This document shows, piece after piece, positions 1-64,000 of a stretch of DNA of 64,000 nucleotides. Within the stretch, counting starts at the first letter, position 1, and each line of letters starts with the position of its first letter. Origin of the DNA: Schmidtea polychroa. Its lineage: Eukaryota. The translations under genes were made by a program, and so were the position numbers. The stretch covers positions 34,782,001 to 34,846,000 of the forward strand of contig CM097887.1 of the NCBI GenBank assembly GCA_044892525.1. The letters run 5' to 3'. The notes beneath the pieces were generated by a model. The model was given only the letters and a program-made list of their open reading frames with translations. It had not been told where the DNA came from and did not search any database.

Positions 1-59
1 CGGAGGCTAACTTGACTCCTTTCCAGACACCCAATATGATTTGACAAAATGATCTCCAT

Positions 60-196
60 CATGTGTACCCATGACGACGAGTCATGTTGGTGCTGTACAC
101 ATGGGTTGGAATCTGTGAGCAGGTAAGCCACTGTGATAGGACTACTCCTCACAGTATTCGCCGTTCGGGTTCGTGAATGCCGTTAGAAGGACTTAC
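60..196 (-). ncRNA. LTR-associated structured RNA motif, copy C1
   Basis: Minus strand reads GTAAGTCCTTCTAACGGC..AACCCG..[AATACTGTGAG/CTCACAGATT stem enclosing GAGT-hairpin-TACCTG]..[CATGTGTAC/GTACACATG stem with AGCACCAA bulge and CATGAC/GTCATG hairpin]. Homologous to six other copies in the window. Confidence 0.75.
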
Positions 197-480
197 ATCA
201 ATTCACTCTTGCCTCTGGTCCAAGTGAGGTCATTTAACATACATCTTATCTACTCGGGATTATGCAAAAATTTATAGTTATATACAGATACAGCAACAAA
301 AGGAGATATTAGACGCATGAGTATATTGAACACAGTACAAAGTTTCACATAGACATTTAAACTTATTAGCTCAATCAGCATTGGCCTCATCAAAATTTCA
401 GTTCAACTACGATCAATGACGAATTTTTGGGGAGATTTCGAGAAGGGATTTGTCTTTTACTCGCACTGTGATTCCGTGAT

Positions 481-1168
481 CTACATTTCACATTCAACTA
501 ACATAGCTGCAATGTCTGACTCTAAAGTTGGGTCTGGTACATGCATCGAACTGTCGACTGGGATGGTCCTGTATTGTGGAGTGGCAAGTAGGACTGGAGC
601 AGGTTGTGAAGGAACTTGGCTAACTGCTGTGACGGTGAACAACGTCGCTTACAAGGCCGATATCTCGTAACGGCGTTTCTTTGTCTTTTCGGCTCAGGTT
701 AGACGCTTCTTTTTCTGTGGATTCGACTGGGCTGCGATGGTAGAGATATTCTCTGGAACAGCAGGTGATTTCGAGACGCTAGCGAGAGTCGACTGTAAAT
801 ATGACATATGGTATTACAGCGTCATCGATTTGATGGTGAATTGGGAATACATTCCCTTTATACTCGCTAATCCGACGCTTCAGCTCCGCCTCGGAGTAGA
901 TTTGGTGCAAGGCCTCCGACTGAGCCTTGATTTTGAGACGTTGACATCGGCTTTCTTCGAGCAAGCTGTATCGGTAGTGCTCAAGCCGTAGGATCTTTTT
1001 ATTAGCGTCTTTCATAAGTGGTGGGGCAAACCACTTGCCCTCCAGCGTGTCGATACACTTTATGAGAACTCCAACATATTCGTTCAACTTTTGTAGGCTG
1101 TCATTTTTATCGGCACACGAGAAACACGGTCTCGGGCCGGTCGGTGGGAGATTCGGTTCTGACATCAA
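481..1168 (-). pseudogene. LTR-borne novel ORF family, copy A (frameshift plus 2 stops)
   Basis: MSEP..RPCFSCADKN..LEGKWFAPPLMK..LRLEHYRYSLLEESR..GNVFPIHH. Continues in a shifted frame as NPQKKKRLT*AEKTKKRRYEISAL*..DIAAMLVECEM*. TTTGTTTAG acceptor 3 nt before the ATG at 1165. Confidence 0.8.
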
Positions 1169-1752
1169 CTAAACAAATGCAGTTTGGTCATAAAATTCAC
1201 ATCAAAATAGTTAAAATAAATTGACGATCACTCAATCTCTGCAAGATCTCGCATACTATTCTTATACATTTATTCATTATTAATTTAGAGTAGTTATGTC
1301 TAATTTTTCATTACATCGGCGGGAGTGAGACTTCATCAAAGTTACATGGCTACTTACCCTTTTCCTGGTAATGGAAAAATAAATAATAATGTGCAATTAA
1401 CTATTTATGAAATTTTATGCTAGTGAGTTGTATTGATTCGTAAGGTTAGATTAAAATCGTTTGTATATCTGTTTTGTAGATACCCTCGGATTCTCTCTCT
1501 CCTACCACTTTATCTTGAGTCAATGAATATTATGCCCGATAAATGAAGATTGAATTTTTCTGAGGGTAGGAACCTGCGAGGCCCCCTGTTAAACTCCTTG
1601 CGTGCGGATCGCAGATGGTGCGCAAATTAATACTACAAACTGTGTTTCACTCGACATCCACTCAATGATTTATTCACATTACCTCCATAATTTTTAAATT
1701 AGCCACTGATATAATTTTCACATTAATTATTATTTATGGTTGAAAATGAGTA

Positions 1753-2656
1753 TGTTGGGAATTATTTGACTAAATAAACAAAATCACTGATATTTACTAA
1801 TAACGACGGAAATGTTTCTAGTAGGTGAAGTCGGCGAACCAAATTACAATTTTACCCTCACTGGTAACATTTATGCCCTACATGTGGACGTTTTTTAATT
1901 TAAGCTCTCGACATTGAACAGCCGAAATGGTAACAATTCATTCAACTTTACAATTAAAGAGACATCCTCTTTATATTGAACGGAAATCTCGACGATGATC
2001 GTCGATGATAATTAATAAGACGGACGTGCCATCAAGTGAATATTATGGCACGAACACGACGATACACCCAGTTGGTTATGCCGGCGGTGACGAAAGTTTC
2101 ACTGATCTACGGAAGTTTAGTTTTCAGATAATTCACAGCGACTATTCCAAATCTCAACTACGTTCAATTCTTAAGTGATCTTAATGTTTACATTAGTTGC
2201 GAAGATTTGATTTTTTTCTGCCCTTTTCTCAGGTTTCCTTATTTCTTTTATTTTTAAATTTATTAAATAATTAAATTAATCTTATTTTCTCCTTCTTTTA
2301 TCGGATAATGTTGGTTATTCTGTTCGTTATTTTATATTTTATTATTTTTTCTCAATTATTTTTTTTGACTTATTTTATTATTAATATTTTAATTTTTCGG
2401 TATTCCCTTTTTGCATTTATTGTTTTTAGCTGTTTTGCTTTACTTATAATTTTGTGAGTTTTTGTTTAAGAATTAATTGCTGTCTCTTTATTTTGTTGAT
2501 TTTATTTCTTATTTTGTTTTAATTATTTGTTTTTTTCCTTTCCTATTCCTTATTTACCTTAATATTTGACTGATTACCTCAATTTATTATTATATCTAAG
2601 TTTTTACTTCGTTATTTTACAAGGTAATTTGGGTTTTCCCGGTTCTTAGCCCAACA
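1753..2656 (-). mobile_element. LTR-like unit (TGTTGGG...CCCAACA)
   Basis: 7-bp terminal inverted repeats, A-rich U3-like first half and TATAAA near 1970 on the minus strand. The start TGTTGGGCTAAGAACC matches the units at 9127 and 55798. Flanks AGTA/GTAG do not give a clean TSD. Confidence 0.65.
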
Positions 2657-2962
2657 GTAGAAAAAATATAACATTCACATCATCGAACAATTTGTTTCAT
2701 AGTTATGCAAAAAGACTGTTTCGTTGAGGTAGTAATTAGGTCCCATATAGGTCAGAATTGGTAATATGGGCAGATCCTTGCTCAAATTTTTTGAATGGCA
2801 CGCTTAATAACATGAATTATTATAGAAAATCTAGGAAAACATTTATAAAATGAGAAATAAGGGCGAATCCCTGTGCAAAATTTTTAAAATTAACATTAGT
2901 AATGAAGACCATAATTAATCGAAAAAAGGACAACAATCTAAGAAAAATGAAGATATAATGAA

Positions 2963-3107
2963 TAGTAGTTCTAGTGGTAGAGCTCATTGATTTTCAGCCA
3001 CTATGTACATTACCAACATGGTTGTTGCCATGGATACGCAGATGGTTAAAAGTAATCATGAAGGCGGTCAGGAAAGAGTCGATGACACACCTCTTAAACG
3101 CCAACGA
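2963..3107 (+). ncRNA. Structured RNA motif copy C6 (internally deleted) plus LTR-end-like CGCCAAC
   Basis: AGTTCTA-GTGG-TAGAGCT hairpin and GTAC-ATTACCAA-CATGG..CCATG. Region 2760-3107 aligns with 57400-57847. Confidence 0.65.
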
Positions 3108-3267
3108 GAATATGTGACTCAGGCATGCCTGCTCACCGGATAATGTTCAAACTATTGATGTGAAGTGCATGTGAGAAAGTGTACAGCCTCATTTTATACC
3201 TATATGCAATATAATTTAAATAACTTTTTATTGAAACTCATAAATCCTTAACTTTTTAAATAACTTG

Positions 3268-3562
3268 AACATCCGATTTCGCATCGAAAGATTTTGATTT
3301 AGTAATGAAATTGCTCGGGAATATGAGGGCGAACCAGAATGCGGCCGTCATGACGGTCCACAAGCTTTGAACGCGAATCGAGAAACTTAAGGCCCAATGC
3401 CTGGAAATGGAGCATTCCTGGTTTGAACCGACAGATTTGAAGAAGCACATATTAATCAGGAACCAGATCGATAAAATATCATTTAAATTTTTAGGCCGTG
3501 TCTCAAATCTCATTATACGTCAGTATAAATTGTTGTCGCGCTACCACAAAGAATTTCTATGA
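3268..3562 (+). pseudogene. Divergent relative of the LTR ORF family (fragment H)
   Basis: Translation ANQNAAVMTVHKL*TRIEKLKAQCLEMEHSWFEPTDLKK aligns to DKNAAVKQLQSEVEALKK..LEGxWFxPTQMK. No CxxC. Confidence 0.5.
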
Positions 3563-3730
3563 TGTTTATAAGAGAACCAAGAAAGATCTTTAAGTAGTCA
3601 CTCAATGACAATTTTATACTCTCGAATAAATCACACAAAATCAATCGATAACCGCCGCATCGAATTCAATAAAAAACACAATATATTCAACAAAATTTAT
3701 ATAACAGATCTCCTCACACGCACACTGAAT

Positions 3731-4743
3731 TCAGTTGTCATCTCGCCTACCAGCGAGATACGCGTGTGGATCGATAAATGCGGACTGATTATAGCCAAGC
3801 CCGACCCCCCGTGACGTGTGCGTGTGGCTGCGTGCCGACTGGTAATCTGCATCCAACCGATTAAACAACACAGTTTGCTCATTCTCCTTTTTTGAGAGAT
3901 CAATCGTGCTTTGCGTATTTGGTTCATCATGGATTCCCATTAATTTCCGGAATTTCGCCGCCTTTTTGTCATCACCTCGACTGGCAATGACAGAAGAAGC
4001 ATTCCAGGCTTCGATATTTAGTTTCTACACAAAATTTCTAAAAACCTTCGATATTAAACCATTCACCTTGGAATCATCTTTTTTGGACCACAATAATTTC
4101 CGCTTCTGATCAATTTCAGTATGTTTAGTGGAATTTACGGTTGCAGAATTAAGATAACTAGGAAACTTAACTCCACTAGTCTCATCAATTGCTTTGCTAT
4201 TATCATCATTATGTCTATTTACTCTACTAACCAAATCATTAATATTTTTTAACCAAATCAAACAAACTTAGGAGATGAATCTTTATATTTTTTCTTGCGA
4301 TCATCTCGATGAGATTTTTTCAGTGAACGATCAAATTTAGGCGATCGAGACCTTCCTTTGCTAGAATGTTTTCTTTTATCAGAACTCAGGGAATCACGAC
4401 GTTTCTTGTGAGATCCTGAACTTTTATATCTTTTACAATGATCTTTACTTCGGCTTCTTCTAGATCTAATATTTTTCTAATAACTTAACAATGAGAAAAT
4501 CAACAAATTACTTGGAATTGTGATGATCTCTTGACTGTGATCTTTTAGATTTGTGATGTTTAGGCTTTTTATGACTTGAGCTGCGCCTGTGCTTTGATCG
4601 GGTCACTTCGGAATGACTCTTTACATTTTTGTGAGTATCAATAGACGAATCCGTATCAGAGGCCGAATTCTTTCGAAAATTCAAAATTAATTAAATAAGG
4701 TTAAAATGAAAAATAATACAATATAATATACCATAACTTGCAT
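3731..4743 (-). CDS. RSRC2: Arginine/serine-rich coiled-coil protein 2 (RS region plus small acidic protein domain), multi-exon
   Basis: Spliced translation gives an RS-rich N-terminus, then KRKLLWSKK..KFRKLMGI..FNRLDADYQSARSHTHTSRGVGLGY, matching the RSRC2 C-terminus. In-frame GT-AG introns of about 41-60 nt. Start codon uncertain (4743 or 4734). Confidence 0.85.
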
Positions 4744-6024
4744 TATAAATCTTACCGTTTACCCAAATTTCATCATCACAGAACTTCCACAAATCCAACC
4801 TCTTTTGTATGGAACTTGTAGTTTTGTAAGACTGGATACTTTTAGTAATTAAAATTTGTCAGATTTTTTATAACTAATTTTTATTCAAAAACATTTATTT
4901 AGTAAACAATTATTTTATAATTATATATAAAAATTAATTAATTATTCAAATGATATAGTTTATTAAATATATGTAATACTTACATTAATAATAGGTGATT
5001 TCGAAAAGACAACTGGTTTCAAATCGGGACTAACAAGATTCTACAATTGAATATAAAATTTTATTACAATTTTAAATTACTAACATTTCTATCCATATTT
5101 GTTGATTAATAGTTAAAATTTAAACAACATAATAAATAAGGCAATCGTTAAATTTTATCGTTCATAGTAATATAACATAACAACGTATATATAATAAACA
5201 AAAATAACTCTTGTAATAAAAATATATTTATATTTTTCCAATTATAATAAGAAAATTTCAATTTTATAAGTTATTTTGAACTCTTAACTGAATTTCTATA
5301 AATCTAACTTATATATATTAAATTGTTACGGCAAATGAAAATGATGTCAATTTTAAAAATGAAAAATTAACAATTATTTGAGGGAGCAACATTATTACAT
5401 TGAAAGTTAAAAGGTTCTTGTGAACTTCTTATTTCAAGAATTTCTACGATTAAAAAATATCAATCACAATTCAAGATTAGTTCTTATATAATTTGTATAA
5501 GTCATCTCTCACGATGATTGAGTTTGATCCTCCCATGTACAATTGTTGAAAATAATAATGTAAGGTCGACACCCGAAATATTGCAAATGTTTTAATGCAG
5601 CAACAAAAAATAAGCACAGATCAGCATTAAGCTAAATCAAACCAACTCGAAGTTGCTGGGTTGATGGTTTACACGAGGACTAATAAAACCATTTGTGTTG
5701 TCTCTAACCCGATTTAACATTGTTCTATCCCTTGAAATCCATAGCGATATGACGTTAGTGATGTGCTAAATAGATGAATACTCATAAAGGAGAGTTTCCT
5801 AATTTTCTCGCCATTTCAATAATTCAACAGAGAATGTAAATCATTTATTAATTACATTTTTAATTACACTCATAACTATGGAATAAGTTTACTAGAATTA
5901 TGTTGGAGCGCCACTATGTCGACACAAGTTTTAACACCTGTCTAAATGATGAAGGTTAATTACCCAATTTACAAATACCGATTCTCGAACCTTAGTTTTA
6001 CCCCACACGATTGTTCACTCGATA

Positions 6025-6144
6025 TGGCACCCGTGATTCACATCATGTTGGTACTGTGCAATGGCGGCGAAACATGGTGAAGCAGGTGAGCCCTTGCCTC
6101 AGGACTTCGACTTACCCCTATTGATAGCCGATAGAAGGACTTAC
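6025..6144 (-). ncRNA. Structured RNA motif copy C2 (partly deleted)
   Basis: GTAAGTCCTTCTATCGGC, AGTCCT-GAGGCA-AGGGCT hairpin, CACCTG, AGTACCAACATG. Confidence 0.7.
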
Positions 6145-6370
6145 GTCTCGTCTCATTTAATTAAACTTTATAGAAAACCACTTTTCTTATTTCCTACTTT
6201 ACCATGATTTATTTTGACTGTCAGAATGTGTTACACTAGGAAGTTGACGGAAAACAAATAACAGCAAGAACATTGATTTATATACATTTGAAGGCGAGTT
6301 CAGTTAATTAGAACAAACAATTGCGACAGAAAACAGATAATAAAATAACAGCACAGATCCTTCTCATAGG

Positions 6371-7179
6371 TCAAAATGTTCCAATCACATGAATAGAGGC
6401 TGATTGTCTATAAAGCGTCTGCTGTGGCTTCTGCGAAAAGTTCGTCTTGATCGAAGGACTCAGCTGCATTTTCATCCCAGGGCGTATTCGTTGGAGGTAT
6501 GACACGAAACTGAAGAGATGGCGCGATGGGCTTGGATGTAAAAGCTTAAATGTAAAAGCTTGGATGGCTGCCTGAGCACTGTTGGCCATTAGCTTACCAT
6601 CCCTCTTGGCCTGTAGAACCTTCTTCTTTTTATTTCGCTCTGCACGAGTCAGCTGTCGTCTTTTCGGCTTACTCGGTTGCACTAGAAGAGTAGTTACGCC
6701 AGGTGGTGAGATAGGCTAAGGTACTATTTGACTAGTGCCGGTGATGTAGACGTTGGAGGTCGCAGGAGAGAGAAGAGATTCCACACAACCCTTACTTGAT
6801 TTTCCAGATGGCTGTCGAGCGAAATCCTGGGGATAATGATGAATCGGAAAGACGTTATCAGCTTTCGCGATTGGTATATTAACTATCTTCTTGGTGACGG
6901 TCGCCTGCACGTAGACCTTGTGCAGTGCCCCGGTTTGCTCTTTTATCAATAATCTCTGCGTCCTACTTTCCTCTACCAGGCGTAGCGACAATGCTTGCTT
7001 CTAGCTAGTTTCTTTTGGACTTCCTTCATTTGTGTAGGAGCGAACCACATCCCTTCTAACTGATCGATTTTTCGTTTTAACAGGCCTATCTGATCCTGTA
7101 AGATTTTGATGATTGCATTTTTATCGGCGCACGAATAACATGGCTTGAGGGTCGATGTTGTGGATGGATTTCCGCACAT
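6371..7179 (-). pseudogene. LTR-borne novel ORF family, copy B (frameshifted)
   Basis: KPCYSCADKN..LEGMWFAPTQMK, then VEESRTQRLLIKEQ..DNVFPIHH, then KPKRRQLTRAERNKKKK, across three frames. TTTTTCTGAAG acceptor 3 nt before the ATG. Confidence 0.8.
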
Positions 7180-7661
7180 TTTCTTCAGAAAAATAAGAAT
7201 GTATATGAAAACTACACACTACAAACAGACGACTAGAAAACGCCGTCGAAATTTGTTTTCAGAGTTCAGTGGATTGTTGCTTAGGATTTACCTTGTTGTA
7301 TTGATATGGGTGATTGCGATTAACGCACATGTTTTGTTATCTATCCTAATTATTTTGCTTTTTAGTGTTGACATTGAGACCAGGTGGTAGTTCGTTATTG
7401 GTTATCTCTGCTTATTTTATCAGTATCAACGATTTTCATATACCTCGCTGATTAACCATGTGTTTAAGTTTAAATATTCTCACGTGGTTTCGATATTTTA
7501 GGCGACTTTCTTCTGTTCTTCTCTTTTATTTAATTACGATAACGAATAAGATTGATTACTGAAATTTTCTCCAATTCTCAACCCAACAATTATTTAAAGT
7601 ATCTAAGTGTTTTCTTAACCACAGACGTCCATCATAATCATACGCGTTAGCTCATTCCTTT

Positions 7662-7895
7662 TGTTGGCGCTTAGGGAATGTGTTATTAAAATTCTCTAAG
7701 GTTGCTGTTAAATATATCGTTGATTCTTTGCTAAATGCCTTTTTGACTATTAAACTTTTTCAATCTGTGTACTCATGGGAGCGATCATGTTGATAATGTA
7801 CAAAGCGGTTGAAAATCAATGAATAGGTGAGTCCCACTGCTGGAACTACTCCTCGTTGCATTTTCGAGTTCATAACTGCCGATAGAAGGTCTTAC
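7662..7895 (-). ncRNA. Structured RNA motif copy C3 plus LTR 3' end
   Basis: GTAAGACCTTCTATCGGC, AGTTCCA-GCAG-TGGGACT hairpin, CACCTA. Ends AAGCGCCAACA at 7662, 234 nt after the donor. Confidence 0.7.
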
Positions 7896-8042
7896 GATGA
7901 TTTTCATTACGCATTAATTTTTTCGCTTATTGTTCATTTTTGTACATTTAATTATGGTTTTCCTTATTTGATATTATTAACGTTATTTTCAAAAATTTGA
8001 GTACGGATCTACCCTTATTTTTCGTTTTAAAAATTTTATTCA

Positions 8043-9127
8043 TGTTGGCGTTTACGGGAACAACGAAGAAAACAGAAAATTTAGGTGTTAGTAAATGTGT
8101 CTAGAGAAATTGGAAACTCCCGTAAAACGTCAAATGATTGATTTAAACCGACTAGGTACCCATGGGTTCGACCATGTTGTTAATGTACGGAGTCGTTGAG
8201 AACTAAAAACCAGGTGAGCCTCCATGTTAAGACTACTCTCTGTTAGACTTTCTGAGCGGGTTCTAGACTGTAGATAGAAGGACTTACCTCGACGATCATC
8301 AATCTGAAATCAAGGTCGTTATGCGTTCCTGGATCGTTGTTTTCGTGAGCTAGAGTGAGTTTCTGATACCAGAATCAGCGCAGCGCATGTGTTAGGTCTA
8401 TTACTCATGTAAACTACAACAACAAACAAAAATAAAAAAATTAATAACGAGACAAATGAGGAACATATGTTAGGGTTACGTCCCTGAAAAACCAACAACA
8501 AATACAAAAAACAAAAATGTTAGAACTGCCACATTCGGAGCAAGCGTCAGAGAGCTTTCTGCTCTGCGTCGGCCAGTAGCTGGTCTAGGTCGAACACATC
8601 GTCCGAACCTAGGGACCAAGAGAAATCCGTGCTGAAAGTCTGCATATCGATCATTTTTATTGTTGTTATTTTCATTTTAGATTTCAATCAATCTGATAGG
8701 TATATTTCATTTTTTGTTTTAATTCTTTGATTTTATTTTAAATTTATTTATTTTTCTTTTCCATCTGACTGGTTGAATAATCGCCATCTGATATCTTTCT
8801 TATCCCATGGTAAGATGATACTTTTTGCTATTTTTGTGTCTTTTTTCGGCGATTTGTGTTATTCTTGTGCCTTTAAATTATGTTTCGTGTGCAAATACTT
8901 GCTTTTTATCGACTTTATTACTTTTGTTTTAATTATTTTTATTCATGTATTATTTATTTTTGTTGTTCTTGGTGTTATTTTTGATTTTGAATATTTTTGG
9001 TGCATTTTATTTGTCGTGTGGGGTCATCTCAGCTGACTATTTACCTTCAATTATTTACTAAATGAAAATTTTAAGAAAAGTAGGAAAAGAAAGAACAGAT
9101 ATTGTTGTTTCTGGGCTTAGCCCAACA
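8043..9127 (-). mobile_element. Internally deleted copy (F) of the ORF-bearing LTR element, with ORF C-terminus (8548-8654) and RNA motif C4 (8150-8287)
   Basis: TGTTGG...CCCAACA termini, flanks TTCA/TTCT (3 of 4 match). VFDLDQLLADAEQKAL* matches the copy E tail FVLEQLLQEAEADAF. Motif stems GACTCCGTAC/GTACCTAGTC and AGTCTT/GAGGCT. Confidence 0.7.
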
Positions 9128-9935
9128 TTCTAAAAATTTTTGTAGTGATTGTTAATGTGTAGTTGGGATAGTTCTTGTTGTGAGCATATTGGTGAGAAAA
9201 ATTGAAATTATATACTGAGTGTGAAATTCTGAAGTCTAACTTCCCAAGACAGGATTTTTGCTAACTATTCTATAGGACTCTAGATTTTTATCCTACTCAA
9301 ATTCTCACCTCAACAAAATTATAGAAAAATAATAAATAATAAAAAAATCGACACCAAAGCCACATCTCGCGAGATCAGGCGTGGGACCTCGTGCGAGTTT
9401 TTACCTCCCAACTCCGTGAAACGTCGTCTCTTCTTGAATTCACGAAATTAGAAAAATTATATAAAATAAAATGAATACAAAGCGAAGATTCATTAACATG
9501 TAAATTAGAATATAAAACGAATACCATAAAAAATAAACATAAATAAAAATAAAATTACCATCCAACAAGTATAAAAACAAGTTCAAAAATTCTAACCAGT
9601 GAAAAACTGAAAGTTTGGTTGGTGATGTCCACCTATACATTTTCTGGCATTTAATTGATTGATTTTAACAATAAAATTATTAATTAATTTTATTTTCTTT
9701 TTATTTCTTGCGCGATTTTCATGGGAATTATTTTCATGGGAATTATTTTTTTATTAATTTTTATAATTATTTCTTATTATTTTTCTTAATTTCTGCACTT
9801 TTTGTCATAGCTCCTTTGAATATAAATACGAACTATACATTCCTTATTAATTTGATTATGATCCTCATGTAAATACGACCAATAATCAATATTGTATACT
9901 TTCCTGGCGCGAAGAGAAATCTTCGAGTCTCCTGC

Positions 9936-9977
9936 ATAGTACTGATGAGAGCCAAAAGCTCGAAACTAGTCTACTAT
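9936..9977 (+). ncRNA. Minimal type I hammerhead ribozyme (Penelope pLTR/retrozyme type)
   Basis: ATAGTA-CTGATGA-GAGC(CAAAA)GCTC-GAAA-CTAG-TC-TACTAT: perfect stems I and II, intact core, palindromic stem III (ACTAGT), GUC cleavage triplet. Confidence 0.85.
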
Positions 9978-10535
9978 TGGGATTTACACTGGGTATCACA
10001 AAGCTTCTAATATTTATTATAATCATTTTTAATTTTATCAAATATTTACTTTGATTCTACTTTTCGAGTTGAAAAATTTTTCGAATGTTTTGTTTCTCTC
10101 TTAACTATGTTGGTGATTGTAACTTATTGCGTTAATCATTTTTACTATACTGTTTATTTATCCTCAATGTGTTGTGCGCATTACTTTGTATTATTTGATG
10201 TATAATACTTGCAGTTTCTGTGCAAATTTATTCTCAATACTATGCGTGTTATTTTAATTTGTGATTGTTATATATACTTGTTGTGTTGCTTGTAAACGTT
10301 GTCAACCGTTCTAATTATTCTGTCCTATTCTAAAAACCATATTCCATTTGGCTCTCTAAGGCTACTAGCTCAGTTATAATTTTAGGGCAAAAATCGTGAC
10401 TTAAACTAAACTCATTTCGAACTACTCTGATATAAATAATTTTATATTTTATTCTGCGCTATTATAAATATTAATATTAAATTCTATTTACCTATCATAA
10501 ATATCAGATAAATCAAGCAATTTATTATTAGGTGA

Positions 10536-12420
10536 GGGAACGTTCGTAAATGACGTAACATTTAAGAGGGAAGGGGTCTTGAAATTTGTTACGGAGAGTT
10601 ACAGGGGGAAGGGGGTTAAAGATTTTGCTACATAGCACAGAGAAATTTTCAAATAACAAAGGCAATTTATTACATTTTATTAAAAGTTTTGAAAAATCCA
10701 AAAGTGCTCAAGTTTCGATTTTTACTATCGCCTTATCACTGAGTCATTCGCCTATAATTGAAATAGCTTCAGTTGAAAACTGTTGAGTTTTATGATACCA
10801 AAAATCAACACTTGGTTACTTTGACTCCACCTGTTCCAAAAAATTGATAAACATAACTCTCAACGTATATTTGTTTCATAGAAAATTTACAATTCTCAAT
10901 AAATAATTACAACTATTAGTTAACCACGATTTTGCTCACAATTTCCGATCGAACTTCGCTCTGGAAGGTCTCGACCTTGTGCGATTTAAAAATTAGTTTC
11001 ACCTTTGAATTTGATTCCACTCTCTGATCCGAACTCCTTTAATACTCCTTTTCTAACTCTTCAGTTCCTCTTATAATTCCTTTTTTTCTTGGCTTTGTTC
11101 CTCAAATTCCTATTGTCAGTTTCTTCTTCCTTACCTAAAGTTACTGCCCATTATCCGAATTTGAAGTTTCCTTATATACTCCCATAATCGTTGTAATTGC
11201 CCCATTTTTGATCTAATTGGTTTTGACTTCCTTAGTTATCATTCCCTAATTAGCTATTTCTGTTGACCCAGATCGTAATTCCCCTTCTTTTGTTTACCCT
11301 AGTTTATTCGACTGTTTGGATTATTGCCCTCTGAATTTCCCGTTTGTTTATCCTTCCAAATTGCCGCGCTCGGGTTTTATTCATCTCTCGGGTTCTACAT
11401 TGGCTCGGACTTCCCATCAGCTCGGGTTTCCCATTAGTCAATTAATTAATTAATTAATTAATATTTTGCGTTTTTTCACATTTGCCTGTTTTAGGACTAT
11501 TTTTAAACATTTTCTAATAATTTCTTGCTCACTGTCTTCTTCACCATCCCCTAATCTACCCCTCTACCGCTTTCCAGCTTCAATTTCGATAACATTTCAC
11601 TTTATTCCACTTCCTCAGGTTTGCGAATTTTTCCATTTCGTGTCTGATTGTACACTTTTATAGTTCTGTTTTTATCATATCTTTCTTTGCCATTACTTCT
11701 CTGCTTGACCGCCATTCAATTTCGGGTTTTCTTTTATTCTGAACTATTCTATTTGATATAATTTAATAATTTACCTTTAAAACCTCAACAAAACGAGAAT
11801 TACAAATATACATCATTATTTTAAAGTCTTGTATTCGGCGTTGCTGACATGCCAAATGATAACTGTTGCCCATGTTTCAAAGAAAAAATCAAATCTTGCA
11901 CTTGTTCTAAATGTGGAATTTATATTGTTTCTTTAACATTACTCCATAATCACCGCAAAATACATATAAAAGAAAATGATATGATAAAAACGAGAATCCA
12001 GCCAAAAAGAGTACTCCAGAAACGAAATGATGAATTTATGGTTATAACTGAAGAATCAGTTGAAATTGAAACATACGAATGGATCGACGAAATTTTTTAG
12101 ACTTAGCCAATTTGATAATCTTACAATCAGTCGAGGAAGGAAATATTCCAGTAATAAGCTTAGATAAACATTTTCAGTGCCCATGGGAGAATGAATAATT
12201 TTAAAGTTAGATAAAATATTGAAAAATGATGACAACAATTAAAATGAAAATAAGTTAAACTTTATTTTAAAAAAATTACTTTATCAAAATATGAACTTTA
12301 AAAATTTTTGTTACGTTACGTGACAGGGGGATGGGATTCGGAATTTGTTATGATTTGTTACAAGGGGAAGAGGGGGGCAAAAAGTCGATTTTTAGCGTTA
12401 CGTAATTTACGAACGTTCCT
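10536..12420 (+). mobile_element. TWA-TSD DNA transposon (Zator-like), internally deleted
   Basis: TIRs GGGAACGTTCGTAAATGACGTAAC / GTTACGTAATTTACGAACGTTCCT, flanks TGA/TAA. C-terminal transposase-like remnant (NCCPCFKEK..CSKCGIY..NHRKIH..FQCPWENE*) interrupted by a solo LTR. Confidence 0.65.
10781..11790 (-). mobile_element. Solo LTR (group 2), 1010 bp
   Basis: TGTTGAG...CTCAACA with exact TSD AAAC. Contains AATTAATT run and TAATGGGAAACCCGAG repeats. Confidence 0.8.
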
Positions 12421-13057
12421 TAATGTAAATATGTATACGAAATTTATCATATAATATATTAAATAATGTGTATAATTGCAGAATGCTACCATTACTCAGA
12501 AAATGCAAATAAATTAAATCAGGTTTTACTGACAGTTTTGTTTTAAAATTAAATATTCGAAAAATCTCAATTCGAAAAAAACAGGAATTTAAAAAATCTT
12601 AATATGGCAAATTCATTAGGAGGCCCCAGAAATAGTTGATAGTTTTTTGATCGAATCGATCCTGAATAATATCTAAATTACGTTTTAAACGACAAATTTG
12701 TTGAGTGTTAAAGTGGCCAGTGTTTTTTTATAAATCTAAGAGATATTGAGGTAAATATATATTTTTATATTTTTTTAAGTAGTTACCATTGGTTTTAAAT
12801 TTAAATTATATTCTACTAAGAGGGAGCATTAATAAAAATGTTAATTTCTTTACTATGAAGATATTGAAATGAAATTTGCAAATGATGTACTTCTTGAAGA
12901 ATATCATATATTTATTCATATGTTTATAAAATTTTTTTCGTGATTTTTTAAAAATGGCTGTTAATCAGTGTTCGTATTTAAAACAATTTTTTCTGCAAAT
13001 TACAAATTATAAATAATTGTTTTCTTTTTTTATACTTTAGAAAATAGTACCTGAGAA

Positions 13058-14420
13058 TTGACAACTATGAAACGTTCATTTGAGAAGAAGAAAGAAAGTG
13101 GAGTTGTAGGTCGAAAAAGACGCTTGTTAGAGGCAAAAGAAGTAGAAAAAAGCAGCAAAATGTTTAATACGTTTTTAAAAAATCAAGCACAAACACGATT
13201 TCTTCAGAATGTCCTGAAAATTCTGCAAATTCTAAAGAATTGGAAAATGCTAATGATGCAGTGTTCATGATAATGCTGCTGCTATGGCTGGACACAAGAC
13301 TGGTGTTCATCAAGGAATCAAGAAAAAAACAACATGCCAATATTTGTGAATTGTGATAATCATTTTCTCAATTTGGTAGGCGTCCATGCAGCCAAAGAAT
13401 AAGTAATCATGGTAGCATTTTTCGGAACCATCGATACACTTTATGTTTTTTTCTCTTATTCAACCCAGAGTTGGGAAAAGCTCAAAGCTGTTGTACTTGT
13501 GGCTTTAAAGTCTGACTCCGATACCAGGCGGAGCGCAAAAACTGAATCTGTAAAACCTGTTAACAAATATCTCGAGCAAATAGTGGAAGTTTTCCAGAAC
13601 ATAATGGACGATGAAAGCGCGACTAGTGAAACTAAAAGCGACACAAAGCAACTCTATAATCGAATATTAATATATGACTTTCTAACGTTGCTAGGGTTTT
13701 GGAACAAGATATTAATTCGTATTAACCGTGTTCAAAAGAGGTTGCAGTACCCTAAAATGAACTTTCAGGAAGCAGCTTCAAATTTAAAAGCTCTCCAAAA
13801 TTATTTGCATGATGAAAGAGAAGTATTAATTAATGACTCACTGAAAGAAGGAATCCGAATTTGGAATCAATGGGACATTGAAATTGAAAGACGACACAGA
13901 AGAAAAAAAAGAATGGATGGCGAAACATTGAGAGATGCTAGTTTATCAGCTAAAGAAGAAATTGAAAGAATTATGAAAGGGACTGTCGACCGTCTATTCA
14001 ATGAATTAAAAAGTAGAAGCGTTCGTTCAAAAGAAATATATGAAAAATTTTGATTTCTTCTTGACATGGAAAGGTTGTGTTTTAAAGCCGAAACAAGGTA
14101 CTTGAAAGAGCGTTGTGAAAAATTTGGAGAAGCCTACAGCTGTGATGTGGATGGGCAAGAATTATATGAAGAAATTTTGAATTTTAGAACGCTGCTAACA
14201 AGCCGTACCGAAAAAATGTCAAGCCCAGAACAATTACTTAATTTTATAGTTCAGTGTGGAGAAGAAAAGTTTTTCCCAATATGTGTATAGCATTGCAAAT
14301 ATTGCTGACAATCGCGGTTTCTATTGCCAGTTGAGAAAGATCATTTAGTAAACTAAAATTCATATTTTCACATTTGAGAACCTCGATGGTGCAAAGTCGA
14401 TTATGTGATCTTGCTTTAGT
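13058..14420 (+). pseudogene. Degenerate hAT transposase (ZMYM1-like family)
   Basis: CDNHFLNLVG..FFGTIDTLYVFFS.S..W..L..KSDSDTRRSA..FP..IALQILLTIAVSIAS*ERSFSKLK motifs, with frameshifts and stops. Confidence 0.8.
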
Positions 14421-15118
14421 TAGTGCAATGTACAGTCATATTCTTTTTTATTTCTAAATAAGGTATGTGATGTCTGCCTATTTCATCTAGCGTATGTCGC
14501 GGAAATGAAATAAAGAGACTATATAGCGATAATTTACTATGGTAAATTATCGCTATATAAATATTGAAAAAAAACAAAAAATCGATAAAAAAATTATCAA
14601 AATTAAACTGAAAACTAATTCCAACCTTCTATCTGGTAATCAACATTCTCTATTACCAATTGAATCAATCTCAAAATTAAACCGAAAACCAATTCCAACC
14701 TTCAGTTAAATCAGAAATAAAGCACGTATTTTACCGTTATTCCAATCAGTTTGTAGAGATAGCCCAAAAACAATCTCGGTTACAACAAGGTCAACATCGA
14801 TTGCAATTCAATTCACAAAATCTGATTTTCTGAAGTATTATTTTATTATTTTGGCTAATAAAAATTGTAATTTATTCTAATTGTTGTTTAACACATATTC
14901 TACACAACACGCACCCCGATTGTCCCGCCACAATTTTTTAACGGTGAATCTATTGGGCTCTTCAGATTTCCATACCCAATCACAAATCATATAGATACTA
15001 CCATATAAATAAATAAGGATATACAAATACGATAATATTAACAAAATACCAATATCCAAAAATACATCCTGAACGTTACAACAGTTAGCTTAGAATGAGA
15101 AATGATCGAAGAAATTGA

Positions 15119-16185
15119 TGTTGAGATCAGTAAATTAAAATAAATTTAGGTTGAAATTTAAATAAAAAGTAGGTGAAGGAAGAAGACAAATAAAAGCGTA
15201 ATCATGCACAGAATTGATAGTAAAGGAAAGTATGATGGAAGCAGTATTAGGAAATGGCAAAAGCAGTTGCAGAAGGCAAGAATCTGGAAATCCGAAAAAA
15301 ATCAATAAATTGTAAAGTTATCGAAATTGAATTGGGAAAACGGGACAGGTATAGATTAGCTAATGATCAACAAGATGGTGATTAGGGATTTATCAGAAAA
15401 TGGTTAGAAAGGGTCGAAAAGCATTCAAATGTGTTAAAACAGAAAATCGTTAATTAATTAATTAATTGACTAATAGAAAACCATAGCTATTAGGAAACCC
15501 TAGCCAATGGAGATACTGAGAGATGAAAGAAACCCAAGATCAATTAACATGAAAAGTAAATAAAATGAGAATTTCGGAAGGCCATTATCATGACAGCATG
15601 ATTAATGGAGACAAACAAAGTTAGGACTATTACGAAGGAGTAGCAAAGGGAGCCAATTAATCATGATATGGTGCAAACAACATTCAAGGAACCGGTTGTC
15701 AAACCATTGTCAGATAGTAGCAATCAGGTCAAAAACTGATTAATCAAAGTGATTATTCTAGTATAAAAGCAAAGTCGAAATTCAAAATAATCGGCATTTT
15801 GCCTCAGCTAGGGTTAGAAGGAAATGAGAATAGGCAAACGATAAAGGCGAATTAAGGAGATTAGGAAAAGGAAATATAGAATAGGAGATACGAAAAAAGT
15901 GAAAAGGAATCAAATGAAATAGAAACCGGAAAAAGTTGGTCAAGAGAAGCTAAGAAATAAAAAGGTGAATATTATCTTTTGTCAAAGCATCAACACTTAG
16001 CGGAGAATCGATCAAACTCGGACTGTTGAACTATTGATTATTGATTATAATGTATTGTTGATTGATTGTATATTGTTAAGAGAAAATATATTTTTGATTC
16101 AAATATACGTTGGGTAGTTGTTTGTTTTGATTAAAATTACACGAGAAGTCAGAGGTTACCGACTTGAATTAGCAAAAACCCAACA
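15119..16185 (+). mobile_element. Solo LTR (group 2)
   Basis: TGTTGAG...CCCAACA, flanks TTGA/ATGA. Strongly similar to the reverse complement of 50046-51003. Confidence 0.7.
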
Positions 16186-16835
16186 ATGACTTTGATAATA
16201 TAATTAAACAATTTGCGTCAGCTACAGCAAGAAAGATAAATTTGTAATAAAGTGTTAATAGATTTAACTTGTGTGCTTTTTTACCTAATTCTAAAGTAGT
16301 TTTTTAGAAAATAAAACGTAAGTAACCTATTGTCGGAGAGGGTGCAAGATCGGTGTTTGCCATAGGCGCCATTTACCCCAGGTACGCCACTGGTCTTAGG
16401 CCAATAGCAATAATTCAAGCAAAGGGATTCTTATGGAAGTATAAAATAATAACTTATTAACCATTCAATATTGAGGCGATACTAAGCAGTAACTTACTTC
16501 ACTTATATACTGTAACTAATTTTATATGTCCTATTGTGTATGTTCATCTATAAATTTAAAATGACTTTTTCGAGATCATCTTAATTTGAACAATTCTCAA
16601 TGTTGTCAATACGTAGTTACTTTAACTTATGACTTATAATTCAAAAAAGATAATTCATTAAAATTATTTAATAAATAACTGATTTAGAGCAGGAAAGATT
16701 CACGATTTTCACATTTAAATTATTTATTTATCATTAGTACGAGTTACAGTTATTTAACCTTGTTTATAATATCCAACATTTAGTAATCGACGATTTGATT
16801 GCAAGAATTATTTTTGAAATATTGTATTTGAAATA

Positions 16836-18251
16836 ATGTTGAATAATTTGATTAAGGGTAAGTTTTAATTTTTACATATTTTTTTAAAAAGAATTTACTA
16901 TATTAAATCATAAACTAGGATCAAGAATAGCTTATAGAAATAAAAATGATACTTTCGATGTGAGTAATTTAAGATTTATGGATCCAATTAAAGAGTTCGA
17001 TGTTTGGTTTAATGAAGCTTGTAAATGCAATGAAATTTTGGAACCAAATGCAATGGCTTTAGCTACTGCAAATTTGTTAGTAGTGTATATCCAAAAGCTA
17101 ATTTAACATGCTATTTAGAAACGGTATTCCAAGTGTTAGATATGTCCTTATGAAGGAATACAACGAAAATGGCTTCCAATTTTTCACAAATTGCTTAAGT
17201 AAAAAAGGAAAACATATGGTATGCTATAAATTTTTTGTGGACAATCTATAGATTATGTACTCAATGAGGAAGGTGAGTGGGAAATATCTACAGAATGATA
17301 TTTTAACTACAAAATACTGTAGTTAGTTTTTACACAACCTATATAATAATAACGGAAAAAAATTGTAATAAAACTCTAAATATGTAGGATTTTATGTTTG
17401 GTATTATGTATATATTAATTCAATTCTGAATTAGAAATCCGATAATAGCTACTTTGTTTTATTGATTTAAAAGATCTGCAACAAAATTGGAGCTTTCTAA
17501 GTTGGTTTTATAATATTTATTTATGCGCCTGCGTTTATGGTGGAACGGTGTACATAAACTCATTTGTAATTACTGAAGAGGAGAAGATCAAAAGATATAA
17601 AATGCAACAGGATAAAGTGTATGAAAATATATCTTTGTGTACTTTATTGAATAATATATACTAATAATCCCGCAGCTTAATGATAGGAAATGGATTGAAA
17701 AGTTTGTTTTGTTATGTTCTACATAGACAACTTCTCTAAATGGTAAAGGATGTGGCTATACTGTGATAGGTTCTTTCGGTACTCTAAAACAGAGGTGCGC
17801 AAAGTATGGGTCGTGACCCCTTTGGGGCCGGTTACTTTTTATGAGGGGTCGTGAAAAAAATTAATTTAATAATGTTACAATATTTAAGGTTAAACAGACC
17901 AGAGTGTTCATAGAACATTTTAGATTTATCCCAAACCTCACCTAGATATCATGTCTATAGAAACTAAGATGATTGGTTAAATGACTGAGGAATCGGTAAA
18001 ATATGATAGAAATTGTACTGAAATATCGTTCTTTCTTCTGCAAATTTTTTACCAGATTTTAGTATACTTCCCAAAAGTACCGCTGAGATTGTATAATTTG
18101 TTCATTTAAAAAATAGAGTCGCGATCGGAAAAGTTTGCGCACCAATGCTCTAAAAAGACATAAGAGTTTGATAAACTGACACAGGCGCGTACGCAGGATG
18201 AATCCATGGGGGGGTTATATATATTATTTTTATATGTATAGAGGGGGGGGG

Positions 18252-18341
<90 letters not shown>

Positions 18342-19903
18342 CCGCCGAGAGGACTTGTGGGGGCCCCTGCCAAGAGCGTGAAAAAAAATTTTCCCCTCGG
18401 ACTTTGGGCTATTTAAAAATGAAGCGGGAAGTCGAAAAATGTCCCAATTGTTATTGGAACAATGTATTCATCAAAAATTCTCTTACAAAAATGAAAACGT
18501 TTACAACTAAAATTACAAAAAAAGTACAAAAAACAAATTATTTTTTAGAATGTTGCTTTCCGAACCTTGCGCCTAGCAAACAAATTAATTACGTCTTGAA
18601 AATCAATTTTCTTAGCCATTTCAGATTCAATCGACAACATTCCTAAATCATTCAATCGGTGTTGTGACATTGTGGATCTCAAAACATCTTTTATCCTTTT
18701 TAAAACACTAAAGGATCGTTCTACTTCAGCAACGGTTACAGGGATCGTACAAAATAATCTTATTGATACTATTATGTTGGGAAACAATACATCCAGTTTC
18801 ATTTTTTTAATGATGTTTAGTAACTCAATGGGCGAGAGAGATTTGCTTTGTATATTGGCATCATAAATTGATTTTAAATGGAGTATTTCTTCACCAAGAT
18901 TATGGTCAATATTATTTTCAAAATAAAAATATAAAATAAAATAATATTTTCATATAACTTTTGTAATTTTTCGGACTTCTTTTGTATTTCTTCATCATTA
19001 AGGTTATGAAATAACCATAATACATTAAATAACGAATCAATTTCTTTAGCCGCATTAAATCTTATTACAATATTTCCAATAATACAATCTAAGAAAACAT
19101 TGAAAACATTTGTTCTGAATTCGTCACTTGGCGTCATTTCTAATTCATCCACGTCGCGAATATCGGAATCGATGGCGGTCTCCCATTGACTGCTAATTAC
19201 TAATAATCGAAAATTAGACTTCAGCACTCCAGCACCGGTAAAGAAATGGTTTGTAGCCCAACGCTTAGGTTAATTTCTTATTCACTTTCGGCTTAGTTCA
19301 CAAACACGATTACTTTATCCGCTTCTTCCTGGAGATTTTCACATTGATCAAACAACTACACTTACTACACTATTAATGTCTGTAATTTTTCTTTAAGTTA
19401 AATGATAATAGAGTTTGTAAATAATGAAACAGGCTCAAAATGTCAAAAACTAGTATATATTTGGATTGACTGATCGTGTGCGGTACAGGATGAACTCGCG
19501 TGAAAATAACCGTGTCCCGCACACGGTTCCCTAGTCGGCCCACACGCATCCCTTAAGGGCCTTAAGGCGCTGGCGCCAGACCAGTGATAGCAAGCACTTG
19601 ACTCTTGACAAACAAAAGATTGCCACATGTGCTTACCATTACTGCAAGATGCGTTTGTGCCGTGTAGACTTTTTCGCAACGGGGGTTCCGAAAGCAATCT
19701 TGGCAACGGACACTCTCCAGACGTACCCCACACACACGCACTACAAAAGGAGGAACATAGTTCCTACAAATTGAAATCATGATTTTTTCATAAAAAAATC
19801 AAGTGATTTAAATCATGATAGATTTTTTCTCCGGGGCCGCTAGAACCCAGGGGCCCCGGGTATTTTCCCCGTCAACCCCCCCCCCCCCCCCCTCTTGTCG
19901 GGC

Positions 19904-19941
<38 letters not shown>

Positions 19942-22900
19942 GCATTCGGAATATTTCTTAAATTGTTTTAAGTTTATATATTTATTAATTATAGTTTTTT
20001 ATATTGTTGTTGGAATCATGGGGGGTTAAATCCCCAGTAAACCCCCCCCCCCTGCGTACGCCACTGAACTGACATTCAGTAATGTTGGAAACTAAATATT
20101 CGCTGCTTTGTGTCATTACTGGAAATTTAATTCTTAATCTTAACCATTTTTGTTGGTTGTACTCTTCGAACCTTGAACATTCAACAAGCATAAAATAATA
20201 AAATTACAGAACAATAGAGATAATACCACAAGGCAGTGGTTCTCAACCCGTGTTCCGCGATTACGCTTCCAGTGTTCCGCGAAAAAAATTATTAAGATAC
20301 ATATCATCAAAAACCTCAATTAATTTATTATAAGATGATTCAATAAGAAAGCCGTTACACAGATATATAAACATACAAATATAAAAGGGTTTTATTGCTT
20401 GTTATTGTTGCGCGTGGTATTTTCTCTGCTTATAAGAAGGCATTGTTTACGTTTACGACAGATTTATAGTAATTTGTGATTGGTCACTCATAGTGGGCAA
20501 ATATTTTTTTGTCAGTGTTCCGCGTAAAAAAAATCATGTGAATGGCGTTCCGCGCTTTTATATTAATTGAAAACCACTGCCATAAGGGAATGCTAAGTTA
20601 TTATGTAACGCTTTTGGGGGCGGTAGAAGGGGGTTGAGAATCTGTTATGATTTGTTACGACAGAAGGGTAGGGATCTGGCATTTTGTTATGTAATAATTG
20701 TATGACAACTGAAATTTTTAATTTTCATCAAAATTATAAGTACCAGAATACTATTTTTATTTTTTATTTTAGATAATTTAGAAATTTCATTATAGTGATG
20801 GATAAGTAAAACAAGTATCAAAAAATGTATGAAGCATTTAAAAATGAATATAAATCAAATAGTAAGCCAAATATTAAAAAAATGCAATGAATATTGGATT
20901 TCAATTAAGGAAAAGCAAAACTTTGAACAATTATTTACTGAAAAAATGAAGGAGTTAAAAGGAAAAGACAGAAAAGGAACGATATAGAATGTTTTATCTT
21001 CAAGAACAATTTCAACAACCAATAATGATTCATATCTAATAACATAACATTTCATTCAACAACAGCTCAACAAATATTTCAAAATCAAATACGGCACCCA
21101 TCGACATAACGTCAATAGTAGGAAAAAGTTGTCCTAAACAACATGAAATTGCTAAGAGAATAAAAATTGTTCAATATGATTTATATGCCTTACAGATGCA
21201 AGATAGTAGTGGAATGCTTTGAATTAATGAATATGTGAAGAAAAAGAACTTCAGAAAGAAAAAGAAAATTTAGAAAGAATTAAAAAACTTCAATCATACC
21301 AAAAGTCACAGCGAGAATTTCGTATTGAGAGAAAGCGAAAAAATTTTTCGTTCCATTATACTTAAGGGAGGAGGAGATCATAGCATTCTGTTACGATTTG
21401 TTACAATATAGCGGGCGGGGGCAAAATAATAATAAAATAATAAGCATTACATAATAAGCTAACGTTCCATAATTAGAGATTATAATTCATATGATTATAA
21501 AATAATTTTTCTTACCTTCAAAGACTGAAGCTCAACAATTAGATTATCTGCAAAAGATTGAAAGAACAAACACCCAATTTCGAACACAAATTTAATATTT
21601 TCACACCAACTGTCAACCTTCATTGAATAATTTCTATTCAAACAATCGCTACAAAGGATACTAGCACCATAGAAACAATGTAAAACAATTTTCACCGGAA
21701 CTCTGTACAATTTTAAAGTATAGTGAAAATTATAACAACTCACAAACAATACTTATAGAACAATAATTAACCCATTTAACGCACTTATCCGAGTAAACTT
21801 TGGTACAAGAAACTAGCGCTTGCAATTCTGGTATTTGGTCTAAAATAATGAAACCGTAATACCGGTATTGTCTCGTTCAATACCGGGATTGACGGTATTT
21901 AAAAAAATTAAGATTACTGTTTTTTTTTTAATTTTAGTTTTAACAAATGCACAATTCAATTTAATTTTATATTTAATTTGTATGCATTTTGTAAATTAAA
22001 TAAATAATAATCTAGTTCAATAAATAAAAAACGAATTTTTAGTAAGTGATCTAAAAGTAACGTAAGTAATCTTATAACTGACGTAAGATTAATTTTATAA
22101 TTTTTTTAAAAGAAATGCGTACGGTATATCCTGATATTTTAAATTATTTATTTGATCACAAGATCTCATGTCAGAAATATATCATAGAAAATGTTAAAAA
22201 TCTAAAGAAAAATGACAGTACTGAAAATATTCCAGCGAAAATGCAATTAAATATACCTTCACTAAATATATCAATGAAAGAAAAACTGCAAGTAATTTTA
22301 AAAGAAAGGTTTGAACAGGCACTTGAGCTTGAAAATAAAATCACATAGAATCCAAAGGACCTTGCGTAAATGATAAGAAGAAAAATAATATTTTTTGAAG
22401 CAGAAGGAATAAAAAAATTATTTAATTATGGCTTTTGAAAGCTTAACAATTCCAACAGCAAACGTAAATTCAGAAAGAGCGCTTTTATAGCTAGTCTGTT
22501 TTTTCAATAAAATACTATCATGTTTAGGTTTTATGCTTTTAAGGACTTATTTTGCTAAAAAAAATGATTAAATTTATATTCATCTTTCGATGACTTCTAT
22601 TTTTATGTTTTACTAAATTAAATGTTTTCATGAATTTTCTTTATATTTTTAATGAACTTTTCTAAACTATCTTTCTAGTTTTCATTATTTGTATAATTTT
22701 TTAAAAACTGTTATTATACCGGTATGCGGGTATCAATAATGAAAAATCAATACCGCAATATAGGCATCGAAAAATCTCTTATTTTTGCAAGCCCTACAAG
22801 AAACTAATTTTTTTCCATCAAGCAAGTTAATACGTACAAGCTTGAACTTGGATTGGACTTTTAATCCAGATGTTAACTCTTACCCTAACCCCGTATCAGC

Positions 22901-25900
22901 AAGTTAAGATAAGCCAATTATTTACAAGATTTGTTAATTTTCTTTTGTGTATAAATAAAATTTAAAAAAATTCGGAAAAACGATTGCTTTCTGACATTTT
23001 ATTGATGCGTTAAAAAAGCTAAAATATACACATAAAAAATCATATCAAAATCACAAATCTCATGCATTCACTGATTAATATATTATTCTTTTTAATTAGT
23101 TTTCAATGCATTATTTTCACTTGACATGTTGGCAATTTCTCATCAACCATCATTTTCTGGCTGAAATTTATTTAACGCTAGACTTACCAACACGTCAAAA
23201 TTATTTTCAAAATGGTTTAAATTGATAACCACCTTATATGTATGGTTATAGGTATTTATAATGATTTTAAATGTGATATTAAAGTAGTTAAAATTATGTT
23301 TTATTTTCGATTTAAGTATATTAATTTTAATGATGTACTTAACGTATATCTAAATATACCAATCAATTCTGGTAGTTCTAGTGTTAATAGTGTGCTAACC
23401 GTTGAAAGGAAAATTAAATTCAATAAATAACTAATTGTTAATTGACATCAATTTAGTTCATACAGCTAAATCCAAATTCGAAATCAGCGTTACTTGCCTG
23501 ATTTGTACACAAAGTAGGAATCATATTTCATAAATTATATGAAATCCTCACACAATAACTACATTCCAAGAAGCTTAATTTTGTTTCTTTGTCTTTATTT
23601 CATTAATTTAGGCAATTATAATATTTTTTATTCAATTAATTTCATATTACAGCTTTTATATCCGTTTCGAAGAAGAATTCTTTATATTTTCCTCATTTAA
23701 TAACCTTCATATTTTATCTATTTTTATGTTCCAAATTTATGTAAGTAATCTTTACATTAAATTATCGACTATTGCTAGAATAAATAAGTCGTTTTTGATT
23801 ATATTTTTCAAGGTTCTTTATGAATAATCTTATAAAAAAGCCGTCATCTTAATGATATCATACTAATTAATGCATTTATTACGTTTTTTTGATGAAGAAA
23901 TATTGTTTAGTCCGAAAATCCTGTTGCAAGTGCTGCTTTTTACTGGCCCCAGTTAAATCGTCAAGTAAAAGATTATCTAATGTTAAAGTTTATAAAGTGA
24001 AAATAGATTAGAATTGAAGGATCCATTACTTGTTTGCCTTCAGAGGCAGCTGATAAATATTTTAATGAAAGACCAAGAGAAAGTCGTATCAGTGCTTTAG
24101 TTAGTGAATGTCAAAGTAGTGTTGTGCATAACAGAGAAGTAATTCAAATTTTAATTTTATTATAGCACTATTCTACATTTGTAAAATCAAATATATAAAT
24201 CAAAAATATAAGAGTCAATAAAAATACCAAAAATAATAAAAATGCAAAAATTATCTAAAATTCATTAAAAAATTGGAAATTAATATTATTCGGGAGAAAC
24301 GGGTATGGTTGAACACCAAATCAGGAGACAGGCCCAAAAATGATAATAAGAATTTAATGAAGGGTCCCTAGAAAAAATTTAAAGAAAATAACAAAGCAAT
24401 TAAAATTAAATAATTTACTAATGGGAAACTTGAGCCAATGTGAATCCCTAATCAATGTGAAAAACGAGTTGTGTGGAAACCTAATCTGTATGGGAACCAC
24501 GAGTAATTATTAAAATAATTTTTGTATTGATTTTAATAAAATGACCAAGTGCAAAGCTGAGAGACTGGACAAATTAGTTTATTGTGAAGAAAATTTAGAC
24601 CCAAATTTCGGGAATAATTGCCTGACATCCTTTCAATTATCATTGCAGAAAGGGTATAAAAAGAGAGCTACAAAAGACAAGTTGCCAACCGGTTGGAAAA
24701 AAATAAACTAAATTTAGAGTTTCTAAAAAAACAAAGGATAAAAAATTAAAACTGACGAGATTAGAAGAATTAAAAAATAATTTATTTTGAGCTTTCTACT
24801 AAATAAACGTTAAAGAAAAAACGATTGTCCATTGGGTTACATGCCTTAACGTAACCAAACTGATTTCCGAAGGAAGAGTGCAAACATAGTGACAATTTGT
24901 AATTTGTTTTATAAGTCAATAAATTTGTTCTGCGTTGAATCAGAAGGTAACCGATTTACTAATTATTAACCCAACACAATGTTTATGAGAATAATATCTT
25001 TTTAAAACATAATTAAATTTAACAAAACTTTTTCAAAAAAAATCATTTTAATGAAACCAAAATAGCAAAATATAACAAATTATATTTTACAAGTGCTTTA
25101 ACTGCTTGATAAAATGCGCATTTGTTTATGTAAGACTTGGACATTACTTCCATCACTAGAAATATTTTCCACTAATATTTTTTTCATTCAAAAGTACCGT
25201 ATTTCTTCACAAATTAGATTTACTTCAAAAATAAGACCCCATAACTTTTTATAGAACTGTTGGAATATAAGACATCCCTCGAAAATAAGACCTAAAGAAG
25301 TTAATCGCAAATATTGTACAAATATGTTATTAACACCATGCTATGAAATAAACGAAGAATTCAATTTAATAAATATTAAAACCTGCAGTCATTTAATATA
25401 GATATACTTGTTGGGGTTCGTTAGGAGCCATGGGAAACGATAGAAACACTAAAATAGGATTGTTGGAAAATAAATATAATAAAGTATTATTAGTAATTTA
25501 ATGTTACCATTTATAGAAATAAATAATTAAAATAGGTTAACTTAGGTTAGGAATAAAATAAAATTGTAATTAAACAATTACTATTTATAGAGTAGTGTAT
25601 AAAGTGTTAGTATAAATAGTCAAACAAAAATTTAGAGGGGGATATCATTAGATGAACTAACCAGAGTCAAGTCGGACAAACGAATCGATCTCAATTCAGT
25701 GTTAATTAAAAGTGATCACAATAGATCGAAAATTTGGAGTTTATCTTTGTGGAAATTTGAGAATAAAATTAACTATAACCATTTCGGGTTTCTAGTTAAT
25801 TCCAGGAACATTTTTTAGAAAGTCAGAGTAATAAATAAATAAGTTAGTGAATTTTTGTTTGATAAATATAAACCTTAGGGTTAAGTCGTCAGCACACAAT

Positions 25901-28900
25901 TTTCGTCTTGTATTGATCAAATATCAACCAAATCCGGGTAATCCCTTTTCTTTTCTTGTTACCTATATCGGGCTGTTGGCGCATTTAGGGCCAGACTTGA
26001 TCCTTAGAAATACTCTTCAGGGCGCATTGAATAACAGTTATATGTTCTTAGTTCTAGCAAATAACATTTGTTATTTATTTAAATTACCTACACTCTATTG
26101 TAAATTAATTGGAGTCAGATTTGTGAATTGTGTTAGATCGAGTATTTACCCATCGAACCTAACATACTTATCAATGTTCTCATTATTAAAGAGGCTCGTA
26201 TAGTTTCTTAATAATGTTTTGTCAATTTTTTTATTAAAATTTAAAACTCCTTCGAAAATAAGACCCAACTCTGTTATTTCAATAAAATTAATATATGACA
26301 GTGTCATATTTTCGAGAAAACACGGTATTGCTGATGTTTTAGTGGGCTTAAAAAAATACCTTATCAATGTTTGAATTCCTGTTTAGGTAAGACTTATGTA
26401 ATTTTCGATAAAAATCCCATTAATTATTTCATGCCAAGCTGTAATTTCCCAGCCCTCTCCCCAATAAGATCATTATTGTTTGATTTTTTCTTGCTAAAAA
26501 TGAAATTTTTTAGAATCACGTTAAATAAAATTCTATGTAAAAATAGTATCGTGTGTATATCATATAAGGATAAAAGCTTGTAATACGGACTAGATAAATA
26601 ATCAAAATAGTGAGAATTTTTATAATATTTCATTCTATTAAACATATATTTCAAATTCACTTGAAAAAGACAGTATCGAAAATTAGTGAATATCAGAAAA
26701 ATATTATATTTCATTTAAAATATAATTATTCTGATTAATTTTATTTGGAATTTAAATTTTGATTTATATATTTATCTTGATTATTTTAAATATTATTATT
26801 ATCGATTATAATTAACGATTTCTTTAATTATTAAAAATATTATCTATATGCAATTCTTTCTCCGTTTAACTTTCATCCTCAGAATAATAAATTGATTTAT
26901 TTTAATACTAAATCTTTTATTAAATTAAAAGTAAAATATTAAGATAAATCTCTTTTTATGCCTCTCCATCCTTTTTGTCTTGATCACTATATATATTAAG
27001 TAATATATCTATTGAAAGATGATGATATTGTAGATAGACGCGCTAATTATTGTCAGAAAATAATCAATACACCACGGTGCAATAGATAAAATATAACATA
27101 GGAAAATAATTAATAAATTATATTACAAGAAACATACAAACTTCCTTCTGTCTTGAAAATTCATTAGCAGCTACATTTACCAATTTATTATAGGTTTCAA
27201 AATCAGATAGAAAAAAATTAATGAAACATGCAAACAATCAATAAAATACATCTACTGCAAAAGAAACATTCATTTTAAAGCAAATAATTTTTCAAGAGTG
27301 AATTTGAAAAATATTTCCTAAGATAGCACTCCAATTGTGCTTTTATTTTGATAAAATGAAAAAAGAAATTCGTGAATTTTTTTTGCTATCTGATGACTTG
27401 TAAAAATTTTCTATGTCACACATATTATCTCAATCAGCAGCAGCTCGAAATATGACGACTATATTTATTATTAAAATATCATTTTCCCCATATTAAAAAA
27501 TGCTTTCCTAAATATTTGCTAAAAGAAGAAATTATGGAAGATTGACTTAATACAGTTTTAAATATTGATATTTGAAAAGGTTGAGTATTCCTGTCTTAGA
27601 GAGAACATTGCCCTGTAAATACTTAACTAAAGAATTAGTTACGCATACGATCTTTAGCTATAAATTGATTAGGATTATATCAGTAGATTTAAGATCAAAA
27701 ACATGCATTGACTGAGCAAAAATCAAGTTGTATTTCTCGAAGATAAGGTATTTTAAATTTACTAAAACGATCCCAGTATGAAAACCCCATGTTTATCATG
27801 TAATGATATATAACAGTTTCTAAATCATTGAATATGTGGCGTTAGTTAGAGTTGAAACCAAGAGATTATATCGATATCATTAAAAACACCTAAAATTCTT
27901 CCAATAGAAAAATTGAACAAGATTGTTTGAAACTTTTTACTAGTCGAATTGGTCAAATGTATCGTGTATGAAAATACGAAAGAAGTATAAAAAGTTGAAC
28001 ACAACTTAAACGAAAAACTCTTTTTTCCAATTTCACAACTGATTTCTCTTCCATTGTATTTATTAAAAAGCTTAAAGACTATGATTCAGTAAATATGTCA
28101 AAAACATCGATATATTTACTGAGTCATCGTCTTTAAGCTTTTTAATAAATTAAATGAAGCAAGAAATGTTATCAAAGGTTTAGATAATCATTTTGAAACC
28201 CATTGATAAGATAATTTAGTGAATATTTTCAAGATTTAAATTATAAGAACTTTTTTCAATTTTCACCTCTGATTTCTTGTCAATTGAAATTGTATTTATT
28301 AGAAATTTTTTTTGATTATGAACTGATTTATAGTCAAAAAATTTATAAACATACAAGATTTAAATTAATTATACCGAATCTATAGAAACTTGATTTATGA
28401 TTAAATCTAAATATTTATCTGTTCCACTAGTTATATATAAATTAAAACAATATTTAACGTTTGAACTTAAAAATTGAAATAAATTTATGCTAGTAGTTAT
28501 AAAAAAAGTTGAATTTTATATCATCTGATACAAAAAAAATTTAAAAATTAAATTCCAACTATTTCACTATATATAAATCAATGTTGGAAAAAAACTATTT
28601 TTCAATTATGGGCAAACTAAAAAATATTTTTCGATATTTTACAATATTTTACGACACACACGCTTAGAAAAGTATAATTTATAGCATTTTATGGTCAAAC
28701 TTTCATTTTAATTTTTTAGAAACAACAGAATTTATTTTGAATATTAAAAATAACTTGATTTTTGAACAATTTCGTTAGGGTATCTAAATAATAAAAATCA
28801 AATATTTATTGTTAAAGTAAAAAAGTGATTGGGCAAAAATATGTAAAATAAAAGGTAGGTTGTTCCAGAATTTTGAAAAGTAGGAGTGGCAAATGGCAAA

Positions 28901-31900
28901 GAATCGAAAAAATCAAACAATGAAATACGAAAAGGTCATTCATAATTAAAAAGTACAAAGCGAATAATGGAAAACATAAACAAAATTGAAATTGAATTTC
29001 CATATCTCGACGGCTTGTTCGAGATAAAGAGAAGTGATCACCAGGGAAGCTGGGAGATGAAGCATTTTTTTCCAACTATTTGCAATCTTTCATGTTTCTT
29101 TGTTTTCCTTTCGGTAAGTACTTCAAATTCCTGCTCATAAAGATATGAACTCTTGCTTTTATTTTCATATTCGATATTTAGATTTTGAAATTTCTTTTTT
29201 CCTTATCGACTATTGTTTCTCATATAGTTAAGATTTTTCTCTTTCTAATTTAAAATGGATGGTTTCGTTCTTAATGAATGAATTATTTAATCATTAACTT
29301 CATTAAAACCGAGGTTTAGAAAACAGTAAATAAAGATTTTCAATGACTTTGTAATAGGGTGCCAATGAAATACATGGCAAAAATTTAAGTGTAATATTTT
29401 TCAGGTCTTACCCCCTAATTTTGTTCCTATTGATATGGTAATCAACTGGTATTTTTTTCTTCAACATTCAATTATATTTAGAGGTTGCTCACTGGCATCA
29501 TAGTCCAACATATTGTACGTTATGGGTTTATTCCTAATAAAATACAACATTGAGTTGAATGAGTTTACTTACTTATTAGTGTGAGTCATTGCAATTATAT
29601 ATTCTTTGGAGATTGTTGTTGTCTGCATTTTTATTGGATTTTAAATTTTGTTCTTTATTGCGTGTGTGACTTGTGACTTTCTTATTTAATGCAAAGCTAA
29701 CTCTGGGTAAGTGTATTGTTTCATAACACTTAATTTATGAATATTTAATTGGTGCAATAGACTGATTTGTTGGAAATTGGCCAGTGGGCCTGTCAGTGTC
29801 TAGTTGTCTAGTCCTGCTACTTATTTTTTGTTGTTGTTGCAATGCAAGTATAACGTTGCTTATTATAATAGATCTGAGCTACTGACTACTGACTGACTTG
29901 CGGCTTGTTTTATATTTTTCTGTGCATATACTTGCAGATATCCTGGTTCAATGGCAGCTGTGTGTATAAGTAAAGGCAAAGATCGAGGCATCTGGTTGAT
30001 TGGTGGAACATTGAGTGAACTAACAGGCAGCAAACTACCATCAAATCGTCAAGTACTTGCAAGATTTTTCCACTTTCATTTGAATGAAAAGCTGACTATT
30101 CAGGACAGTGCTGTATCAACAACAAGAGAACTATTACAATTTTGGATGAAAGCCAGAATACCAACCCGACAGGACTATAATATTGTTGCCAAGTTGAAGG
30201 ATTTGCATGCAAAATGGCAAGCGCTTAAGAAAAATACGGCAAGGATGTCCAAAGTGCAAAAGAGTAAAGAGGATGCATTTTCGGAAAGTTTGGATGATTT
30301 ATTCGATGTTGCACATGCAAATGCAATGAAACTCATCAAAATTGAAGAGGACAAGAAATTCTTGGAAGCACAGCGAGAAAAGGGCAGACGGGGATGCATG
30401 GGTGCAGTAGACACAAAGCTTACGAAGCAGGAGGAAAGACGCCGGCAGCGAGAACTTTTAGAGGAGCAAAGAAAGGTCAGAGAAGAGCAGAGACAGTGCG
30501 ATGCTTCAGTCGTAAGAAGTTTGGGTGAAAGCAGTGAAAGTGAAGATGACAGCAGTAGTCTAACAGTGTCGGATCCCAGTATGTCTATGCCAGCGCAAAA
30601 ACGTCACATTCCAATGAACATACTTACTCCAGAGCTGGCATCTGCACTTGATCGGACGAAAGTAAGTGACAGAAATGCCACGTACATTTTGGCTGCCGCT
30701 GCCAAGTCACTTGGCCACAATCCCAGTGAGCTAACTTTAAACAAAGAGTCAACCAGACTAGCTCGAAGGCAACATCGTGCAGACATTGCTGCTGAAGTGC
30801 GAAACAGTTTTTCACCCGATACGCCATTGACAGTTCACTGGGATGGCAAGCTGCTTCCCGAGTTGACAGGAAAAGAGACTGTGGATAGACTTGCAATAAT
30901 TGTGTCTGGGGATGGCGTAATGAAACTGTTGGCTGTTCCCAAGTTATCAAGTGGAACTGGTGAAGCTCAGGCTACAGCAGTGCATGAAGTGTTACTGGAC
31001 TGGAATTTAACCGATCGAATTATTGGCATGTCATTTGACACCACAGCAAGCCACTCCGGAAATAAAGCTGGCGCATGCGTTTTGTTGGAAAACAAGTTGA
31101 AGAAACAGCTGTTGAGTTTGGCATGCAGGCACCACATTCATGAACTTATTGTCGCTAAAGTCTTTGAAACAGTGATTGAAAAGGCATCAAGTGGTCCACA
31201 GATCAAATTGTTCCAGAGATTCTCAGCAGCATGGAGAACAATCAACAGACAAGCGTTTGAAAGTGGTATCGGTGATGATCAACTTGCCATTGAACTAAAT
31301 CCAATCAAAGAAGAAATGCTTGTCTTTCTGAAGCAGCAGCTTCTGACATTCCAGCCAAGAGACGACTATAAGGAGTTACTTCAGTTGAGCATTTTGTTTC
31401 TTGGTGATGCGTCTGATAATGTCACTGTGCATGCACCAGGAGCCTATCACAGAGCCAGGTGGATGGCCAAACTTATATACTGTCTCAAAATTTACTTGTA
31501 CCGTTCACAGTTTCATCTTACACCTCGAGAACTTTCAGGACTTCGACAAATGAATGTTTTCGTCATCACCATCTACCTGAAGGTGTGGTTTACTTGTCCA
31601 TCGGCACCTTCAGCTCCGCAACATGACTTGGAATTGTTGCAGCAACTGGTCCAGTACAAAACAAGAAATGAAGTAGTTGCCAATGCAGCACTCATTACCT
31701 TTCTTCGCCATCTGTGGTACCTCGGTGAAACCCTGATCGGTTTGGCTTTCTTTGATGACGAAGTGCCGGTCGAGAGTAAAGAGCTAATGGTTGCCGCACT
31801 ATCGCGTGAAGGTGAAGATGAGCCATGCAAACGTATACAACTGGATGAGAAGGACATTTCTACAAAGAAACTCTCAGATTTCGTCACAACCAATACCAGG

Positions 31901-33659
31901 CAGTTCTTTGTCGCACTCGAAATACCACAGGACTTCCTCCGACAGCATCCTTTAGGATGGAAATCTAACTCTGACTACATTCGGGGTCTGAGTCGTGTCA
32001 AGGCTCTTAAAGTTGTCAATGATGCAGCTGAACGTGGCGTATCACTGATACAATCATTTAATGCTGTCATTACAAACCAGGAGGAACAGAAACAGTTTTT
32101 ACTTCAGGTGGTCGAGAAGCATCGCCACGACTACCCGGACCCCAAGAAGTCTACGCTTGCAGGCTGCTCCAGTGACAATTAAACTTGCACTTTTACTTAA
32201 GTAGATTCAGCTAAGCACAGTGTAATGTGTGTAATAGCACTAAACTTCACTTTGCAGAATGCAGAGTAACATTTATTTTCCAAATCATCATTCATTAACT
32301 GTGTACTGTATAATATGTTTTATTAATATTGTTTTTTCTTAAGCATTACAATATTAGTCGTTGGCCGTACATACAGTAAACGGTCACATCCATTGAGCAA
32401 GTGGTAAACATAACCCAATTCAAATTATTTTTTGGCTAGATAAACAGGATGCCAATATGAACAAATTGAGGGGGTAAGAACTGGCAAAATTAGCATTTCA
32501 TTTTTCATTGGCACCCTACTTTGTAAAGGTTCATTGTTTTGATCTTTAATTCCAATTTTGAGAGGATTTGTATGAAATATTAGAAAAATTAAAATCCAAA
32601 AATTTGATTTTCCAGTTATTATAATAAGATTTTCTAGTGTTCCTTATAAACTAAGATTAAGAGCATTTCTCTTAAAAAAGAAAAAAATATATACACGGTG
32701 ATTAAGAACTTTTCTCTGCGCCAGCGAACTGCAGACATTTGTAAAAGATTAAAACATTCTAAATCTCATGGGGATTTTCTGTATTAAAATTATTTATCTA
32801 TTGATTTGTCTTTTCCTAATTACAGGGAAACCTAAGAAATTTTTGATGATTTTATTTCAGATTCTTCTTAGTTAAACCAAAATCCAACCTTTTTACGAAT
32901 GATGTCTCGAGTAATTATGTCGCGTTCCCCTTATTCCCAAAAAGATTCCTTAAAAACAGAGTCTATAGAAAAGACATTGTTTCCTTTATTTTTGTATATA
33001 ATCTTGTTTGTCGTCAAAAATACATTTTTTTCGTCTAGAATGTTTAGATAAAATATGGTTTCCATATTAAGAATAACCAAAAACACCTGTGACTATAGTC
33101 AAAATTCGACTTTGCACTTAAAAATCAATAATTATATTTTTTATGGTTCAAAATATTTGTGTGCTTCTGACTTTGGTCTGAAAATCAAAAAATAACTCTG
33201 ACTATAGTCAAAATTGCACTGTGTACCTTTGCACCTAAAAATCAATAAGTTAGAAATGCGCGAAAACATATTTTAAAATTATGTAACTTTTCAAATTTTA
33301 TATTTTTAAAAATCCTTATTATTGTTACAAAAGTTAACTGGAAGAAACAAGTCTAATATCAATTATTTATTTATCAGGTTTTAGCCAATCGAACAGAAGA
33401 ACTAATCAAAAAATACTCTGATGAATCTACTATTCCCAGACCTCATTATTGGTATATTTAAATATTCATTGTTAAATTAAAACAACAAATTAGGGTTGGA
33501 TATAACATAAATCCTTTTTCTATTGAGTTTTGGCAAGGCCAATCAAATCGCTTACATGATCGAATATTGTTCCGTAAGGCCACAGCCAATGAAGTAGTTG
33601 ATGAAAGCTTGACAATGAAAGGAGATGGAATGTGGTTAATAGAAAGACTTTCTCCATAG
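16836..33659 (+). CDS. PNPO: Pyridoxine/pyridoxamine 5'-phosphate oxidase, 7 exons (16836-16857, 16919-17075, 17119-17218, 23911-23964, 24007-24138, 33378-33451, 33494-33659)
   Basis: Joined exons give an open frame: [83 protein letters not shown]. All introns are GT-AG and in phase. Confidence 0.93.
17790..18147. mobile_element. hAT-type MITE
   Basis: TIRs CAGAGGTGCGCAAA/TTTGCGCACCAATG, exact 8-bp TSD CTCTAAAA. Confidence 0.85.
18254..18338. repeat. (TA)n microsatellite, resuming at 19907-19938
   Basis: Pure TA run split by the nested hAT insertion. Confidence 0.95.
18337..19906 (-). mobile_element. Nested hAT element with degenerate transposase
   Basis: TIRs TAGGGCCGCCGAGAGG / CCTCTTGTCGGGCCTG, flanked by TA repeats. 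C-terminal [32 protein letters not shown] dimerisation motif. Confidence 0.8.
20234..20579. mobile_element. hAT-type MITE
   Basis: TIRs CAGTGGTTCTCAA/TTGAAAACCACTG, flanks CCACAAGG/CCATAAGG. Confidence 0.8.
20586..21469. mobile_element. TAA-TSD non-autonomous DNA transposon (Zator/Harbinger-like)
   Basis: TIRs GGGAATGCTAAGTTATTATGTAACGC / GCATTACATAATAAGCTAACGTTCCA with TAA on both sides. Subterminal TTGTTAC repeats are shared with 10536-12420. Confidence 0.65.
21814..22796 (+). mobile_element. Non-autonomous hAT element
   Basis: TIRs TAGCGCTTGCAA/TTGCAAGCCCTA, exact TSD CAAGAAAC, AATACCG subterminal repeats, remnant [13 protein letters not shown]. Confidence 0.85.
24180..24976 (+). mobile_element. 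Solo LTR (group 2)
   Basis: TGT...CCCAACA, flanks CATT/CAAT, TAATGGGAAAC repeats and terminal hairpin as in the other group 2 LTRs. Confidence 0.6.
25197..26325. mobile_element. pogo/Tc-mariner-type MITE (TA TSD) interrupted by a solo LTR
   Basis: TA-CCGTATTT...AAACACGG-TA ends, internal AAAATAAGAC repeats. Confidence 0.6.
25409..26164 (+). mobile_element. Solo LTR, 756 bp
   Basis: TGTTGGGGTTCG...CGAACCTAACA terminal inverted repeats, exact 4-bp TSD TACT. Confidence 0.8.
28058..28150. repeat. Near-perfect 93-nt inverted repeat (hairpin)
   Basis: Arms ATTTATTAAAAAGCTTAAAGACTATGATTCAGTAAATAT / ATATTTACTGAGTCATCGTCTTTAAGCTTTTTAATAAAT, with one mismatch and one G-T pair. Confidence 0.9.
29355..32518 (+). 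mobile_element. Full-length hATm-type DNA transposon, 3164 bp
   Basis: TIRs TAGGGTGCCAATGAAA/TTTCATTGGCACCCTA, exact 8-bp TSD CTTTGTAA, single intact ORF. Confidence 0.92.
29951..32182 (+). CDS. hATm-family transposase, 743 aa
   Basis: VHWDGK, FDTT, LACRHH, HRARW and [10 protein letters not shown] motifs. Uninterrupted ORF inside the TIRs. Confidence 0.88.
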   Translation: MAAVCISKGKDRGIWLIGGTLSELTGSKLPSNRQVLARFFHFHLNEKLTIQDSAVSTTRELLQFWMKARIPTRQDYNIVAKLKDLHAKWQALKKNTARMSKVQKSKEDAFSESLDDLFDVAHANAMKLIKIEEDKKFLEAQREKGRRGCMGAVDTKLTKQEERRRQRELLEEQRKVREEQRQCDASVVRSLGESSESEDDSSSLTVSDPSMSMPAQKRHIPMNILTPELASALDRTKVSDRNATYILAAAAKSLGHNPSELTLNKESTRLARRQHRADIAAEVRNSFSPDTPLTVHWDGKLLPELTGKETVDRLAIIVSGDGVMKLLAVPKLSSGTGEAQATAVHEVLLDWNLTDRIIGMSFDTTASHSGNKAGACVLLENKLKKQLLSLACRHHIHELIVAKVFETVIEKASSGPQIKLFQRFSAAWRTINRQAFESGIGDDQLAIELNPIKEEMLVFLKQQLLTFQPRDDYKELLQLSILFLGDASDNVTVHAPGAYHRARWMAKLIYCLKIYLYRSQFHLTPRELSGLRQMNVFVITIYLKVWFTCPSAPSAPQHDLELLQQLVQYKTRNEVVANAALITFLRHLWYLGETLIGLAFFDDEVPVESKELMVAALSREGEDEPCKRIQLDEKDISTKKLSDFVTTNTRQFFVALEIPQDFLRQHPLGWKSNSDYIRGLSRVKALKVVNDAAERGVSLIQSFNAVITNQEEQKQFLLQVVEKHRHDYPDPKKSTLAGCSSDN

Positions 33660-34459
33660 GATATGAAATTTAATTCATTTATAGCAATTTATTTATTTTG
33701 ATAATAAACTTTTGGGAAAACAATTCTAGTCCTAGTTTTACTCCGGTCGTCTTGAGTCTTCGATTTTTTACAATGAAAATTTCTTGCGGTTTATATAGTT
33801 TTCTATCTATAATCATATTCATTGATTGGGTCGCAAATAAAATCCGATTAAAAATTTAGAATTAGAATTGACAGATGGTCGGATATCGAGGTTTGAAAAG
33901 CATCTATGTTCTGCAGGCTGCTCATCGACATTTTATTTGAATTAGGATTGCAGAAGAGTCGCAGTTGTTCCATGAAAATTTTTCACAAATCAATATTGGC
34001 TGTCATCACTAATGCGCTAGTTTTGCATATATAAATGGGTCAAATAGCATGAACCCGCAGAAGAATTTCACACGATTCTTTGCCATGTATGTACGATAAA
34101 ATGGCTATTTCACACCAGCTCAAAATATGACGGTGAGGGATGCATTGAACGTTTACATTGTATTGTATTGAAGTGGTGGTATTGCAGTGGGTTTGAGCAT
34201 TGAATAGCAGATGCTTTAAGGTTTGAACATCGAAGAATAACCCACTGTGTCACTTCTTTGAATAGCAAATCAAAAAGCGTTAGCTGATCAGTTTCCTTAG
34301 TTAAGTACCTCTCACACTCATTGAGGATGTTTCGTTGTAGTCTAATATTACGTAAAAATTGTTTAGGCCACTGAACTTTATTACATACCTTTTGTTTGCC
34401 TTAAATTTCATCCGAAGAAGTATACCATATATAGTCGCGTATAAGTTGAAGTGACATTT

Positions 34460-35085
34460 TGAAGACATTTGTCATAAATTGGAAACCCGCGTAGAAGTAA
34501 AAAAATTTAAGATAATTATTGGTAAAATAGACTGTTGATAAATTTATTAAAAATCCTAAGGATCCATGTTTGAGAAAATCTGGGTGTGATTTTGTTGAGG
34601 TGTGTGAGTCTGACTAGTTCAATAAATTAAATAGTTAGTATTGCCGTACTCAGAAGGTTTTAAGGATTATAAAGTGAAGATAAGAAAGCAGTTAGGGAAT
34701 TTAAACTATAGGATAGTGTCAACTTCATGGAAAGTATGCAATATGTTTATTAATAAGTCAAAAACTCCGGTCGAATTGTGTTCCGATCTCGTTTATCAGT
34801 TTACATGTAATGGGTGTAATGCCATATACATTGGAGAGACTTCCCGTCATCTCTGTATTCGAGCTCGAGAACATTGTAGACCGAAGGCTTTGACCCATAT
34901 TGGTGAGCACAATACGGGCTGTAAGATTAAAATAGGTATGTCTGATTTTAAAATTTTATTAAAAAATTTCGATAATTATTAGAAACGTGTGATTTGTGAG
35001 GCGTTGTTGATAAAATTATTGAATCCGAAAATTAATGTGCAGAATGCTGTAAATACTTGTGTTTTGAGTGTTTTTAAATAAGTTT
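34460..35085 (+). mobile_element. Penelope-like retroelement 3' remnant (RT thumb plus GIY-YIG endonuclease)
   Basis: LPYSEG..LVYQFTCNGCNAIYIGETSRHL..RAREH..DFKIL..ICEALLIKLLNPKIN. Confidence 0.85.
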
Positions 35086-35369
35086 TTTTTATATTGTATG
35101 TATTGATTGTTGACGCTTTTATCGAACAAAAAAAATCGAACCTTCGGATAATCACATGCAAGCTTAATAATTAACAGTAAACCAAATTACATACGCTAAG
35201 ATCACTAAGATTTATTGTAATTCACCTGAGGCAAGCAGTATTTACAAATTATTTTAGGATAACACATCGAATACAAAGTATACAGTATGCAAACCGTTCG
35301 TATGAAATTGAAGGAAATCAAGGTTCCAGGCTGGAGTTGCTAGTTAGAGAAATACTTCCCCTTCGGCCG

Positions 35370-37156
35370 TCATGGCGTCAATGTCACTGGAAGTCGGGGG
35401 ACCTCGAGCAACCTTGTCTGTCCCGCTGGAACGGGGCGATATATTTTTTCTGTTGGCGGCGCCTGTTTCTGCGAAATCTCCTTGATTGAGGTTTGAGCGG
35501 CAGATAAGGGGCCATCCATATATTATGTACGCAAAAAAACCACGAATTTTGACACCCCCCTCCCCCTGTTGCATCTCGTACATTTTCACCCCCCCCCCCC
35601 AATGCGTACGTTGCTCGGCGGTCCCAACCCGTGTATTAAAATGCATTAAATATAAACATTTAAAACAATTTCTTTTTAATATAAAATGTATAATATACAG
35701 ATAAACCCATTTAGTTGTTACTGTAATGGTTGTAGATGCGTCTTACGTATGTAATAATTATGTGAGTCAATTAAAAACTATAAAACACGACTAATTACCA
35801 ATCTAATCATAATTGTTCATAGAAGTGTATACACAAAGATATCCTATAACCTAAACTGAATATAATTTAATACAATGAATAACATAAACTAAAAATTGCG
35901 CATTGCAGTTTATCCCTTTAACCATCCTCCGTTTCTAATCCAGTTTGCAACCACTCGAATAAATTCTGAATGACTGGCATCGCGCTGTTCTGCATTTCAC
36001 TGACAAATGGCATCAGAACCACATCATCATCAGCTTCGATTTTACGGAGCAAGAAGATTGATATACTTTTTGATTGGTTAGTTTTTAATAATACGTAAAT
36101 GGCACATCAAGAACATATTGGTATTATTAAAAACTAAAACTATTAAATCAAAAAACATCTCAATCTTTTAAAATTAAATTAGTACCAATAGTAAATAAAT
36201 TCGCATCAATGTTGAATAAAATAGGAAATCACTAAATTTCAAATAATATTGCATTTATACAAGCCTTGCTCTCGACTATATTAAAATATTAAGACTGTAA
36301 TATTGAGAATTCCATGCGTAGCAGTGACAGTATACATGTCGCCTAAGGTCATGTGATAATGCACAGCCCATGCGGTAACCTATTATATATAAAGGTTTCA
36401 TATGGGAGTATTATAACAAATCATTTTATTTTATTCCTTCGCATGCCTTTGTTGGAACACCCTCCTGCATACGCACCCGTACGCAAAACATTCACTCGGA
36501 ACACACACCCCCCTCCCCCCTCGGTGCGTACGTAATATATGAATGGCCCCTAACGAAGCTTCCAATGCCGCGATGGTGTCTCGGCTCTTCTGGTTTTTCT
36601 CCGCTCGTGAAGGGCGTTTACGTTTCTTCGGGGCCGAAATGGTTGCTGAAGCAGATTGGAGAGTCGATGGCGTTGAAGGCACGCTCGGAACTACAGCTGG
36701 CTGGAGGTTCGATGTCTTGGCTGTTCCCGACAAAATCGGCTCGTTGATGGGTGGTAACTGAAATCCATGGCCTGCACAACTAGTCGACAGTCATGACCCA
36801 CTGTCGCTCTGATGGTGATTTGGGAACACGTTGGTTCCATCCTGAATTGGGTATTCTCGTACCGTCTTTGAAATCTAGGCTTCAGTGTAAACCTTGTGAA
36901 GCGCCTCCGATTGGGCCTTGATTGTCAGCCGCTGACACCGGTTTTCTTCTAATAGACTGTCTCGGCAGTGCTCCAATCTCAAGATTTTCGTCTTTTCTTC
37001 TTTCATCTGTGGTGGGGAGAACCACGTGCATTCGTATGTTTCTATACGTTTTTTGATGGCCCCTATGTAAGTATGGAGTTTCCGAATATCTTCATTTTTG
37101 TCCGAGCAAGAAAAGCACGGTCGGAGTTCGTTGTTCGACGAGCTGGGTTCACACAT
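35370..37156 (-). pseudogene. LTR-borne novel ORF family, copy C (split by a MITE)
   Basis: MCEP..RPCFSCSDKN..WFSPPQMK..LRLEHCRDSLLEENR and APKKRKRPSRAEKNQKSR..ALEASL|SAAQTSIKE. The frame is restored by removing 35508-36550 plus one TAA. TTCTTTATAG acceptor 2 nt before the ATG. Confidence 0.8.
35508..36550. mobile_element. TAA-TSD MITE (Zator/Harbinger-like)
   Basis: TIRs GGGGCCAT(C/T)CATATATTA(T/C)GTACGCA, exact TAA TSD. Confidence 0.85.
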
Positions 37157-39411
37157 ATCTATAAAGAAGAAAATTTTCGTCATAGTCTGGAAATAGTTAT
37201 TTGGATATCCTAATGAAGTCAGATGGATTTATAAAAATGTCTCGTTAAATTTCGGTTTTACTCGAAGGAGAAGTTATATATATCTTAATGAACTACCATA
37301 TAGAGAAATCACGCAAGACCACCGCCGCTTTGGCCGGTTTCAGTCGATGAGGTACATTGCTCAGAAAAACAGGTTTAAATTGAAATCTCAAGTCAAAAAA
37401 CTTTGTTGGGAAACAAACAAAATGTACATGTAAAGCATACACACCATATATAAACAAACATTAAATATTAATAATCGGTGTAGTTTCTCTATTCCCTCTA
37501 CTAATTTAGTCGGGTTCATCATACATTCGAGCAGCGAAATGATAGCTTAGAATATAATACATCATACGTAAAGTTTGTCCTAATGACGGGAATAACCGGG
37601 AAGGACTTGATCGAAAACGAAAAACGCATTTACCAAATTAAATTAATTCGTTTCCCTGGCACCTCGGTAGTTTTTCCCAATTAATTCACTCAGGATTGTC
37701 GAAATATCAATGTAATTATAACCTGATCCTCTTACATAATTAAATTAACAGTCAATATCGAGGTGTTATTGATGAGACGATGCAATGCCTTAGCATCAAT
37801 ATTCGCAATGCGTGTAGTTATGTTGGTTTCGCTATTTGTATGATGATGTGATTTTTCTTTACATCAGTGCCCGCAATGCATCTAGCTATGTTTATTTTTG
37901 TCATTACAATTGCAACTATGAGTTTTGATCTACCCACCTGACGCTCAATCTCGGATTTATCTGTCGGGTAATGAATTGTTCTCATTGACAGCTATACTGA
38001 TCATTTCCTATTAGAGAGTGGTGTCTTTTCATCTGCTGCATTTTTCCACTGTGATTATTTATCAGTTTCTAATCATGATAAAATCGCTAAATGCCAAAAC
38101 ATGACAAAGATAACTAACAGAGAGTGTGTGTAAGAGGCATCGTTGAAGACAGGCAATGACGGCTTATCTTATCTTGGACAGTAAATATTTATGATTTGCT
38201 TACTATGAAATTAGATTTTTTAGACCGACAAGACAATATCCACGGAGAATGTCTGGATTGATCGGGCGAATTCTCCATCGATTAAACAAAAATTATCAGG
38301 TTCGGGAAATTCCCGTTGACTTTGCCCTATCAAGATAAATCGATTTGCTGGAACAAAGTAGGTAGACGCTACTTTTATACATGACGAATGTAAAGGCGAT
38401 CCTCTTTTACAGGACTATTGAGGCGAAAGGTGGTCTGCTGATGATACTATGAAGACACGACTACGGATTGCCTGACGATGGCGAGTAGAGAAGGCGAAGC
38501 TTCGCTCCGGGCGATTAACGATAGTTGAACTTGATGGAATTATGATTATCAGTTTGGAATTTCATCTAAATCTCTAACTCGATCACACCTAAATAAAGAC
38601 CTCTGGATTTTCATCTCACTCTCATTAGTCCGACTCGGAGTTTCTCCACTCCCCACGACACACCCGAGAACCGTAGACATTGCTACCCACCGTCCTCGCA
38701 TCATCATGAGGGACAGATCGACTCAAATGAATATGATAAAAATGGAAATATCATTTAAAATTGTAATTCATATCACGAATGATCAATCAACACAATTAAG
38801 TATAAATAATTTACCTGGCGACTATGCCATTTGGATTTTCAATCATGATACCTTCGGCCAACTTCCCATCCATCCATCAAAACATCACATAATTACTTCA
38901 TATTCAAGTTCGGCGAGAGTTCTGACTACTTTTACATTCGATAACCTCCAACACCACCCAATCATCGTTTTCATACTCTCGGTTGATAAAAATTTCCCGC
39001 AACAGTGTGTTAGTCATTCATTCCATGTTTCTGTTCTTCATTGGATCTTTTCCGTGTCTTCAAAATAATGTTTGGCATTCCTCGGCATCATGATCGAACT
39101 CCCAGATAGCACCGTCGCCAGTCCCGTAAAGAAGAAAGAAGTCCTCATTATTTAAAAATAAAAATTTATTTAATTGAATCTTCAAATATCTACTACATGT
39201 CTTCGTTATATCAATTAAATCTATCATGACAAACAATTTCAAACCATACCTATAATCTCGAAATTGAATTAGTAAAGCTGAATCGGCAATGAGCTATTTC
39301 GCAATATCTCCTTAACAGTTCGGATTTCCCAAAAAACAAATCTTTTCTTTGCAATCGATTCTGATGAACAGGTAGTGATGGTTATTTCTTCCTAGTCGAG
39401 TGAGTCTATAG

Positions 39412-40130
39412 TGTTGTAATATCGGTATTGAGTCTGTAGTTATTCCTGTGGTGATCTGTAGTGATTTTTGCAGTGTTAATTATGATCATAAATTAAAATT
39501 TTTACCCGTAGTGATTTTTGCAGAGTGTTAATTAAATGATTTTGCGTTTGTGTTATATATTAATTTTGGTCCAATCAGGACGGAGTTGTGGTGCATTTTT
39601 TATTTATTTTTGTTATTTTTTGATTTTTTAATTGTTTTAATAAACATTATTTATCATTGTTTTATTATTATTGTTATTTTATTGTTTTATTAACAATTTT
39701 ATATTTTCTATGCTTTTTTCTAGATTTTCGTTGTCTCTTATAGGTGTAATAGTTTGTTTTAATTCTTCGTACAAATTTTGTTAAAAATTTATTTAGTTTA
39801 TGTTTGGATTTGGTTTTTCGTTTTTGCATTGTATTTTCTAAATTTGATTTTATTACATTATTTCCCCTTTTGTTAGTTACGCGTAGTTAATACCCTATTT
39901 TCTATAACTATTTTTATTTCCAGTGATTTTTATTTTTTAATTGTTTTGTTTTTCTTTTACTATTTATCTCAGTTTCTCCTGATAGATTCTTCTATTTTTT
40001 TAATTTATAGTTATTTTGATTTAATTCGGTTAAGGTTACCTCTATTTGCCTATTTTACTTTTACTTGGCGTTTTCTCTTATACCCGATTCAGCTCTATCT
40101 TGTATTGCAACTTCGAGGTTTAGCCCAACA
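39412..40130 (-). mobile_element. LTR-like unit
   Basis: Right end TAGCCCAACA as at 2656 and 9127, T-rich interior. Left boundary and TSD not confirmed. Confidence 0.45.
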
Positions 40131-40646
40131 GATGCAACCTTGAAAGGATTGCCGCAATCCAGCGCGGTTTGGACTACCCGTGGAGCCAGTTAAGCAAGAG
40201 CCAGTGAGCAACAACAAGCGCTCACAGGAGACGCGGACGCCCCCGAAAGGTGCCACCAAAGCAGTAAATCGATCAAAATCGCTGTGATGACATATATATT
40301 GTGCATTCACTTTTTCCTTGATTAGAACTATAAAAATGTTGTTTCATTCATTTGAAATTATAATGACGAATAAATTATGTATTGATGTCGTGCGTTTGAA
40401 TAAAATGTATTTGTATTTGAGCGATATCCTCCTGAGAGATAGAGATAGGCCCGGGAACCTCACGTTCCGAATAACTCTGAGAAGGACCGAAGTTATTGTA
40501 ATCGTGGTATAAAGCAGTGCACTCGAGGTCATTGACTCTCCTCTCGTCATTAATACTAACAAAATAAATGGCATTATTGATTAAGAAATAAATGAATTAA
40601 CTAAACTATAATGATAGTTGTCGCTATCCATCTCCTAATTTTAGTG

Positions 40647-40950
40647 ATGAAGTTAAGGGAAAATATGCAGCAAGACCGGGAACGAGCCCAGGATGCAGAA
40701 GCGCCTGAAACTGATCCAGCAGCTACAGCTTAGGAGCGCCCAGGATCAGATGGAACTACGAGCTCTCCGCCTGAGGACTAGAGAACTGGAAGCGCAGTTG
40801 CATCATCAAGAGATAGAAAAGGACGCGATCGCCCGAATCCGGCCTATGGCGGAACTCGTAATTCCACCCAGTGGTTCGGTATCGTCTGCGCCCCTCAAGA
40901 AGAAGAACTGTCTTGGTAAGGCGACACAAGCCAGACAACGACAGGCATAA
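40647..40950 (+). pseudogene. Possible distant relative of the LTR ORF family (G)
   Basis: CCTAATTTTAG acceptor 2 nt before an ATG. After a frameshift: ELRALRLRTRELEAQLHH and APLKKKNCLGKA. No CxxC or WFxP motif. Confidence 0.35.
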
Positions 40951-41044
40951 TTAGCCCATGTACCAGTCGCTCGAGAAATCCAAGCAACTGCCCCTGCAGA
41001 GTCGAACAAAACCCACTGAACATTTATTGTAGAATGTATTATTA

Positions 41045-41529
41045 AAAAATAGATCTTTCATCTTGAAACACTGAAAGAACAGTTTGAAAAAAGATTTGAA
41101 CAGTTTGCTATTATAGAACCAATAGTCATCTTTCTTGTAAATCCATTTACTAGCCAGGAAAATTTAACAGCATTAGCGACATCAATTGGAATACTTATTG
41201 AAAATAGAGCAGAGCATCTAGAACTTGAGATTTTGGATCTTAAAAATGATATTGTGCTGAAATCGTATGTAACAGAGGAACAATTTTGAAACTTAGTTGA
41301 GAAAAAAAAGTTTCCATTGTTAAAAATTGCGGCATATAAAATAAAATCGTTCTTCGGTTCCACATATTTATGCGAAACGTTGTTTTCAACAATGAATATA
41401 ATAAAATCCAAAAACAGATGTCGAATTATCGAAGAGCATCTTGATGATTGTCTGCGAACAGGAATATCAGCTTACATCTCTAATTATGAAACATTGGCCA
41501 CTGATACTCAGTGCCAAAAATCACATTGA
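41045..41529 (+). pseudogene. hAT transposase C-terminal remnant (SPIN/GTF2IRD2-like)
   Basis: FLVNPF..LELEILDLK..FPLLKIAAYKIKSFFGSTYLCETLFSTMNIIKSKNR..HLDDCLR..QCQKSH*. Confidence 0.85.
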
Positions 41530-41690
41530 CTTAATAAAAGTTGTTTAGTATTGTATTTTTTAGTTTGTTATAGATATACAATGTATATTATACATAATGA
41601 TTAATAAATATATAATTATATTGAATAATTATATTGAAAATTTAACGGTTAAATTAAATATGTTGTTTTGTACATTATTTGCGTTATTAA

Positions 41691-41761
41691 CACTTTAAAG
41701 GCCGATGACTCGAATTCGCATCATTTTTTTATGGATTTTTTATATTCCGGCCTTTAAAGTG
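41691..41761. mobile_element. 71-bp piggyBac-type mini-MITE
   Basis: TTAA-CACTTTAAAGGCCG...CGGCCTTTAAAGTG-TTAA. Confidence 0.75.
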
Positions 41762-41849
41762 TTAATTTGAAAGTCACTATAAATTTACCTTGAAAAAATA
41801 AATGGTGCCCGTTACACCATCGATAATTTGGAATGTGCTTATCGGTACT

Positions 41850-42254
41850 AAAAGGTTGGCGACCATGGCCCTATATGATAATGTTTTATGAGATGGTACA
41901 AAATATTAGGGCCAACTTGCGGGTTGAGAAACCCGATGGAGTCTTGGCGGGTTTCGAAGCTTTCCGAGTGTGGCATACTAACCATTTGGTAGACTCGCTT
42001 ACTTTAAGTCTAGTGGCGTACTAAGGAAGTTCTTGTGCCATGCTACGAGATAGTTTTTGGTTAATGAATTCGCCAAATGGTGGTAAGACCATGGTTCTGA
42101 AATTTGCAAGGTTCGGAATCCGGTTAGGACAGATAAGGTTTTGTTCACCTGAGGCCCGACCTGTGCAAATGGATTGACCCGTGCGGGTAGGAAGCCTGGT
42201 TGACCGACAGAACGACCAGGCGGGCGAAACCCTATGTACGAACCCTCTAAAACA
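41850..42254 (+). other. GC-rich multi-hairpin segment ending in an LTR-like ..CGAACCCTCTAAAACA
   Basis: Hairpins GGCCCT/AGGGCC, CGGGTT/AACCCG, TAGACT/AGTCTA, CCTGGT/ACCAGG, a long ATTTGCA..TCGG/CCG..TGCAAAT stem, and a GTAAGACC donor. Confidence 0.5.
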
Positions 42255-43924
42255 TTTCCAATTTAGTGAGTAGTAGATTAAACTGAGCGCATCATAACAC
42301 AATTTTTTTAGTTAGGATAGAGTAAATTTGTCTCAGGAGATTTAGTAAGGTAAACCAATTTTCCCACTGTCAGAATGACGTCAAATCGGCACACAAGGCT
42401 ATCGTAAGAAGATGAAATTTTTTGCCGAAAGGGCTACAATTAGGAAATTTACTAGAAAATTGTATATTCGTTAATATGCACAAAAGATTAAAATAAGTAC
42501 CTAATATGAAAATCCCACAGTAGAAAACACCAGCCTAGATGAGTATGACTAATGCATTATACAAATAGCCAAGCTAATTTAGCAATCTTTAAAATTGATT
42601 TAGGAAAATTGAATAACGACATCAACTTTTCCTTTTGAGTAATCACGGGATTATTATTAGACAAATAAGTTATAGACAATTAACATGTCCAATAAATATA
42701 TGTAAGTGATAATAAATTAGAAAGTTTAGTAATAGACATAAGGATAACGAAAAACTTCACTGTTCTGCATAAACTTTTTTAGTTAAATAAATAATTAAAA
42801 TTCGCTGTCGAAGAAATCCAAGTGAAACCCATTAATTGCAGTTGGATTTAGGCAAAATTCCCGACACAATTTTCATTCATAATTTAGTGCTGTTTCAGAT
42901 CATAGGATGAAGCAATTCTCGTCTAGCAACCTGAGAGTAAAGGCATCACAGTAGAGGCTCCCAACGTCGACCTTTCACCGAATAATATTCACTCGTTCAC
43001 GGTGTCTGAGAGATAGTTTACCAAGAGCATAAACACTGGAAATGACCAGTCACCATTCTAACGCCTAGTCAAACGCGTAAGATCCGAATAAACCTTGATT
43101 TTTCATACTCGCAATGTGTTTAGGTTTACAAAATCAATAACATCAACATCGGTTGGTGAAACGCCGTTACTATACAACAGGTGATAGACGAGTATAACGA
43201 TTCAGGACAGTTCATCAACAAGGTATTAACTGCCAAGCCTACTGATTAATACACAAATTGAACAGCTACCACCTGATTTTTTGGTTCAACTATCCACGGC
43301 AGTTTTGTTTTTGATTTTTATCACAGATCACTCACCATTCAGTTTCATCACGTTAAATAACGATACTGCTTTACAATCTCCTCTAGTTTCATTTAATGTT
43401 TATGACATCAGTAGTTTTTTCTTTAAATTTTGTGCATGCGGTTGTCTATTTTTAATCTGTCTCAAATTATTATCTTATAACATAATATATACAGGGTTAT
43501 ACAGACTTACTGATTAATCTCATTCACTATAGTCCTTCACTAATCTTCATTAATCCATTGGGTTGCTATCTACTGATATCACATTGCTATCCACCAAAAA
43601 TTTCATTGAATGATAAAGACGTTTGGGCCCATCGGGAGTCGTCGAATAACAACGTTCATGTTTAACCTGTTCTCAATTACTAAAATGCTGTAAAACACAT
43701 TCGAAGATTAGATCGAATTTTTTTTGCCGATATAATTTGATTTAATTTCTAAATTTAATAATTATTAAACAATCACTGGTCTAACCAATAAATTCCGTTG
43801 TCACCCCCTGTTGAATTTAGCTCTTACCGACTGTTGTTGAGTGACGAGTGGCTGACATATATATGTTGAGTGAAAATTATACTCGGATTCATATGATATC
43901 TAGTCTTAATGATTCGATTTAGAA

Positions 43925-44693
43925 ATGGCTTAACCAAATGCGAAAACCTCCAATCTGCGACCTTGTTTCTCTTGTGCGAACAAGAATGCGTCAATGCTCA
44001 CACTGCAAACCAAAATTGGCCATTTGAAGAAACGAATCGATCCCATGTAGGGGACATGGTTCACCCCCGTCCAGATGAAACAAAAAAATAAGAAAAAACT
44101 TCCGTCTCGAACACTACAAAGATAGCCCATTAGAAGAGAATCGCTCACAGCGTATCCTCATTCGAGAATGATGTAGAATTCTCCACCAAATGTACACCAA
44201 CTCAGAACTCAGGAATCGTATCGCAGAATGTCATGCTGCATATCAAGTGAACACCTTTCTCGTCACCATTTGACTGAAGGTTCAAGTTCACCAAAACGAT
44301 CCACATGTCGAGGACATGGGAACAGTAAAGTTGCGTTGCCTGTTCCAGAGGTGATCTACGTTGGTACTAATGTGGCCCAGTTGCCACCGCGGCGCCTGTC
44401 ATGGACACGGCTCTATCCATCGCAACTGAAAACCCGAAACGCAAATCCTGCACTCGGGCGGAACGGACGCAGCGTCAGCGCGAAAAATAGGCAGAGTCGG
44501 AAGATACTCTAGCTGCCACCCATGCCAAAGAAGCCACCCAGATACCAGCCACACTAGAAACTTCAAAACGCCCGTCGTATAGAATAATATCCGCCTCCGG
44601 TACACAAGACAAACAGATTTTGTCCTCGAACAGCTGTTGCAGGAAGCCGAAGCGGATGCGTTTTGGGAGTCATCTACCCCAAACCCAACCTAA
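43925..44693 (+). pseudogene. LTR-borne novel ORF family, copy E
   Basis: LRPCFSCANKN..WFTPVQMK..LRLEHYKDSPLEENR..NPKRKSCTRAERTQRQREK..FVLEQLLQEAEADAF, with several stops and frameshifts. GATTTAG acceptor 2 nt before the ATG. Confidence 0.8.
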
Positions 44694-44933
44694 CGGTCTC
44701 ATTTCTTCTTCGACTCTGTTCGCCTGTAATATGCGTTAACTCTGTCGATATTCTGTAATAATTATAATATATATTTGTTCCGAAAATTTGCACTTGAATG
44801 TGTTTGGTTACATCCTCTTTGAATGCGGTTAGAAATGAAGAATAACTGATGGTTGTAATTTGGTCGCGCGGTAAATCTTGATTCACGTTCTCCAACCAGT
44901 ACCAGTTGGACGATAATAGTTCTGATTAGAAAG

Positions 44934-45174
44934 GTAACACCTTCTATCGGCACTCTGGAACCTGTGTAGTTGTAACGCAGCAGCTAACCTGATCTATAGT
45001 TTTCGCCAACTTGGGGCATTACCAATATTGACTACTTTCGTATGATTTAAGAATCATGTGGGTGTTTCGAATGGTTGATTTTGAAAGACTAAGTATGATG
45101 ATAAAAGAATAAGATGACAGATGCATTCTAGACTACCTGAATGATGTGTGTCAACCTGAAGGGAAACCCCAACA
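44934..45174 (+). ncRNA. Structured RNA motif copy C9 plus LTR 3' end
   Basis: GTAACACCTTCTATCGGC, AGTTGT-AACGCA-GCAGCT hairpin, AACCTG, ATTACCAA. Ends CCCCAACA at 45174. Confidence 0.7.
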
Positions 45175-45995
45175 ATACGAAGAAAGTCATTTGTTCTTTG
45201 ATAATAAAAATTAAATCAATTTATGTCGTTTACAAGTCCCAGAGAATTTGATTTTATCATTTAGTCATAACTTATTATTTAGTAACGAGAATGTACACAG
45301 GAGATGTAAGAGAGGAACTTAGCGAAAATAGACACATACCATCTAACGATAACCTGTAAACCATAGGCTTGACAAACCATTATGAGTTCCAAAAGACATC
45401 TACTTTCTTATCTCCCATTAACACCTCTACCTAGCAATGGGCGTCGAATGATGGATCTATTATTGTATGCTGCTGTGAGTGAAATTAGTTATGTTAATTA
45501 TTTCACATACTTAGCATGAATAACATAGTTAACTTACAGATTCTAAGTGGTATTTTGGAGAGTCTACCTATATTTTATCGGCAGTTCTGATGGTAAGTCA
45601 ATCATGGTTAGATCTTGAAATGGCGATCCATTTCCAACGATATCTACATTGATGTTCTGTATTACATGGTTTCATGTACGGGTATATCGTGTGCAGTATG
45701 TAAATCATTCTAAGAGGACATCCACCAAAACAACCCAATTTGACATTCGCTAGGTCCCTTGGCAATTCCTAATACTCATTACACATTCTAATTTCAATAA
45801 TTCTATAGTTTTCTACAATTAACTGTCTAAATCGGGAATTTAATACTTAATTGATAAAAACCTAACATTAATTCAAAAGAAAACAGTATAGAAAACTAAT
45901 TATGTAAAATACTTTTAAATAAATTAATTTCACTGTTATAATATTAATAGTTTAAATATGAAAATAAATTTGTTTAAATTTGATTTTCAATTTAA

Positions 45996-46322
45996 ATGAG
46001 TAAGAAACAAAACCCTAGTGATTTCTTAAAAGCCATTAGCGAGAAACCTGTTCTCGTCAAACTAACTACTGGTGCTGATTACAGAGGTCTGAAAATTAAT
46101 AATTTAATTAATAATTTTATATTTGTTAAGGGGTTTTAGTGTCATTAGATGGATATATGAATTTGATGCTTGAGCAAACTGAAGAATATGTCAATGGTCA
46201 ACTTAAAAATAAATACAATGACACATTTATCAGAGGAAATAATGGTATAGAATAACTTTCATGATATTTTAATTTGATATTGTTTAGTGTTGTACATAAG
46301 CACTCAAAAACGAGGACGATAA
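45996..46322 (+). CDS. LSM6: U6 snRNA-associated Sm-like protein LSm6, 3 exons
   Basis: [70 protein letters not shown], with two ~43 nt GT-AG introns. Confidence 0.95.
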
Positions 46323-46345
46323 TTGGAATGTACATAAAATAAATT

Positions 46346-47998
46346 TTACAATTTTTTTAATTCATAAATAATTATGTTCTTTAGTTCTTCTAAAATGTCA
46401 TTTTCATTTTCGCCGTACATTAATTTAGTAATTATCATGGTGTCATTCTTTATTTCTTCATATACCTCCTTTTTGATCTTGGATAGTTTATCACCGTGAT
46501 TTTTAAAACCTTTAAATACCTTAATCAAATTTAAGAAATTAAAATTATTACCATCCAACATAATTATGTTAACACATTTTCTCATAATGTTGTCTAATTT
46601 GTGTTTAATACTGATGGAAGAATTTTCGACTATTTGACAGTTTGCCATGTCAGCAGTTATATCAAATGGATTGTTGAAACAGACGTCAAAAAAGTTTAAA
46701 ACTTCATTCCACCTAAAAAATAATGGTTTTAGGGGTTTATGAATGACTGATGTGTACATTATGATTAAACCTGATAATTTACATCTGATGTAAATTAAAA
46801 TTGGTTAATTTTTGCTGTATTTTTAAGACAGTAAGTCCCATCGCCAATATTAATTATATGAGTATGTGACTTTAACAATCTAATATTTATATATGCAAAC
46901 AAAGATCCCTGATGCTAACAAAGTTCGTGCACTAAGATAAGGAACTTATTAAGAATAATTTTTCAATGCCACCGAAGACCCAGTACTTTATACCAATTAG
47001 AACAATAAGAATATAACTAGTGATTCATGTAGCTCGTTATCCCTTGACATATATAATGAAAATGTTCAAATTCTTTTTAACCTCCTATATAAGTTACAAT
47101 ATTGTATTGATAAATAGTGAAGTGGTGTTTTCGTATTGTCGTAACAGTCGCAGTAATGCAAAATTTCAAATAATAAAAATCGTACATGTAGATTAAGGTA
47201 TATAATATTCTTATTCTCTACGACAGTTTCTTTGATAAATTCAATATTTCTAAAATCCATAAGTTCATATAATTAAACTTATCAATCACAATTTTAATTA
47301 GAAATAGTACATTCAAGACTTACGGTTTGTTCTCAATCTCAGTATTTAATAAAAACACCCATTTTTCCCAATAAGTGAATTTTGGAATTTCAAACAGACG
47401 ATTAATTCTCATGAAAGATTTTGATGAAACACAATTATTAACTCTATTTACAAATCTTTCTTTTAAAATGTTGATGTTACATTGACATAATACAGTTGCG
47501 AAACTTAATGAATCTAATATAAAAGTAATATTTAAAATAAATCTATGCACATACGTTTCCTAGCAATTTTAAAAACCTCGTAACGCATACTTCGATAAAA
47601 GAAATTATCATCTATTAAAAAAATGTATTTCTTATTATCATTAACTGGGCAGATGTATCTTAAAAAATTAAAAACATTTTGTTTAATTAAATGTGGTTTA
47701 AATTTATCAGAAATAAAAGTTTCACATTTATTATGCAGAAAATATTCCAAAAACATGCTTAATCCTTCAGAAACAGCAGTTCTGCAATTTTTCCAGCTGC
47801 TTAACTGAACAGACATAAATTAACACAATTTTCATTTTGATTTACCTGAAGTTCATCAATGGATAAATGATTATCTAAAAAAAAGTCATCATATTTTAAA
47901 TGGATAATATGATATTTGGTTTCCTGTAGTGTTAAAAATTTGCAAAATGATGATTTTCCAACACCTGGTAAGCCTATAACAGTTACTAATAAAATCAT
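46346..47998 (-). CDS. PSTK: L-seryl-tRNA(Sec) kinase, 4 exons
   Basis: Walker A GLPGVGKS, YDD, LIDDNFFYRSMRYEVFKIARK, LFEIP..YWEK. Last exon FNNPF..IKHKLDNIMRKCV is joined in phase across a ~610 nt intron. Confidence 0.85.
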
Positions 47999-48776
47999 AA
48001 TCTAAACTTCAAAATAATATTAAAACAAAAATGAAAAATATTTCATTTATAATATAATTCGTGAATAATTTAATGCTATATTGACTTTCGAAGTTAATCA
48101 TATAATTATTTTTAAATTATCAACTTTCCTACTTCATTTGAAATTATAATAAAAGATTGAAATAGCAAAAGTTAATGATGTTTGGTCCAAAGCAGAAAAG
48201 GATAATAAAAATACTTAACAGAATGAAAATTACTTAAATTTCAGTCGAAAGTGATTAAAGTTTAAAGATAACAAAGTGCATTGACAGACGATGAAAATAT
48301 CTTTTGTATTAACATTATTATTTTGACTATCTTTATTATTGTTATTTGAGTTGGTTACAATTATTATGTAGTTATGAAGTGTTACTATTCTTTCAGGGTT
48401 TGGGTAGGTTAAAGAAATTGTGACCTTGTTCCAATATAAGAACCCGTAAGCTGATTAATTCAATTTGCCCGATGATACCTGTCATTAAATGACGTGGGTA
48501 CTCTACCAACAGATTAAGTGTTCAAACAAAAGTGAGTTACGTATCCATATTTGCTAAGTTTAACACTCTAATGCTGGGTTTCCCAATCTTCTTTTGCTCA
48601 CGTACCACCTAATGATGAAAAAAATTGTTGAAACACTTATTTTTTCTTTGTCTAAAAACACCTTTTTAAAGATGTGAATTGTTGTTCAGTATTTAGAATT
48701 TGAAAATGTTTTGGCGAACTCCCAATCACCAGTTCTTGTACCACCAGTGGTTCGCGCCCCACAGTTTGGGAACTAG

Positions 48777-48809
48777 TCGGTTCATAAAATGACCGGTAGA
48801 AGGTCTTTC
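48777..48809 (-). ncRNA. Partial 5' end of the structured RNA motif (C7), truncated by a hAT-type MITE end
   Basis: GAAAGACCTTCTACCGGTCATTTTATGAACCG, abutting AGTTCCCAAACTGTGGGGCGCG. Confidence 0.45.
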
Positions 48810-49565
48810 TATCCCAATTTATCTAAAACGTCTAACACAATGCATATTTTATTTTTTGATGCTTCTCATTCCCACTTCCGTAGGGTTGTGGTCATTGACA
48901 AATATAAGTAGTCTTTTCGAAAAGCGCAAGCCAAGCTTATTTTTGTTACCATGTTCGATCTTCCAACAGACTCAAAATCCAATCAAAACATAGTGTATCC
49001 AGACAGCATTCGTCACAAATGACGTTGATGATGTCAAGCCAAGGTACACCTCGAAAACCAAGCTGAAAACTCACTGGACTTGCGAAGCTTACGAATTCCC
49101 TAGGTCCAAAGTTGTGGATTACATGTATGAAAGATCTACTACTTTTGTGCTCGAATTCGATCAACGTTCTTCTCATTTTCGTATTTCCCTCTGTAATGAC
49201 GCATATCTGTTTTATTCGATTACTAAACGTCCGTCGCAAGCGAGGTTTGTACAGTGATTTAGCAGATGACTAACTGCTGCAGGTTTTTAAATGTTGTCGG
49301 TTAAAAAAATTGTTGGTTAAAAGAATTGCCGGTTTGTATGTGAGGAGAGTTTTTAGAGTCCGGCAGAGTCTCCAGAAAAAAGTGTCGAGACTGCTGGGGT
49401 GCTTGTATGTATGATGATGTAAAAAAATATGAAACAAAAATTAATAAAAATTACAAATTTATTAATCAAAAAAAATTAATACTTCTTAATATTGTCAAGT
49501 ATGGTTACCAGGATTAGGATAATGAAATGGTGTATAGAGTATTTCTGTTACAATGGGATTTTTCG

Positions 49566-49905
49566 AATTATTTCTCTGATTAATCTTCGGAGGGATTTAA
49601 CTTGGATCAAAATGAATAGTTTTAGTATAATTTTTACTGGTCTCTCGATTTCTTTTTTTTTGTTTTAGAATTATTTGATCTTTAAATTACTTCTCGGGTT
49701 AGTCTTCAGAGTAATGCACTTTAGATCAAAATCGATGGTAGCAATAACAAATTTTTATTAGTCTCTCGATTTCCTTTCTTTTGTTTTAAAATTATCGGAT
49801 CCTTAAATTACTTCACGAATTGAATTTCAGATGAATATACTTTGGGTTAAAATTGATAGTCTATTGGTCTATCGACCCCTTTTCTGTTGTTTTGCAATTA
49901 TCTGA
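49566..49905. repeat. Imperfect tandem repeat, about 3 units of ~125 bp
   Basis: Recurring AATTA(C/T)TTC..GATCAAAAT..GTCTCTCGATTTC..TTGTTTTA.AATTAT. Confidence 0.75.
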
Positions 49906-50045
49906 CCTATCGGATATTTCCATAATATAGTAATTGCAAAAAATGTATATCTTTCTTTTTCATTGAAAATAATCCAACTAATGTTCTTCTAATATATTTC
50001 TAATATAATTTTCACTAATATCTTCAGTTAAGCTAGTATTGGTAT

Positions 50046-51003
50046 TGTTGGGTTTTAGTTAATTTAAGTCAGTAACCTCTGACTCCTTGTGTCCTTTTAA
50101 TCAAAGCAATAAACTACCCAACTTATATTTGAATCACAAAAATATATTCTTTCCTCAACAAAAAATAATCTATAATCAAAGTTAAGTTTGACCGATTCTC
50201 CGCTCGGCGTTGATCCTTTGACAAAAGATAATATTCACTTTTTATTTCCTTAGGTTCTTTTGACCAACGTCTTCCTTTTTCTATTTGATTTGATCCTTTT
50301 CACCTTTTCGTATTCCTATTCTATATCTTCTTTTTCCCTAATCTCCCTAATTCGTTTCTATCTCTCACCTATTCTCGTCTTTTCTTACCTTAACTGAGGC
50401 AAAATGCCGATTTGCTCTGATTTTCCCTTTCCTTATATACTCTTCGAAATCGGGATAACAAATGGTTATTGCCGAGCCAATCTCTCACTTGACATTCGAC
50501 TCCACATATCTGTCACCCATAATGGTCCAACGAACAAAGATAATTAATGGCCCGTCCGGCCTTTCTACACGCACTATCTTCTCCTTATTCTTTTCCCATT
50601 AATCATTATGTCACGCTAATGGACCCAAATCTGCCTTCTATTTACTTTTCTCTTTGTTTATCCAGCTCGAGTTTTCTTCATCTCTTGGGCTCTTCATTTG
50701 CTCGGGTTTGCCGTTAGCTCGAGTTTCCCATTAGCTCGGGTTTTCTATTAGCCAATTAATTAATTAATTAACGTTTTCTGTTTTAACACATTTGAATGCT
50801 TTTCGACCCTTTCTAACCATTTTCTGATAAATCCCTAATCATCATCTTGTTGACCATTAGCTAATCTATACCTGTCCCGTTTTCCCAATTCGATGATTTT
50901 ACAATTTATTGATTTTTCTCGGATTTCCGGATTTTTGCCTTTGGTAACTGCTTTTGCCATTTCCTAATACTGCTTCCATCATACTTTCCTTTACTATCAA
51001 TTC
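50046..51003 (-). mobile_element. Group 2 LTR, truncated at 51003 by another LTR
   Basis: Near-identical to the reverse complement of 15210-16185. Similarity stops at the TGTTGGGG at 51004. Confidence 0.75.
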
Positions 51004-51896
51004 TGTTGGGGTTAAACAGGAGAGGCACAAAATTGAGGTGAAAATCAATAAAAACACCAAATTCAAAATAAAAATTTAAAGTACAAAATATTAATCAAAA
51101 AATTTTAAAAATGAATATTTTCCGGGGGAAACTGGTATGGGCGGATGCTAAATAATGAGATGAGTTCAACTATAATAAAATAAAACAACGGGGGTCCCTA
51201 AAAGGAATAAATTACAAAAAACAAAAATTAATTAAAAATTAATTAACTAATGGAGAACCCGAGCTAATGGGAAACCCGACCTAATGGGAAACCCGACCTA
51301 ATGAAGAACGCGACCTAATGGGAAACCCGAGACAATGAAAAACCCAAGCGATTTGAAAGAACCTGAATTATCAATCAAATTAAGAAAGGCAATTAAATCC
51401 ACTGACTAAAATTAAATTGGGGAGAGTCGTTAAAGGAGACGGACAAATTCCTCAAAGCAATTAGAGCGACAAGAGGAAGCCCAGGGGGAGTTGGACCCAA
51501 ACAAATTTGACAAAGTAAAATCAATTATTGAATGCATATAAAAGCGACCGGCCAGTTAACAGAATACCCAGATAGTCGAAGAAAAAGAAACAACAAGTTA
51601 AGCGAGAGTGACAAAGAAAACTTTCAAGTGAGTATCAATTGAATGATTTAAATCGAACGTACCAGAAAGGGACATCTCCCATTGGAAGATTTATCCCTGC
51701 GTAAGATTTGTAGTTGTACTGAAAAGAGCAGACCAAAAAAAGGTTGTATCAAGTGTATTTGGATTAATAAAAGTGTAATCAAAAGTGTAATTGTATTAGT
51801 CTCAAATAAAGAATTTTGTGTTGCGTTGTTTATTTAATTTCAAAAAGTACACAAAGGAGTCAGACAGTAATACCGACTTGCACAAAATACCCAACA
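51004..51896 (+). mobile_element. Group 2 LTR with tandem TAATGGGAAACCCGA(C/G)C repeats
   Basis: TGTTGGGG...CCCAACA, about five 17-bp repeats at 51247-51335, terminal AGTC..GACT hairpin. No TSD match. Confidence 0.7.
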
Positions 51897-53993
51897 GGAT
51901 GTACAACGAATTACCATTCCGATTCCGCTTACGTCATTCCAGTTTGCATTTTCCATCACTTATTCCGTGATGACACTTCCTCCTGCTTAGAAGGCTGCAC
52001 ATACAACAGCAACTATTTTCCAAAAAACTAACCATTATTTTATATAAGCTATTACCTGTATTCAATTGACTAGAAATTGATCCAGAGTCGACTGAGTTTC
52101 TAACTATTGGATCCTTGTTTTCAATGCGTGGATGTCCATTTGGTCCTAAAAGACCAGCGTTTGTAACTGACTTATCTGCTTCATCCACTTCTGAGTGTCT
52201 TCTGAGAGGAACCATTTAATTTCTAACTCGTACGTCCTCCTCTTGATCTTATCAACTCGAGTACGAAAGACTTCTACCAGTTACATTGCAGCGTCACTGT
52301 CCGCTATCATGTTTTCGACCAGTTACACCACTAAATTATAACAGTTAAAAAGATGCCCATTTTCTGGAACTATAAGCAAAGAAAAAGGAGAGTGGAAACC
52401 ATAATCCCTAGGGTGTAACTCTTAGCCATAGTTGGAAGGAAGTGCAAACTCTGCCAATTGGCCTCGTGGACCTTAATATAATTCAATATGAGGTCTTCTC
52501 TTCATTCGTACTGTGATCGATATAGCAAGTCATCATCATTACTAAATATAGACTAGTTGCGGATGTCTCGTTCCACTCGATACTGTTTTCTCATGGTCAT
52601 TAACGCCATATGAAAGGCTCTAAATCTGTCCGAACGTACAAGATTAAGATTAAGCTCTTGCTTTATCAGTTTCATAGGAGCGATTTTTTCAGGATCTGAG
52701 CTCATACCCGCTCGGCAGTCGAACTTGTGCTTACTTGTCTATCAGTGATAACTCCGATTCCACATCTCGACATTTTCTCGGCTTTCGTCGTAATACCTAT
52801 TTTCTGAATCGTATACAACAATCAAAAATCACCCCTACCTCATACAACCATCAAAATTGGAAAGAAGATCTTGAATAACAACATTTGTAATACCTTACAT
52901 CATTCAACAATATATTCATACATACAAAGAGGCTCCTGACGCATACATTCCAGACATCTAAACGTTATTTAGGGACAGCCCCAAAGGAATAAATGGAGTT
53001 TCATTTGACTATCAATTTTTTTCATTACAAACCGGCGAGGTGAAAATAAACTGTTTACGACATTAACCATAGTTCCAATTAAATTTCCTCATCGCATTAT
53101 TCCATTGCATAATTTATCTCTTAGTCTATATCTCTTTGTTTCCCATTGACTATTTTTAGTTGCTGTTCACAGAACGCAGTAGTATGACATGTAAACACAT
53201 CATTGTCCATTAAAGGGTTAAATTAGCTTTCTTCGACCTCACATTTGTATGATTTTAAGTTGACTTTAATTCTTGAGTTGCCTAGCTGTTGTATTATTAT
53301 TGCTGAAAAACAACAAACACTAACTTTTAATTTTTGCTAAACATTTGGTATACATATTCTTTTATCCAATACTGAGTGAAAGTGAATAAAGTCTAAATAT
53401 TGTTAATATGTAAAAATAATAAAATGATTATTTAACTTACTTACACATTTTATATAAATTAAGGATTACTGTCAATATGTGTAGTGACAGCAAAAGTTAA
53501 TTTGGATTGAAATGGAAAGTATAACACTTTGTTTTAATATTGAAGTAAATAATTTATTTAAATTAAGCATTTGAAGATTTTAAGCTGTTAAATGTTTTAA
53601 ATTTTAGACAAATAAAACTGAAAAAAAAGATTGTTTATCATGTGCGGTTATTGGAGTTGTAACACCAGTTGTGATTTGTTCGTATCTCATGATTATGATG
53701 AAAAATACCAAATTGAAAGGATTTAAGAAGTTTTCATTCATGTCCACGTGTAGTTTAATGATTGCCGGTAACGTTATAAGATTTTAAACATATTATATTT
53801 ATTATAGGATTTTCATATATGGGAGTTAGCCGTTACCTAAATAAATAGAGTTGTATTTGAAATTTATTTGTAATCCGTAAAATTAAATTCAATCCAAATT
53901 TCTTCCGAATTAAGTTTTCTTTTATATCCGAAAGGAATGATCGTAATCCAGAAATATAATAGATCTTTGTGTGCCCATTATACAGTGTCTTAA

Positions 53994-54656
53994 TTATCTT
54001 TTATATATCATTTTATCGATATCAAATTTGTTTTGAAAATTTACGCTGTGATGACTTATCATTTGTAAATAAATTGTGCTTTCTAATGTATCTATATAAA
54101 ATATGAATGCCTTATAAGCATTTCGCAAATCAGGCGATGAAATTTGATAGCATCTCATCAAGTTTCCTTTGTGAGTATCAAAAACATCGCTAATATTTGT
54201 TTTCACTTTAAATCTATGAGGTAAAGTTTTCCAAGTTAAAGTTGAATTGTTCAATTTCATATTTTTAAAATCATCGAAATAATCTGATGAGTTGATCAAC
54301 TTTCTATTAGTCATTTCGTTAGTAAATTGGACTAGGATTTTGAATCTTTCCATTACAATTTGATGTTGACGCAAAAATTCTTGACGGCTTTTCAAATAAT
54401 CTGGAATCCAGAATGTAATCAACCACAATCTCATGTTTCTTATATAAAACATTCCAGGATTGAGAAATGAGTTCCATGATATTTCAGTGCAATCGGTTAT
54501 TTCGAAGTCATTCGACGAGAATTCTATAGGGGAAGGAGGGGGTAATTGCCAAACTTCAATTGCCCTTTCTGTGTTGTAAGTTTTTAATTTTATTCCTAAT
54601 TTCATGTTTTTCGTAACTTCTTCCTCTTCAACAGGATTTGAATTACAACAACCCAT
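53994..54656 (-). CDS. Single-exon hypothetical protein, 220 aa, N-terminal MGCC dual-acylation motif
   Basis: A 663-nt ORF is long for this AT content. Starts MGCCNS. No family recognised. Confidence 0.7.
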   Translation of the reverse strand: MGCCNSNPVEEEEVTKNMKLGIKLKTYNTERAIEVWQLPPPSPIEFSSNDFEITDCTEISWNSFLNPGMFYIRNMRLWLITFWIPDYLKSRQEFLRQHQIVMERFKILVQFTNEMTNRKLINSSDYFDDFKNMKLNNSTLTWKTLPHRFKVKTNISDVFDTHKGNLMRCYQISSPDLRNAYKAFIFYIDTLESTIYLQMISHHSVNFQNKFDIDKMIYKR

Positions 54657-55797
54657 TTTTTGGGTATTAATTTTTTGAAATAATATTGATTACTTTTAAT
54701 TAATTTCATTTATAAATTTTACTATTTTTTGTTATCTAATTATGTAATGTTAAAGATGATAAAAATAAGAATTCGTGTCGGTCTGCTATAACAGTCTAAA
54801 TAAGTCAACTGTCTTTTGATGTTACTTTTTAGTCTTCAATAATTACCAATCATTTTAGGATTAGGATAATATTTAATAGTGTCAGGCTTAGTTAGGATGT
54901 TTTAGACGCGCTGATGAATTGTGAAACTGGCTCATCTCCGTTTTGTAATTTCACACTGGAAGTTTACTTAATTATAAGTCGGCAATTGGAAGTGTTGGAT
55001 TTCAGGGAGGGTGGGTCTAGGGTCAGGGGTGATCCGCTCCTTTCATGACTATTGACTACGACCGTCTGTATTCCCATGTTGAAATATCCTCACGTATTAG
55101 TTGTTGATTTGCATTTTATCCTCTACATGGCAACACGAGCAGGATGTTTGACAGAAATGATTGTAAACCTTGCAAAATTTGAGAAACATTGGTTCAAGAA
55201 ATTGAAGATCATTTAAAGAATATTAAAAAAATCTTGAACCTCGAATCAACATTGGGAGAATTTGAAAATGAATTTCTTCAAAACTACTTTCAATGAAAAG
55301 CAAAGTAGTAGGTAGATATGAACCCCTTACGCCGTCATTAGTTACCGCGCACTGGTTAGCAACAGAGCCCCTACCCCCTCATTTTTTTCAAGGTCAAGTT
55401 TCGATTATTGATTTTAAAGTGCAAATATTGATTTAAAAGTGAATTTTTACTTTTTTGTTTTATCTCACTGTAGCGCGAGAGATTTTCAAAATATTATTTC
55501 GACTAAAATATAGAGGGTGACGTCACCTATATCTTCTATACATTCGTATAGAAGATGATAAAAATAAAAATTTTATTTCAATAGGGCTTTAGAAATATGT
55601 TTAGAGAAAATTAACAAGATTATGAAAATTCGTAAATTAATGAATATAATATAAGAAAAATCAAAAAACTGGATCTCGCTACGAGAATCAAAATTGAAGC
55701 AAACAAATTGAAAAATTATGGTAAAGGTATTGTTTTTAAATATTTCATGAACAATCTTGCTTCAAAAAATATTTCTGAAGTCGTGAAATATTTAAAG

Positions 55798-57847
55798 TGT
55801 TGGGCTAGAACCGAGAATCGAGAGCTTGTTTTAATGGGTCGGAAATGCATGGCGTGAGAATCGCGCCGGGTTAAATTAAAACACCAATCAATACAAATTA
55901 AAGTACATAACACATTGATGATAAATAAGACCCGGTTGATAAAATAAAGGAACGAAATAAAAGATCGCAATCACTAACACAATTAGGAGAAACATCACAT
56001 TCGGAATAGCTAACAACTAAGAAATAAAATAATAATAAATAAAATAATGGGTAATAAATTAATTAATAATATGAAAAATTTCTAAATTTAAAATAAATCA
56101 TCTAGTAAACTGGTAAAATAATAAAAAGTAGAATAAAAGTAGTAAAATTAGATAAACCATAAAATTTATAAAACTAAATTGTTTAATGAAAACTAAAAAT
56201 AAAACCAACAAAATTATTTAAATTATAAAACTTATAAAACCAAATTGTTTAAATCAATGAAACTAAAGTAACTTATAACTTATTTAAATTAATCTATAAT
56301 TAATCTATAAATTAATCTATAATCTATAAATTAATCTATAACTTATTTAAATTATAAAACTTGTAAAACTAAATTAAAATTAGCAAAAACTATTTAAATT
56401 ATAGAATTTATAAAAATAAATCTTAAAAATTAAAAAAAATTAGAATTTTGATTAATTAAATTAATTAAATTAAAAAATAAGCAATTACACACATTCATGC
56501 ATGCATGCAAAAATTAATCAGAATTGCCTCGCATTCTAATTGAATATAACAACAGAGAATGCGTAGGCGTATAATTCAATCAGTATAAATACTGAGTAAA
56601 ATTTCATTTTTAAAAAAAAATGGAGAAGTCACGCTCAACTGGTTAACTGAAAATCGCTACAGTAGACAATGCAAATCCCGTGGCTCTCGATTGTCAGTTT
56701 TATGCATGCATGGTGAGGTAAATTTGATTTTTGTTAATTTTATGTTAATGATTTATATGTTAATTTTATGTTAAAATTTATATGAAATAATATGTAATTT
56801 TTAGGATTTAGTAATTGAATTTGTTTGGCTGATTTTGTGTCTGTTCATTTTAATTTTAACTTGGAATAATATTTTAATAGGAGTAAGATGAGTTTGATTT
56901 TATTAATGACAAATTTATATGATGTAATTTGTAGGATTGAATAAAATTTTTTAATTGGATTTGTTTTTAATTAATTCTGGAGTCTTGTCTATGATTTTTT
57001 TTTGATAATATGATAATGTAGGTTGGTTTTTTTATGAAATTTATGTGTCGATGGTCTGGGCTGGGGAAAGGTTTGTGGACGGGCGGCACTACGTGCTGTT
57101 GGTCGGCAGATGTTTCGCCAGTTGAGTCCATCGGGGTAGGGAATATAGTTAGGGAGATGAACGGTTAAAGGGGGTAAAATCAATTTGCGATAGTTTAGGG
57201 CCATATTTAGAGTTAGAAAGTATAGGACTTTTATTTTCATAGATATTTTTGAGTTAGGAGAAATATTAGAATAGTTATGAGCTGCTGTCGGTAGAGGAAG
57301 TAGGTTTAGGCAATTTTATAGAAACCACGGATAGTTAAGATATTCGATCGTTCAGGATTAGAAATACAGGCTCAAGTTTTCATGAGAAGTGTGGAAATAT
57401 GTTTATTAACTTGTGAATGAGGGCCAATCCCCGCTCAAATTTTTTGAAGGGTAATTTGGATATTTTAGGGAGTATATAACAACAATTATTAGATGAAAAA
57501 TAAGGGCGGATCCCTGCACAAAAATTTACAAGGGAACAATTGGAAATACACTTAATTTAGGACCACAAATGATCTAAAAACAGCATACATAGTGAATAAT
57601 GACGTAAGACCTTCTATCGGCCGTCTAGAACCCGAAGAGAAAAACAATGGGGAGTAGTTTTAGCAATAGAGCTCACCTGCTCATTGTTTTTCACCTTTGT
57701 GTACAGTACCAACATGGTCGTCGCCATGGGTACACAAATGGTTTAAATTGCAATAGTCATGGAGGTGCTTAGGAAAGAGTCGAACGATTATGATTACCCT
57801 AAACGTACTTTAAAATGGAAGATTGACACACCTCTAAGTAACCAACA
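55798..57847 (+). mobile_element. 2050-bp solo-LTR-like element with the RNA motif but no family ORF
   Basis: TGTTGGGCTAGAACC...ACCAACA, exact TSD AAAG, motif C5 donor 244 nt before the end. Confidence 0.8.
57604..57738 (+). ncRNA. Structured RNA motif copy C5 (best preserved)
   Basis: GAAAAACAATGGG/CTCATTGTTTTTC stem, AGTTTTA-GCAA-TAGAGCT hairpin, TTTGTGTAC/GTACACAAA stem with AGTACCAA bulge and CATGG/CCATG hairpin. Confidence 0.8.
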
Positions 57848-58019
57848 AAAGCCAAAATCAATCAATGACTCCATTGCCTCAATTAAGGACGAAGGCAGTC
57901 AGGAGTTGAGAGAGGAGAATTATGGTGAATTACAGGTAATCCACATTTTACATTTTCATATATAAATTTTTTACCTCATCAAAAAATGACTTCGTTATCA
58001 ATAAAAAGAACACTAGTTG

Positions 58020-58805
58020 ATGAAAAAATGGTTTTCCAAGAAAAGTTGGAGAATTTATATTTTTTCACTGAGGTTAAAAATATTTATATATAAAAGGAAA
58101 GTATAACAAATAATGATAAAATCCATAATTGCGCAAAATTAATTAAAACTTACTAAAAATCAATATTGAACGGGTATGGGGTATGGGGTATGGTTTGAAC
58201 GCCAAATTGATAGATGATTTCAGAAAATATAATGAAAGGTTTTCGCACGGAAAGTTAATGCGAAAAGTCAAGTTAATTAAAATTAATTAATCTGTAATGG
58301 AGAGCTCGAGCCCATGGGAAACCAGATGTGCAGTGAGACCTGAGGAATCGGATAAGAAAAGGAATATTTCGAACACCAATCTAGGTTAAACAAATTAAAA
58401 CAATTTGGAAACCCTCAAATATTTACCGAGGATTCCCGGGAGACAATTAATTGCAATTCTCTAGATAATTACCCTCTCGGAAACAGTATAAAAAGAAAGC
58501 TCAGAAATCGACAGGCCGCAAGTTGGTCAAAGATAAAAAAAGAGAATCTCAGAAATCAGGCGATCAGAAAATAAAATCTAGTAATTCGAAAAGAGTTTAA
58601 GACTCGTTCCAGAAAAGGTGATTGCCCCTCAGGTTATCTACCTTATCACGTGAAAATTATCTTGAGCCATAGATGCAAATAGTGACAAGTTGTAATTTAT
58701 TTAAAATTGAATAAAATTATTTTGTGTTGGCCTTCGATTTATTTGGTTGAATAAGAACACGAGAAGTCAAAGCGAGAGAACTGACTTAAAATATAAAACT
58801 CAACA
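58020..58805 (+). mobile_element. Group 2 LTR (5' boundary uncertain)
   Basis: AATTAATT plus ATGGGAAACC block, terminal AAGTC..GACTT hairpin, ends CTCAACA. Confidence 0.55.
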
Positions 58806-59161
58806 ATATCTGTAGTATTTTAAAATTACTAATTTTAGAGAAGACATTTTTATTCTATATAAATACTGGTAAAAATTCATTAGCAGGGGAGAATAAAAAT
58901 TATTTAACTAAAAGAAATTGACGAACTCGTCCCGCTTGCGCTTCGATCATTCTGCACGCATGAGCCGTTTCCTCTTTGAACGAGTGGTTGCATTGACAGT
59001 GGACGGCAAATTGCTGATAGGTTGCGAAACGACTAATGGTGCTGGCACTTTGGACGAACCATACTTGTTCCGATATACATCACATCTGAGGGTGGTTAGA
59101 GGAAGAGATTCCCCCTGTGACTGAGACAAAATGTTTTTGCCGCTAAGACGATAAACTGGTA

Positions 59162-60675
59162 ATTCCGTAATTTGGACTCAGAATAAATTTTTTTACAGTC
59201 AATAATTTTTTCTTAATATATATTTTGCTAAAATTGGGTTGAAATCGTAGTTAAATAACTTAAATAAACTTAACTACATAATTAAATATCCCGTTGTTTT
59301 AATATTATAAATTAAATTGCGTAATTTTGAATTAATTGTATGCATGAATTTTCGTACAGTTATATGTTATATAGTTATTTTCCATTATTTTGACTTATTG
59401 ATGAATTTATATTATAATAGACTTATATTTATTTAATATATATTTTATAGACCTTTTCAAAAGAAATCCGGTTACAAATAAATTTGGAAAGATCTAATGG
59501 AAGGTCATATGGCGAAATCTCTAAGAAATATGGTATTTCGCGTTCCACTATCCAATATATGGTTAAAAATGATGGCAGAAGTAAGAAGAAGAATGGACCT
59601 AAAGAGAAATTAAGTAAAGGAGACAAACGACGTATCCTTGCATTAGTAAATGATTCATTTACTAAAAAAGTTAAATGTTCGTCAACTGATATTAAAAAGA
59701 CTATGCAATTAAATGTATCAAAACACACAATTTGCAGGGTTTTAAAAAGTATGAATTATAATTACAAAAATGTACCATCAAAATTCAAATTATCTTATAA
59801 AATGAAACAACGAAGGTTTGAGGCAGCTAAAGAATTTCTCATTTCCGGAGTCCAATGGAATAATGTCGTTTTTTCTGACGAAAAATACTTTACTTTGGCA
59901 GGATGCGATTCGTACTATTGTTGGATAAAAGATAACCAAACACCTAGACGAATAAAAAAGGTCATAAGATCTCCGGGTATTATGCTTTGGGGCATGATTC
60001 TCCCAAATGGTCTACTCTCTTATGAATTGCTTAAAGGAAAAATAAATTCTAAGAAATATATCACATTAATAGAAGAAAAGGCAATTCCGATAATTAAATT
60101 AAATATGCCTCAACAATTTATATTCCAACAAGATAATTGTCCAATTCACGTTTCTAAGGAAGCGCATGAGTTTTTCAGTAATTCGAATACCGACATTTTA
60201 AAATGGCCACCTTACAGCCCTGATCTAAATATTATTGAAAATATTTGGCATGAGCTTTCAAGTAAAGTGTATAATGATGGACCGATAAAGAACTTAGTGG
60301 AATTACAAAGGAAAATTAAATCCGCAGTATCAATATTTAATGAAACCTCCCATCAATATGTAGGTAATTTGTATTCATCAATGCCGTCCAGATTGGTTTC
60401 AGTTATCATTAAGCGCGGGGACAGACTAAAATATTAGGAATTATTAGAATTAAACGTTTCGATAGACTAAAATATGAGAATTGGTCAGGTGTACGAATAT
60501 TTATGCTACAGTAAAATATTGATGTTTGTATTTTGTAAACATAATATATTCTTTGCATGTCCTTTATTACTGATATGATATTGTCTCATCAAACTTAATA
60601 AGTGTATAAATAAAAATTAATAATAAATTGCATTGGTTAAAATTTTAGGTGTACGAAAATTTTTGATACGGGCGG
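59162..60675 (+). mobile_element. Tc1-family DNA transposon (left end degenerate, inferred)
   Basis: Right end ..GTGTACGAAAATTTTTGATACGGGCGG-TA. Repeated GTGTACGAA direct repeat (60490, 60649) with an inverted copy near 59350. Confidence 0.75.
59484..60437 (+). CDS. Tc1 transposase, DD34E
   Basis: FSDE, QQDN and PPYSPDLNIIE with 34 residues between D and E, plus an N-terminal HTH. The open frame starts just after a TTATAG acceptor, so the true start is probably in an upstream exon. Confidence 0.92.
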   Translation: MERSNGRSYGEISKKYGISRSTIQYMVKNDGRSKKKNGPKEKLSKGDKRRILALVNDSFTKKVKCSSTDIKKTMQLNVSKHTICRVLKSMNYNYKNVPSKFKLSYKMKQRRFEAAKEFLISGVQWNNVVFSDEKYFTLAGCDSYYCWIKDNQTPRRIKKVIRSPGIMLWGMILPNGLLSYELLKGKINSKKYITLIEEKAIPIIKLNMPQQFIFQQDNCPIHVSKEAHEFFSNSNTDILKWPPYSPDLNIIENIWHELSSKVYNDGPIKNLVELQRKIKSAVSIFNETSHQYVGNLYSSMPSRLVSVIIKRGDRLKY

Positions 60676-61737
60676 TAGATGCGATTTAAGGCCTCAGATT
60701 GAGATTTGATGGTGAGCCTCAGGTTGCGATTCTCTTTTAGAAGGCTGTCCCTACAGTGTTCCAACCTTAAGATTTTTCGATTCGTCTCCTTCATTTGTGG
60801 TGGGGTGACCCAGGTTCCTTCCAAGAGCTCGATGAGTTTCTTTAAGGCCTCAACTTCCGACTGTAACTGTTTTACAGCTGCGTTTTTATCTGCGCATGAG
60901 AAGCACGGACTGAGTCACGATCTCGGCAGCGTTGGTTCTGCCATTTCTACAACGAAGGTGTTTAAGGACAGTTATTTCAACTTTCGGAGGGTTAGTCCGT
61001 TGAAAAATATTCCATTATCATCATTCAAATTACCCAACCATCTAAAGAAGTGGGAAAGGGAAAGAAAACAAAAAAACCCCGGGAACTAGTTGTCCCCACT
61101 ACTCATGCAATCACAATATATTGTACCGAATATATATAAGTTATATATAGGCTAATTGAATTTACACTTTAATTGCGAGATATAGACACGCAACCTTATT
61201 TTCCTCAATCTTGTCGAGTTGCTCTCAGATTTATTTTTAATTAAACTATCCGCGTAGATTATATCAGGTTGGTGTGTAAATCTATCAGTCGATTTATACG
61301 CGATTTCCTCGACTATGTCTCCACGGCACATTTGTTTATGTATTATTGTTATTACCAAATGTCACTCTGATGTAATCACTATGATTATTAACGGAAAATC
61401 CCTAAATGGTGGTAATAAACACTTAAAACTAGCAGATCGTCAATCAAGTAAGCATAGATCGAATTCCTAATGCGGTGCTGATAAACAATTACGGAGTGTC
61501 TGACTTTGATCTGTCAGATGGTTATCATGGGCCATTAGTGGAAAATGGCGCTCGTCTTATGGTCGATTCACGTATATGTATAACTATGATTTGTTGGAAA
61601 TTCGTGGGCTTTACACGCTTGTCACTGTTCGATGAGAGATTTCAGCCTAGTAATGTGTATTCGGATTTGGAATTTATTTTGCTGTATTCAACCTACTGAA
61701 AGACGGATTTATTGGCCTAAGCGAGTTAATAAGCGAG

Positions 61738-62350
61738 TTAATAATAAATGTCGTCTTCTTTCATACAATCTGGAAGATCTCTAAAGGCACGACGCTTCTC
61801 GCCTGTCGAATGACCTATTCTCGTCTTAACCAATTTACATATCGCCATTATCCTACTACCACTACGAAAATGAACTGTATGTGGATCATAAATGTTTGGA
61901 GTCGTGCTGAAATTCGTCCCTATCAAGCTAATTCGCTCTCTGCCTTTCAAATTGAAGAATTTCTATGGATTATTACGCCCACCTGGTCAAATTTTATCAC
62001 CGATCAGCTAATTCGTCTCGCACGTCCCTTCTGCCGATCGATCTCCATCACCGTGAAAACCTTCCTATTCATCTCTGTTGGATTATCATTAGTAAAAACT
62101 GCTTTCAGCACTCGATAAAATCCCCACCTTTCTACTACAAATTACTGCCGGTAATAATATCTCCTCATGTTACACCTCAAACTGATGTGTCAAACTGGTC
62201 AACATCCGCTGTCCATCAGCACAAGTGCCAACGGTTCACGAACATATTCCAATCTGGGGACATCCATGATCATAGTGTCTCATAATAACAATATGCATTC
62301 GAAACAAACTGTTGGAAAATTATTGAAATTACTGTCACTATCAATAAATA
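61738..62350 (-). pseudogene. Highly decayed Ty3/gypsy integrase-like remnant
   Basis: ERISL..PHTVH..SRIMAICKLVKTR resembles the integrase core pattern P.TIHSDQG..SRIM.EICKLL..KTR. Confidence 0.35.
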
Positions 62351-64000
62351 TTATTCGTTGATGCAATTGCAAGTCATTATCTATTATCTAATCATACATG
62401 GATGTGAGGAAACGGAAAAGCTTGATTAAATTCTTTTAAAAAAACTTTTAATGAATTATTACAAGCATTACTCAAATTTACTGATAATCAGCACATACAA
62501 ATTAGTAAAAATATAAAAACAATAGAAAATTTTACATGTTCCAAACGGTTCACACTCCAATGATCAATCAAATCGTTCTACTGTGAAGTCCTCGAATTGG
62601 AATCGGTTAATTAACTGGAGTCATGTTGAGCTAATACTACTGGAGTTTGTATCGTAGAAATACCTATAGATTCGTTAGAAATGACATTGTTAAGGATACC
62701 TAAATGATAAATTATAAATAAATAAAATTACTTGTGGGAAGATCGTCATGACAAACGAAAAGATCTATGGGAACTCAGAAAAGAAAACGAAAGTAAAAAG
62801 AAATGAGAAATGAGAAAGAGATCGAATGAAACAAAAGAAATCAGACATGAAAGCAAAAACAAAGGTCAGCACTAATTAATCAGCACAAAAAGGGAAAAGG
62901 AATTTTGAAATCGGGAAAACCGAAAAACAACAATATTTATATTTCGACAGCTTGTCAGTGATAAGGGAAACAAAACAAAAACAGGCTGGAGCCACAAAAG
63001 AAAAAATTATAAAATATTGCGACAGCTGTCAAAGATAACTCCGTCGCAAGGAAAACTGGGAAATCATGTTGGAGAAAAAAATGTGGAATTGAAGATAAAC
63101 TGAAGTGCCACAAATTGACGAAGTATAAAAGGAGATGGCACAGCAGAAGCAAGCAGAAGAAAATATAGAGAGGACAATTTTGAAAATTAAGAGGACACGT
63201 GGGAGAATTGTATTAGCGAAACAGTTTGGAGGAACAATTGAGAGAACAATTTAGAAGAAATATTTGAATAAAATTGAAGCAGAGAAACTAAAAAGAAAAC
63301 AGAAATAAAGAGAATCAGGCGAGTAAAACCAAGTCAGAATCAGAGAACAACCAGTTAAAATTACCAATTATTACATTCCTCAGTTGTGAGAGATTTGTCA
63401 AATCTAGGTTATACGAGCGTTCTATTCTTCACCATAGTGTTGTAATAAGCACGGTATAATAGTAGCTTGTTGCGTCAATTGTATCATTGTGAAAATATTT
63501 GGGATATTCAATAAAGTTTTCAGTGTAAATTGTTATTTGTGGGTCAGTCAAAGACAAGCTTGGAGTCAGAGTAAAAATTTTAATTTTATCACCAACTCAA
63601 TAACCCAACAACATTAACTTTTGTTAATAAAGACAAGATCTATTTTACCTATAGATTCGTTAGAAATTACATTGAAGAATAAATCAGAGATGCTCGTATT
63701 TATATAATTTTTGTCTTGATTTCTACCAATCAGGATTAAGTGGTGTTGTATTTTTCGTCTTTTTTTTCATTTTATCTGGTTTTTTATTGTTATTTCAATT
63801 ATTTTAATTTTTCTACTTTATTTATTTTATTTTTTTAAAATTTATTTTGATTTAATCCTGTTTGATACTCTATGTTTTGTGTCTTTTCTTGATTTCTTGT
63901 ATTTTTATTAATTTTCTATTTTATTGTTTCTCTTTTTATTGTTATTTTTTAATCTCGTGTTTGTTAGTTTCATCATTTGATTGATCCCTCAACTTTGGTA

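Follow-up and report, generated by a model that had tools for sequence, protein, structure and literature searches.

Protein-coding sequence inside a long terminal repeat (LTR) is known from MMTV sag and from the overlapping part of HIV nef, where it lies within U3, upstream of the promoter. Giant Burro retrotransposons are described, in the available part of PMC6431247, as carrying cargo that includes BIR, BCL2, MATH and dUTPase domains in one polyprotein of ~5000 amino acids. For HTLV, the accessible text of PMC3504254 places the Rex response element in the LTR, beside a splice donor and a poly(A) signal. The open reading frame (ORF) family analysed here was noticed in a stretch of 64,000 nt of the Schmidtea polychroa assembly GCA_044892525.1 (contig CM097887.1, positions 34,782,001-34,846,000), referred to as the window. 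The family is very probably an accessory gene that Burro-type Gypsy elements with an env gene carry within the LTR, downstream of the LTR promoter. A selected, apparently spliced gene in such a position is unusual for a retrotransposon.

The ORF family in the window and across the genome

A sequence-only reading of the window had reported five copies of an unrecognised family, and their coordinates and strands are correct, with copies A to D on the reverse and copy E on the forward strand (Table 1). The copies match copy A in tblastn with E-values of 1e-20 to 1e-40 and are likewise recovered by a profile search. Counting of the proposed common motifs in the window gave a mixed picture. PC(F/Y)SC and W(F/V)xP are present in all five copies. 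The LRLEH core is found as (L/F)RLEH in four of the five, copy B reading ARSKH, and the strict form KRKRx(T/S)xAE of the KRKR motif is restricted to two copies, with only looser forms in B, D and E. The motif (G/D)N(V/L)FP, ascribed to A, B and D, is present in A and B and reads GNLFL in D and TNVFP in C. Copy E and the tail remnant F both carry the FxL(E/D)QLL tail, for which a single further match at 31640 is due to chance and lies in the antisense frame of a transposase. As had been stated, stops, frame changes or insertions break each of the five copies.

The flanks, which had been held unalignable, contain a non-coding motif of ~200 nt conserved after the ORF, and LTR termini are common to the copies. 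The purifying selection suggested earlier is borne out by coding constraint, both in the window cores and in open frames genome-wide. Over 44 codons of the window cores, mismatches number 27-30 at third and 8-14 at second positions in 10 of 10 pairs (pN 0.25-0.33, pS 0.75-1.05). Differences at third positions are two to three times as frequent as at second positions, and the divergence of the window copies is that of coding DNA. With copy A as query, the 781-Mb genome returned 5019 first-look candidates, which is not a copy number; all of the 150 that were scored have E < 1e-39. Intact copies do exist elsewhere in the genome, as natural open frames of 248-257 amino acids. The dN/dS ratio amounts to 0.11-0.12 in 124 pairs with dS > 0.1 and to 0.23 in the 23 closest pairs, 288 of the 435 pairs being saturated; the set comprises 30 distinct frames from 87 loci that were chosen for being open, and its pairs are not independent. 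Constraint is strongest in the core from CxxC to HH (pN 0.008-0.03 at pS 0.09-0.49) and weakest in the middle linker.

Table 1. Positions of ORF copies, LTRs, RNA elements and other repeats in the window.
Feature	Position	Strand	Remarks
ORF copy A	481..1168	-	CxxC, coiled coil, linker, basic helix, acidic tail; frame change near codon 120 and stops
ORF copy B	6371..7179	-	second subtype, tail FDQDELF; frame changes and one stop
ORF copy C	35370..37156	-	stops; ~1-kb insertion with 27-bp inverted ends (about 35507-36551) separates the tail
ORF copy D	58923..60944	-	interrupted by Tc1/mariner transposase ORF (59451-60437, +); promoter boxes upstream at 63731
ORF copy E	43925..44693	+	stops and frame changes
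Tail remnant F (sixth remnant)	8562-8594	-	profile/motif search
Weak seventh ORF-like remnant	3353-3445		E 0.018; downstream of partial RNA element 2942..3095 (+)
Solo LTR with copy A	1..2656	-	2709 bp, 3' end 53 bp before window start; TGTTGG...CCAACA; target duplication CTAC
Solo LTR with copy B	5901..7588	-	1688 bp; target duplication TAAT
Probable deleted LTR with remnant F	8043..9127	-	RNA element 8102-8323; flanks AGAA/TGAA, 3/4 match
3' end of further LTR	7662..7930	-	no ORF detected; RNA element 7712-7930
Probable 5' end of LTR C	39553..40130	-	TGTTGGGCT at 40130; GATTGG...TATATAA at 39576
RNA element and LTR 3' end of copy E	44923..45174	+	CCAACA at 45174
ORF-less solo LTR, young gag-only family	55798..57847	+	same termini and RNA element (57562-57792); target duplication AAAG
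RNA element, LTR A	19..250	-	GGACCA-loop hairpin, donor consensus GTAAGT at 196, two further covarying hairpins
RNA element, LTR B	5985..6197	-	conserved motif search
Partial RNA element, another LTR	2942..3095	+	conserved motif search
Tc1/mariner transposase, open, 328 aa	59451-60437	+	DDE_3, E 6e-19; inside copy D
hAT remnants	18545-19269; 13403-14053		Dimer_Tnp_hAT, E 9e-10 for one
GIY-YIG remnant near copy C	34635-34982		E 0.005, below cut-off

Several repeats in the window are unrelated in kind. At 29380-32505, a transposase-like ORF of 761 amino acids (29897-32182, +) stays open between 53-bp inverted repeats and has no Pfam match above cut-off. A repeat family at 11369-11708, 15208-16187, 24215-24462 and 50044-51352 carries 17-bp subterminal tandem units in both orientations and looks like a non-autonomous DNA transposon. 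A Penelope link, considered because of the GIY-YIG remnant, was dropped, as 20 other 10-kb loci displayed no such association.

LTR location and carrier elements

ORF-carrying LTRs measure 1.7-4.2 kb and are bounded by TGTTGG...CCAACA. Since their LTR termini are flanked by the same 4 bp, copies A and B represent solo LTRs. For copies C, D and E, only one LTR end or the promoter boxes were recovered, and a search within the window found neither the 3' end of LTR C nor the 5' end of the LTR of copy E. Among 41 rows of the RNA motif, a TGTTG...CAACA pair with a matching 4-bp duplication is present in seven, six of which bear the ORF; most rows without a terminus pair were loci too short for a 5' end. 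An LTR end followed by a primer binding site (PBS) was matched three times and never in the reversed control, with the ORF upstream in 3/3 and gag plus pol following in two of the three. A free-standing unit of the deltavirus or retrozyme kind is ruled out by LTR termini, target duplications, PBS and gag-pol. Due to its location inside the LTR, the ORF is copied into both LTRs and remains in many solo LTRs, which become potential protein-coding units across the genome. Two local arrangements were seen in addition: both ORF subtypes stand in tandem before one RNA element at L035:4187-5969 (the same place as L028), and C2:37322000-37361999 (L122-L125) holds a 27.4-kb tandem segmental duplication, 98-100% identical, with two ORF-bearing LTRs per unit.

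Paired LTRs were recovered for two elements. One extends over ~44 kb, to which nested insertions may add length, with LTRs 99.3% identical over 3991 nt; another extends over ~30.5 kb and has 4215-bp LTRs that are 99.8% identical, with a 253-aa ORF open in both. An ORF that is open in both near-identical LTRs indicates that the gene is carried by recently inserted elements. Among 150 scored matches, eight clusters consist of same-strand hits 26.2-26.6 kb apart; both ends were checked for one of them, and this is the element with the 4215-bp LTRs. In the two PBS matches that continue into gag and pol, the internal Pfam order is Retrotrans_gag, zf-CCHC, Monjiviricetes fusion glycoprotein, RVT_1, RNase H, rve and ankyrin. 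Both of these elements encode gag with CCHC knuckles (Retrotrans_gag E 1.7e-11 and 2e-9; zf-CCHC) and, between gag and pol, a mononegavirus-like env (PF24664, E 8.5e-29 and 4.2e-59). Reverse transcriptase, RNase H and integrase are followed by ankyrin, the integrase core being scored in one element, as that stretch of the other fell outside the scanned ORFs. This gag-env-pol-ankyrin order is that of Burro as laid out in section 7 of PMC6431247, within the available text. Of the Burro features, gag-CCHC, env, RT-RH-IN with ankyrin and a length of at least ~30 kb with paired LTRs are present in the carrier.

Between PBS and gag lies a RING ORF of 165 amino acids (zf-C3HC4_3, E 2.6e-8; L179:2406-2900, -), and a 153-aa antisense ORF without Pfam match is situated inside a young LTR (L179:6173-6631, +). 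The RING ORFs would be compatible with an LTR-encoded protein that acts on the host, expressed early from the LTR to counter silencing by piRNA or chromatin, or as an adaptor in apoptosis or ubiquitin pathways. A coiled coil with a short helical tail would suit an adaptor, Burro elements are PIWI targets according to the accessible text of PMC8532177, and apoptosis- and ubiquitin-related cargo is described for them in the available part of PMC6431247. However, neither Pfam nor a feature search of one relative (P0003) found a host-like domain, and the very conserved core (pN 0.008-0.03) bears no sign of an arms race, so that a host-directed function is unlikely. As to such cargo in the present carriers, no BIR, BCL2-like, MATH or dUTPase domain reached E<=0.001 in 22 ORFs of the two interrupted copies, a scan confined to the longer ORFs.

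A young gag-only family, 12.6-16 kb long, has the same termini, PBS and RNA motif, and lacks both the ORF and pol. It encodes an 877-aa gag with CCHC knuckles behind a leader of ~8 kb (C1:206248500-206268300, L081-L082; window 55798-57847), and 52 scored gag copies share 98-100% identity; of five elements examined, one has an open gag frame and four have a broken one. The family is probably a non-autonomous partner of the Burro-type elements. At the 3' LTR junctions (L126:9969-10000, L180, L082) no polypurine tract is seen and a conserved ...CC(C/T)GGAGTGATT takes its place. TGATT is found behind the 5' LTR too, in front of a PBS that is set back 7 nt and that we take to be tRNA-Pro-like, and plus-strand priming may be unusual in these elements.

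LTR signals and the conserved RNA element

The first ~500 nt of the LTR are A-rich and precede a GATTGG box and a TATA box, which lie 423-545 nt from the LTR 5' end in six of nine LTRs. The boxes are also found upstream of window copies C and D, and the LTRs of copies A and B are without them. In full-size LTRs, the ATG follows 1.5-2.4 kb downstream of the promoter boxes, and donor-like sites are situated in the LTR upstream of the ORF. In 28 of 29 open copies an AG stands 0-2 nt ahead of the ATG, compared with a background of 14%, which points to a splice acceptor. Of 23 non-redundant LTRs, 7 have AATAAA at a distance of 143-154 nt ahead of the downstream donor (0.81 in shuffled sequences; one of 24 LTRs was skipped); it is missing at this fixed position in the other 16, several of which have variants there. 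A second TATA box at the hexamer is disfavoured, since the core common to the LTRs reads AATAAA and is absent from the young ORF-less family. Upstream of the RNA element, ORF-less LTRs repeat a motif of ~30-40 nt, AAGGGC(N)ATCCCTG, two or three times (window 2758-2891 and 57411-57534), which suggests enhancer-like repeats or small hairpins.

The complete order of signals is promoter boxes, donor-like sites, AG-ATG, ORF, hexamer, RNA structure with donor, LTR end, PBS, RING and gag, and the start of gag is thereby placed more than 6 kb from the promoter, behind the LTR ORF and the RING ORF. These motifs give provisional positions for the transcription start, the R/U5 boundary, the splice sites and polyadenylation. 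If the upstream promoter starts the genome, R and U5 would together span ~3.7 kb. A region of this putative length may need a chaperone, and a basic helix combined with an oligomer could chaperone nucleic acid, here a strong-stop DNA of unusual length, or serve as a virion protein. Such a structural or replicative helper is nevertheless very improbable, for gag already has CCHC knuckles and the young gag-only elements multiply although they do not themselves carry the ORF.

The non-coding motif starts about 280-305 nt after the ORF stop and ends just before CCAACA. It holds a splice-donor consensus and three hairpins. In 24 diverged copies, 21 of the 36 proposed pairs display two-sided changes and 91% of the cells are paired; none of 500 shuffles reached the covariation score and slid controls pair at 31-53%, these controls ignoring relatedness. 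Folding of single sequences is ordinary (z 0.90 and -0.25), so that the RNA structure is supported by covariation only. Rfam gave no match at gathering score in the window, its eight chance-level hits in five loci all lying off the motif, and a known RNA family or ribozyme was ruled out on this basis. Within the element, e.g. at window 122-130 (+), a conserved CTCACCTG has, on the antisense strand, the sequence of a strong splice donor (CAG/GTGAG or GTAAG) and might be used by antisense transcripts of the LTR. The same CTCACCTG is part of a conserved internal loop.

The first hairpin, with its GGACCA loop, is present in 42 of 52 ORF-bearing and in 1 of 30 ORF-less LTRs, after exclusion of 60 of 142 hits as duplicates, unanchored or near an edge; since the ORF-less class is mostly one young family, this association is not independent. 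ORF-less gag-only elements retain the donor and two hairpins. Hexamer, GGACCA-loop hairpin and donor lie within ~150 nt, and the hairpin motif goes with the ORF in the numbers just given. Both observations could fit a poly(A) read-through or antitermination switch, in which the protein would bind the hairpins just past the poly(A) site of its own mRNA and, together with U1 on the adjacent donor, let Pol II proceed through the internal region of 26-40 kb. According to the available part of PMC3694450, foamy viruses control polyadenylation in their LTR through U1. However, foamy viruses achieve this without a viral protein (same source), the 3' LTR has the same signals and read-through would be unwanted there, and the ORF-less class is dominated by a single family. 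A switch of this kind is therefore decidedly unlikely.

The encoded protein and its possible function

AlphaFold2 predicts helices at residues 14-43 and 47-100, disorder at 101-180, a basic helix at 182-206 and a tail helix at 232-243 (monomer: mean pLDDT 67, pTM 0.28). In agreement with the oligomerising coiled coil claimed earlier, two chains of residues 1-118 are modelled as an in-register parallel coiled coil. The predicted parallel homodimer of residues 13-88 scores 0.49 against 0.00 for the best control, with contacts that agree in at least 92% and pLDDT of at least 77, although the predictor may owe such a pass to similar solved coiled coils that it has learned. The dimer mark is reached by 21/30 solved homodimers and 0/23 monomers, and by 17/29 and 0/30, respectively, among eukaryotic proteins.

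The family remains unrecognised, as had been stated. None of 20 members reaches a Pfam cut-off, whether for gag, L1 ORF1 or a host family, and gag is encoded separately downstream. The best hit of the PDB sequence search has an E-value of 2, a Foldseek search with the model, as had been proposed, returned no match at E<=0.001, and fold searches yielded generic coiled coils only (Z at most 6.5). Pfam REV is matched by 0/20 members, which agrees with the earlier view that the likeness to Rev and Rex is one of architecture, free of any claim to homology.

A profile search of 1.84 billion representatives recovered 13 relatives. Most are fused to unrelated host-like domains in chimeric gene models and appear to derive from elements of a related animal; this explains an annotation problem, since protein databases contain the relatives solely as exons joined to gene models of other kinds. 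Coiled coil, TW-x-x-P and P-x-HH are retained in them. The CxxC is absent from them, and zinc binding is accordingly not a family-wide need. In addition, they carry an Arg tract like RRRPNRNRRRRERRR, and a class-1a nuclear export signal (NES) pattern was found in two of five relatives scored (P0003, P0010). Pfam REV is hit by one of the 13 (P0007; E 0.0013, 19.1 bits, cut-off 22), where the match consists of a low-complexity Arg tract. A 5.8-billion set gave no homologs among 6913 and 137 candidates in a search of shorter proteins, pattern matches gave none in 18 viral and 58 metagenome sequences, and the Atlas had no usable feature hit for P0003.

Of the proposed RNA-binding or NLS stretch, a conserved basic NLS/ARM-like helix stands, with a predicted net charge of +5 to +9 in 11 of 12 proteins. 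In S. polychroa copies the stretch is Lys-rich and equally readable as a plain NLS. The tail did not hold up as NES-like: with the known NES classes, a fit was obtained in only 1-2 of 12 non-redundant S. polychroa proteins, class patterns being counted without background expectation, and the helix after the basic stretch gives a looser match in 6/12, with mixed classes and likewise without background. The net charge of the tail is -3 to -5 in 11/12, and by its sequence the tail looks more like an acidic amphipathic helix of the activation type than an NES. A BH3-like tail was rejected, as by eye an acidic residue occupies a hydrophobic position of the BH3 pattern.

The better fit of the acidic tail to an activation helix makes an LTR transcriptional activator the main rival explanation. 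A Tas/Tax/Tat-like dimer would bind U3 DNA or nascent LTR RNA while its tail recruits co-activators, which predicts positive feedback from every LTR, solo LTRs included. A coiled coil, a basic helix and an acidic helix form the usual layout of an activator, and the protein combines a dimerising coiled coil and a basic helix with a short acidic amphipathic C-terminal helix. Its tails VDIDALL, FDLDMIF and FDLDQLL are of a type that resembles acidic activation motifs. For the extra ORFs of plant Retand elements, regulatory roles are proposed in the available part of PMC11963269. On the other hand, ~80 disordered residues separate the basic helix from the coiled coil, unlike in bZIP proteins, the fold searches found no DNA-binding fold, and the Arg tract and NES pattern of the relatives point to RNA export. 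Altogether, an activator seems somewhat unlikely.

The protein probably regulates the RNA or the transcription of its own element. Its sequence context, in the LTR of an env-bearing element with a putative splice acceptor and a structured RNA, favours a regulator of the retroviral type. Tentatively, it may be a Rev/Rex-like post-transcriptional switch that enables genomic RNA to build up with its intron retained. The LTR would first yield a short spliced and polyadenylated mRNA for the ORF protein. As each LTR inherits both intron and ORF, genomic RNA destined for packaging would need to retain the intron and to continue past the poly(A) site used by that mRNA. By analogy, intron retention combined with poly(A) passage would be the problem that complex retroviruses solve with Rev or Rex. 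According to the proposed mechanism, the protein would dimerise via the coiled coil, enter the nucleus via the KRKR...KRR helix and bind the LTR RNA structure, whereupon its C-terminal helices would recruit a host export or processing factor and unspliced genome and gag-pol RNA would accumulate. The ORF-less gag-only elements, with their donor and two hairpins, might draw on the protein in trans.

Apart from the lack of homology to Rev or Rex, the rare NES fits of the tail and the hexamer missing in 16 of 23 LTRs, further points speak against the Rev-like reading. The predicted fold consists of two long helices that would form a long parallel coiled-coil dimer, whereas Rev folds as a helical hairpin. 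ORF-less elements preserve the RNA structure as well, as would be the case for a packaging or priming signal. Furthermore, cis signals suffice for the export of unspliced RNA in simple retroelements, so that a protein may not be needed. That an invertebrate Gypsy-class element has independently evolved the scheme of complex retroviruses, with a Rev/Rex-like regulator and an RNA response structure in a 4-kb LTR, is conceivable but rather doubtful. Under this scheme, solo LTRs would be self-contained expression cassettes and ORF-less gag-only elements could borrow the protein in trans. If the ORF regulates RNA fate, control of the Rev/Rex type would extend beyond vertebrate retroviruses, and the elements would offer a direct test of how a genomic RNA of 30-44 kb escapes splicing and early polyadenylation.

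Comparison with HTLV Rex/RxRE and HIV Rev/RRE shows a similar putative layout, in which a small protein with a basic stretch of the NLS/RNA-binding type and an oligomer domain is encoded by an apparently spliced mRNA. As in HTLV, according to the accessible text of PMC3504254, structured RNA is located in the LTR near a donor and a poly(A) signal. In contrast, no sequence or fold homology to Rev or Rex was found, and no NES class is shared consistently by the S. polychroa copies; moreover, the LTR contains the entire gene, which is therefore present twice per element, and the host element is a Gypsy retrotransposon. Coding inside the LTR is shared with MMTV sag and HIV nef, in contrast to which the ORF is situated downstream of the CCAAT/TATA boxes and behind a putative acceptor of its own. 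Extra ORFs of the plant Ogre/Retand elements, e.g. TRP28, are likewise conserved, possibly regulatory and part of giant Gypsy elements (available parts of PMC11963269 and PMC6431247), but those are internal and often antisense, and no sequence relation was found. In literature including the accessible parts of PMC11410931, PMC13238120 and PMC11963269, no description of an LTR-internal ORF in Burro was found; the original Burro supplement or Repbase may list it. With Burro/GYPSM1, as presented in the available text of PMC6431247, the carrier shares gag-CCHC, a mononegavirus-like env between gag and pol, RT-RH-IN, ankyrin, a length of at least 30 kb and accessory ORFs. It differs in that the accessory ORFs described there (section 7) are internal, with none inside the LTR and no mention in that text of an LTR RNA structure. 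The giant Burro-type carrier is thus known, and what is unusual is the selected accessory gene inside its LTR, accompanied by an RNA structure for which Rfam gave no match.

Follow-up and report, generated by a model that had tools for sequence, protein, structure and literature searches.

The minus-strand unit called copy B, in a stretch of 64 kb of the Schmidtea polychroa genome (the window), is a decayed solo LTR, internally deleted, that derives from a giant Gypsy retrotransposon of the Burro type. Comparison of its relatives indicates that the LTR of this element contains a real gene under strong purifying selection and a real covarying RNA structure. The earlier note on this DNA had proposed an undescribed system. 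This holds in part: the Burro element is already known, whereas no description of the LTR gene or the RNA was found in the literature searched, a scope that excludes two key Burro papers (Grohme 2018, Lee 2026).

A decayed LTR and its relatives in the window

The ends TGTTGG...CCCAACA and the exact ATTA target-site duplication (TSD) of copy B were confirmed at 5901 and 7588 (Table 1). Its 1,688 bp do not represent the natural unit, as intact units measure 3.66-4.24 kb. The nearest sister of B (L047, 80% identity) spans 3,997 bp and is flanked by a TSD of its own. Relative to it, B lacks about 2 kb at ~7461-7480, which hold the promoter, the first exon(s), and the first donors: B 1-128 aligns to L047 1536-1672, and B 109-296 to L047 3776-3965. 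Inspection of the B sequence revealed neither CCAAT nor TATA. The predicted acceptor reads AAG in B and YAG in intact copies, the ORF has a stop near 6716 and shifts frame both near 6985 and further 3', and the RNA has lost ~20 nt of one stem arm and folds no better than shuffles (z +0.10).

The proposed order of splice site, ORF, donor, RNA, and terminus is present in B on the minus strand, but only three copies in the window have ORF and RNA together. The reported distances from donor to LTR end were reproduced in five out of five cases: 244 nt (B), 234 (7895, minus), 245 (8287, minus), 244 (57604, plus), and 241 (44934 to 45174). Those from stop to donor fared less well: 285 (1144 to 196, minus) and 241 (43945-45174) stand, but the 227 of B was counted from a stop that is not that of the family, and 261 matched no unit with ORF and RNA. 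In B, the family C-terminal motif of the ORF ends at 6408, 264 nt upstream of the donor.

BLASTN of B against the window gave no further copy, and the remote ones came from nhmmer and tblastn. Within the window, no RNA was found downstream of the ORF copies at 37174 and 60956 (both minus), and no ORF homologue in the 2,050-bp solo LTR. The 1,085-bp solo LTR is apparently nested inside the LTR copy whose 3' end lies next to it at 7662..7895.

Table 1. Features of copy B and of the other LTR copies in the window.
Feature	Position	Strand	Basis or remark
Copy B, solo LTR	5901..7588	-	sister comparison and own TSD
Left target-site duplication ATTA, 4 bp	5897..5900	.	sequence
Right target-site duplication ATTA, 4 bp	7589..7592	.	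sequence
U3 5' remnant of B	7461..7588	-	alignment to L047
Predicted 3' splice site of B: pyrimidine tract and AG, three bases 5' of ATG (7179)	7183..7210	-	sequence pattern
LTR gene remnant of B: CxxC and coiled coil, TWFxP turn, basic helix, acidic-aromatic tail	6408..7179	-	homology
Predicted poly(A) signal AATAAA, 3' of B ORF	6208..6213	-	sequence pattern
Donor-like GTAAGT at head of B RNA	6139..6144	-	sequence pattern; predicted
Conserved structured RNA of B: hairpin; stem A (purine bulge, CUCAC loop), which is damaged in B; stem B (asymmetric loop of 8 nt)	5990..6138	-	alignment/folding
LTR 3' end CTCCAACA	5901..5908	-	PBS begins 7 nt beyond it in 5' LTRs
Diverged LTR copy: ORF remnant 1144-481, donor 196, RNA	1..2656	-	extends past window edge
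Diverged decayed LTR copy: ORF remnant, donor variant at 44934, RNA, end	43945..45174	+	
ORF remnant in interrupted LTR (start at 40130)	36545..37174	-	
ORF 5' fragment	60672..60956	-	
2,050-bp solo LTR of ORF-less sister family, TSD AAAG: promoter, donor, then donor 57604 and RNA	55798..57847	+	
1,085-bp ORF-less solo LTR, donor 8287 and RNA	8043..9127	-	
3' end of another LTR: donor, RNA, and end; ORF not detected	7662..7895	-	

The parent element

The element is a Gypsy-class LTR retrotransposon (Metaviridae-like) with the architecture of known Burro elements. Paired LTRs with TSD flank a PBS and gag-env-pol. This bears out the suggestion that B derives from a retroelement LTR. One pair (L050/L049) shows 99.6% identity across 3,558 nt and the TSD TATG. 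The LTRs of a second pair are spaced 24,982 bp apart, with a PBS, a RING ORF, gag, env, PR, RT, RH, IN, and ankyrin between them, and in the 30-kb family we counted 17 LTR pairs among its 40 best copies. The element periods are 25-26 kb and 30 kb, with an interior of ~21 kb in the family of B. A mir-753 match and the architecture of the element both point to a planarian genome. The PBS is an 18-nt site starting 7 nt past the LTR. A T-loop motif precedes its complement at 2,384 sites, one 475-bp tandem array included, and we take the matching tRNA to be tRNA-Pro. Exact LTR-end plus PBS sites number 646 genome-wide, and the reversed-pattern control gave 0.

The interior domains were read from ~9.5 kb of one interior. 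Pfam matches comprise Retrotrans_gag, RVP, RVT_1, RT_RNaseH, Integrase_H2C2, and rve, in the gag-PR-RT-RH-IN order of the Gypsy class. An env-like Monjiviricetes_fusion domain (E 3e-28) lies between gag and PR and shares its frame with RVP and RVT_1, while Ank_2 lies downstream of the integrase. The genome search proposed in the earlier note did return pairs around gag-pol with a PBS. As to the polypurine tract, the sequence before the 3' LTR is not purine-rich at the single junction examined (L049). Internal RING and coiled-coil ORFs sit right behind acceptors, and AATAAA occurs 3' of the RING ORF and of the last 3' ORF.

Layout of intact LTRs

Going by predicted signals, an intact LTR contains a promoter (~390 nt into the LTR), donors, an acceptor right before an ORF of ~250 aa, a poly(A) signal, a second donor, and the covarying RNA, whose 3' limit lies ~60-90 nt upstream of the LTR end and just upstream of the PBS. 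In 13 of 15 contexts, a YAG with a pyrimidine tract was found at most 13 nt from the ATG. Since AATAAA is so frequent by chance in such AT-rich DNA, at an estimated ~1 per 400 nt, the poly(A) signals are only weakly assigned. Among the joints listed for the four contig sets covering L049, none was GT-AG. Two of the sets were much deeper over the predicted promoter, but their library types are unrecorded and the depth of contigs cannot rank parts of the LTR, so that neither observation counts as evidence on expression. The LTR of the 30-kb family has a second gene with a motif that we take to be AT-hook-like; Pfam gave no match to this motif. L054 contains an insertion and could not serve as a whole LTR; the locus L056 lies inside a transposon insertion and is uninformative.

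The LTR gene and its product

The substitution pattern argues that the LTR ORF is a selected gene, as the earlier note had proposed to check. The N-terminal dN/dS is 0.04-0.08, far below 1, with a pN of 0.075-0.10 vs a pS of 0.57-0.72 in unsaturated between-subfamily pairs of the L049 group. Among the 150 best-scoring copies, 128 have no internal stop, and a first look at the genome gave 7,006 candidate ORF-like sites. Neither a gag nor a host fragment was recognized: three intact LTR proteins matched no Pfam family (best E 0.016). Among 5.8 billion proteins, a word-seeded search restricted to near lengths returned 1,359 candidates, with 0 at E<=0.001. Foldseek against the PDB likewise gave 0 matches at E<=0.001, and the best hit in the ESM Atlas (0.82) was an unnamed protein that is a lead only. 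Homologues in another genome were merged into host gene predictions; a PDB sequence search with one chimeric homologue hit the host ABC portion and nothing else. A PPPY motif occurs in some homologues.

In the model, the protein forms a dimer through a parallel coiled coil and also bears a basic helix and an acidic-aromatic tail. Helices are predicted at 13-41 and 46-93, and the basic helix at 177-194. The predicted homodimer scored 0.54 vs 0.00 in the best control, with at least 79% of contacts shared between runs and a partner pLDDT of at least 77; in the benchmark, 17 of 29 solved pairs from eukaryotes and none of 30 single chains attained this mark. The basic helix is present in all nine local proteins, and outside homologues reach 12 Arg per 18 residues. 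The acidic-aromatic patch is clear in seven of the eight full-length local proteins and in several outside homologues; it is not clear in the homologue of the 30-kb family. Scanning with NES patterns gave an NES-like pattern past the basic helix in four of the eight full-length local proteins, and it is not conserved. One of 13 proteins scanned matched Pfam REV below threshold (E 0.0013; 19.1 bits, cut-off 22), a match that is probably compositional.

The structured RNA and its link to the gene

Covariation supports the earlier view of the RNA as a conserved structure, with stems interrupted by a purine bulge and asymmetric loops. It belongs to no known ribozyme or riboswitch family, since Rfam, run on four loci at E<=5, gave no match on the RNA. 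Hammerhead, HDV-like, twister, and loop-E readings were dropped after comparison by eye with these motifs. A donor on the opposite strand (CAG|GTGAG) was also considered, but the sense strand folds better in seven of eight intact copies and in B. Exact donor plus RNA-head sites number 2,493 genome-wide and RNA heads 4,688; the reversed controls gave 0 and the two patterns are not strictly nested.

The coupling of ORF, RNA, and donor is loose. A 2-kb LTR family retains the RNA in LTRs that have no ORF, and in the young 30-kb family ORF and RNA occur with no donor. In the RNA tree, four ORF-less copies cluster with two ORF-bearing ones (94/96), a grouping that is not significant by p-AU (0.158). 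This clustering hints at secondary loss of the ORF with supply of the protein in trans, as a Rev-like pair would allow. The tree is compatible with a single origin of the ORF-bearing LTRs but does not establish it. The 1.7 kb past the PBS of the 13-15 kb ORF-less family (L055) gave no homologue; beyond this part of the interior, the family may encode the protein elsewhere.

Comparison with known systems

HIV Rev has a basic RNA-binding helix, and Tas of foamy viruses is an accessory activator with an acidic region. Like HIV Rev/RRE, HTLV Rex/RexRE, and MMTV Rem/RmRE, the LTR has a small, predictedly spliced regulator candidate with a basic helix, together with a structured RNA. Unlike Rev, Rex, and Rem, its protein is modelled with a long parallel coiled coil and has an acidic tail, its NES is not clear, and the homology is limited to the sub-threshold match of the basic helix. 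RexRE is a structured RNA in or overlapping the LTR, and the sag ORF lies wholly inside the LTR (PMC12789967). Sag and nef are located in U3, but the position predicted for the present gene is 3' of the LTR promoter. The foamy virus LTR also has a donor, placed upstream of the poly(A) signal and controlled by RNA structure in the account of PMC3694450; by contrast, the LTR studied here has two donor/poly(A) sets with a gene between them, and we found no sequence relation.

Burro (GYPSM1) elements are described as giant Gypsy-like LTR retrotransposons of planarians (PMC6431247). The present element shares with them the 25-30 kb period, gag, the env-like fusion domain, PR-RT-RH-IN, ankyrin, and a RING accessory ORF upstream of gag. 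Other Burro cargos are MATH, BCL2, BIR, and dUTPase; section 7 of that review mentions neither a gene nor a structured RNA within the LTR. Within the Gypsy class, Cer1 of C. elegans also encodes its own protein, CERV, which is nuclear, multimerizes, and is required for export of unspliced RNA (PMC10309623); this role is an analogy for the LTR protein. The passages on CERV describe a Cys-loop M domain modelled as rings and name no response element, while the LTR protein is modelled as a coiled coil, and a likeness to CERV surfaced in none of the database searches.

What the gene and the RNA may do

Our best reading, which we hold with a little less than even confidence, is that the LTR gene encodes a nuclear trans-activator and that the RNA structure acts as an independent signal on unspliced transcripts. 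The LTR promoter would make a short leader spliced to the acceptor directly before the LTR ORF, and this mRNA would end at the AATAAA past the stop, so that every intact LTR, whether 5' or solo, would yield a small early message. The basic helix may serve nuclear import and nucleic-acid contact, and the dimeric product would most likely trans-activate the transcription unit of the element, Tas/Tat-like in logic only; its C-terminus looks less like an export signal than like an activation motif. The RNA would be a separate core cis-signal. Located 3' of this poly(A) site and, relative to each donor, on the intron side, it would be confined to unspliced (genomic) read-through transcripts and could flag them either for Gag, in packaging or priming, or for host factors that export them.

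That same position would equally limit a response element to unspliced RNA, and the main rival reading, possible if rather doubtful, is that gene and RNA form a Rev/Rex-like pair. The dimer would then bind the LTR RNA by its Arg-rich helix and promote export, stabilization, or poly(A) read-through of the unspliced 25-30 kb RNA, and ORF-less families would borrow the protein in trans. The pervasive basic helix, the single REV match, the modelled self-association, and the bulged, asymmetric-loop stems are consistent with such a pair, as are the hint of ORF loss in the RNA tree and the Gypsy-class precedent of CERV (PMC10309623). Moreover, the full-length RNA needs an escape route because of its internal acceptors and AATAAA signals. 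However, LTRs without the ORF still keep the RNA, the young family has both without the donor, the NES is inconsistent next to an activation-like C-terminus, no fold likeness appeared in the PDB, and binding and export would be carried over by analogy. We consider it unlikely that the gene is a host-directed accessory, like MMTV Sag or the IAP of Burro, placed in the LTR for expression from many copies, with the RNA an ordinary packaging/priming leader. The many host-modulating cargos described for Burro elements (PMC6431247; PMC13465017), the PPPY motif, and the precedent of sag as an LTR gene (PMC12789967) fit this idea, but Pfam, the PDB, and the Atlas gave no likeness to host families, and the basic helix and acidic tail would better suit a regulator acting on nucleic acid. 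Most copies examined are solo units with their own 4-bp TSD (11 distinct units), as expected of the stand-alone, integrase-mobilized mini-element that the earlier note had also envisaged. This idea is refuted by the LTR pairs around PBS and gag-env-pol, and chance juxtaposition by the empty reversed-pattern controls, so that we regard both as extremely improbable.

Meaning for planarian genomes

Burro elements have a major part in shaping the genomes of planarians, and one of them, Burro1, is reported to support stem cells (PMC13465017, citing Lee 2026). With thousands of ORF-like sites, solo LTRs need not be inert. The absorption of LTR-gene homologues into host gene predictions is a hazard for annotation. 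Under both leading readings, it is unusual for an invertebrate LTR to hold a selected gene 3' of its promoter. A transcript of 25-30 kb with many acceptors and poly(A) signals has to be produced intact, and one protein and one RNA of ~160 nt are now candidates for a part in this. It is conceivable, though on balance improbable, that a regulatory circuit like those of complex retroviruses arose independently in the giant Gypsy elements of planarians, wholly within the LTR, made of an early spliced gene for an Arg-rich dimer and an RNA response element. The regulator would then be supplied in trans by hundreds of intact LTRs, paired or solo, each an expression cassette that stands alone, also to sister families in which the gene is lost and the RNA retained. 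If the Rev-like reading is true, this would be a case of convergence with complex retroviruses.

Copy B and the LTRs to which it belongs

Copy B has the TGTTGG...CCCAACA termini, with ATTA flanking both sides, that the earlier note had described, and its GTAAGT lies 244 nt from the LTR end. It is a dead copy, and the interest lies in the family. The ORF remnant is disrupted by frame changes and one stop, and the alignment with the closest sister skips from position ~128 to ~2,240, which leaves B without a promoter. No second copy of B was found in the window by BLASTN; nhmmer and tblastn retrieved four further ORF copies and several RNA copies there. The five donor-to-end distances listed previously were all reproduced. 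Two of the stop-to-donor distances (285 and 241 nt) also stood, but the 227 nt of B was counted from a stop that is not that of the family (264 nt with the family stop), and no RNA is tied to the value of 261 nt.

Searching the 781-Mb assembly with B returned at least 54 matches, from 40 scored of 1,104 candidates. Sister copies reach ~2 kb further 5', and whole units measure 3.66-4.24 kb, starting with TGTTGGGCT. Perfect 4-bp duplications flank 13 of the 17 rows tallied (11 distinct units); among the other four are a 3' LTR and one interrupted copy, with L030 and L044 left unassigned. Over 3,558 nt, the copies at L050 and L049 share 99.6% identity, and both have the TSD TATG, the 5' copy being interrupted by a 27-kb insertion that begins with a non-LTR retrotransposon. 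Inside a further pair, whose LTRs are spaced by 24,982 bp, the PBS is followed by a RING ORF and gag. A fusion-glycoprotein domain sharing the frame of PR and RT comes next, and then PR, RT, RH, IN and ankyrin repeats; this is the Burro layout as given in section 7 of PMC6431247. Together with a mir-753 match above its gathering score, the architecture points to a planarian genome. The LTR end followed by the PBS, complementary to a tRNA-type 3' end, occurs 646 times genome-wide and 0 times in the control. B-type units are LTRs, with paired copies around PBS and gag-pol, and not the stand-alone integrase-mobilised mini-element once considered. Nor is the system undescribed at the level of the element: its class is the known Burro, going by the available sections of PMC6431247, PMC8532177 and PMC13465017.

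Features in the window and at related loci (L, loci of LTR or element copies elsewhere in the same genome; G000, assembly; C1, C4 and C158, its contigs)
Feature	Location	Strand	Observation
Copy B	window 5901-7588	-	pyrimidine tract and AG, ATG 7179, ORF remnant, AATAAA 6213, GTAAGT 6144
RNA motif GGGCUCA	window 6085-6093	-	resembles PBS start in L051/L053; CUCACCUG resembles the U1 snRNA 5' end and reads as donor on opposite strand
Complete solo LTR, 2,050 bp	window 55798-57847		promoter, donors, RNA; no ORF homologue
LTR-gene-like fragments	window 3329-3448, 40693-40851	+	weak, very decayed
LTR-gene-like fragments	window 52101-52304, 58900-59050	-	weak, very decayed
Intact 761-aa ORF	window 29897-32182	+	higher GC; no Pfam match; transposase-like by eye
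Intact 328-aa transposase	window 59451-60437	+	Tc1/mariner-type (DDE_3, HTH)
231-aa ORF	window 53994-54689	-	begins MGCCNS, a possible lipid-anchor start; no Pfam match
Non-LTR retrotransposon	L050:1-3700		zinc-finger/RT; inserted mid-way in LTR RNA
Two accessory ORFs	L049:7488-8834	-	directly 5' of 3' LTR; a coiled-coil protein of ~240 aa and one of ~190 aa that seems to have a signal peptide and a transmembrane helix; no Pfam match
mir-753 family hairpin	L002:843-904 (inside L047 LTR)		above gathering score, apparently within insertion; a planarian family
Second LTR gene, young family	L041:1229-1639	+	~120 aa; acceptor upstream of ATG, AATAAA downstream of the gene; AT-hook-like C-terminal motif; no Pfam match
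475-bp tandem array	G000:C1:130.90-130.95 Mb		long; bears tRNA-type 3' end complementary to PBS
LTR-interior-LTR arrays	G000:C4:46.24-46.29 Mb and C158		tandem; periods 26,181 and 20,500 bp

Predicted RNA processing signals

Intact LTRs carry a reversed CCAAT box at ~335 with a TATA box 28 nt downstream. Between one and three donors follow within ~260 nt; an AATAAA lies ~360-430 nt past the TATA box, and there is also a U-rich stretch. The LTR ORF lies behind an acceptor (YAG and tract at most 13 nt from the ATG in 13 of 15 contexts). A second AATAAA follows its stop by 53-137 nt in six of the eight copies running through the family C-terminal motif, and a second donor lies 228-301 nt downstream of the stop. 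Acceptors also lie directly ahead of the internal RING and coiled-coil ORFs, and AATAAA is present downstream of the RING ORF and of the last 3' ORF. These signals suggest that one promoter serves several ORFs via alternative splicing and polyadenylation. None of these splice joints was among the joints listed for contigs from four runs (library types unrecorded); start site, splicing, poly(A) use, localisation and every function are predictions. In L034, L035, L038, L039, L045 and L049, LTR positions ~6-19 are reverse-complementary over 13-14 nt to ~550-600, in the leader region. This complementarity shows a compensatory change in L049, was not seen in every family, and could correspond to U3-R or end-to-end pairing.

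The LTR gene is under selection

Several subfamilies contain naturally intact LTR ORFs, which are 236-263 aa long. No internal stop was found in 128 of the 150 best-scoring copies among 7,006 candidates, a set biased by best score in which several copies are LTR pairs 20-26 kb apart. We applied the Nei-Gojobori method to 11 natural copies (55 pairs), the dN/dS check having been proposed in the earlier note. N-terminal values are far below 1, at 0.04-0.08 in eight unsaturated between-subfamily pairs, with 0.24 in one close pair and dS saturated in the remaining 46; C-terminal values are 0.08-0.60 where measurable.

The ORF was rightly called unrecognised, as no family in Pfam, PDB or Atlas matches its protein. 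A profile search of 1.84 billion representatives gave 16 proteins at E<=0.001, most of them fused to unrelated host domains; the ten looked up are unnamed singletons. We infer that they are mis-predicted gene models from a related genome. These homologues retain a TWxxP turn, and many preserve a strong basic helix, with as many as 12 Arg among 18 residues. AlphaFold (mean pLDDT 62) predicts two helices, 13-41 and 46-93, joined by a turn; a disordered part leads to a basic helix at 177-194, and the C-terminal part has short helices. For residues 8-115 the model is a parallel homodimer whose interface includes both CxxC cysteines. It scored 0.54 (best control, 0.00), contacts agreed to 79% or more and pLDDT was 77 or higher; the mark applied was attained in 17 of the 29 solved eukaryotic pairs and in none of the 30 single chains. 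The model supports self-binding, short of demonstrating it. The C-terminal tail is acidic-aromatic in seven of eight full-length local proteins.

A covarying RNA, loosely coupled to the gene

The proposal of a conserved structured RNA is borne out by covariation. Anchoring on all motifs succeeded for 25 of 37 donor-anchored segments, 10 of these 25 being non-redundant; the remaining 12 were truncated, damaged (B among them), divergent or false matches. Watson-Crick pairing with the own partner vs cross-partners was 0.77 vs 0.40 in stem A and 0.81 vs 0.56 in stem B (0/20,000 permutations each), and 0.90 vs 0.71 in the inner hairpin (1/20,000), counts that are not probabilities because the permutation ignores relatedness. 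The stems show three pair types at several positions, and the conserved unpaired parts are a CCUUCU head, a 3-nt purine bulge, CUCAC and an 8-nt AxxxCCAA-type loop. Sense-strand folding z-scores are -1.3 to -4.2 in eight copies and +0.10 in B, where ~20 nt of stem A are missing. No Rfam family matches the RNA. Genome-wide, the head motif has 4,688 sites and the pattern including the donor 2,493.

The earlier note had joined ORF and RNA in one cassette. Both are indeed present in intact LTRs, but the coupling is loose, and the two are separable across families. The 2,050-bp LTR family, with pairs 13-15 kb apart, has the RNA without the ORF, and no ORF homologue was found within the 1.7 kb of its interior sampled. 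Likewise, no ORF match was found upstream of the RNA at window copies 7895 (-), 8287 (-) and 2952 (+) and at two locus copies. In the RNA tree, four ORF-less copies cluster with two ORF-bearing ones (94/96), hinting, without significance (p-AU 0.158), at ORF loss rather than gain. Conversely, in a very young family (40 best copies 99-100% identical; 16 of 17 pairs spaced 29.6-30.6 kb) the LTR combines the RNA with a distant homologue of the ORF and a second gene, and lacks the donor at the RNA head.

Possible roles of the LTR gene and RNA

MMTV and HTLV provide known cases of LTR genes and LTR response elements (PMC12789967), foamy virus has donor/poly(A) control inside the LTR (PMC3694450), and Gypsy-class Cer1 encodes an export protein (PMC10309623), according to the available parts of these papers. 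Neither a Burro LTR gene nor this RNA is described in the literature searched; the primary Burro papers and supplements, which lie outside it, may hold annotation.

The main rival to the reading we favour is the one originally put forward, a Rev/RRE pair of LTR protein and LTR RNA. One outside homologue matches Pfam REV below threshold (E 0.0013), and NES-like patterns are patchy among local LTR proteins; we regard such a pair as rather unlikely. That the LTR gene is host-directed cargo ranks third and seems improbable. Our tentative preference, held at somewhat under even chances, is for two separable modules, an early spliced trans-acting LTR gene and a clade-wide RNA signal. The gene would be expressed early from a spliced message, and its dimeric, nuclear, acidic-tailed product would boost the element's own transcription. 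The RNA signal would be confined to unspliced read-through RNA, where it may serve packaging, priming or host-mediated export.

What the first reader, a model, noticed from the sequence alone, without database searches (positions are those of the whole stretch)
37154..37180. Every ORF copy has a 3' splice site 2-3 nt before its ATG
Seen in sequence: A TTTGTTTAG-TTG-ATG, B TTTTTCTGAAG-AAA-ATG, C TTCTTTATAG-AT-ATG, D CTTCGTTGTAG-AA-ATG, E GATTTAG-AA-ATG, and the distant G CCTAATTTTAG-TG-ATG. The position is conserved although the surrounding sequence is not. Inference: the protein is made from a spliced mRNA. The donor is either nearby in the LTR (e.g. GTAAGT at 1358 in A) or is the conserved donor of a 5' LTR joined to the 3' LTR, as for MMTV sag/rem-type subgenomic RNAs.
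Basis: partly seen in the sequence, partly recalled or inferred. Interest (0 to 1): 0.7.

Follow-up and report, generated by a model that had tools for sequence, protein, structure and literature searches.

The report
Splice acceptor in retrotransposon LTR gene
Old copies of a jumping-gene end repeat carry an unknown gene that always starts right after a splice signal, so its message was probably built by joining on a piece from far away, as some retroviruses do.

Summary
Synonymous sites among A-E are saturated (0.28 identity), so descent alone does not explain it. TAG is not the stop of an upstream ORF. The acceptor and a roughly 250-codon, now broken ORF (coiled coil, basic tract, acidic tail; no known family) lie inside long solo LTRs (TGTTGG...CCAACA, exact 4-bp target duplication in B). 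No shared nearby donor exists: A's GTAAGT at 1358 is real but private. LTR orientation is unresolved and no RNA data were available. Verdict: a real acceptor of an LTR-borne accessory gene; a new variant of a known arrangement.

The parts
37159..37175 (-). Copy C 3' splice acceptor (T tract, TAG; AG at 37160-37159), 2 nt before the ATG
36552..37156 (-). Copy C ORF, 5' part (first stop at codon 94; interrupted by a 1-kb inverted-repeat insertion 35507-36551)
35344..35506 (-). Copy C ORF, 3' part with acidic tail
39571..40130 (-). Candidate LTR start of C (TGTTGGGC at 40130) and A-rich 5' region, similar to the region upstream of D
   Evidence: end of this LTR not found
5901..7588 (-). Copy B: complete 1688-bp solo LTR, TGTTGG...CCAACA, target duplication TAAT/TAAT
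7177..7193 (-). Copy B acceptor (AAG, 3-nt spacer) and ATG 7179
6004..6144 (-). Copy B conserved block R (GTAAG 18-mer, hairpins), 1035 nt after the ATG and 243 nt before the LTR end
1163..1177 (-). Copy A acceptor and ATG 1165; LTR start candidate at 2656
41..196 (-). Copy A block R, 969 nt after the ATG
1353..1358 (-).
60942..60957 (-). Copy D acceptor and ATG 60944; ORF cut at 60675 by a Tc1-like insertion, resumes near 59100-58900
43916..45174 (+). Copy E: acceptor, ORF (ATG 43925), block R at 44934, LTR end at 45174
3292..3500 (+).
40634..40947 (+). Copy G (second subfamily, internally deleted): acceptor and ATG 40647
52050..52345 (-).
8043..9127 (-). Copy I: 1085-bp solo LTR that keeps only the ORF's last codons and block R (8287); flanks AGAA/TGAA
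55798..57847 (+). ORF-less relative: 2050-bp solo LTR with block R (57604), target duplication AAAG/AAAG
7662..8040 (-). 3' part of an ORF-less relative with block R (7895), ending 74 nt before B's LTR
2758..3105 (+). 3' part of an ORF-less relative with a partial block R

Best explanation
The AG is a 3' splice acceptor that was under selection in the active ancestors of a long-LTR retrotransposon family. The family carries an accessory gene of about 250 codons inside the LTR (N-terminal coiled coil, proline-rich linker, Lys/Arg tract, acidic tail: probably a nuclear regulator of the element's transcription or RNA export). The gene is a single coding exon. [quoted passage not shown] Shown: sequence, conservation, LTR termini and target duplication, lack of a shared near donor. 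Inferred: that splicing occurs, the donor, the strand orientation, the protein's role. All copies here are dead solo LTRs or fragments.
For: Acceptor in 8 of 8 copies despite saturated synonymous sites, versus 261 of 2216 background; AG-free zone 10-60 nt versus a background median of 11; upstream frame closed within 1-25 codons in 8 of 8. LTR anatomy: B and the ORF-less 55798-57847 element have exact 4-bp duplications, the only 2 of 45 TGTTGG...CCAACA pairs 0.8-3.2 kb apart, where about 0.3 are expected. Block R lies 969-1035 nt after the ATG in 3 of 3 copies that have both, and 233-244 nt inside the LTR end in 5 of 5; its 18 nt are 0.89 identical versus 0.42 and 0.54 on either side. Four of 6 sense donors score 2.1 or more on an approximate matrix of mine, a level reached by under 5% of window GTs and by 4 of 10 host donors. 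TATA-like words 80-166 nt upstream of the block in 4 of 6. [quoted passage not shown]
Against: No RNA evidence. No two-LTR element, PBS, polypurine tract or gag-pol was found, so orientation is unproven. The exon side of the sense donor varies (GAT, GAC, ATC, GAG, GAC, AAG) and scores span 0.2-7.1, while the opposite strand has a steadier donor (4.3-6.8 in 6 of 6). Hairpin mismatches are 4 A-C versus 1 G-U on the ORF strand, leaning weakly to the other strand. An AATAAA upstream of the block is seen in only 2 of 6. The block is conserved for 18 nt, more than a donor needs. Block R was not found near C, D, F, G or H, and LTR ends were not mapped for F, G, H.
Confidence: 0.42

Rival explanations
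1. The AG is a spliced-leader (SL) trans-splice acceptor: RNA started in or read through the LTR has no upstream cis donor, so the host leader is added 2-3 nt before the ATG. It can coexist with cis splicing (cis in two-LTR elements, trans in solo LTRs).
For: No shared cis donor upstream; very short fixed spacer (2 nt in 6 of 8). Flatworm leaders end in ATG (PMC12582326 passages): that AUG would be in frame in A and B and meet a stop at once in F and G. An unpaired 5' acceptor is said to suffice, and flatworm SL acceptors are often shared with cis splicing. The gypsy element Cer1 has an SL1 trans-spliced RNA (PMC3315495 passages). Block R read on the other strand matches the printed start of Schmidtea SL1 at 8-9 of 10 and a tapeworm SL3 primer at 11-13 of 17.
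Against: In C, D, E the leader AUG would open 25-35-codon out-of-frame uORFs, in H 8 codons. That the host is a planarian is my inference; no call names it. The SL likeness was noticed after the fact and is weak alone: 24 window matches at 2 mismatches versus 32.8 expected, 0.02-0.5 expected per LTR end depending on threshold.
Confidence: 0.27
2. The ORF is antisense to the element, or uses a donor in the internal region that is absent from solo LTRs; the sense GTAAG is then only the complement of a structural motif.
For: Opposite-strand donor AG/GTRAG is stronger and conserved in 6 of 6; 4 of 5 wobble-type mismatches in the hairpin favour that strand; termini are symmetrical. MMTV's second sag RNA uses a promoter and donor in env.
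Against: It would make the conserved 240-nt block the LTR's first part and leave 1.4-4 kb for R-U5, which is unusual (my knowledge); fold z-scores do not favour that strand; the sample is small.
Confidence: 0.13
3. Each lineage has its own 5' UTR intron inside the LTR, with a donor whose position has drifted (A at 189 nt, B at 109, D at 87, F at 132).
For: Those four GT sites score 2.8-5.5; donors can shift by indels in saturated flanks.
Against: C, E, G, H have no comparable site within 280 nt; 8 of 10 host introns here are 41-47 nt and no copy has a good donor at that distance.
Confidence: 0.1
4. Not a splice site: a translation-start context or transcription initiator (TTAGT-like), or the stop codon of a lost upstream ORF.
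For: With a 2-nt spacer the G sits at -3 of the ATG; TTAGT occurs in A, F, G, H.
Against: In A and B the AG moves with the T tract, not with the ATG; B has AAG, not a stop; upstream frames are closed and unrelated; AG-free zones are long.
Confidence: 0.08

Closest known systems
MMTV sag (PMC3026287, passages)
   Same: Long LTR holding an accessory ORF; acceptor just upstream of that ORF; remote donor.
   Different: Here both acceptor and candidate donor lie inside the LTR, 410 nt to about 3 kb from its start; no Pfam match to any family; invertebrate host; splicing not shown.
Errantivirus env spliced subgenomic RNA (gypsy, ZAM, idefix, springer; PMC4276936 and bioRxiv 10.1101/2023.08.03.551782, passages)
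   Same: LTR retroelement expressing an extra ORF through a remote donor, with the junction at or next to the start codon.
   Different: env lies between pol and the 3' LTR and encodes a fusion glycoprotein; this ORF lies between the LTR termini and looks like a small soluble coiled-coil protein.
Cer1 of C. elegans (PMC3315495, passages)
   Same: Gypsy-type element whose short spliced RNA can take the host spliced leader.
   Different: Cer1's RNA is multi-exon and shares peptides with Gag; no LTR-internal ORF was mentioned in the passages seen.
Burro giant gypsy elements of planarians (PMC6431247, passages)
   Same: Large planarian LTR elements with accessory ORFs; size class fits LTRs of 1.7 to about 4 kb.
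   Different: No sequence comparison was possible; described accessory domains are internal; identity with Burro is untested.
Rev/Rem-type and HBZ-type retroviral regulators (Rem; Rev and HBZ motifs recalled)
   Same: Spliced small ORF; Arg/Lys tract (RRRPNRNSRRRERRR in P0002); LxxLL-like tail in E and I.
   Different: Resemblance of composition only; no sequence or fold support.

Membership tests
Solo LTR of an LTR retrotransposon | TG...CA termini with short inverted repeats | tested here: met
   TGTTGG...CCAACA at both ends of B, I and 55798-57847; one end for A, C, E and two ORF-less relatives
Solo LTR of an LTR retrotransposon | 4-6 bp target site duplication | tested here: met
   Exact 4 bp in 2 of 3 elements with both ends, 3 of 4 in the third; no matching start among 12 candidates for E
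Ty3/gypsy (Metaviridae) element | gag-pol with PR-RT-RH-IN order, PBS and polypurine tract | tested here: inconclusive
   None found: Pfam on 150 of 168 stop-free frames plus 7 ORFs and on read-through flanks of C, D, E, H, PDB (65, 77); expected for solo LTRs; no genome-wide search available
MMTV sag-type arrangement | ORF inside the LTR with an acceptor just upstream | tested here: met
   B: acceptor and ORF between the termini; U3 assignment depends on the unresolved orientation
MMTV sag-type arrangement | Spliced RNA from a 5' LTR or intragenic donor | not testable with these tools
   No RNA data
MMTV Sag protein family | Sequence match to the family | tested here: not met
   No Pfam family at E up to 1 for the open parts of A and C
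Errantivirus env | Third ORF between pol and the 3' LTR | tested here: not met
   ORF lies within LTR termini in B; untested for F, G, H
Flatworm SL trans-spliced gene | Acceptor at the first exon with no upstream cis donor | tested here: inconclusive
   No shared near donor, but single copies have candidates and start sites are unknown
Flatworm SL trans-spliced gene | Leader-bearing transcripts | not testable with these tools
   No RNA data
Primer-binding site (tRNA-primed or self-primed) | Block lies just outside the LTR end | tested here: not met
   Block R is 233-244 nt inside the end in 5 of 5

The most novel reading that the evidence does not exclude
The LTR is built around the host's spliced-leader system: the leader is trans-spliced onto the acceptor, and its 5' end then pairs with the complementary 18-nt block about 1 kb downstream, which is followed by hairpin, U-rich stretch, hairpin like the intron half of an SL RNA. 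That pairing would control use of the GTAAG donor (masking it, or closing the ORF exon into a circle), with the Arg-rich coiled-coil protein acting on the structured block in the manner of Rev.
Probability: 0.1. Interest if true: 0.8.

Novelty: new variant of a known kind. Interest (0 to 1): 0.45.

Why it matters
LTR-encoded, spliced accessory genes are known from complex retroviruses. Finding one in an abundant invertebrate retrotransposon family (9 ORF copies in 64 kb) would extend that design, and each solo LTR would scatter a strong acceptor plus ORF through host introns. Five of the six database relatives are already fused to unrelated host domains in gene models, so the element at least corrupts annotation and may act as a gene trap. 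If the leader is the donor, it is a transposon using host trans-splicing. I found no paper describing this ORF or arrangement in searches (open-access library only; repeat databases were not searchable).

Tried and rejected
Protein family or fold: no Pfam; no longer relatives from A alone; five then one more unnamed relatives only, all from one source set. The model has helices 17-42, 48-89, 92-103 (pLDDT 74.6, pTM 0.38) and gave no Foldseek match; the wide search gave only generic helices, best Z 5.7, delta antigen Z 5.0; atlas hits were weak or absent. Pol or integrase remains upstream of C, D, H looked plausible by eye but got no support (one search was the wrong frame). TAG as stop of an upstream ORF: rejected. 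Block R as a known RNA family: no Rfam match; as primer-binding site: wrong place; as an SL RNA gene: no upstream pairing partner, similarity ends after 18 nt. Penelope-like origin: the GIY-YIG remnant beside C is absent beside the other copies and is best read as a separate insertion. Whole-block folding z-scores were mostly near zero (only 57604 reached -3.8). The first 7 nt of the planarian leader could not be found in print (supplement of PMC12582326 unreadable), so that part of the match is recall only.

Full report
Check of the observation. The window is AT-rich eukaryotic DNA with short-intron host genes and many repeats. All six strings quoted are present; the finding's coordinates are copy C, ATG 37156 on the minus strand. 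A to E are homologous at 43-60% amino-acid identity. A profile search and tblastn found two more copies, F (3305 +) and H (52328 -), which with G form a second subfamily; a ninth copy, I, keeps only the last codons. F and H were not in the finding and both have TTTAG 2 nt upstream, so 8 of 8 testable copies carry the site, against 261 of 2216 ATGs in the window. The copies share ancestry, but neutral positions are saturated: 0.276 identity at four-fold sites over 87 pairwise comparisons, against 0.63 and 0.70 at first and second codon positions, and no pair of 5' flanks aligns (28 pairs). Invariant A, G and T(-5), with T(-3) and T(-9) in 7 of 8 and AG-free zones of 10-60 nt, therefore point to selection on a 3' splice site in the source lineages. 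Ten host acceptors read by eye from this window have T at -3 in 8 and A in 2, so B's AAG is allowed. If TAG were a stop codon, the frame before it should be open; it is closed within 1-25 codons in all eight.

What it is. Every copy is broken (first stop at codons 2-129; C split by a 1-kb insertion, D by a Tc1-like element). Read across the breaks the ORF is about 250 codons: helical coiled coil (model), proline-rich linker, Lys/Arg tract, acidic tail. It has no Pfam, fold or atlas match. The only relatives are six unnamed proteins of one source set; five are fused to unrelated host domains (SNF, CRAL-TRIO, GDC-P, L21, PF00005), as expected of a dispersed repeat caught in gene models. A host protein of the window has its best hit (96% over 97 residues) in the same source set. 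I take the host to be a planarian-type flatworm; this is inference from recall, and no call names it.

The LTR claim holds. B lies in a 1688-bp unit 7588-5901 that starts TGTTGG, ends CCAACA and is flanked by TAAT/TAAT; an ORF-less relative 55798-57847 is flanked by AAAG/AAAG; I (9127-8043) matches at 3 of 4. These two are the only exact duplications among 45 candidate end pairs, with about 0.3 expected. No end has a PBS or polypurine tract beside it, and no gag-pol was found (150 of 168 stop-free frames were scanned), so these are solo LTRs. For E no start with a matching duplication was found among 12 candidates; F, G and H have no mapped ends. A 140-nt block R occurs seven times. It begins with an 18-mer starting GTAAG (present in six), lies 969-1035 nt after the ATG and 233-244 nt inside the LTR end, and has a hairpin with 63 of 72 Watson-Crick pairs and two-sided changes in three columns.

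How it most likely works. The donor is thus remote. I rank first (0.42) the join from block R's GTAAG in a 5' LTR to the acceptor in a 3' LTR, because the block is conserved, lies downstream of TATA-like words in 4 of 6 copies, and would keep its hairpins only in unspliced RNA. Against it, the exon side varies, the opposite strand has a steadier donor (4.3-6.8 versus 0.2-7.1), hairpin wobbles lean 4 to 1 to that strand, and orientation is unknown. Second (0.27) is spliced-leader trans-splicing: flatworm leaders end in ATG and often share acceptors with cis splicing (PMC12582326 passages); that AUG would be in frame in A and B, stop at once in F and G, but open 8-35-codon uORFs in C, D, E, H. 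Block R's other strand resembles flatworm leaders (8-9 of 10 to the printed Schmidtea SL1 start, PMC10899757 supplement Fig. S6; 11-13 of 17 to a tapeworm primer; scored), but this was noticed after the fact and is not enriched window-wide (24 versus 32.8). An antisense ORF or internal donor (0.13), drifting local introns (0.10) and a non-splicing role (0.08) remain. Overall, about 0.9 that it is an acceptor.

Comparison with what is known. It works like MMTV sag (PMC3026287 passages) and errantivirus env splicing (PMC4276936 and bioRxiv 10.1101/2023.08.03.551782 passages); Cer1 is the precedent for leader use (PMC3315495 passages). It is not a member of the Sag or Env families by sequence or position. 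A link to Burro (PMC6431247 passages) is untested. Other papers seen as passages only: PMC7346339 (supplements searched), PMC2770079, PMC8532177, PMC11410931, PMC4558846, PMC5832876, PMC8629364, PMC7653826. The supplement of PMC12582326 could not be read and may hold the full leader sequences. Searches showed no description of this ORF or arrangement in their listings; repeat databases and subscription journals were not covered.

Verdict. A real, selected splice acceptor of an accessory gene carried inside long LTRs; donor unresolved; a new variant of a known kind; interest 0.45.

Noticed in passing
window 37181-37193 (-): C has a second acceptor-like TTCCAG 3 nt before an in-frame ATG at 37183, nine codons upstream; not seen in other copies.
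   Followed up: partly
window 57411-57570 (+), 2758-2900 (+), 7990-8040 (-): ORF-less LTR relatives carry a once or twice repeated 35-nt motif where others have the ORF's 3' end; its other strand reads AATTTTTG plus a short stem, like an Sm site.
   Followed up: partly
window 5901-9127 and 1-3105: Family members cluster and nest: I abuts an ORF-less relative that ends 74 nt before B; A, another relative and F are adjacent.
   Followed up: partly
window 10820-11704, 15205-16185, 50046-51896, 24270-24503, 58113-58804: A second repeat family of about 950 bp that also starts TGTTGGG and holds 17-nt tandem repeats; two copies face each other at 51004.
   Followed up: partly
window 29951-32182 (+): Intact 743-codon ORF with no Pfam family above cut-off, between inverted repeats at 29320-29432 and 32453-32559; looks like a DNA transposase, inside a PNPO-like gene's intron.
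   Followed up: no
window 53994-54656 (-): Intact 220-codon ORF starting MGCC (lipidation-like start, recalled motif), no Pfam hit.
   Followed up: no
window 34635-35080 (+): GIY-YIG remnant (E 0.005), Penelope-like, tail to tail with C where block R would be expected.
   Followed up: partly
window 59559-60437 (+); 35507-36551: Tc1-like transposase ORF inserted in D; 1-kb inverted-repeat element inserted in C.
   Followed up: partly
window 3734-5050 (-), 16900-33660 (+), 45997-46320 (+), 46346-48001 (-): Host genes: RSRC2-like (SMAP domain), PNPO-like, LSm6-like and a kinase-like gene (last two names recalled), with 41-47-nt introns.
   Followed up: partly
window 13409-14424 (+), 18548-18949 (-), 41053-41526 (+): hAT transposase remnants.
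   Followed up: no

What the first reader, a model, noticed from the sequence alone, without database searches (positions are those of the whole stretch)
57604..57738. Novel covarying RNA structure in seven LTR 3' regions
Seen in sequence: copies at 60-196, 2963-3040, 6025-6144, 7765-7895, 8150-8287, 44934-45060 and 57604-57738 keep their pairing while changing sequence. Hairpin P3 variants are AGTTTTA/TAGAGCT, AGTTCCA/TGGGACT, AGTCTT/GAGGCT, AGTCCT/AGGGCT, AGTTCTA/TAGAGCT and AGTTGT/GCAGCT. Outer stems are TTTGTGTAC/GTACACAAA, CATGTGTAC/GTACACATG and GACTCCGTAC/GTACCTAGTC. The enclosing stem is GAAAAACAATGGG/CTCATTGTTTTTC versus AATACTGTGAG/CTCACAGATT. The unpaired segments (GAGT, CACCTG, AGTACCAA, CCTTCTATCGGC) are conserved in sequence. 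Frequent G-U pairs work only on the ORF-sense strand, which points to RNA rather than DNA structure. I could not match it to any snRNA, ribozyme, group I/II intron or RNase P/MRP motif I know. Inference: a packaging, dimerisation, protein-binding or catalytic element.
Basis: partly seen in the sequence, partly recalled or inferred. Interest (0 to 1): 0.88.

Follow-up and report, generated by a model that had tools for sequence, protein, structure and literature searches.

The report
Conserved RNA fold in old repeats
Seven worn-out copies of a mobile-element-like repeat share a roughly 140-base two-hairpin RNA fold that kept its base pairs while its letters changed. It is probably a signal the element's RNA once needed for copying or packaging, and the evidence does not show that the copies are LTRs or that the fold is a ribozyme.

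Summary
The copies are only 50-75% identical, yet 80% of the base-pair cells stay paired. Only 35-42% stay paired when the partners are slid by 1-3 columns. Eighteen of 37 pairs show changes on both sides, and 0 of 500 shuffles reach the observed values. Internal loops and an 18-base single-stranded 5' segment are the most conserved parts, and the hairpin loops vary freely. No Rfam family matches.

The fold is the first 140 bases of a module of about 244 bases that ends in CCAACA in every copy that reaches that point. Different sequences lie upstream of it. In three copies this is a degenerate open reading frame (ORF-A) for a coiled-coil, basic protein. In three it is a promoter-like stretch of about 190 bases. 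One is unique. The window holds no LTR pairs, no primer-binding site and no reverse transcriptase, integrase or gag domains.

The best reading is a cis-acting RNA element in the shared terminal module of a dead retroelement-like family. That module could be an R-U5, a pseudo-LTR or a 3' untranslated region. A new ribozyme is possible but unsupported. No further copies could be retrieved from any searchable collection.

The parts
57604..57746 (+). Structured core, best-preserved copy (the finding). 5' single-stranded 18-mer at 57604-57621. Domain 1 at 57639-57692, a 13-bp enclosing stem plus a 2-bp step plus the P3 hairpin at 57656-57673. Domain 2 at 57696-57738, a 9-bp stem, an 8-nt bulge and an inner hairpin.
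   Evidence: MFE -46.5 kcal/mol, z = -3.6, 0 of 200 shuffles as stable. Covariance-model score 152.9 bits.
57604..57847 (+). Full shared module of this copy, from GTAAG to the terminal CCAACA (243 nt).
   Evidence: Homology to the other copies ends here.
57411..57603 (+). Upstream region of about 190 nt, shared only with the copies at 2928 and 7756. It contains a duplicated motif of about 83 nt (a small GGG..CCC hairpin followed by a T-run) and a TATATAA.
52..196 (-). Structured core copy. Its module runs off the start of the window. ORF-A lies upstream on the same strand.
   Evidence: (131 bits).
2928..3106 (+). Partial module copy. The 5' segment and the CACCTG segment are deleted, and it ends in CCAACG. 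AGAAT lies on both sides of the unit 2759-3106.
   Evidence: (67 bits).
5901..6144 (-). Module copy (core at 6014-6144), downstream of ORF-A copy 2.
   Evidence: (99 bits).
7662..7895 (-). Module copy (core at 7756-7895), preceded by its upstream region of about 150 nt at 7896-8042.
   Evidence: (129 bits).
8043..8287 (-). Module copy (core at 8143-8287). Its CCAACA end directly abuts the start of the next unit, a head-to-tail junction. Its own upstream flank is unique.
   Evidence: (135 bits).
44934..45174 (+). Module copy (core at 44934-45060), the most diverged. The 5' strand of the enclosing stem is deleted and the inner hairpin is replaced. It lies downstream of ORF-A copy 4.
   Evidence: (87 bits).
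484..1168 (-). ORF-A copy 1 (CxxC, coiled coil, basic motif). Broken by at least 1 frameshift and at least 2 internal stops.
6374..7218 (-). ORF-A copy 2. Broken by at least 1 frameshift and at least 1 internal stop.
36434..37228 (-). ORF-A copy 3. It has 2 internal stops, and no module follows it.
43934..44736 (+). ORF-A copy 4. Broken by at least 2 frameshifts and at least 3 internal stops.
60648..60914 (-). ORF-A copy 5. It has at least 1 stop near its start, and its 3' part is missing next to a Tc1/mariner transposase gene.

Best explanation
The fold is a cis-acting RNA element in the shared terminal module of an old, now inactive, retroelement-like repeat family.

The module is about 244 bases long. 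It runs from a strongly conserved 18-base single-stranded segment that starts with GTAAG to a fixed CCAACA end. Different element bodies carry it. One kind encodes a coiled-coil protein with an Arg/Lys-rich motif (ORF-A). Another kind is short and non-coding, with a promoter-like head.

Shown here:
- the copies, the module boundaries and the varied upstream contexts;
- the retention of pairing through compensatory changes;
- the conservation pattern (internal loops more conserved than stems, stems more than hairpin loops).

Inferred:
- The active source lineages were selected to keep this fold on the ORF-sense transcript.
- The fold was the handle by which the replication machinery recognised the RNA. 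That machinery could be a reverse transcriptase supplied in trans, the element's own basic protein, or both. The purpose would be template choice, priming or packaging.
- In an LTR or pseudo-LTR layout the sharp start of conservation would be the U3/R boundary, that is, the transcript start. In a retroposon layout it would be the start of a shared 3' UTR.
For: - Seven copies and no more.
- Pairing is retained at 80.5% against 35-42% in the slid controls, 18 pairs have double changes, and 0 of 500 shuffles reach the observed values. This is despite a mean pairwise identity of 61%.
- Column identity is 0.93 for the 5' 18-mer, 0.85 for internal loops, 0.74 for stems and 0.54 for hairpin loops.
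- Module length from GTAAG to the CCAACA end is constant at 233-244 nt in the five copies where it can be measured whole. Flanks diverge right after CCAACA.
- There are three kinds of upstream context.
- ORF-A is collinear with the module at a fixed distance in three diverged copies.
- Homologues of ORF-A found in a 1.8-billion-protein library occur only as pieces of chimeric gene models, as expected of a transposable-element ORF. They carry a coiled coil, an RRRERRR-type motif and PPPY.
- There is one head-to-tail junction between units, and possibly a second. The Penelope-like-element literature describes partial tandems of this kind and non-autonomous elements that share 3' ends (PMC8557442).
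- G-U cells exceed A-C cells 25 to 12 on the ORF-sense strand.
Against: - No reverse transcriptase, endonuclease or integrase is present anywhere in the window, so 'retroelement' is inferred from layout alone.
- Only seven related sequences are available, and related sequences inflate shuffle statistics.
- The structure was taken from one of the seven copies.
- Four copies do not fold better than their own shuffles.
- The strand bias is weak.
- No target-site duplication could be established. One 5-bp match was found, at the copy at 2928; the other flanks checked gave nothing convincing.
- No copy was found outside the window, so neither conservation across species nor expression is known.
Confidence: 0.5

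Rival explanations
1. The conserved block is a structured spliceosomal intron, or a splice-regulating element, kept inside the element. It starts with a consensus 5' splice site (GTAAG) and has an AG about 172 bases later. The hairpins would bring the splice sites together or control splicing. Penelope-like elements are known to retain introns in their pseudo-LTRs.
For: - GTAAG is present in five of the six copies that have this region, and GTAAC in the sixth.
- An AG at the aligned downstream position is present in five of six copies.
- An ATG, GTG or CTG lies about 12 bases upstream.
- ORF-A itself begins right after a TTTAG-like acceptor in all five copies.
- Intron retention in pseudo-LTRs is described in PMC8557442.
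Against: - The last 20 bases before the AG are purine-rich, with no pyrimidine tract.
- The block is 41-50% G+C in a window that is about 32% G+C, which is unlike the surrounding AT-rich DNA.
- One copy lacks the AG and one lacks the whole 3' part.
- Reading frames across the putative junction are not consistent between copies.
- Conservation continues about 70 bases past the AG, to the CCAACA end.
Confidence: 0.13
2. The fold is a new kind of self-cleaving ribozyme. It would play the part that hammerhead ribozymes play in the pseudo-LTRs of Penelope-like elements and in animal retrozymes. The sharp 5' edge of conservation would then be the cleavage site.
For: - Two adjacent helix-internal loop-helix domains have conserved loop bases and covarying stems.
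- Conservation starts abruptly.
- The unit arrangement is tandem or pseudo-LTR-like.
- A hammerhead-like motif elsewhere in the window shows that ribozyme-bearing repeats live in this genome.
Against: - There is no match to any ribozyme family in Rfam, even at E<=10.
- No hammerhead core lies in or near the module.
- The 5' bases cannot form the P1 helix of an HDV-like fold with any downstream segment (read directly from the sequence).
- Nothing here tests chemistry.
Confidence: 0.05
3. The hairpins act at the DNA level, as subterminal structure of a cut-and-paste or single-strand DNA transposon whose ends read TGTTGG...CCAACA. Alternatively, they are palindromes kept complementary by template switching between the arms rather than by selection on RNA.
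For: - Copies occur in both orientations, and one pair (52-196 minus strand, 2928-3106 plus strand) brackets ORF-A like inverted ends.
- The ends match a TG...CA pattern.
- One homologue joins an ORF-A-like piece to a hAT transposase.
- The minus strand also folds moderately well, z = -2.25.
Against: - ORF-A lies on the same strand and at the same distance from the module in three copies.
- In the other well-placed case the flanking copies are direct, not inverted.
- G-U cells outnumber A-C cells 2 to 1, and one U-G pair is kept in six of seven copies.
- The stems are irregular, with conserved asymmetric loops.
- The hAT fusion is one chimeric gene model among eleven.
Confidence: 0.1
4. The module is a retroposed small-RNA gene, a SINE-like derivative of a spliced-leader RNA or snRNA. 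Its layout would be a short leader, a splice donor, two hairpins and an Sm-like site.
For: - The order of features is donor, single strand, two hairpins, then an AUUUUG-like stretch in two copies.
- One copy consists of the module alone, with a unique upstream flank.
Against: - The would-be leader is not conserved.
- The Sm-like site is intact in only two of seven copies.
- There is no Rfam snRNA or spliced-leader hit.
- No tRNA-like part is present.
Confidence: 0.04
5. The fold has no function. The apparent covariation is an artefact of few, related sequences and of taking the structure from the best-folding copy.
For: - There are only seven sequences.
- Shuffle tests ignore relatedness (tool caveat).
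- Four copies do not fold better than their shuffles.
Against: - The slid-partner controls keep relatedness and reach only 35-42% paired cells and 4-8 double-change pairs, against 80.5% and 18.
- Six copies pair in 77% of cells when the source copy is left out.
- RNAalifold finds two of the helices independently.
- Loops and stems show opposite conservation patterns.
Confidence: 0.08

Closest known systems
Pseudo-LTRs of Penelope-like elements and their hammerhead ribozymes (PMC8557442)
   Same: - A terminal region repeats because a truncated copy sits head-to-tail before a full one.
- Inverted neighbours occur.
- Non-autonomous elements share only the 3' end.
- A possible retained intron is present.
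- A conserved structured RNA lies in the repeated region.
- Such elements have been mistaken for LTRs before.
   Different: - No reverse transcriptase or GIY-YIG gene is in the window.
- The fold is not a hammerhead.
- The one hammerhead-like motif in the window lies 1.6 kb away on the other strand and is not part of the module.
- No 30-40-bp tail or microsatellite target was seen.
3' UTR recognition structures of stringent non-LTR retrotransposons and their SINE partners (for example Rfam UnaL2 3' element and R2 3' UTR element)
   Same: - A 3' module with a fixed end is shared between coding and non-coding elements.
- Stems covary while the sequence drifts.
- The module lies downstream of an ORF1-like coiled-coil, basic protein.
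   Different: - No Rfam match.
- No poly(A) or short-repeat tail after the end.
- No clear series of 5' truncations.
- No ORF2.
R-U5/leader structures of LTR retrotransposons and retroviruses, and gag-only 'TR-GAG' elements (PMC4350172)
   Same: - Upstream (U3-like) sequence is variable and the downstream block is conserved, starting sharply.
- TG...CA-like ends.
- One 5-bp flank match.
- One locus has a module copy on both sides of a Gag-like ORF (homologues carry PPPY).
- The conserved single strand next to the hairpins is 18 bases long, the usual length of a primer-binding site.
   Different: - The two copies that flank the ORF are only 54% identical in the structured core and have unrelated upstream parts.
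- Four of five ORF copies have no upstream copy.
- The 18-mer does not begin with TGG and also occurs downstream of the ORF.
- No pol.
Arginine-rich-motif protein and RNA hairpin pairs (Rev-RRE and Tat-TAR type)
   Same: An oligomerising helical protein with an Arg-rich helix is encoded next to an irregular hairpin with conserved internal-loop bases. A weak Pfam REV match to the Arg-rich stretch of one homologue was seen (E = 0.0013, below the cut-off).
   Different: This is purely an analogy. There is no homology, and no evidence that ORF-A binds the fold.

Membership tests
Any Rfam 15 family | Covariance-model score at or above the gathering threshold | tested here: not met
   0 hits in the whole window. 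At E<=10 around three copies there were only unrelated noise hits, with no family shared between copies.
LTR of an LTR retrotransposon | Two near-identical direct repeats flanking an internal region | tested here: not met
   The self-comparison finds no such pair. The only direct pair around an ORF (cores at 7756-7895 and 6014-6144) is 54% identical in the structured core, with unrelated upstream parts.
LTR of an LTR retrotransposon | TG...CA termini with a 4-6-bp target-site duplication | tested here: inconclusive
   Units start with TGAAT or TGG and end in CCAACA. AGAAT lies on both sides of one unit (2759-3106). The other flanks checked gave no convincing match.
LTR of an LTR retrotransposon | Primer-binding site complementary to a tRNA 3' end just after the 5' LTR, and a polypurine tract before the 3' LTR | tested here: not met
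   The sequence after CCAACA never starts with TGG. There are no tRNA genes in the window to compare with. A purine-rich run precedes only one copy (6145-6220).
LTR of an LTR retrotransposon | gag-pol coding capacity (RT, RNase H, IN, PR) | tested here: not met
   No such Pfam domain in 85 ORFs of 75 aa or more or in 117 ORFs of 45-74 aa around the copies. ORF-A itself has no Pfam match.
Penelope-like element pseudo-LTR | Partial head-to-tail tandem of a 5'-truncated copy and a full copy, often with inverted copies nearby | tested here: met
   The copy at 8043-8287 ends in CCAACA directly against the first base of the next unit. A possible remnant of a unit end lies before the copy at 2928. 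Inverted neighbours lie at 52-196, 2928-3106 and 5901-6144.
Penelope-like element pseudo-LTR | Reverse transcriptase with GIY-YIG endonuclease in the family | tested here: not met
   None in the window. The rest of the genome could not be searched.
Penelope-like element pseudo-LTR | Hammerhead ribozyme inside the repeated region | tested here: not met
   No CUGANGA...GAAA core in or next to any module. The only hammerhead-like motif is at 9924-9992 on the other strand.
Non-LTR retroposon 3' module (LINE/SINE type) | Shared 3' region with a defined 3' end across elements with different bodies | tested here: met
Non-LTR retroposon 3' module (LINE/SINE type) | Poly(A) or short-repeat tail, variable 5' truncation, and an ORF2 with endonuclease and RT | tested here: not met
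   No tail follows CCAACA. No RT is present. The evidence for 5' truncation is ambiguous.
Self-cleaving ribozymes (hammerhead, HDV-like, twister, pistol, hatchet, hairpin) | Family-specific conserved core and fold | tested here: not met
   No covariance-model match at E<=10. No hammerhead core. An HDV-like P1 cannot be formed from the 5' bases (read from the sequence).
Self-cleaving ribozymes (any, including new) | Site-specific self-cleavage | not testable with these tools
   No chemistry or RNA-end data are available.

The most novel reading that the evidence does not exclude
The fold is a new class of self-cleaving or otherwise catalytic RNA. It would take the place of the hammerhead in the terminal repeats of a retroelement family that lacks one. 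The abrupt 5' edge of conservation (GTAAG) would mark the processed RNA end.
Probability: 0.05. Interest if true: 0.85.

Novelty: new member of a known kind. Interest (0 to 1): 0.4.

Why it matters
Few cis-acting RNA signals of invertebrate mobile elements have been described. Rfam holds only a handful, such as the R2 and UnaL2 3' elements and the hammerheads.

This is a two-domain fold that stayed paired while its sequence drifted to 50-75% identity. It is shared by coding and non-coding relatives. It would give a handle for classifying an otherwise unclassifiable repeat family and for finding its autonomous partner. It would also let one ask what a coiled-coil, Arg-rich element protein recognises.

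It also shows that 'LTR-like' repeats can be called from raw sequence without any of the defining LTR features being present.

If the fold were catalytic, that would be a major find, but nothing here points that way.

Tried and rejected
- **Rfam.** Searched at gathering thresholds and at E<=10. Nothing found.
- **tRNA scan.** Run to test a primer-binding-site reading. No tRNA genes in the window.
- **Literature search for the 12-mer**. Only unrelated primers.
- **Pattern scans.** Viral contigs gave two chance phage hits. Metagenome contigs were scanned twice and prokaryote genome contigs twice. No relatives, so covariation could not be tested on more copies.
- **Protein route to related loci.**
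  - A word search with ORF-A found nothing.
  - A profile search found 11 homologues, all UniParc-only chimeric gene models with no DNA on record.
  - The intact 743-aa ORF was used to try to name the organism. It found only 45-68% relatives in aphid, brine shrimp, limpet and unnamed contigs. The organism stays unidentified.
- **PDB profile search with ORF-A**. Only weak coiled-coil noise.
- **AlphaFold model of a homologue**. Two confident long helices and the rest disordered, pTM 0.30. That is too poor for a fold search, so none was run.
- **Whole-unit fold**. Not unusually stable (z = -0.8), so this is not a rod-like or viroid-like RNA.
- **Readings of the sequence that gave no consistent, covarying partner:**
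  - long-range pairing of the 5' 18-mer with downstream segments;
  - a closing helix around the whole block;
  - an Sm site;
  - an H/ACA or microRNA-precursor reading;
  - a tRNA-half primer reading.
- **Target-site duplications.** One 5-bp match and one match that needs a shifted boundary. Inconclusive.
- **Coding on the opposite strand.** Rejected, because indels between copies are not multiples of three.
Full report
**What the window is.** The window is AT-rich (about 32% G+C) and has no N runs. It carries a Tc1/mariner transposase gene, hAT fragments and other repeats. It also holds an intact 743-aa ORF whose relatives occur in aphid, brine shrimp and limpet assemblies. It is therefore invertebrate-like eukaryotic DNA. 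I could not name the organism.

- BLAST, a profile HMM and a covariance model with filters off all find the same seven copies and no others. The E-values run from 1e-42 to 8e-18, and the next best hit has E = 0.045.
- A degenerate pattern with 23 fixed bases hits six copies, with none expected by chance.
- The copy at 2928-3050 is partial.
One quoted stem has a 2x2 mismatch and one has a bulge.
- The seven cores are 50-75% identical, with a mean of 61%.

**Is the pairing more than chance?** I took the two-domain part of the minimum-energy fold of the copy at 57604 (-46.5 kcal/mol, z = -3.6). It has 37 pairs in four helices. I counted these pairs on a sequence-only MAFFT alignment.
- 80.5% of cells form standard pairs, against 35-42% when the 3' partners are slid by one to three columns.
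- 18 pairs carry changes on both sides, against 4-8 in the slid controls.
- No shuffle out of 500 reaches any of the observed values.
- A model-based alignment gives the same numbers.
- With the source copy left out, the other six still pair in 77% of cells.
- RNAalifold on its own recovers the P3 hairpin and the second domain.
- Column identity is 0.93 in the 18-base 5' single strand, 0.85 in internal loops, 0.74 in stems and 0.54 in hairpin loops. That is the pattern expected of a functional RNA.

Caveats:
- There are only seven related sequences.
- Four copies no longer fold better than their own shuffles, as expected of decayed copies.
- The strand argument is modest. There are 25 G-U cells against 12 A-C cells, and six of the G-U cells come from one conserved U-G pair.
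- The minus strand of the best copy folds at z = -2.25.

**What surrounds the fold?** The fold is the first 140 bases of a longer shared module.
- Conservation begins abruptly about 12 bases before GTAAG and ends at a CCAACA motif. The distance from GTAAG to the end of that motif is 243, 240, 244, 233 and 243 bases in the five copies where it can be measured whole. Flanks diverge right after the motif.
- The upstream sequence comes in three kinds.
  - Three copies (57604, 2928, 7756) share a region of about 190 bases. It has a duplicated motif (a small hairpin followed by a T-run) and a TATATAA.
  - Three copies (52, 6014, 44934) lie about 230 bases downstream of a degenerate ORF on the same strand, ORF-A. 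ORF-A is collinear between the copies from about 50-150 bases before a PC[FY]SC motif through to the fold.
  - One copy (8143) has a unique flank. Its CCAACA end directly abuts the first base of the next unit, which is a head-to-tail junction.
- Two more ORF-A copies (at 36434 and 60648) have no module.
- All five ORF-A copies are broken:
  - copy 1: at least one frameshift and two stops;
  - copy 2: at least one frameshift and one stop;
  - copy 3: two stops;
  - copy 4: at least two frameshifts and three stops;
  - copy 5: at least one stop, with its 3' part missing.

**What is ORF-A?**
- It has no Pfam match and no word-search relatives.
- A profile of its pieces finds 11 proteins among 1.8 billion (E from 1e-10 to 1e-4).
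- All 11 are UniParc-only gene models in which an ORF-A-like stretch is fused to an unrelated host domain, such as CRAL-TRIO, GDC-P, an SNF transporter, ribosomal L21, subtilase, a tyrosine phosphatase, actin, ABC or hAT. This is what a transposable-element ORF swallowed by gene prediction looks like.
- The homologues share a coiled-coil core, an RRRERRR-type motif and, in two of them, PPPY.
- An AlphaFold model shows two confident long helices and disorder elsewhere.
- ORF-A therefore looks like an ORF1- or Gag-like nucleic-acid-binding protein, but it is not diagnostic of a class.

**Is it an LTR?** This is not shown.
- There are no LTR-type repeat pairs.
- There are no RT, RNase H, integrase, protease or gag domains in 85 ORFs of 75 aa or more, or in 117 ORFs of 45-74 aa in the 25.5 kb around the copies.
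- The sequence after CCAACA never starts with TGG, and there is no consistent polypurine tract.
- At the one locus where copies flank ORF-A in direct orientation (cores at 7756-7895 and 6014-6144), the two cores are 54% identical and have unrelated upstream parts.

Some features do fit an LTR:
- TG...CA-like ends;
- one 5-bp flank match (AGAAT around 2759-3106);
- a TATAAAG about 28 bases before GTAAG in one copy;
- the sharp start of conservation, which would be a U3/R boundary.

The same layout fits the pseudo-LTRs of Penelope-like elements. The literature on those elements describes 5'-truncated copies head-to-tail with full copies, inverted neighbours, non-autonomous relatives that share only the 3' end, retained introns, and past misannotation as LTRs (PMC8557442). 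It also fits a 3' UTR shared by retroposons. Gag-only LTR elements (TR-GAG, PMC4350172) are the LTR-side analogue. I cannot choose between these without the rest of the genome.

**How it most likely works.** Diverged source lineages kept the pairing, so the fold was under selection in the active elements. It lies on the ORF-sense strand, inside the one part that all element types share. The most economical reading is a cis-acting recognition signal on the element's RNA. It would serve template choice or priming by a reverse transcriptase supplied in trans, packaging by the basic ORF-A protein, or both. The conserved internal-loop bases and the 18-base single strand would be the contact sites, and the stems the scaffold. 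This mechanism is inferred. No step of it is shown.

**Rivals.**
- A retained structured intron. GTAAG and a downstream AG are mostly conserved, but there is no pyrimidine tract and conservation runs past the AG.
- A new ribozyme. There is no support beyond the architecture.
- DNA-level hairpins of a transposon end. The consistent ORF-sense orientation and the G-U excess argue against this.
- A SINE derived from a small-RNA gene. The leader is not conserved and there is no Rfam hit.
- An artefact. The slid controls argue against this.

**Search for more copies.** None were found in viral, metagenome or prokaryote-genome contig collections. The ORF-A homologues have no DNA on record. The covariation test therefore rests on seven sequences.

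1. None was entered into a tool or used as evidence.
2. My scripts printed frame translations and stop-to-stop piece coordinates of the degenerate ORF copies, which show where the frames are interrupted. I joined or repaired nothing, and this report gives counts only.

**Verdict.** This is a real structured RNA motif, not in Rfam, in a dead repeat family of uncertain class. It is a good catch but a moderate finding. The LTR label and the catalytic suggestion are unproven.

Noticed in passing
window 9924-9992 (+): Hammerhead-ribozyme-like motif with an intact CUGAUGA...GAAAC core, a 4-bp helix II and a minimal helix III. This is the type found in Penelope-like elements and in animal satellite or SINE repeats. 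Rfam HH9 scores 26 bits, E = 2.5e-4 in a 500-base search, below the gathering score of 52. It is single-copy in the window.
   Followed up: partly
window 29951-32182 (+): Intact 743-aa ORF in a patch of 44% G+C, with no Pfam domain. It has hundreds of 45-68% identical relatives of the same length on short contigs and in aphid, brine shrimp and limpet assemblies. It looks like a widespread, possibly horizontally moving, mobile-element protein.
   Followed up: partly
window 59451-60434 (+): Tc1/mariner transposase ORF (DDE_3 plus HTH_Tnp_Tc3_2), apparently uninterrupted. It lies where the 3' part of ORF-A copy 5 would be expected.
   Followed up: no
window 13322-14424 (+) and 18557-18922 (-): hAT-transposase-like fragments. 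They include a hAT dimerisation domain and match a 1025-aa homologue that also carries an ORF-A-like N-terminus.
   Followed up: no
window 11368-11708, 15202-16187, 50044-51006: Another interspersed repeat family, 70-76% identical over up to 1 kb and unrelated to the module.
   Followed up: no
window 57419-57517, 2766-2874, 8001-8016: A repeated motif in the 190-base upstream region. A GGG(N5)CCC mini-hairpin is followed by CAAA and a run of 3-6 T. It occurs twice in two copies and once in a third. Its function is unknown; it resembles a terminator or the 3' end of a tRNA gene.
   Followed up: partly
five ORF-A starts, in the alignment of 43661-43990(+), 37091-37420(-), 1100-1429(-), 7114-7443(-) and 60879-61208(-): Every ORF-A copy has a TTTAG/TATAG/TGAAG-type acceptor-like sequence directly before its ATG. 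Homologues in another genome are predicted as internal or terminal exons of host genes. The element may be prone to being spliced into host transcripts.
   Followed up: partly
window, one ORF of 75 aa or more (position not determined): One stop-to-stop ORF matches the Pfam SMAP (small acidic protein) family at E = 1.4e-12. It is probably a host gene exon. I did not locate it.
   Followed up: no
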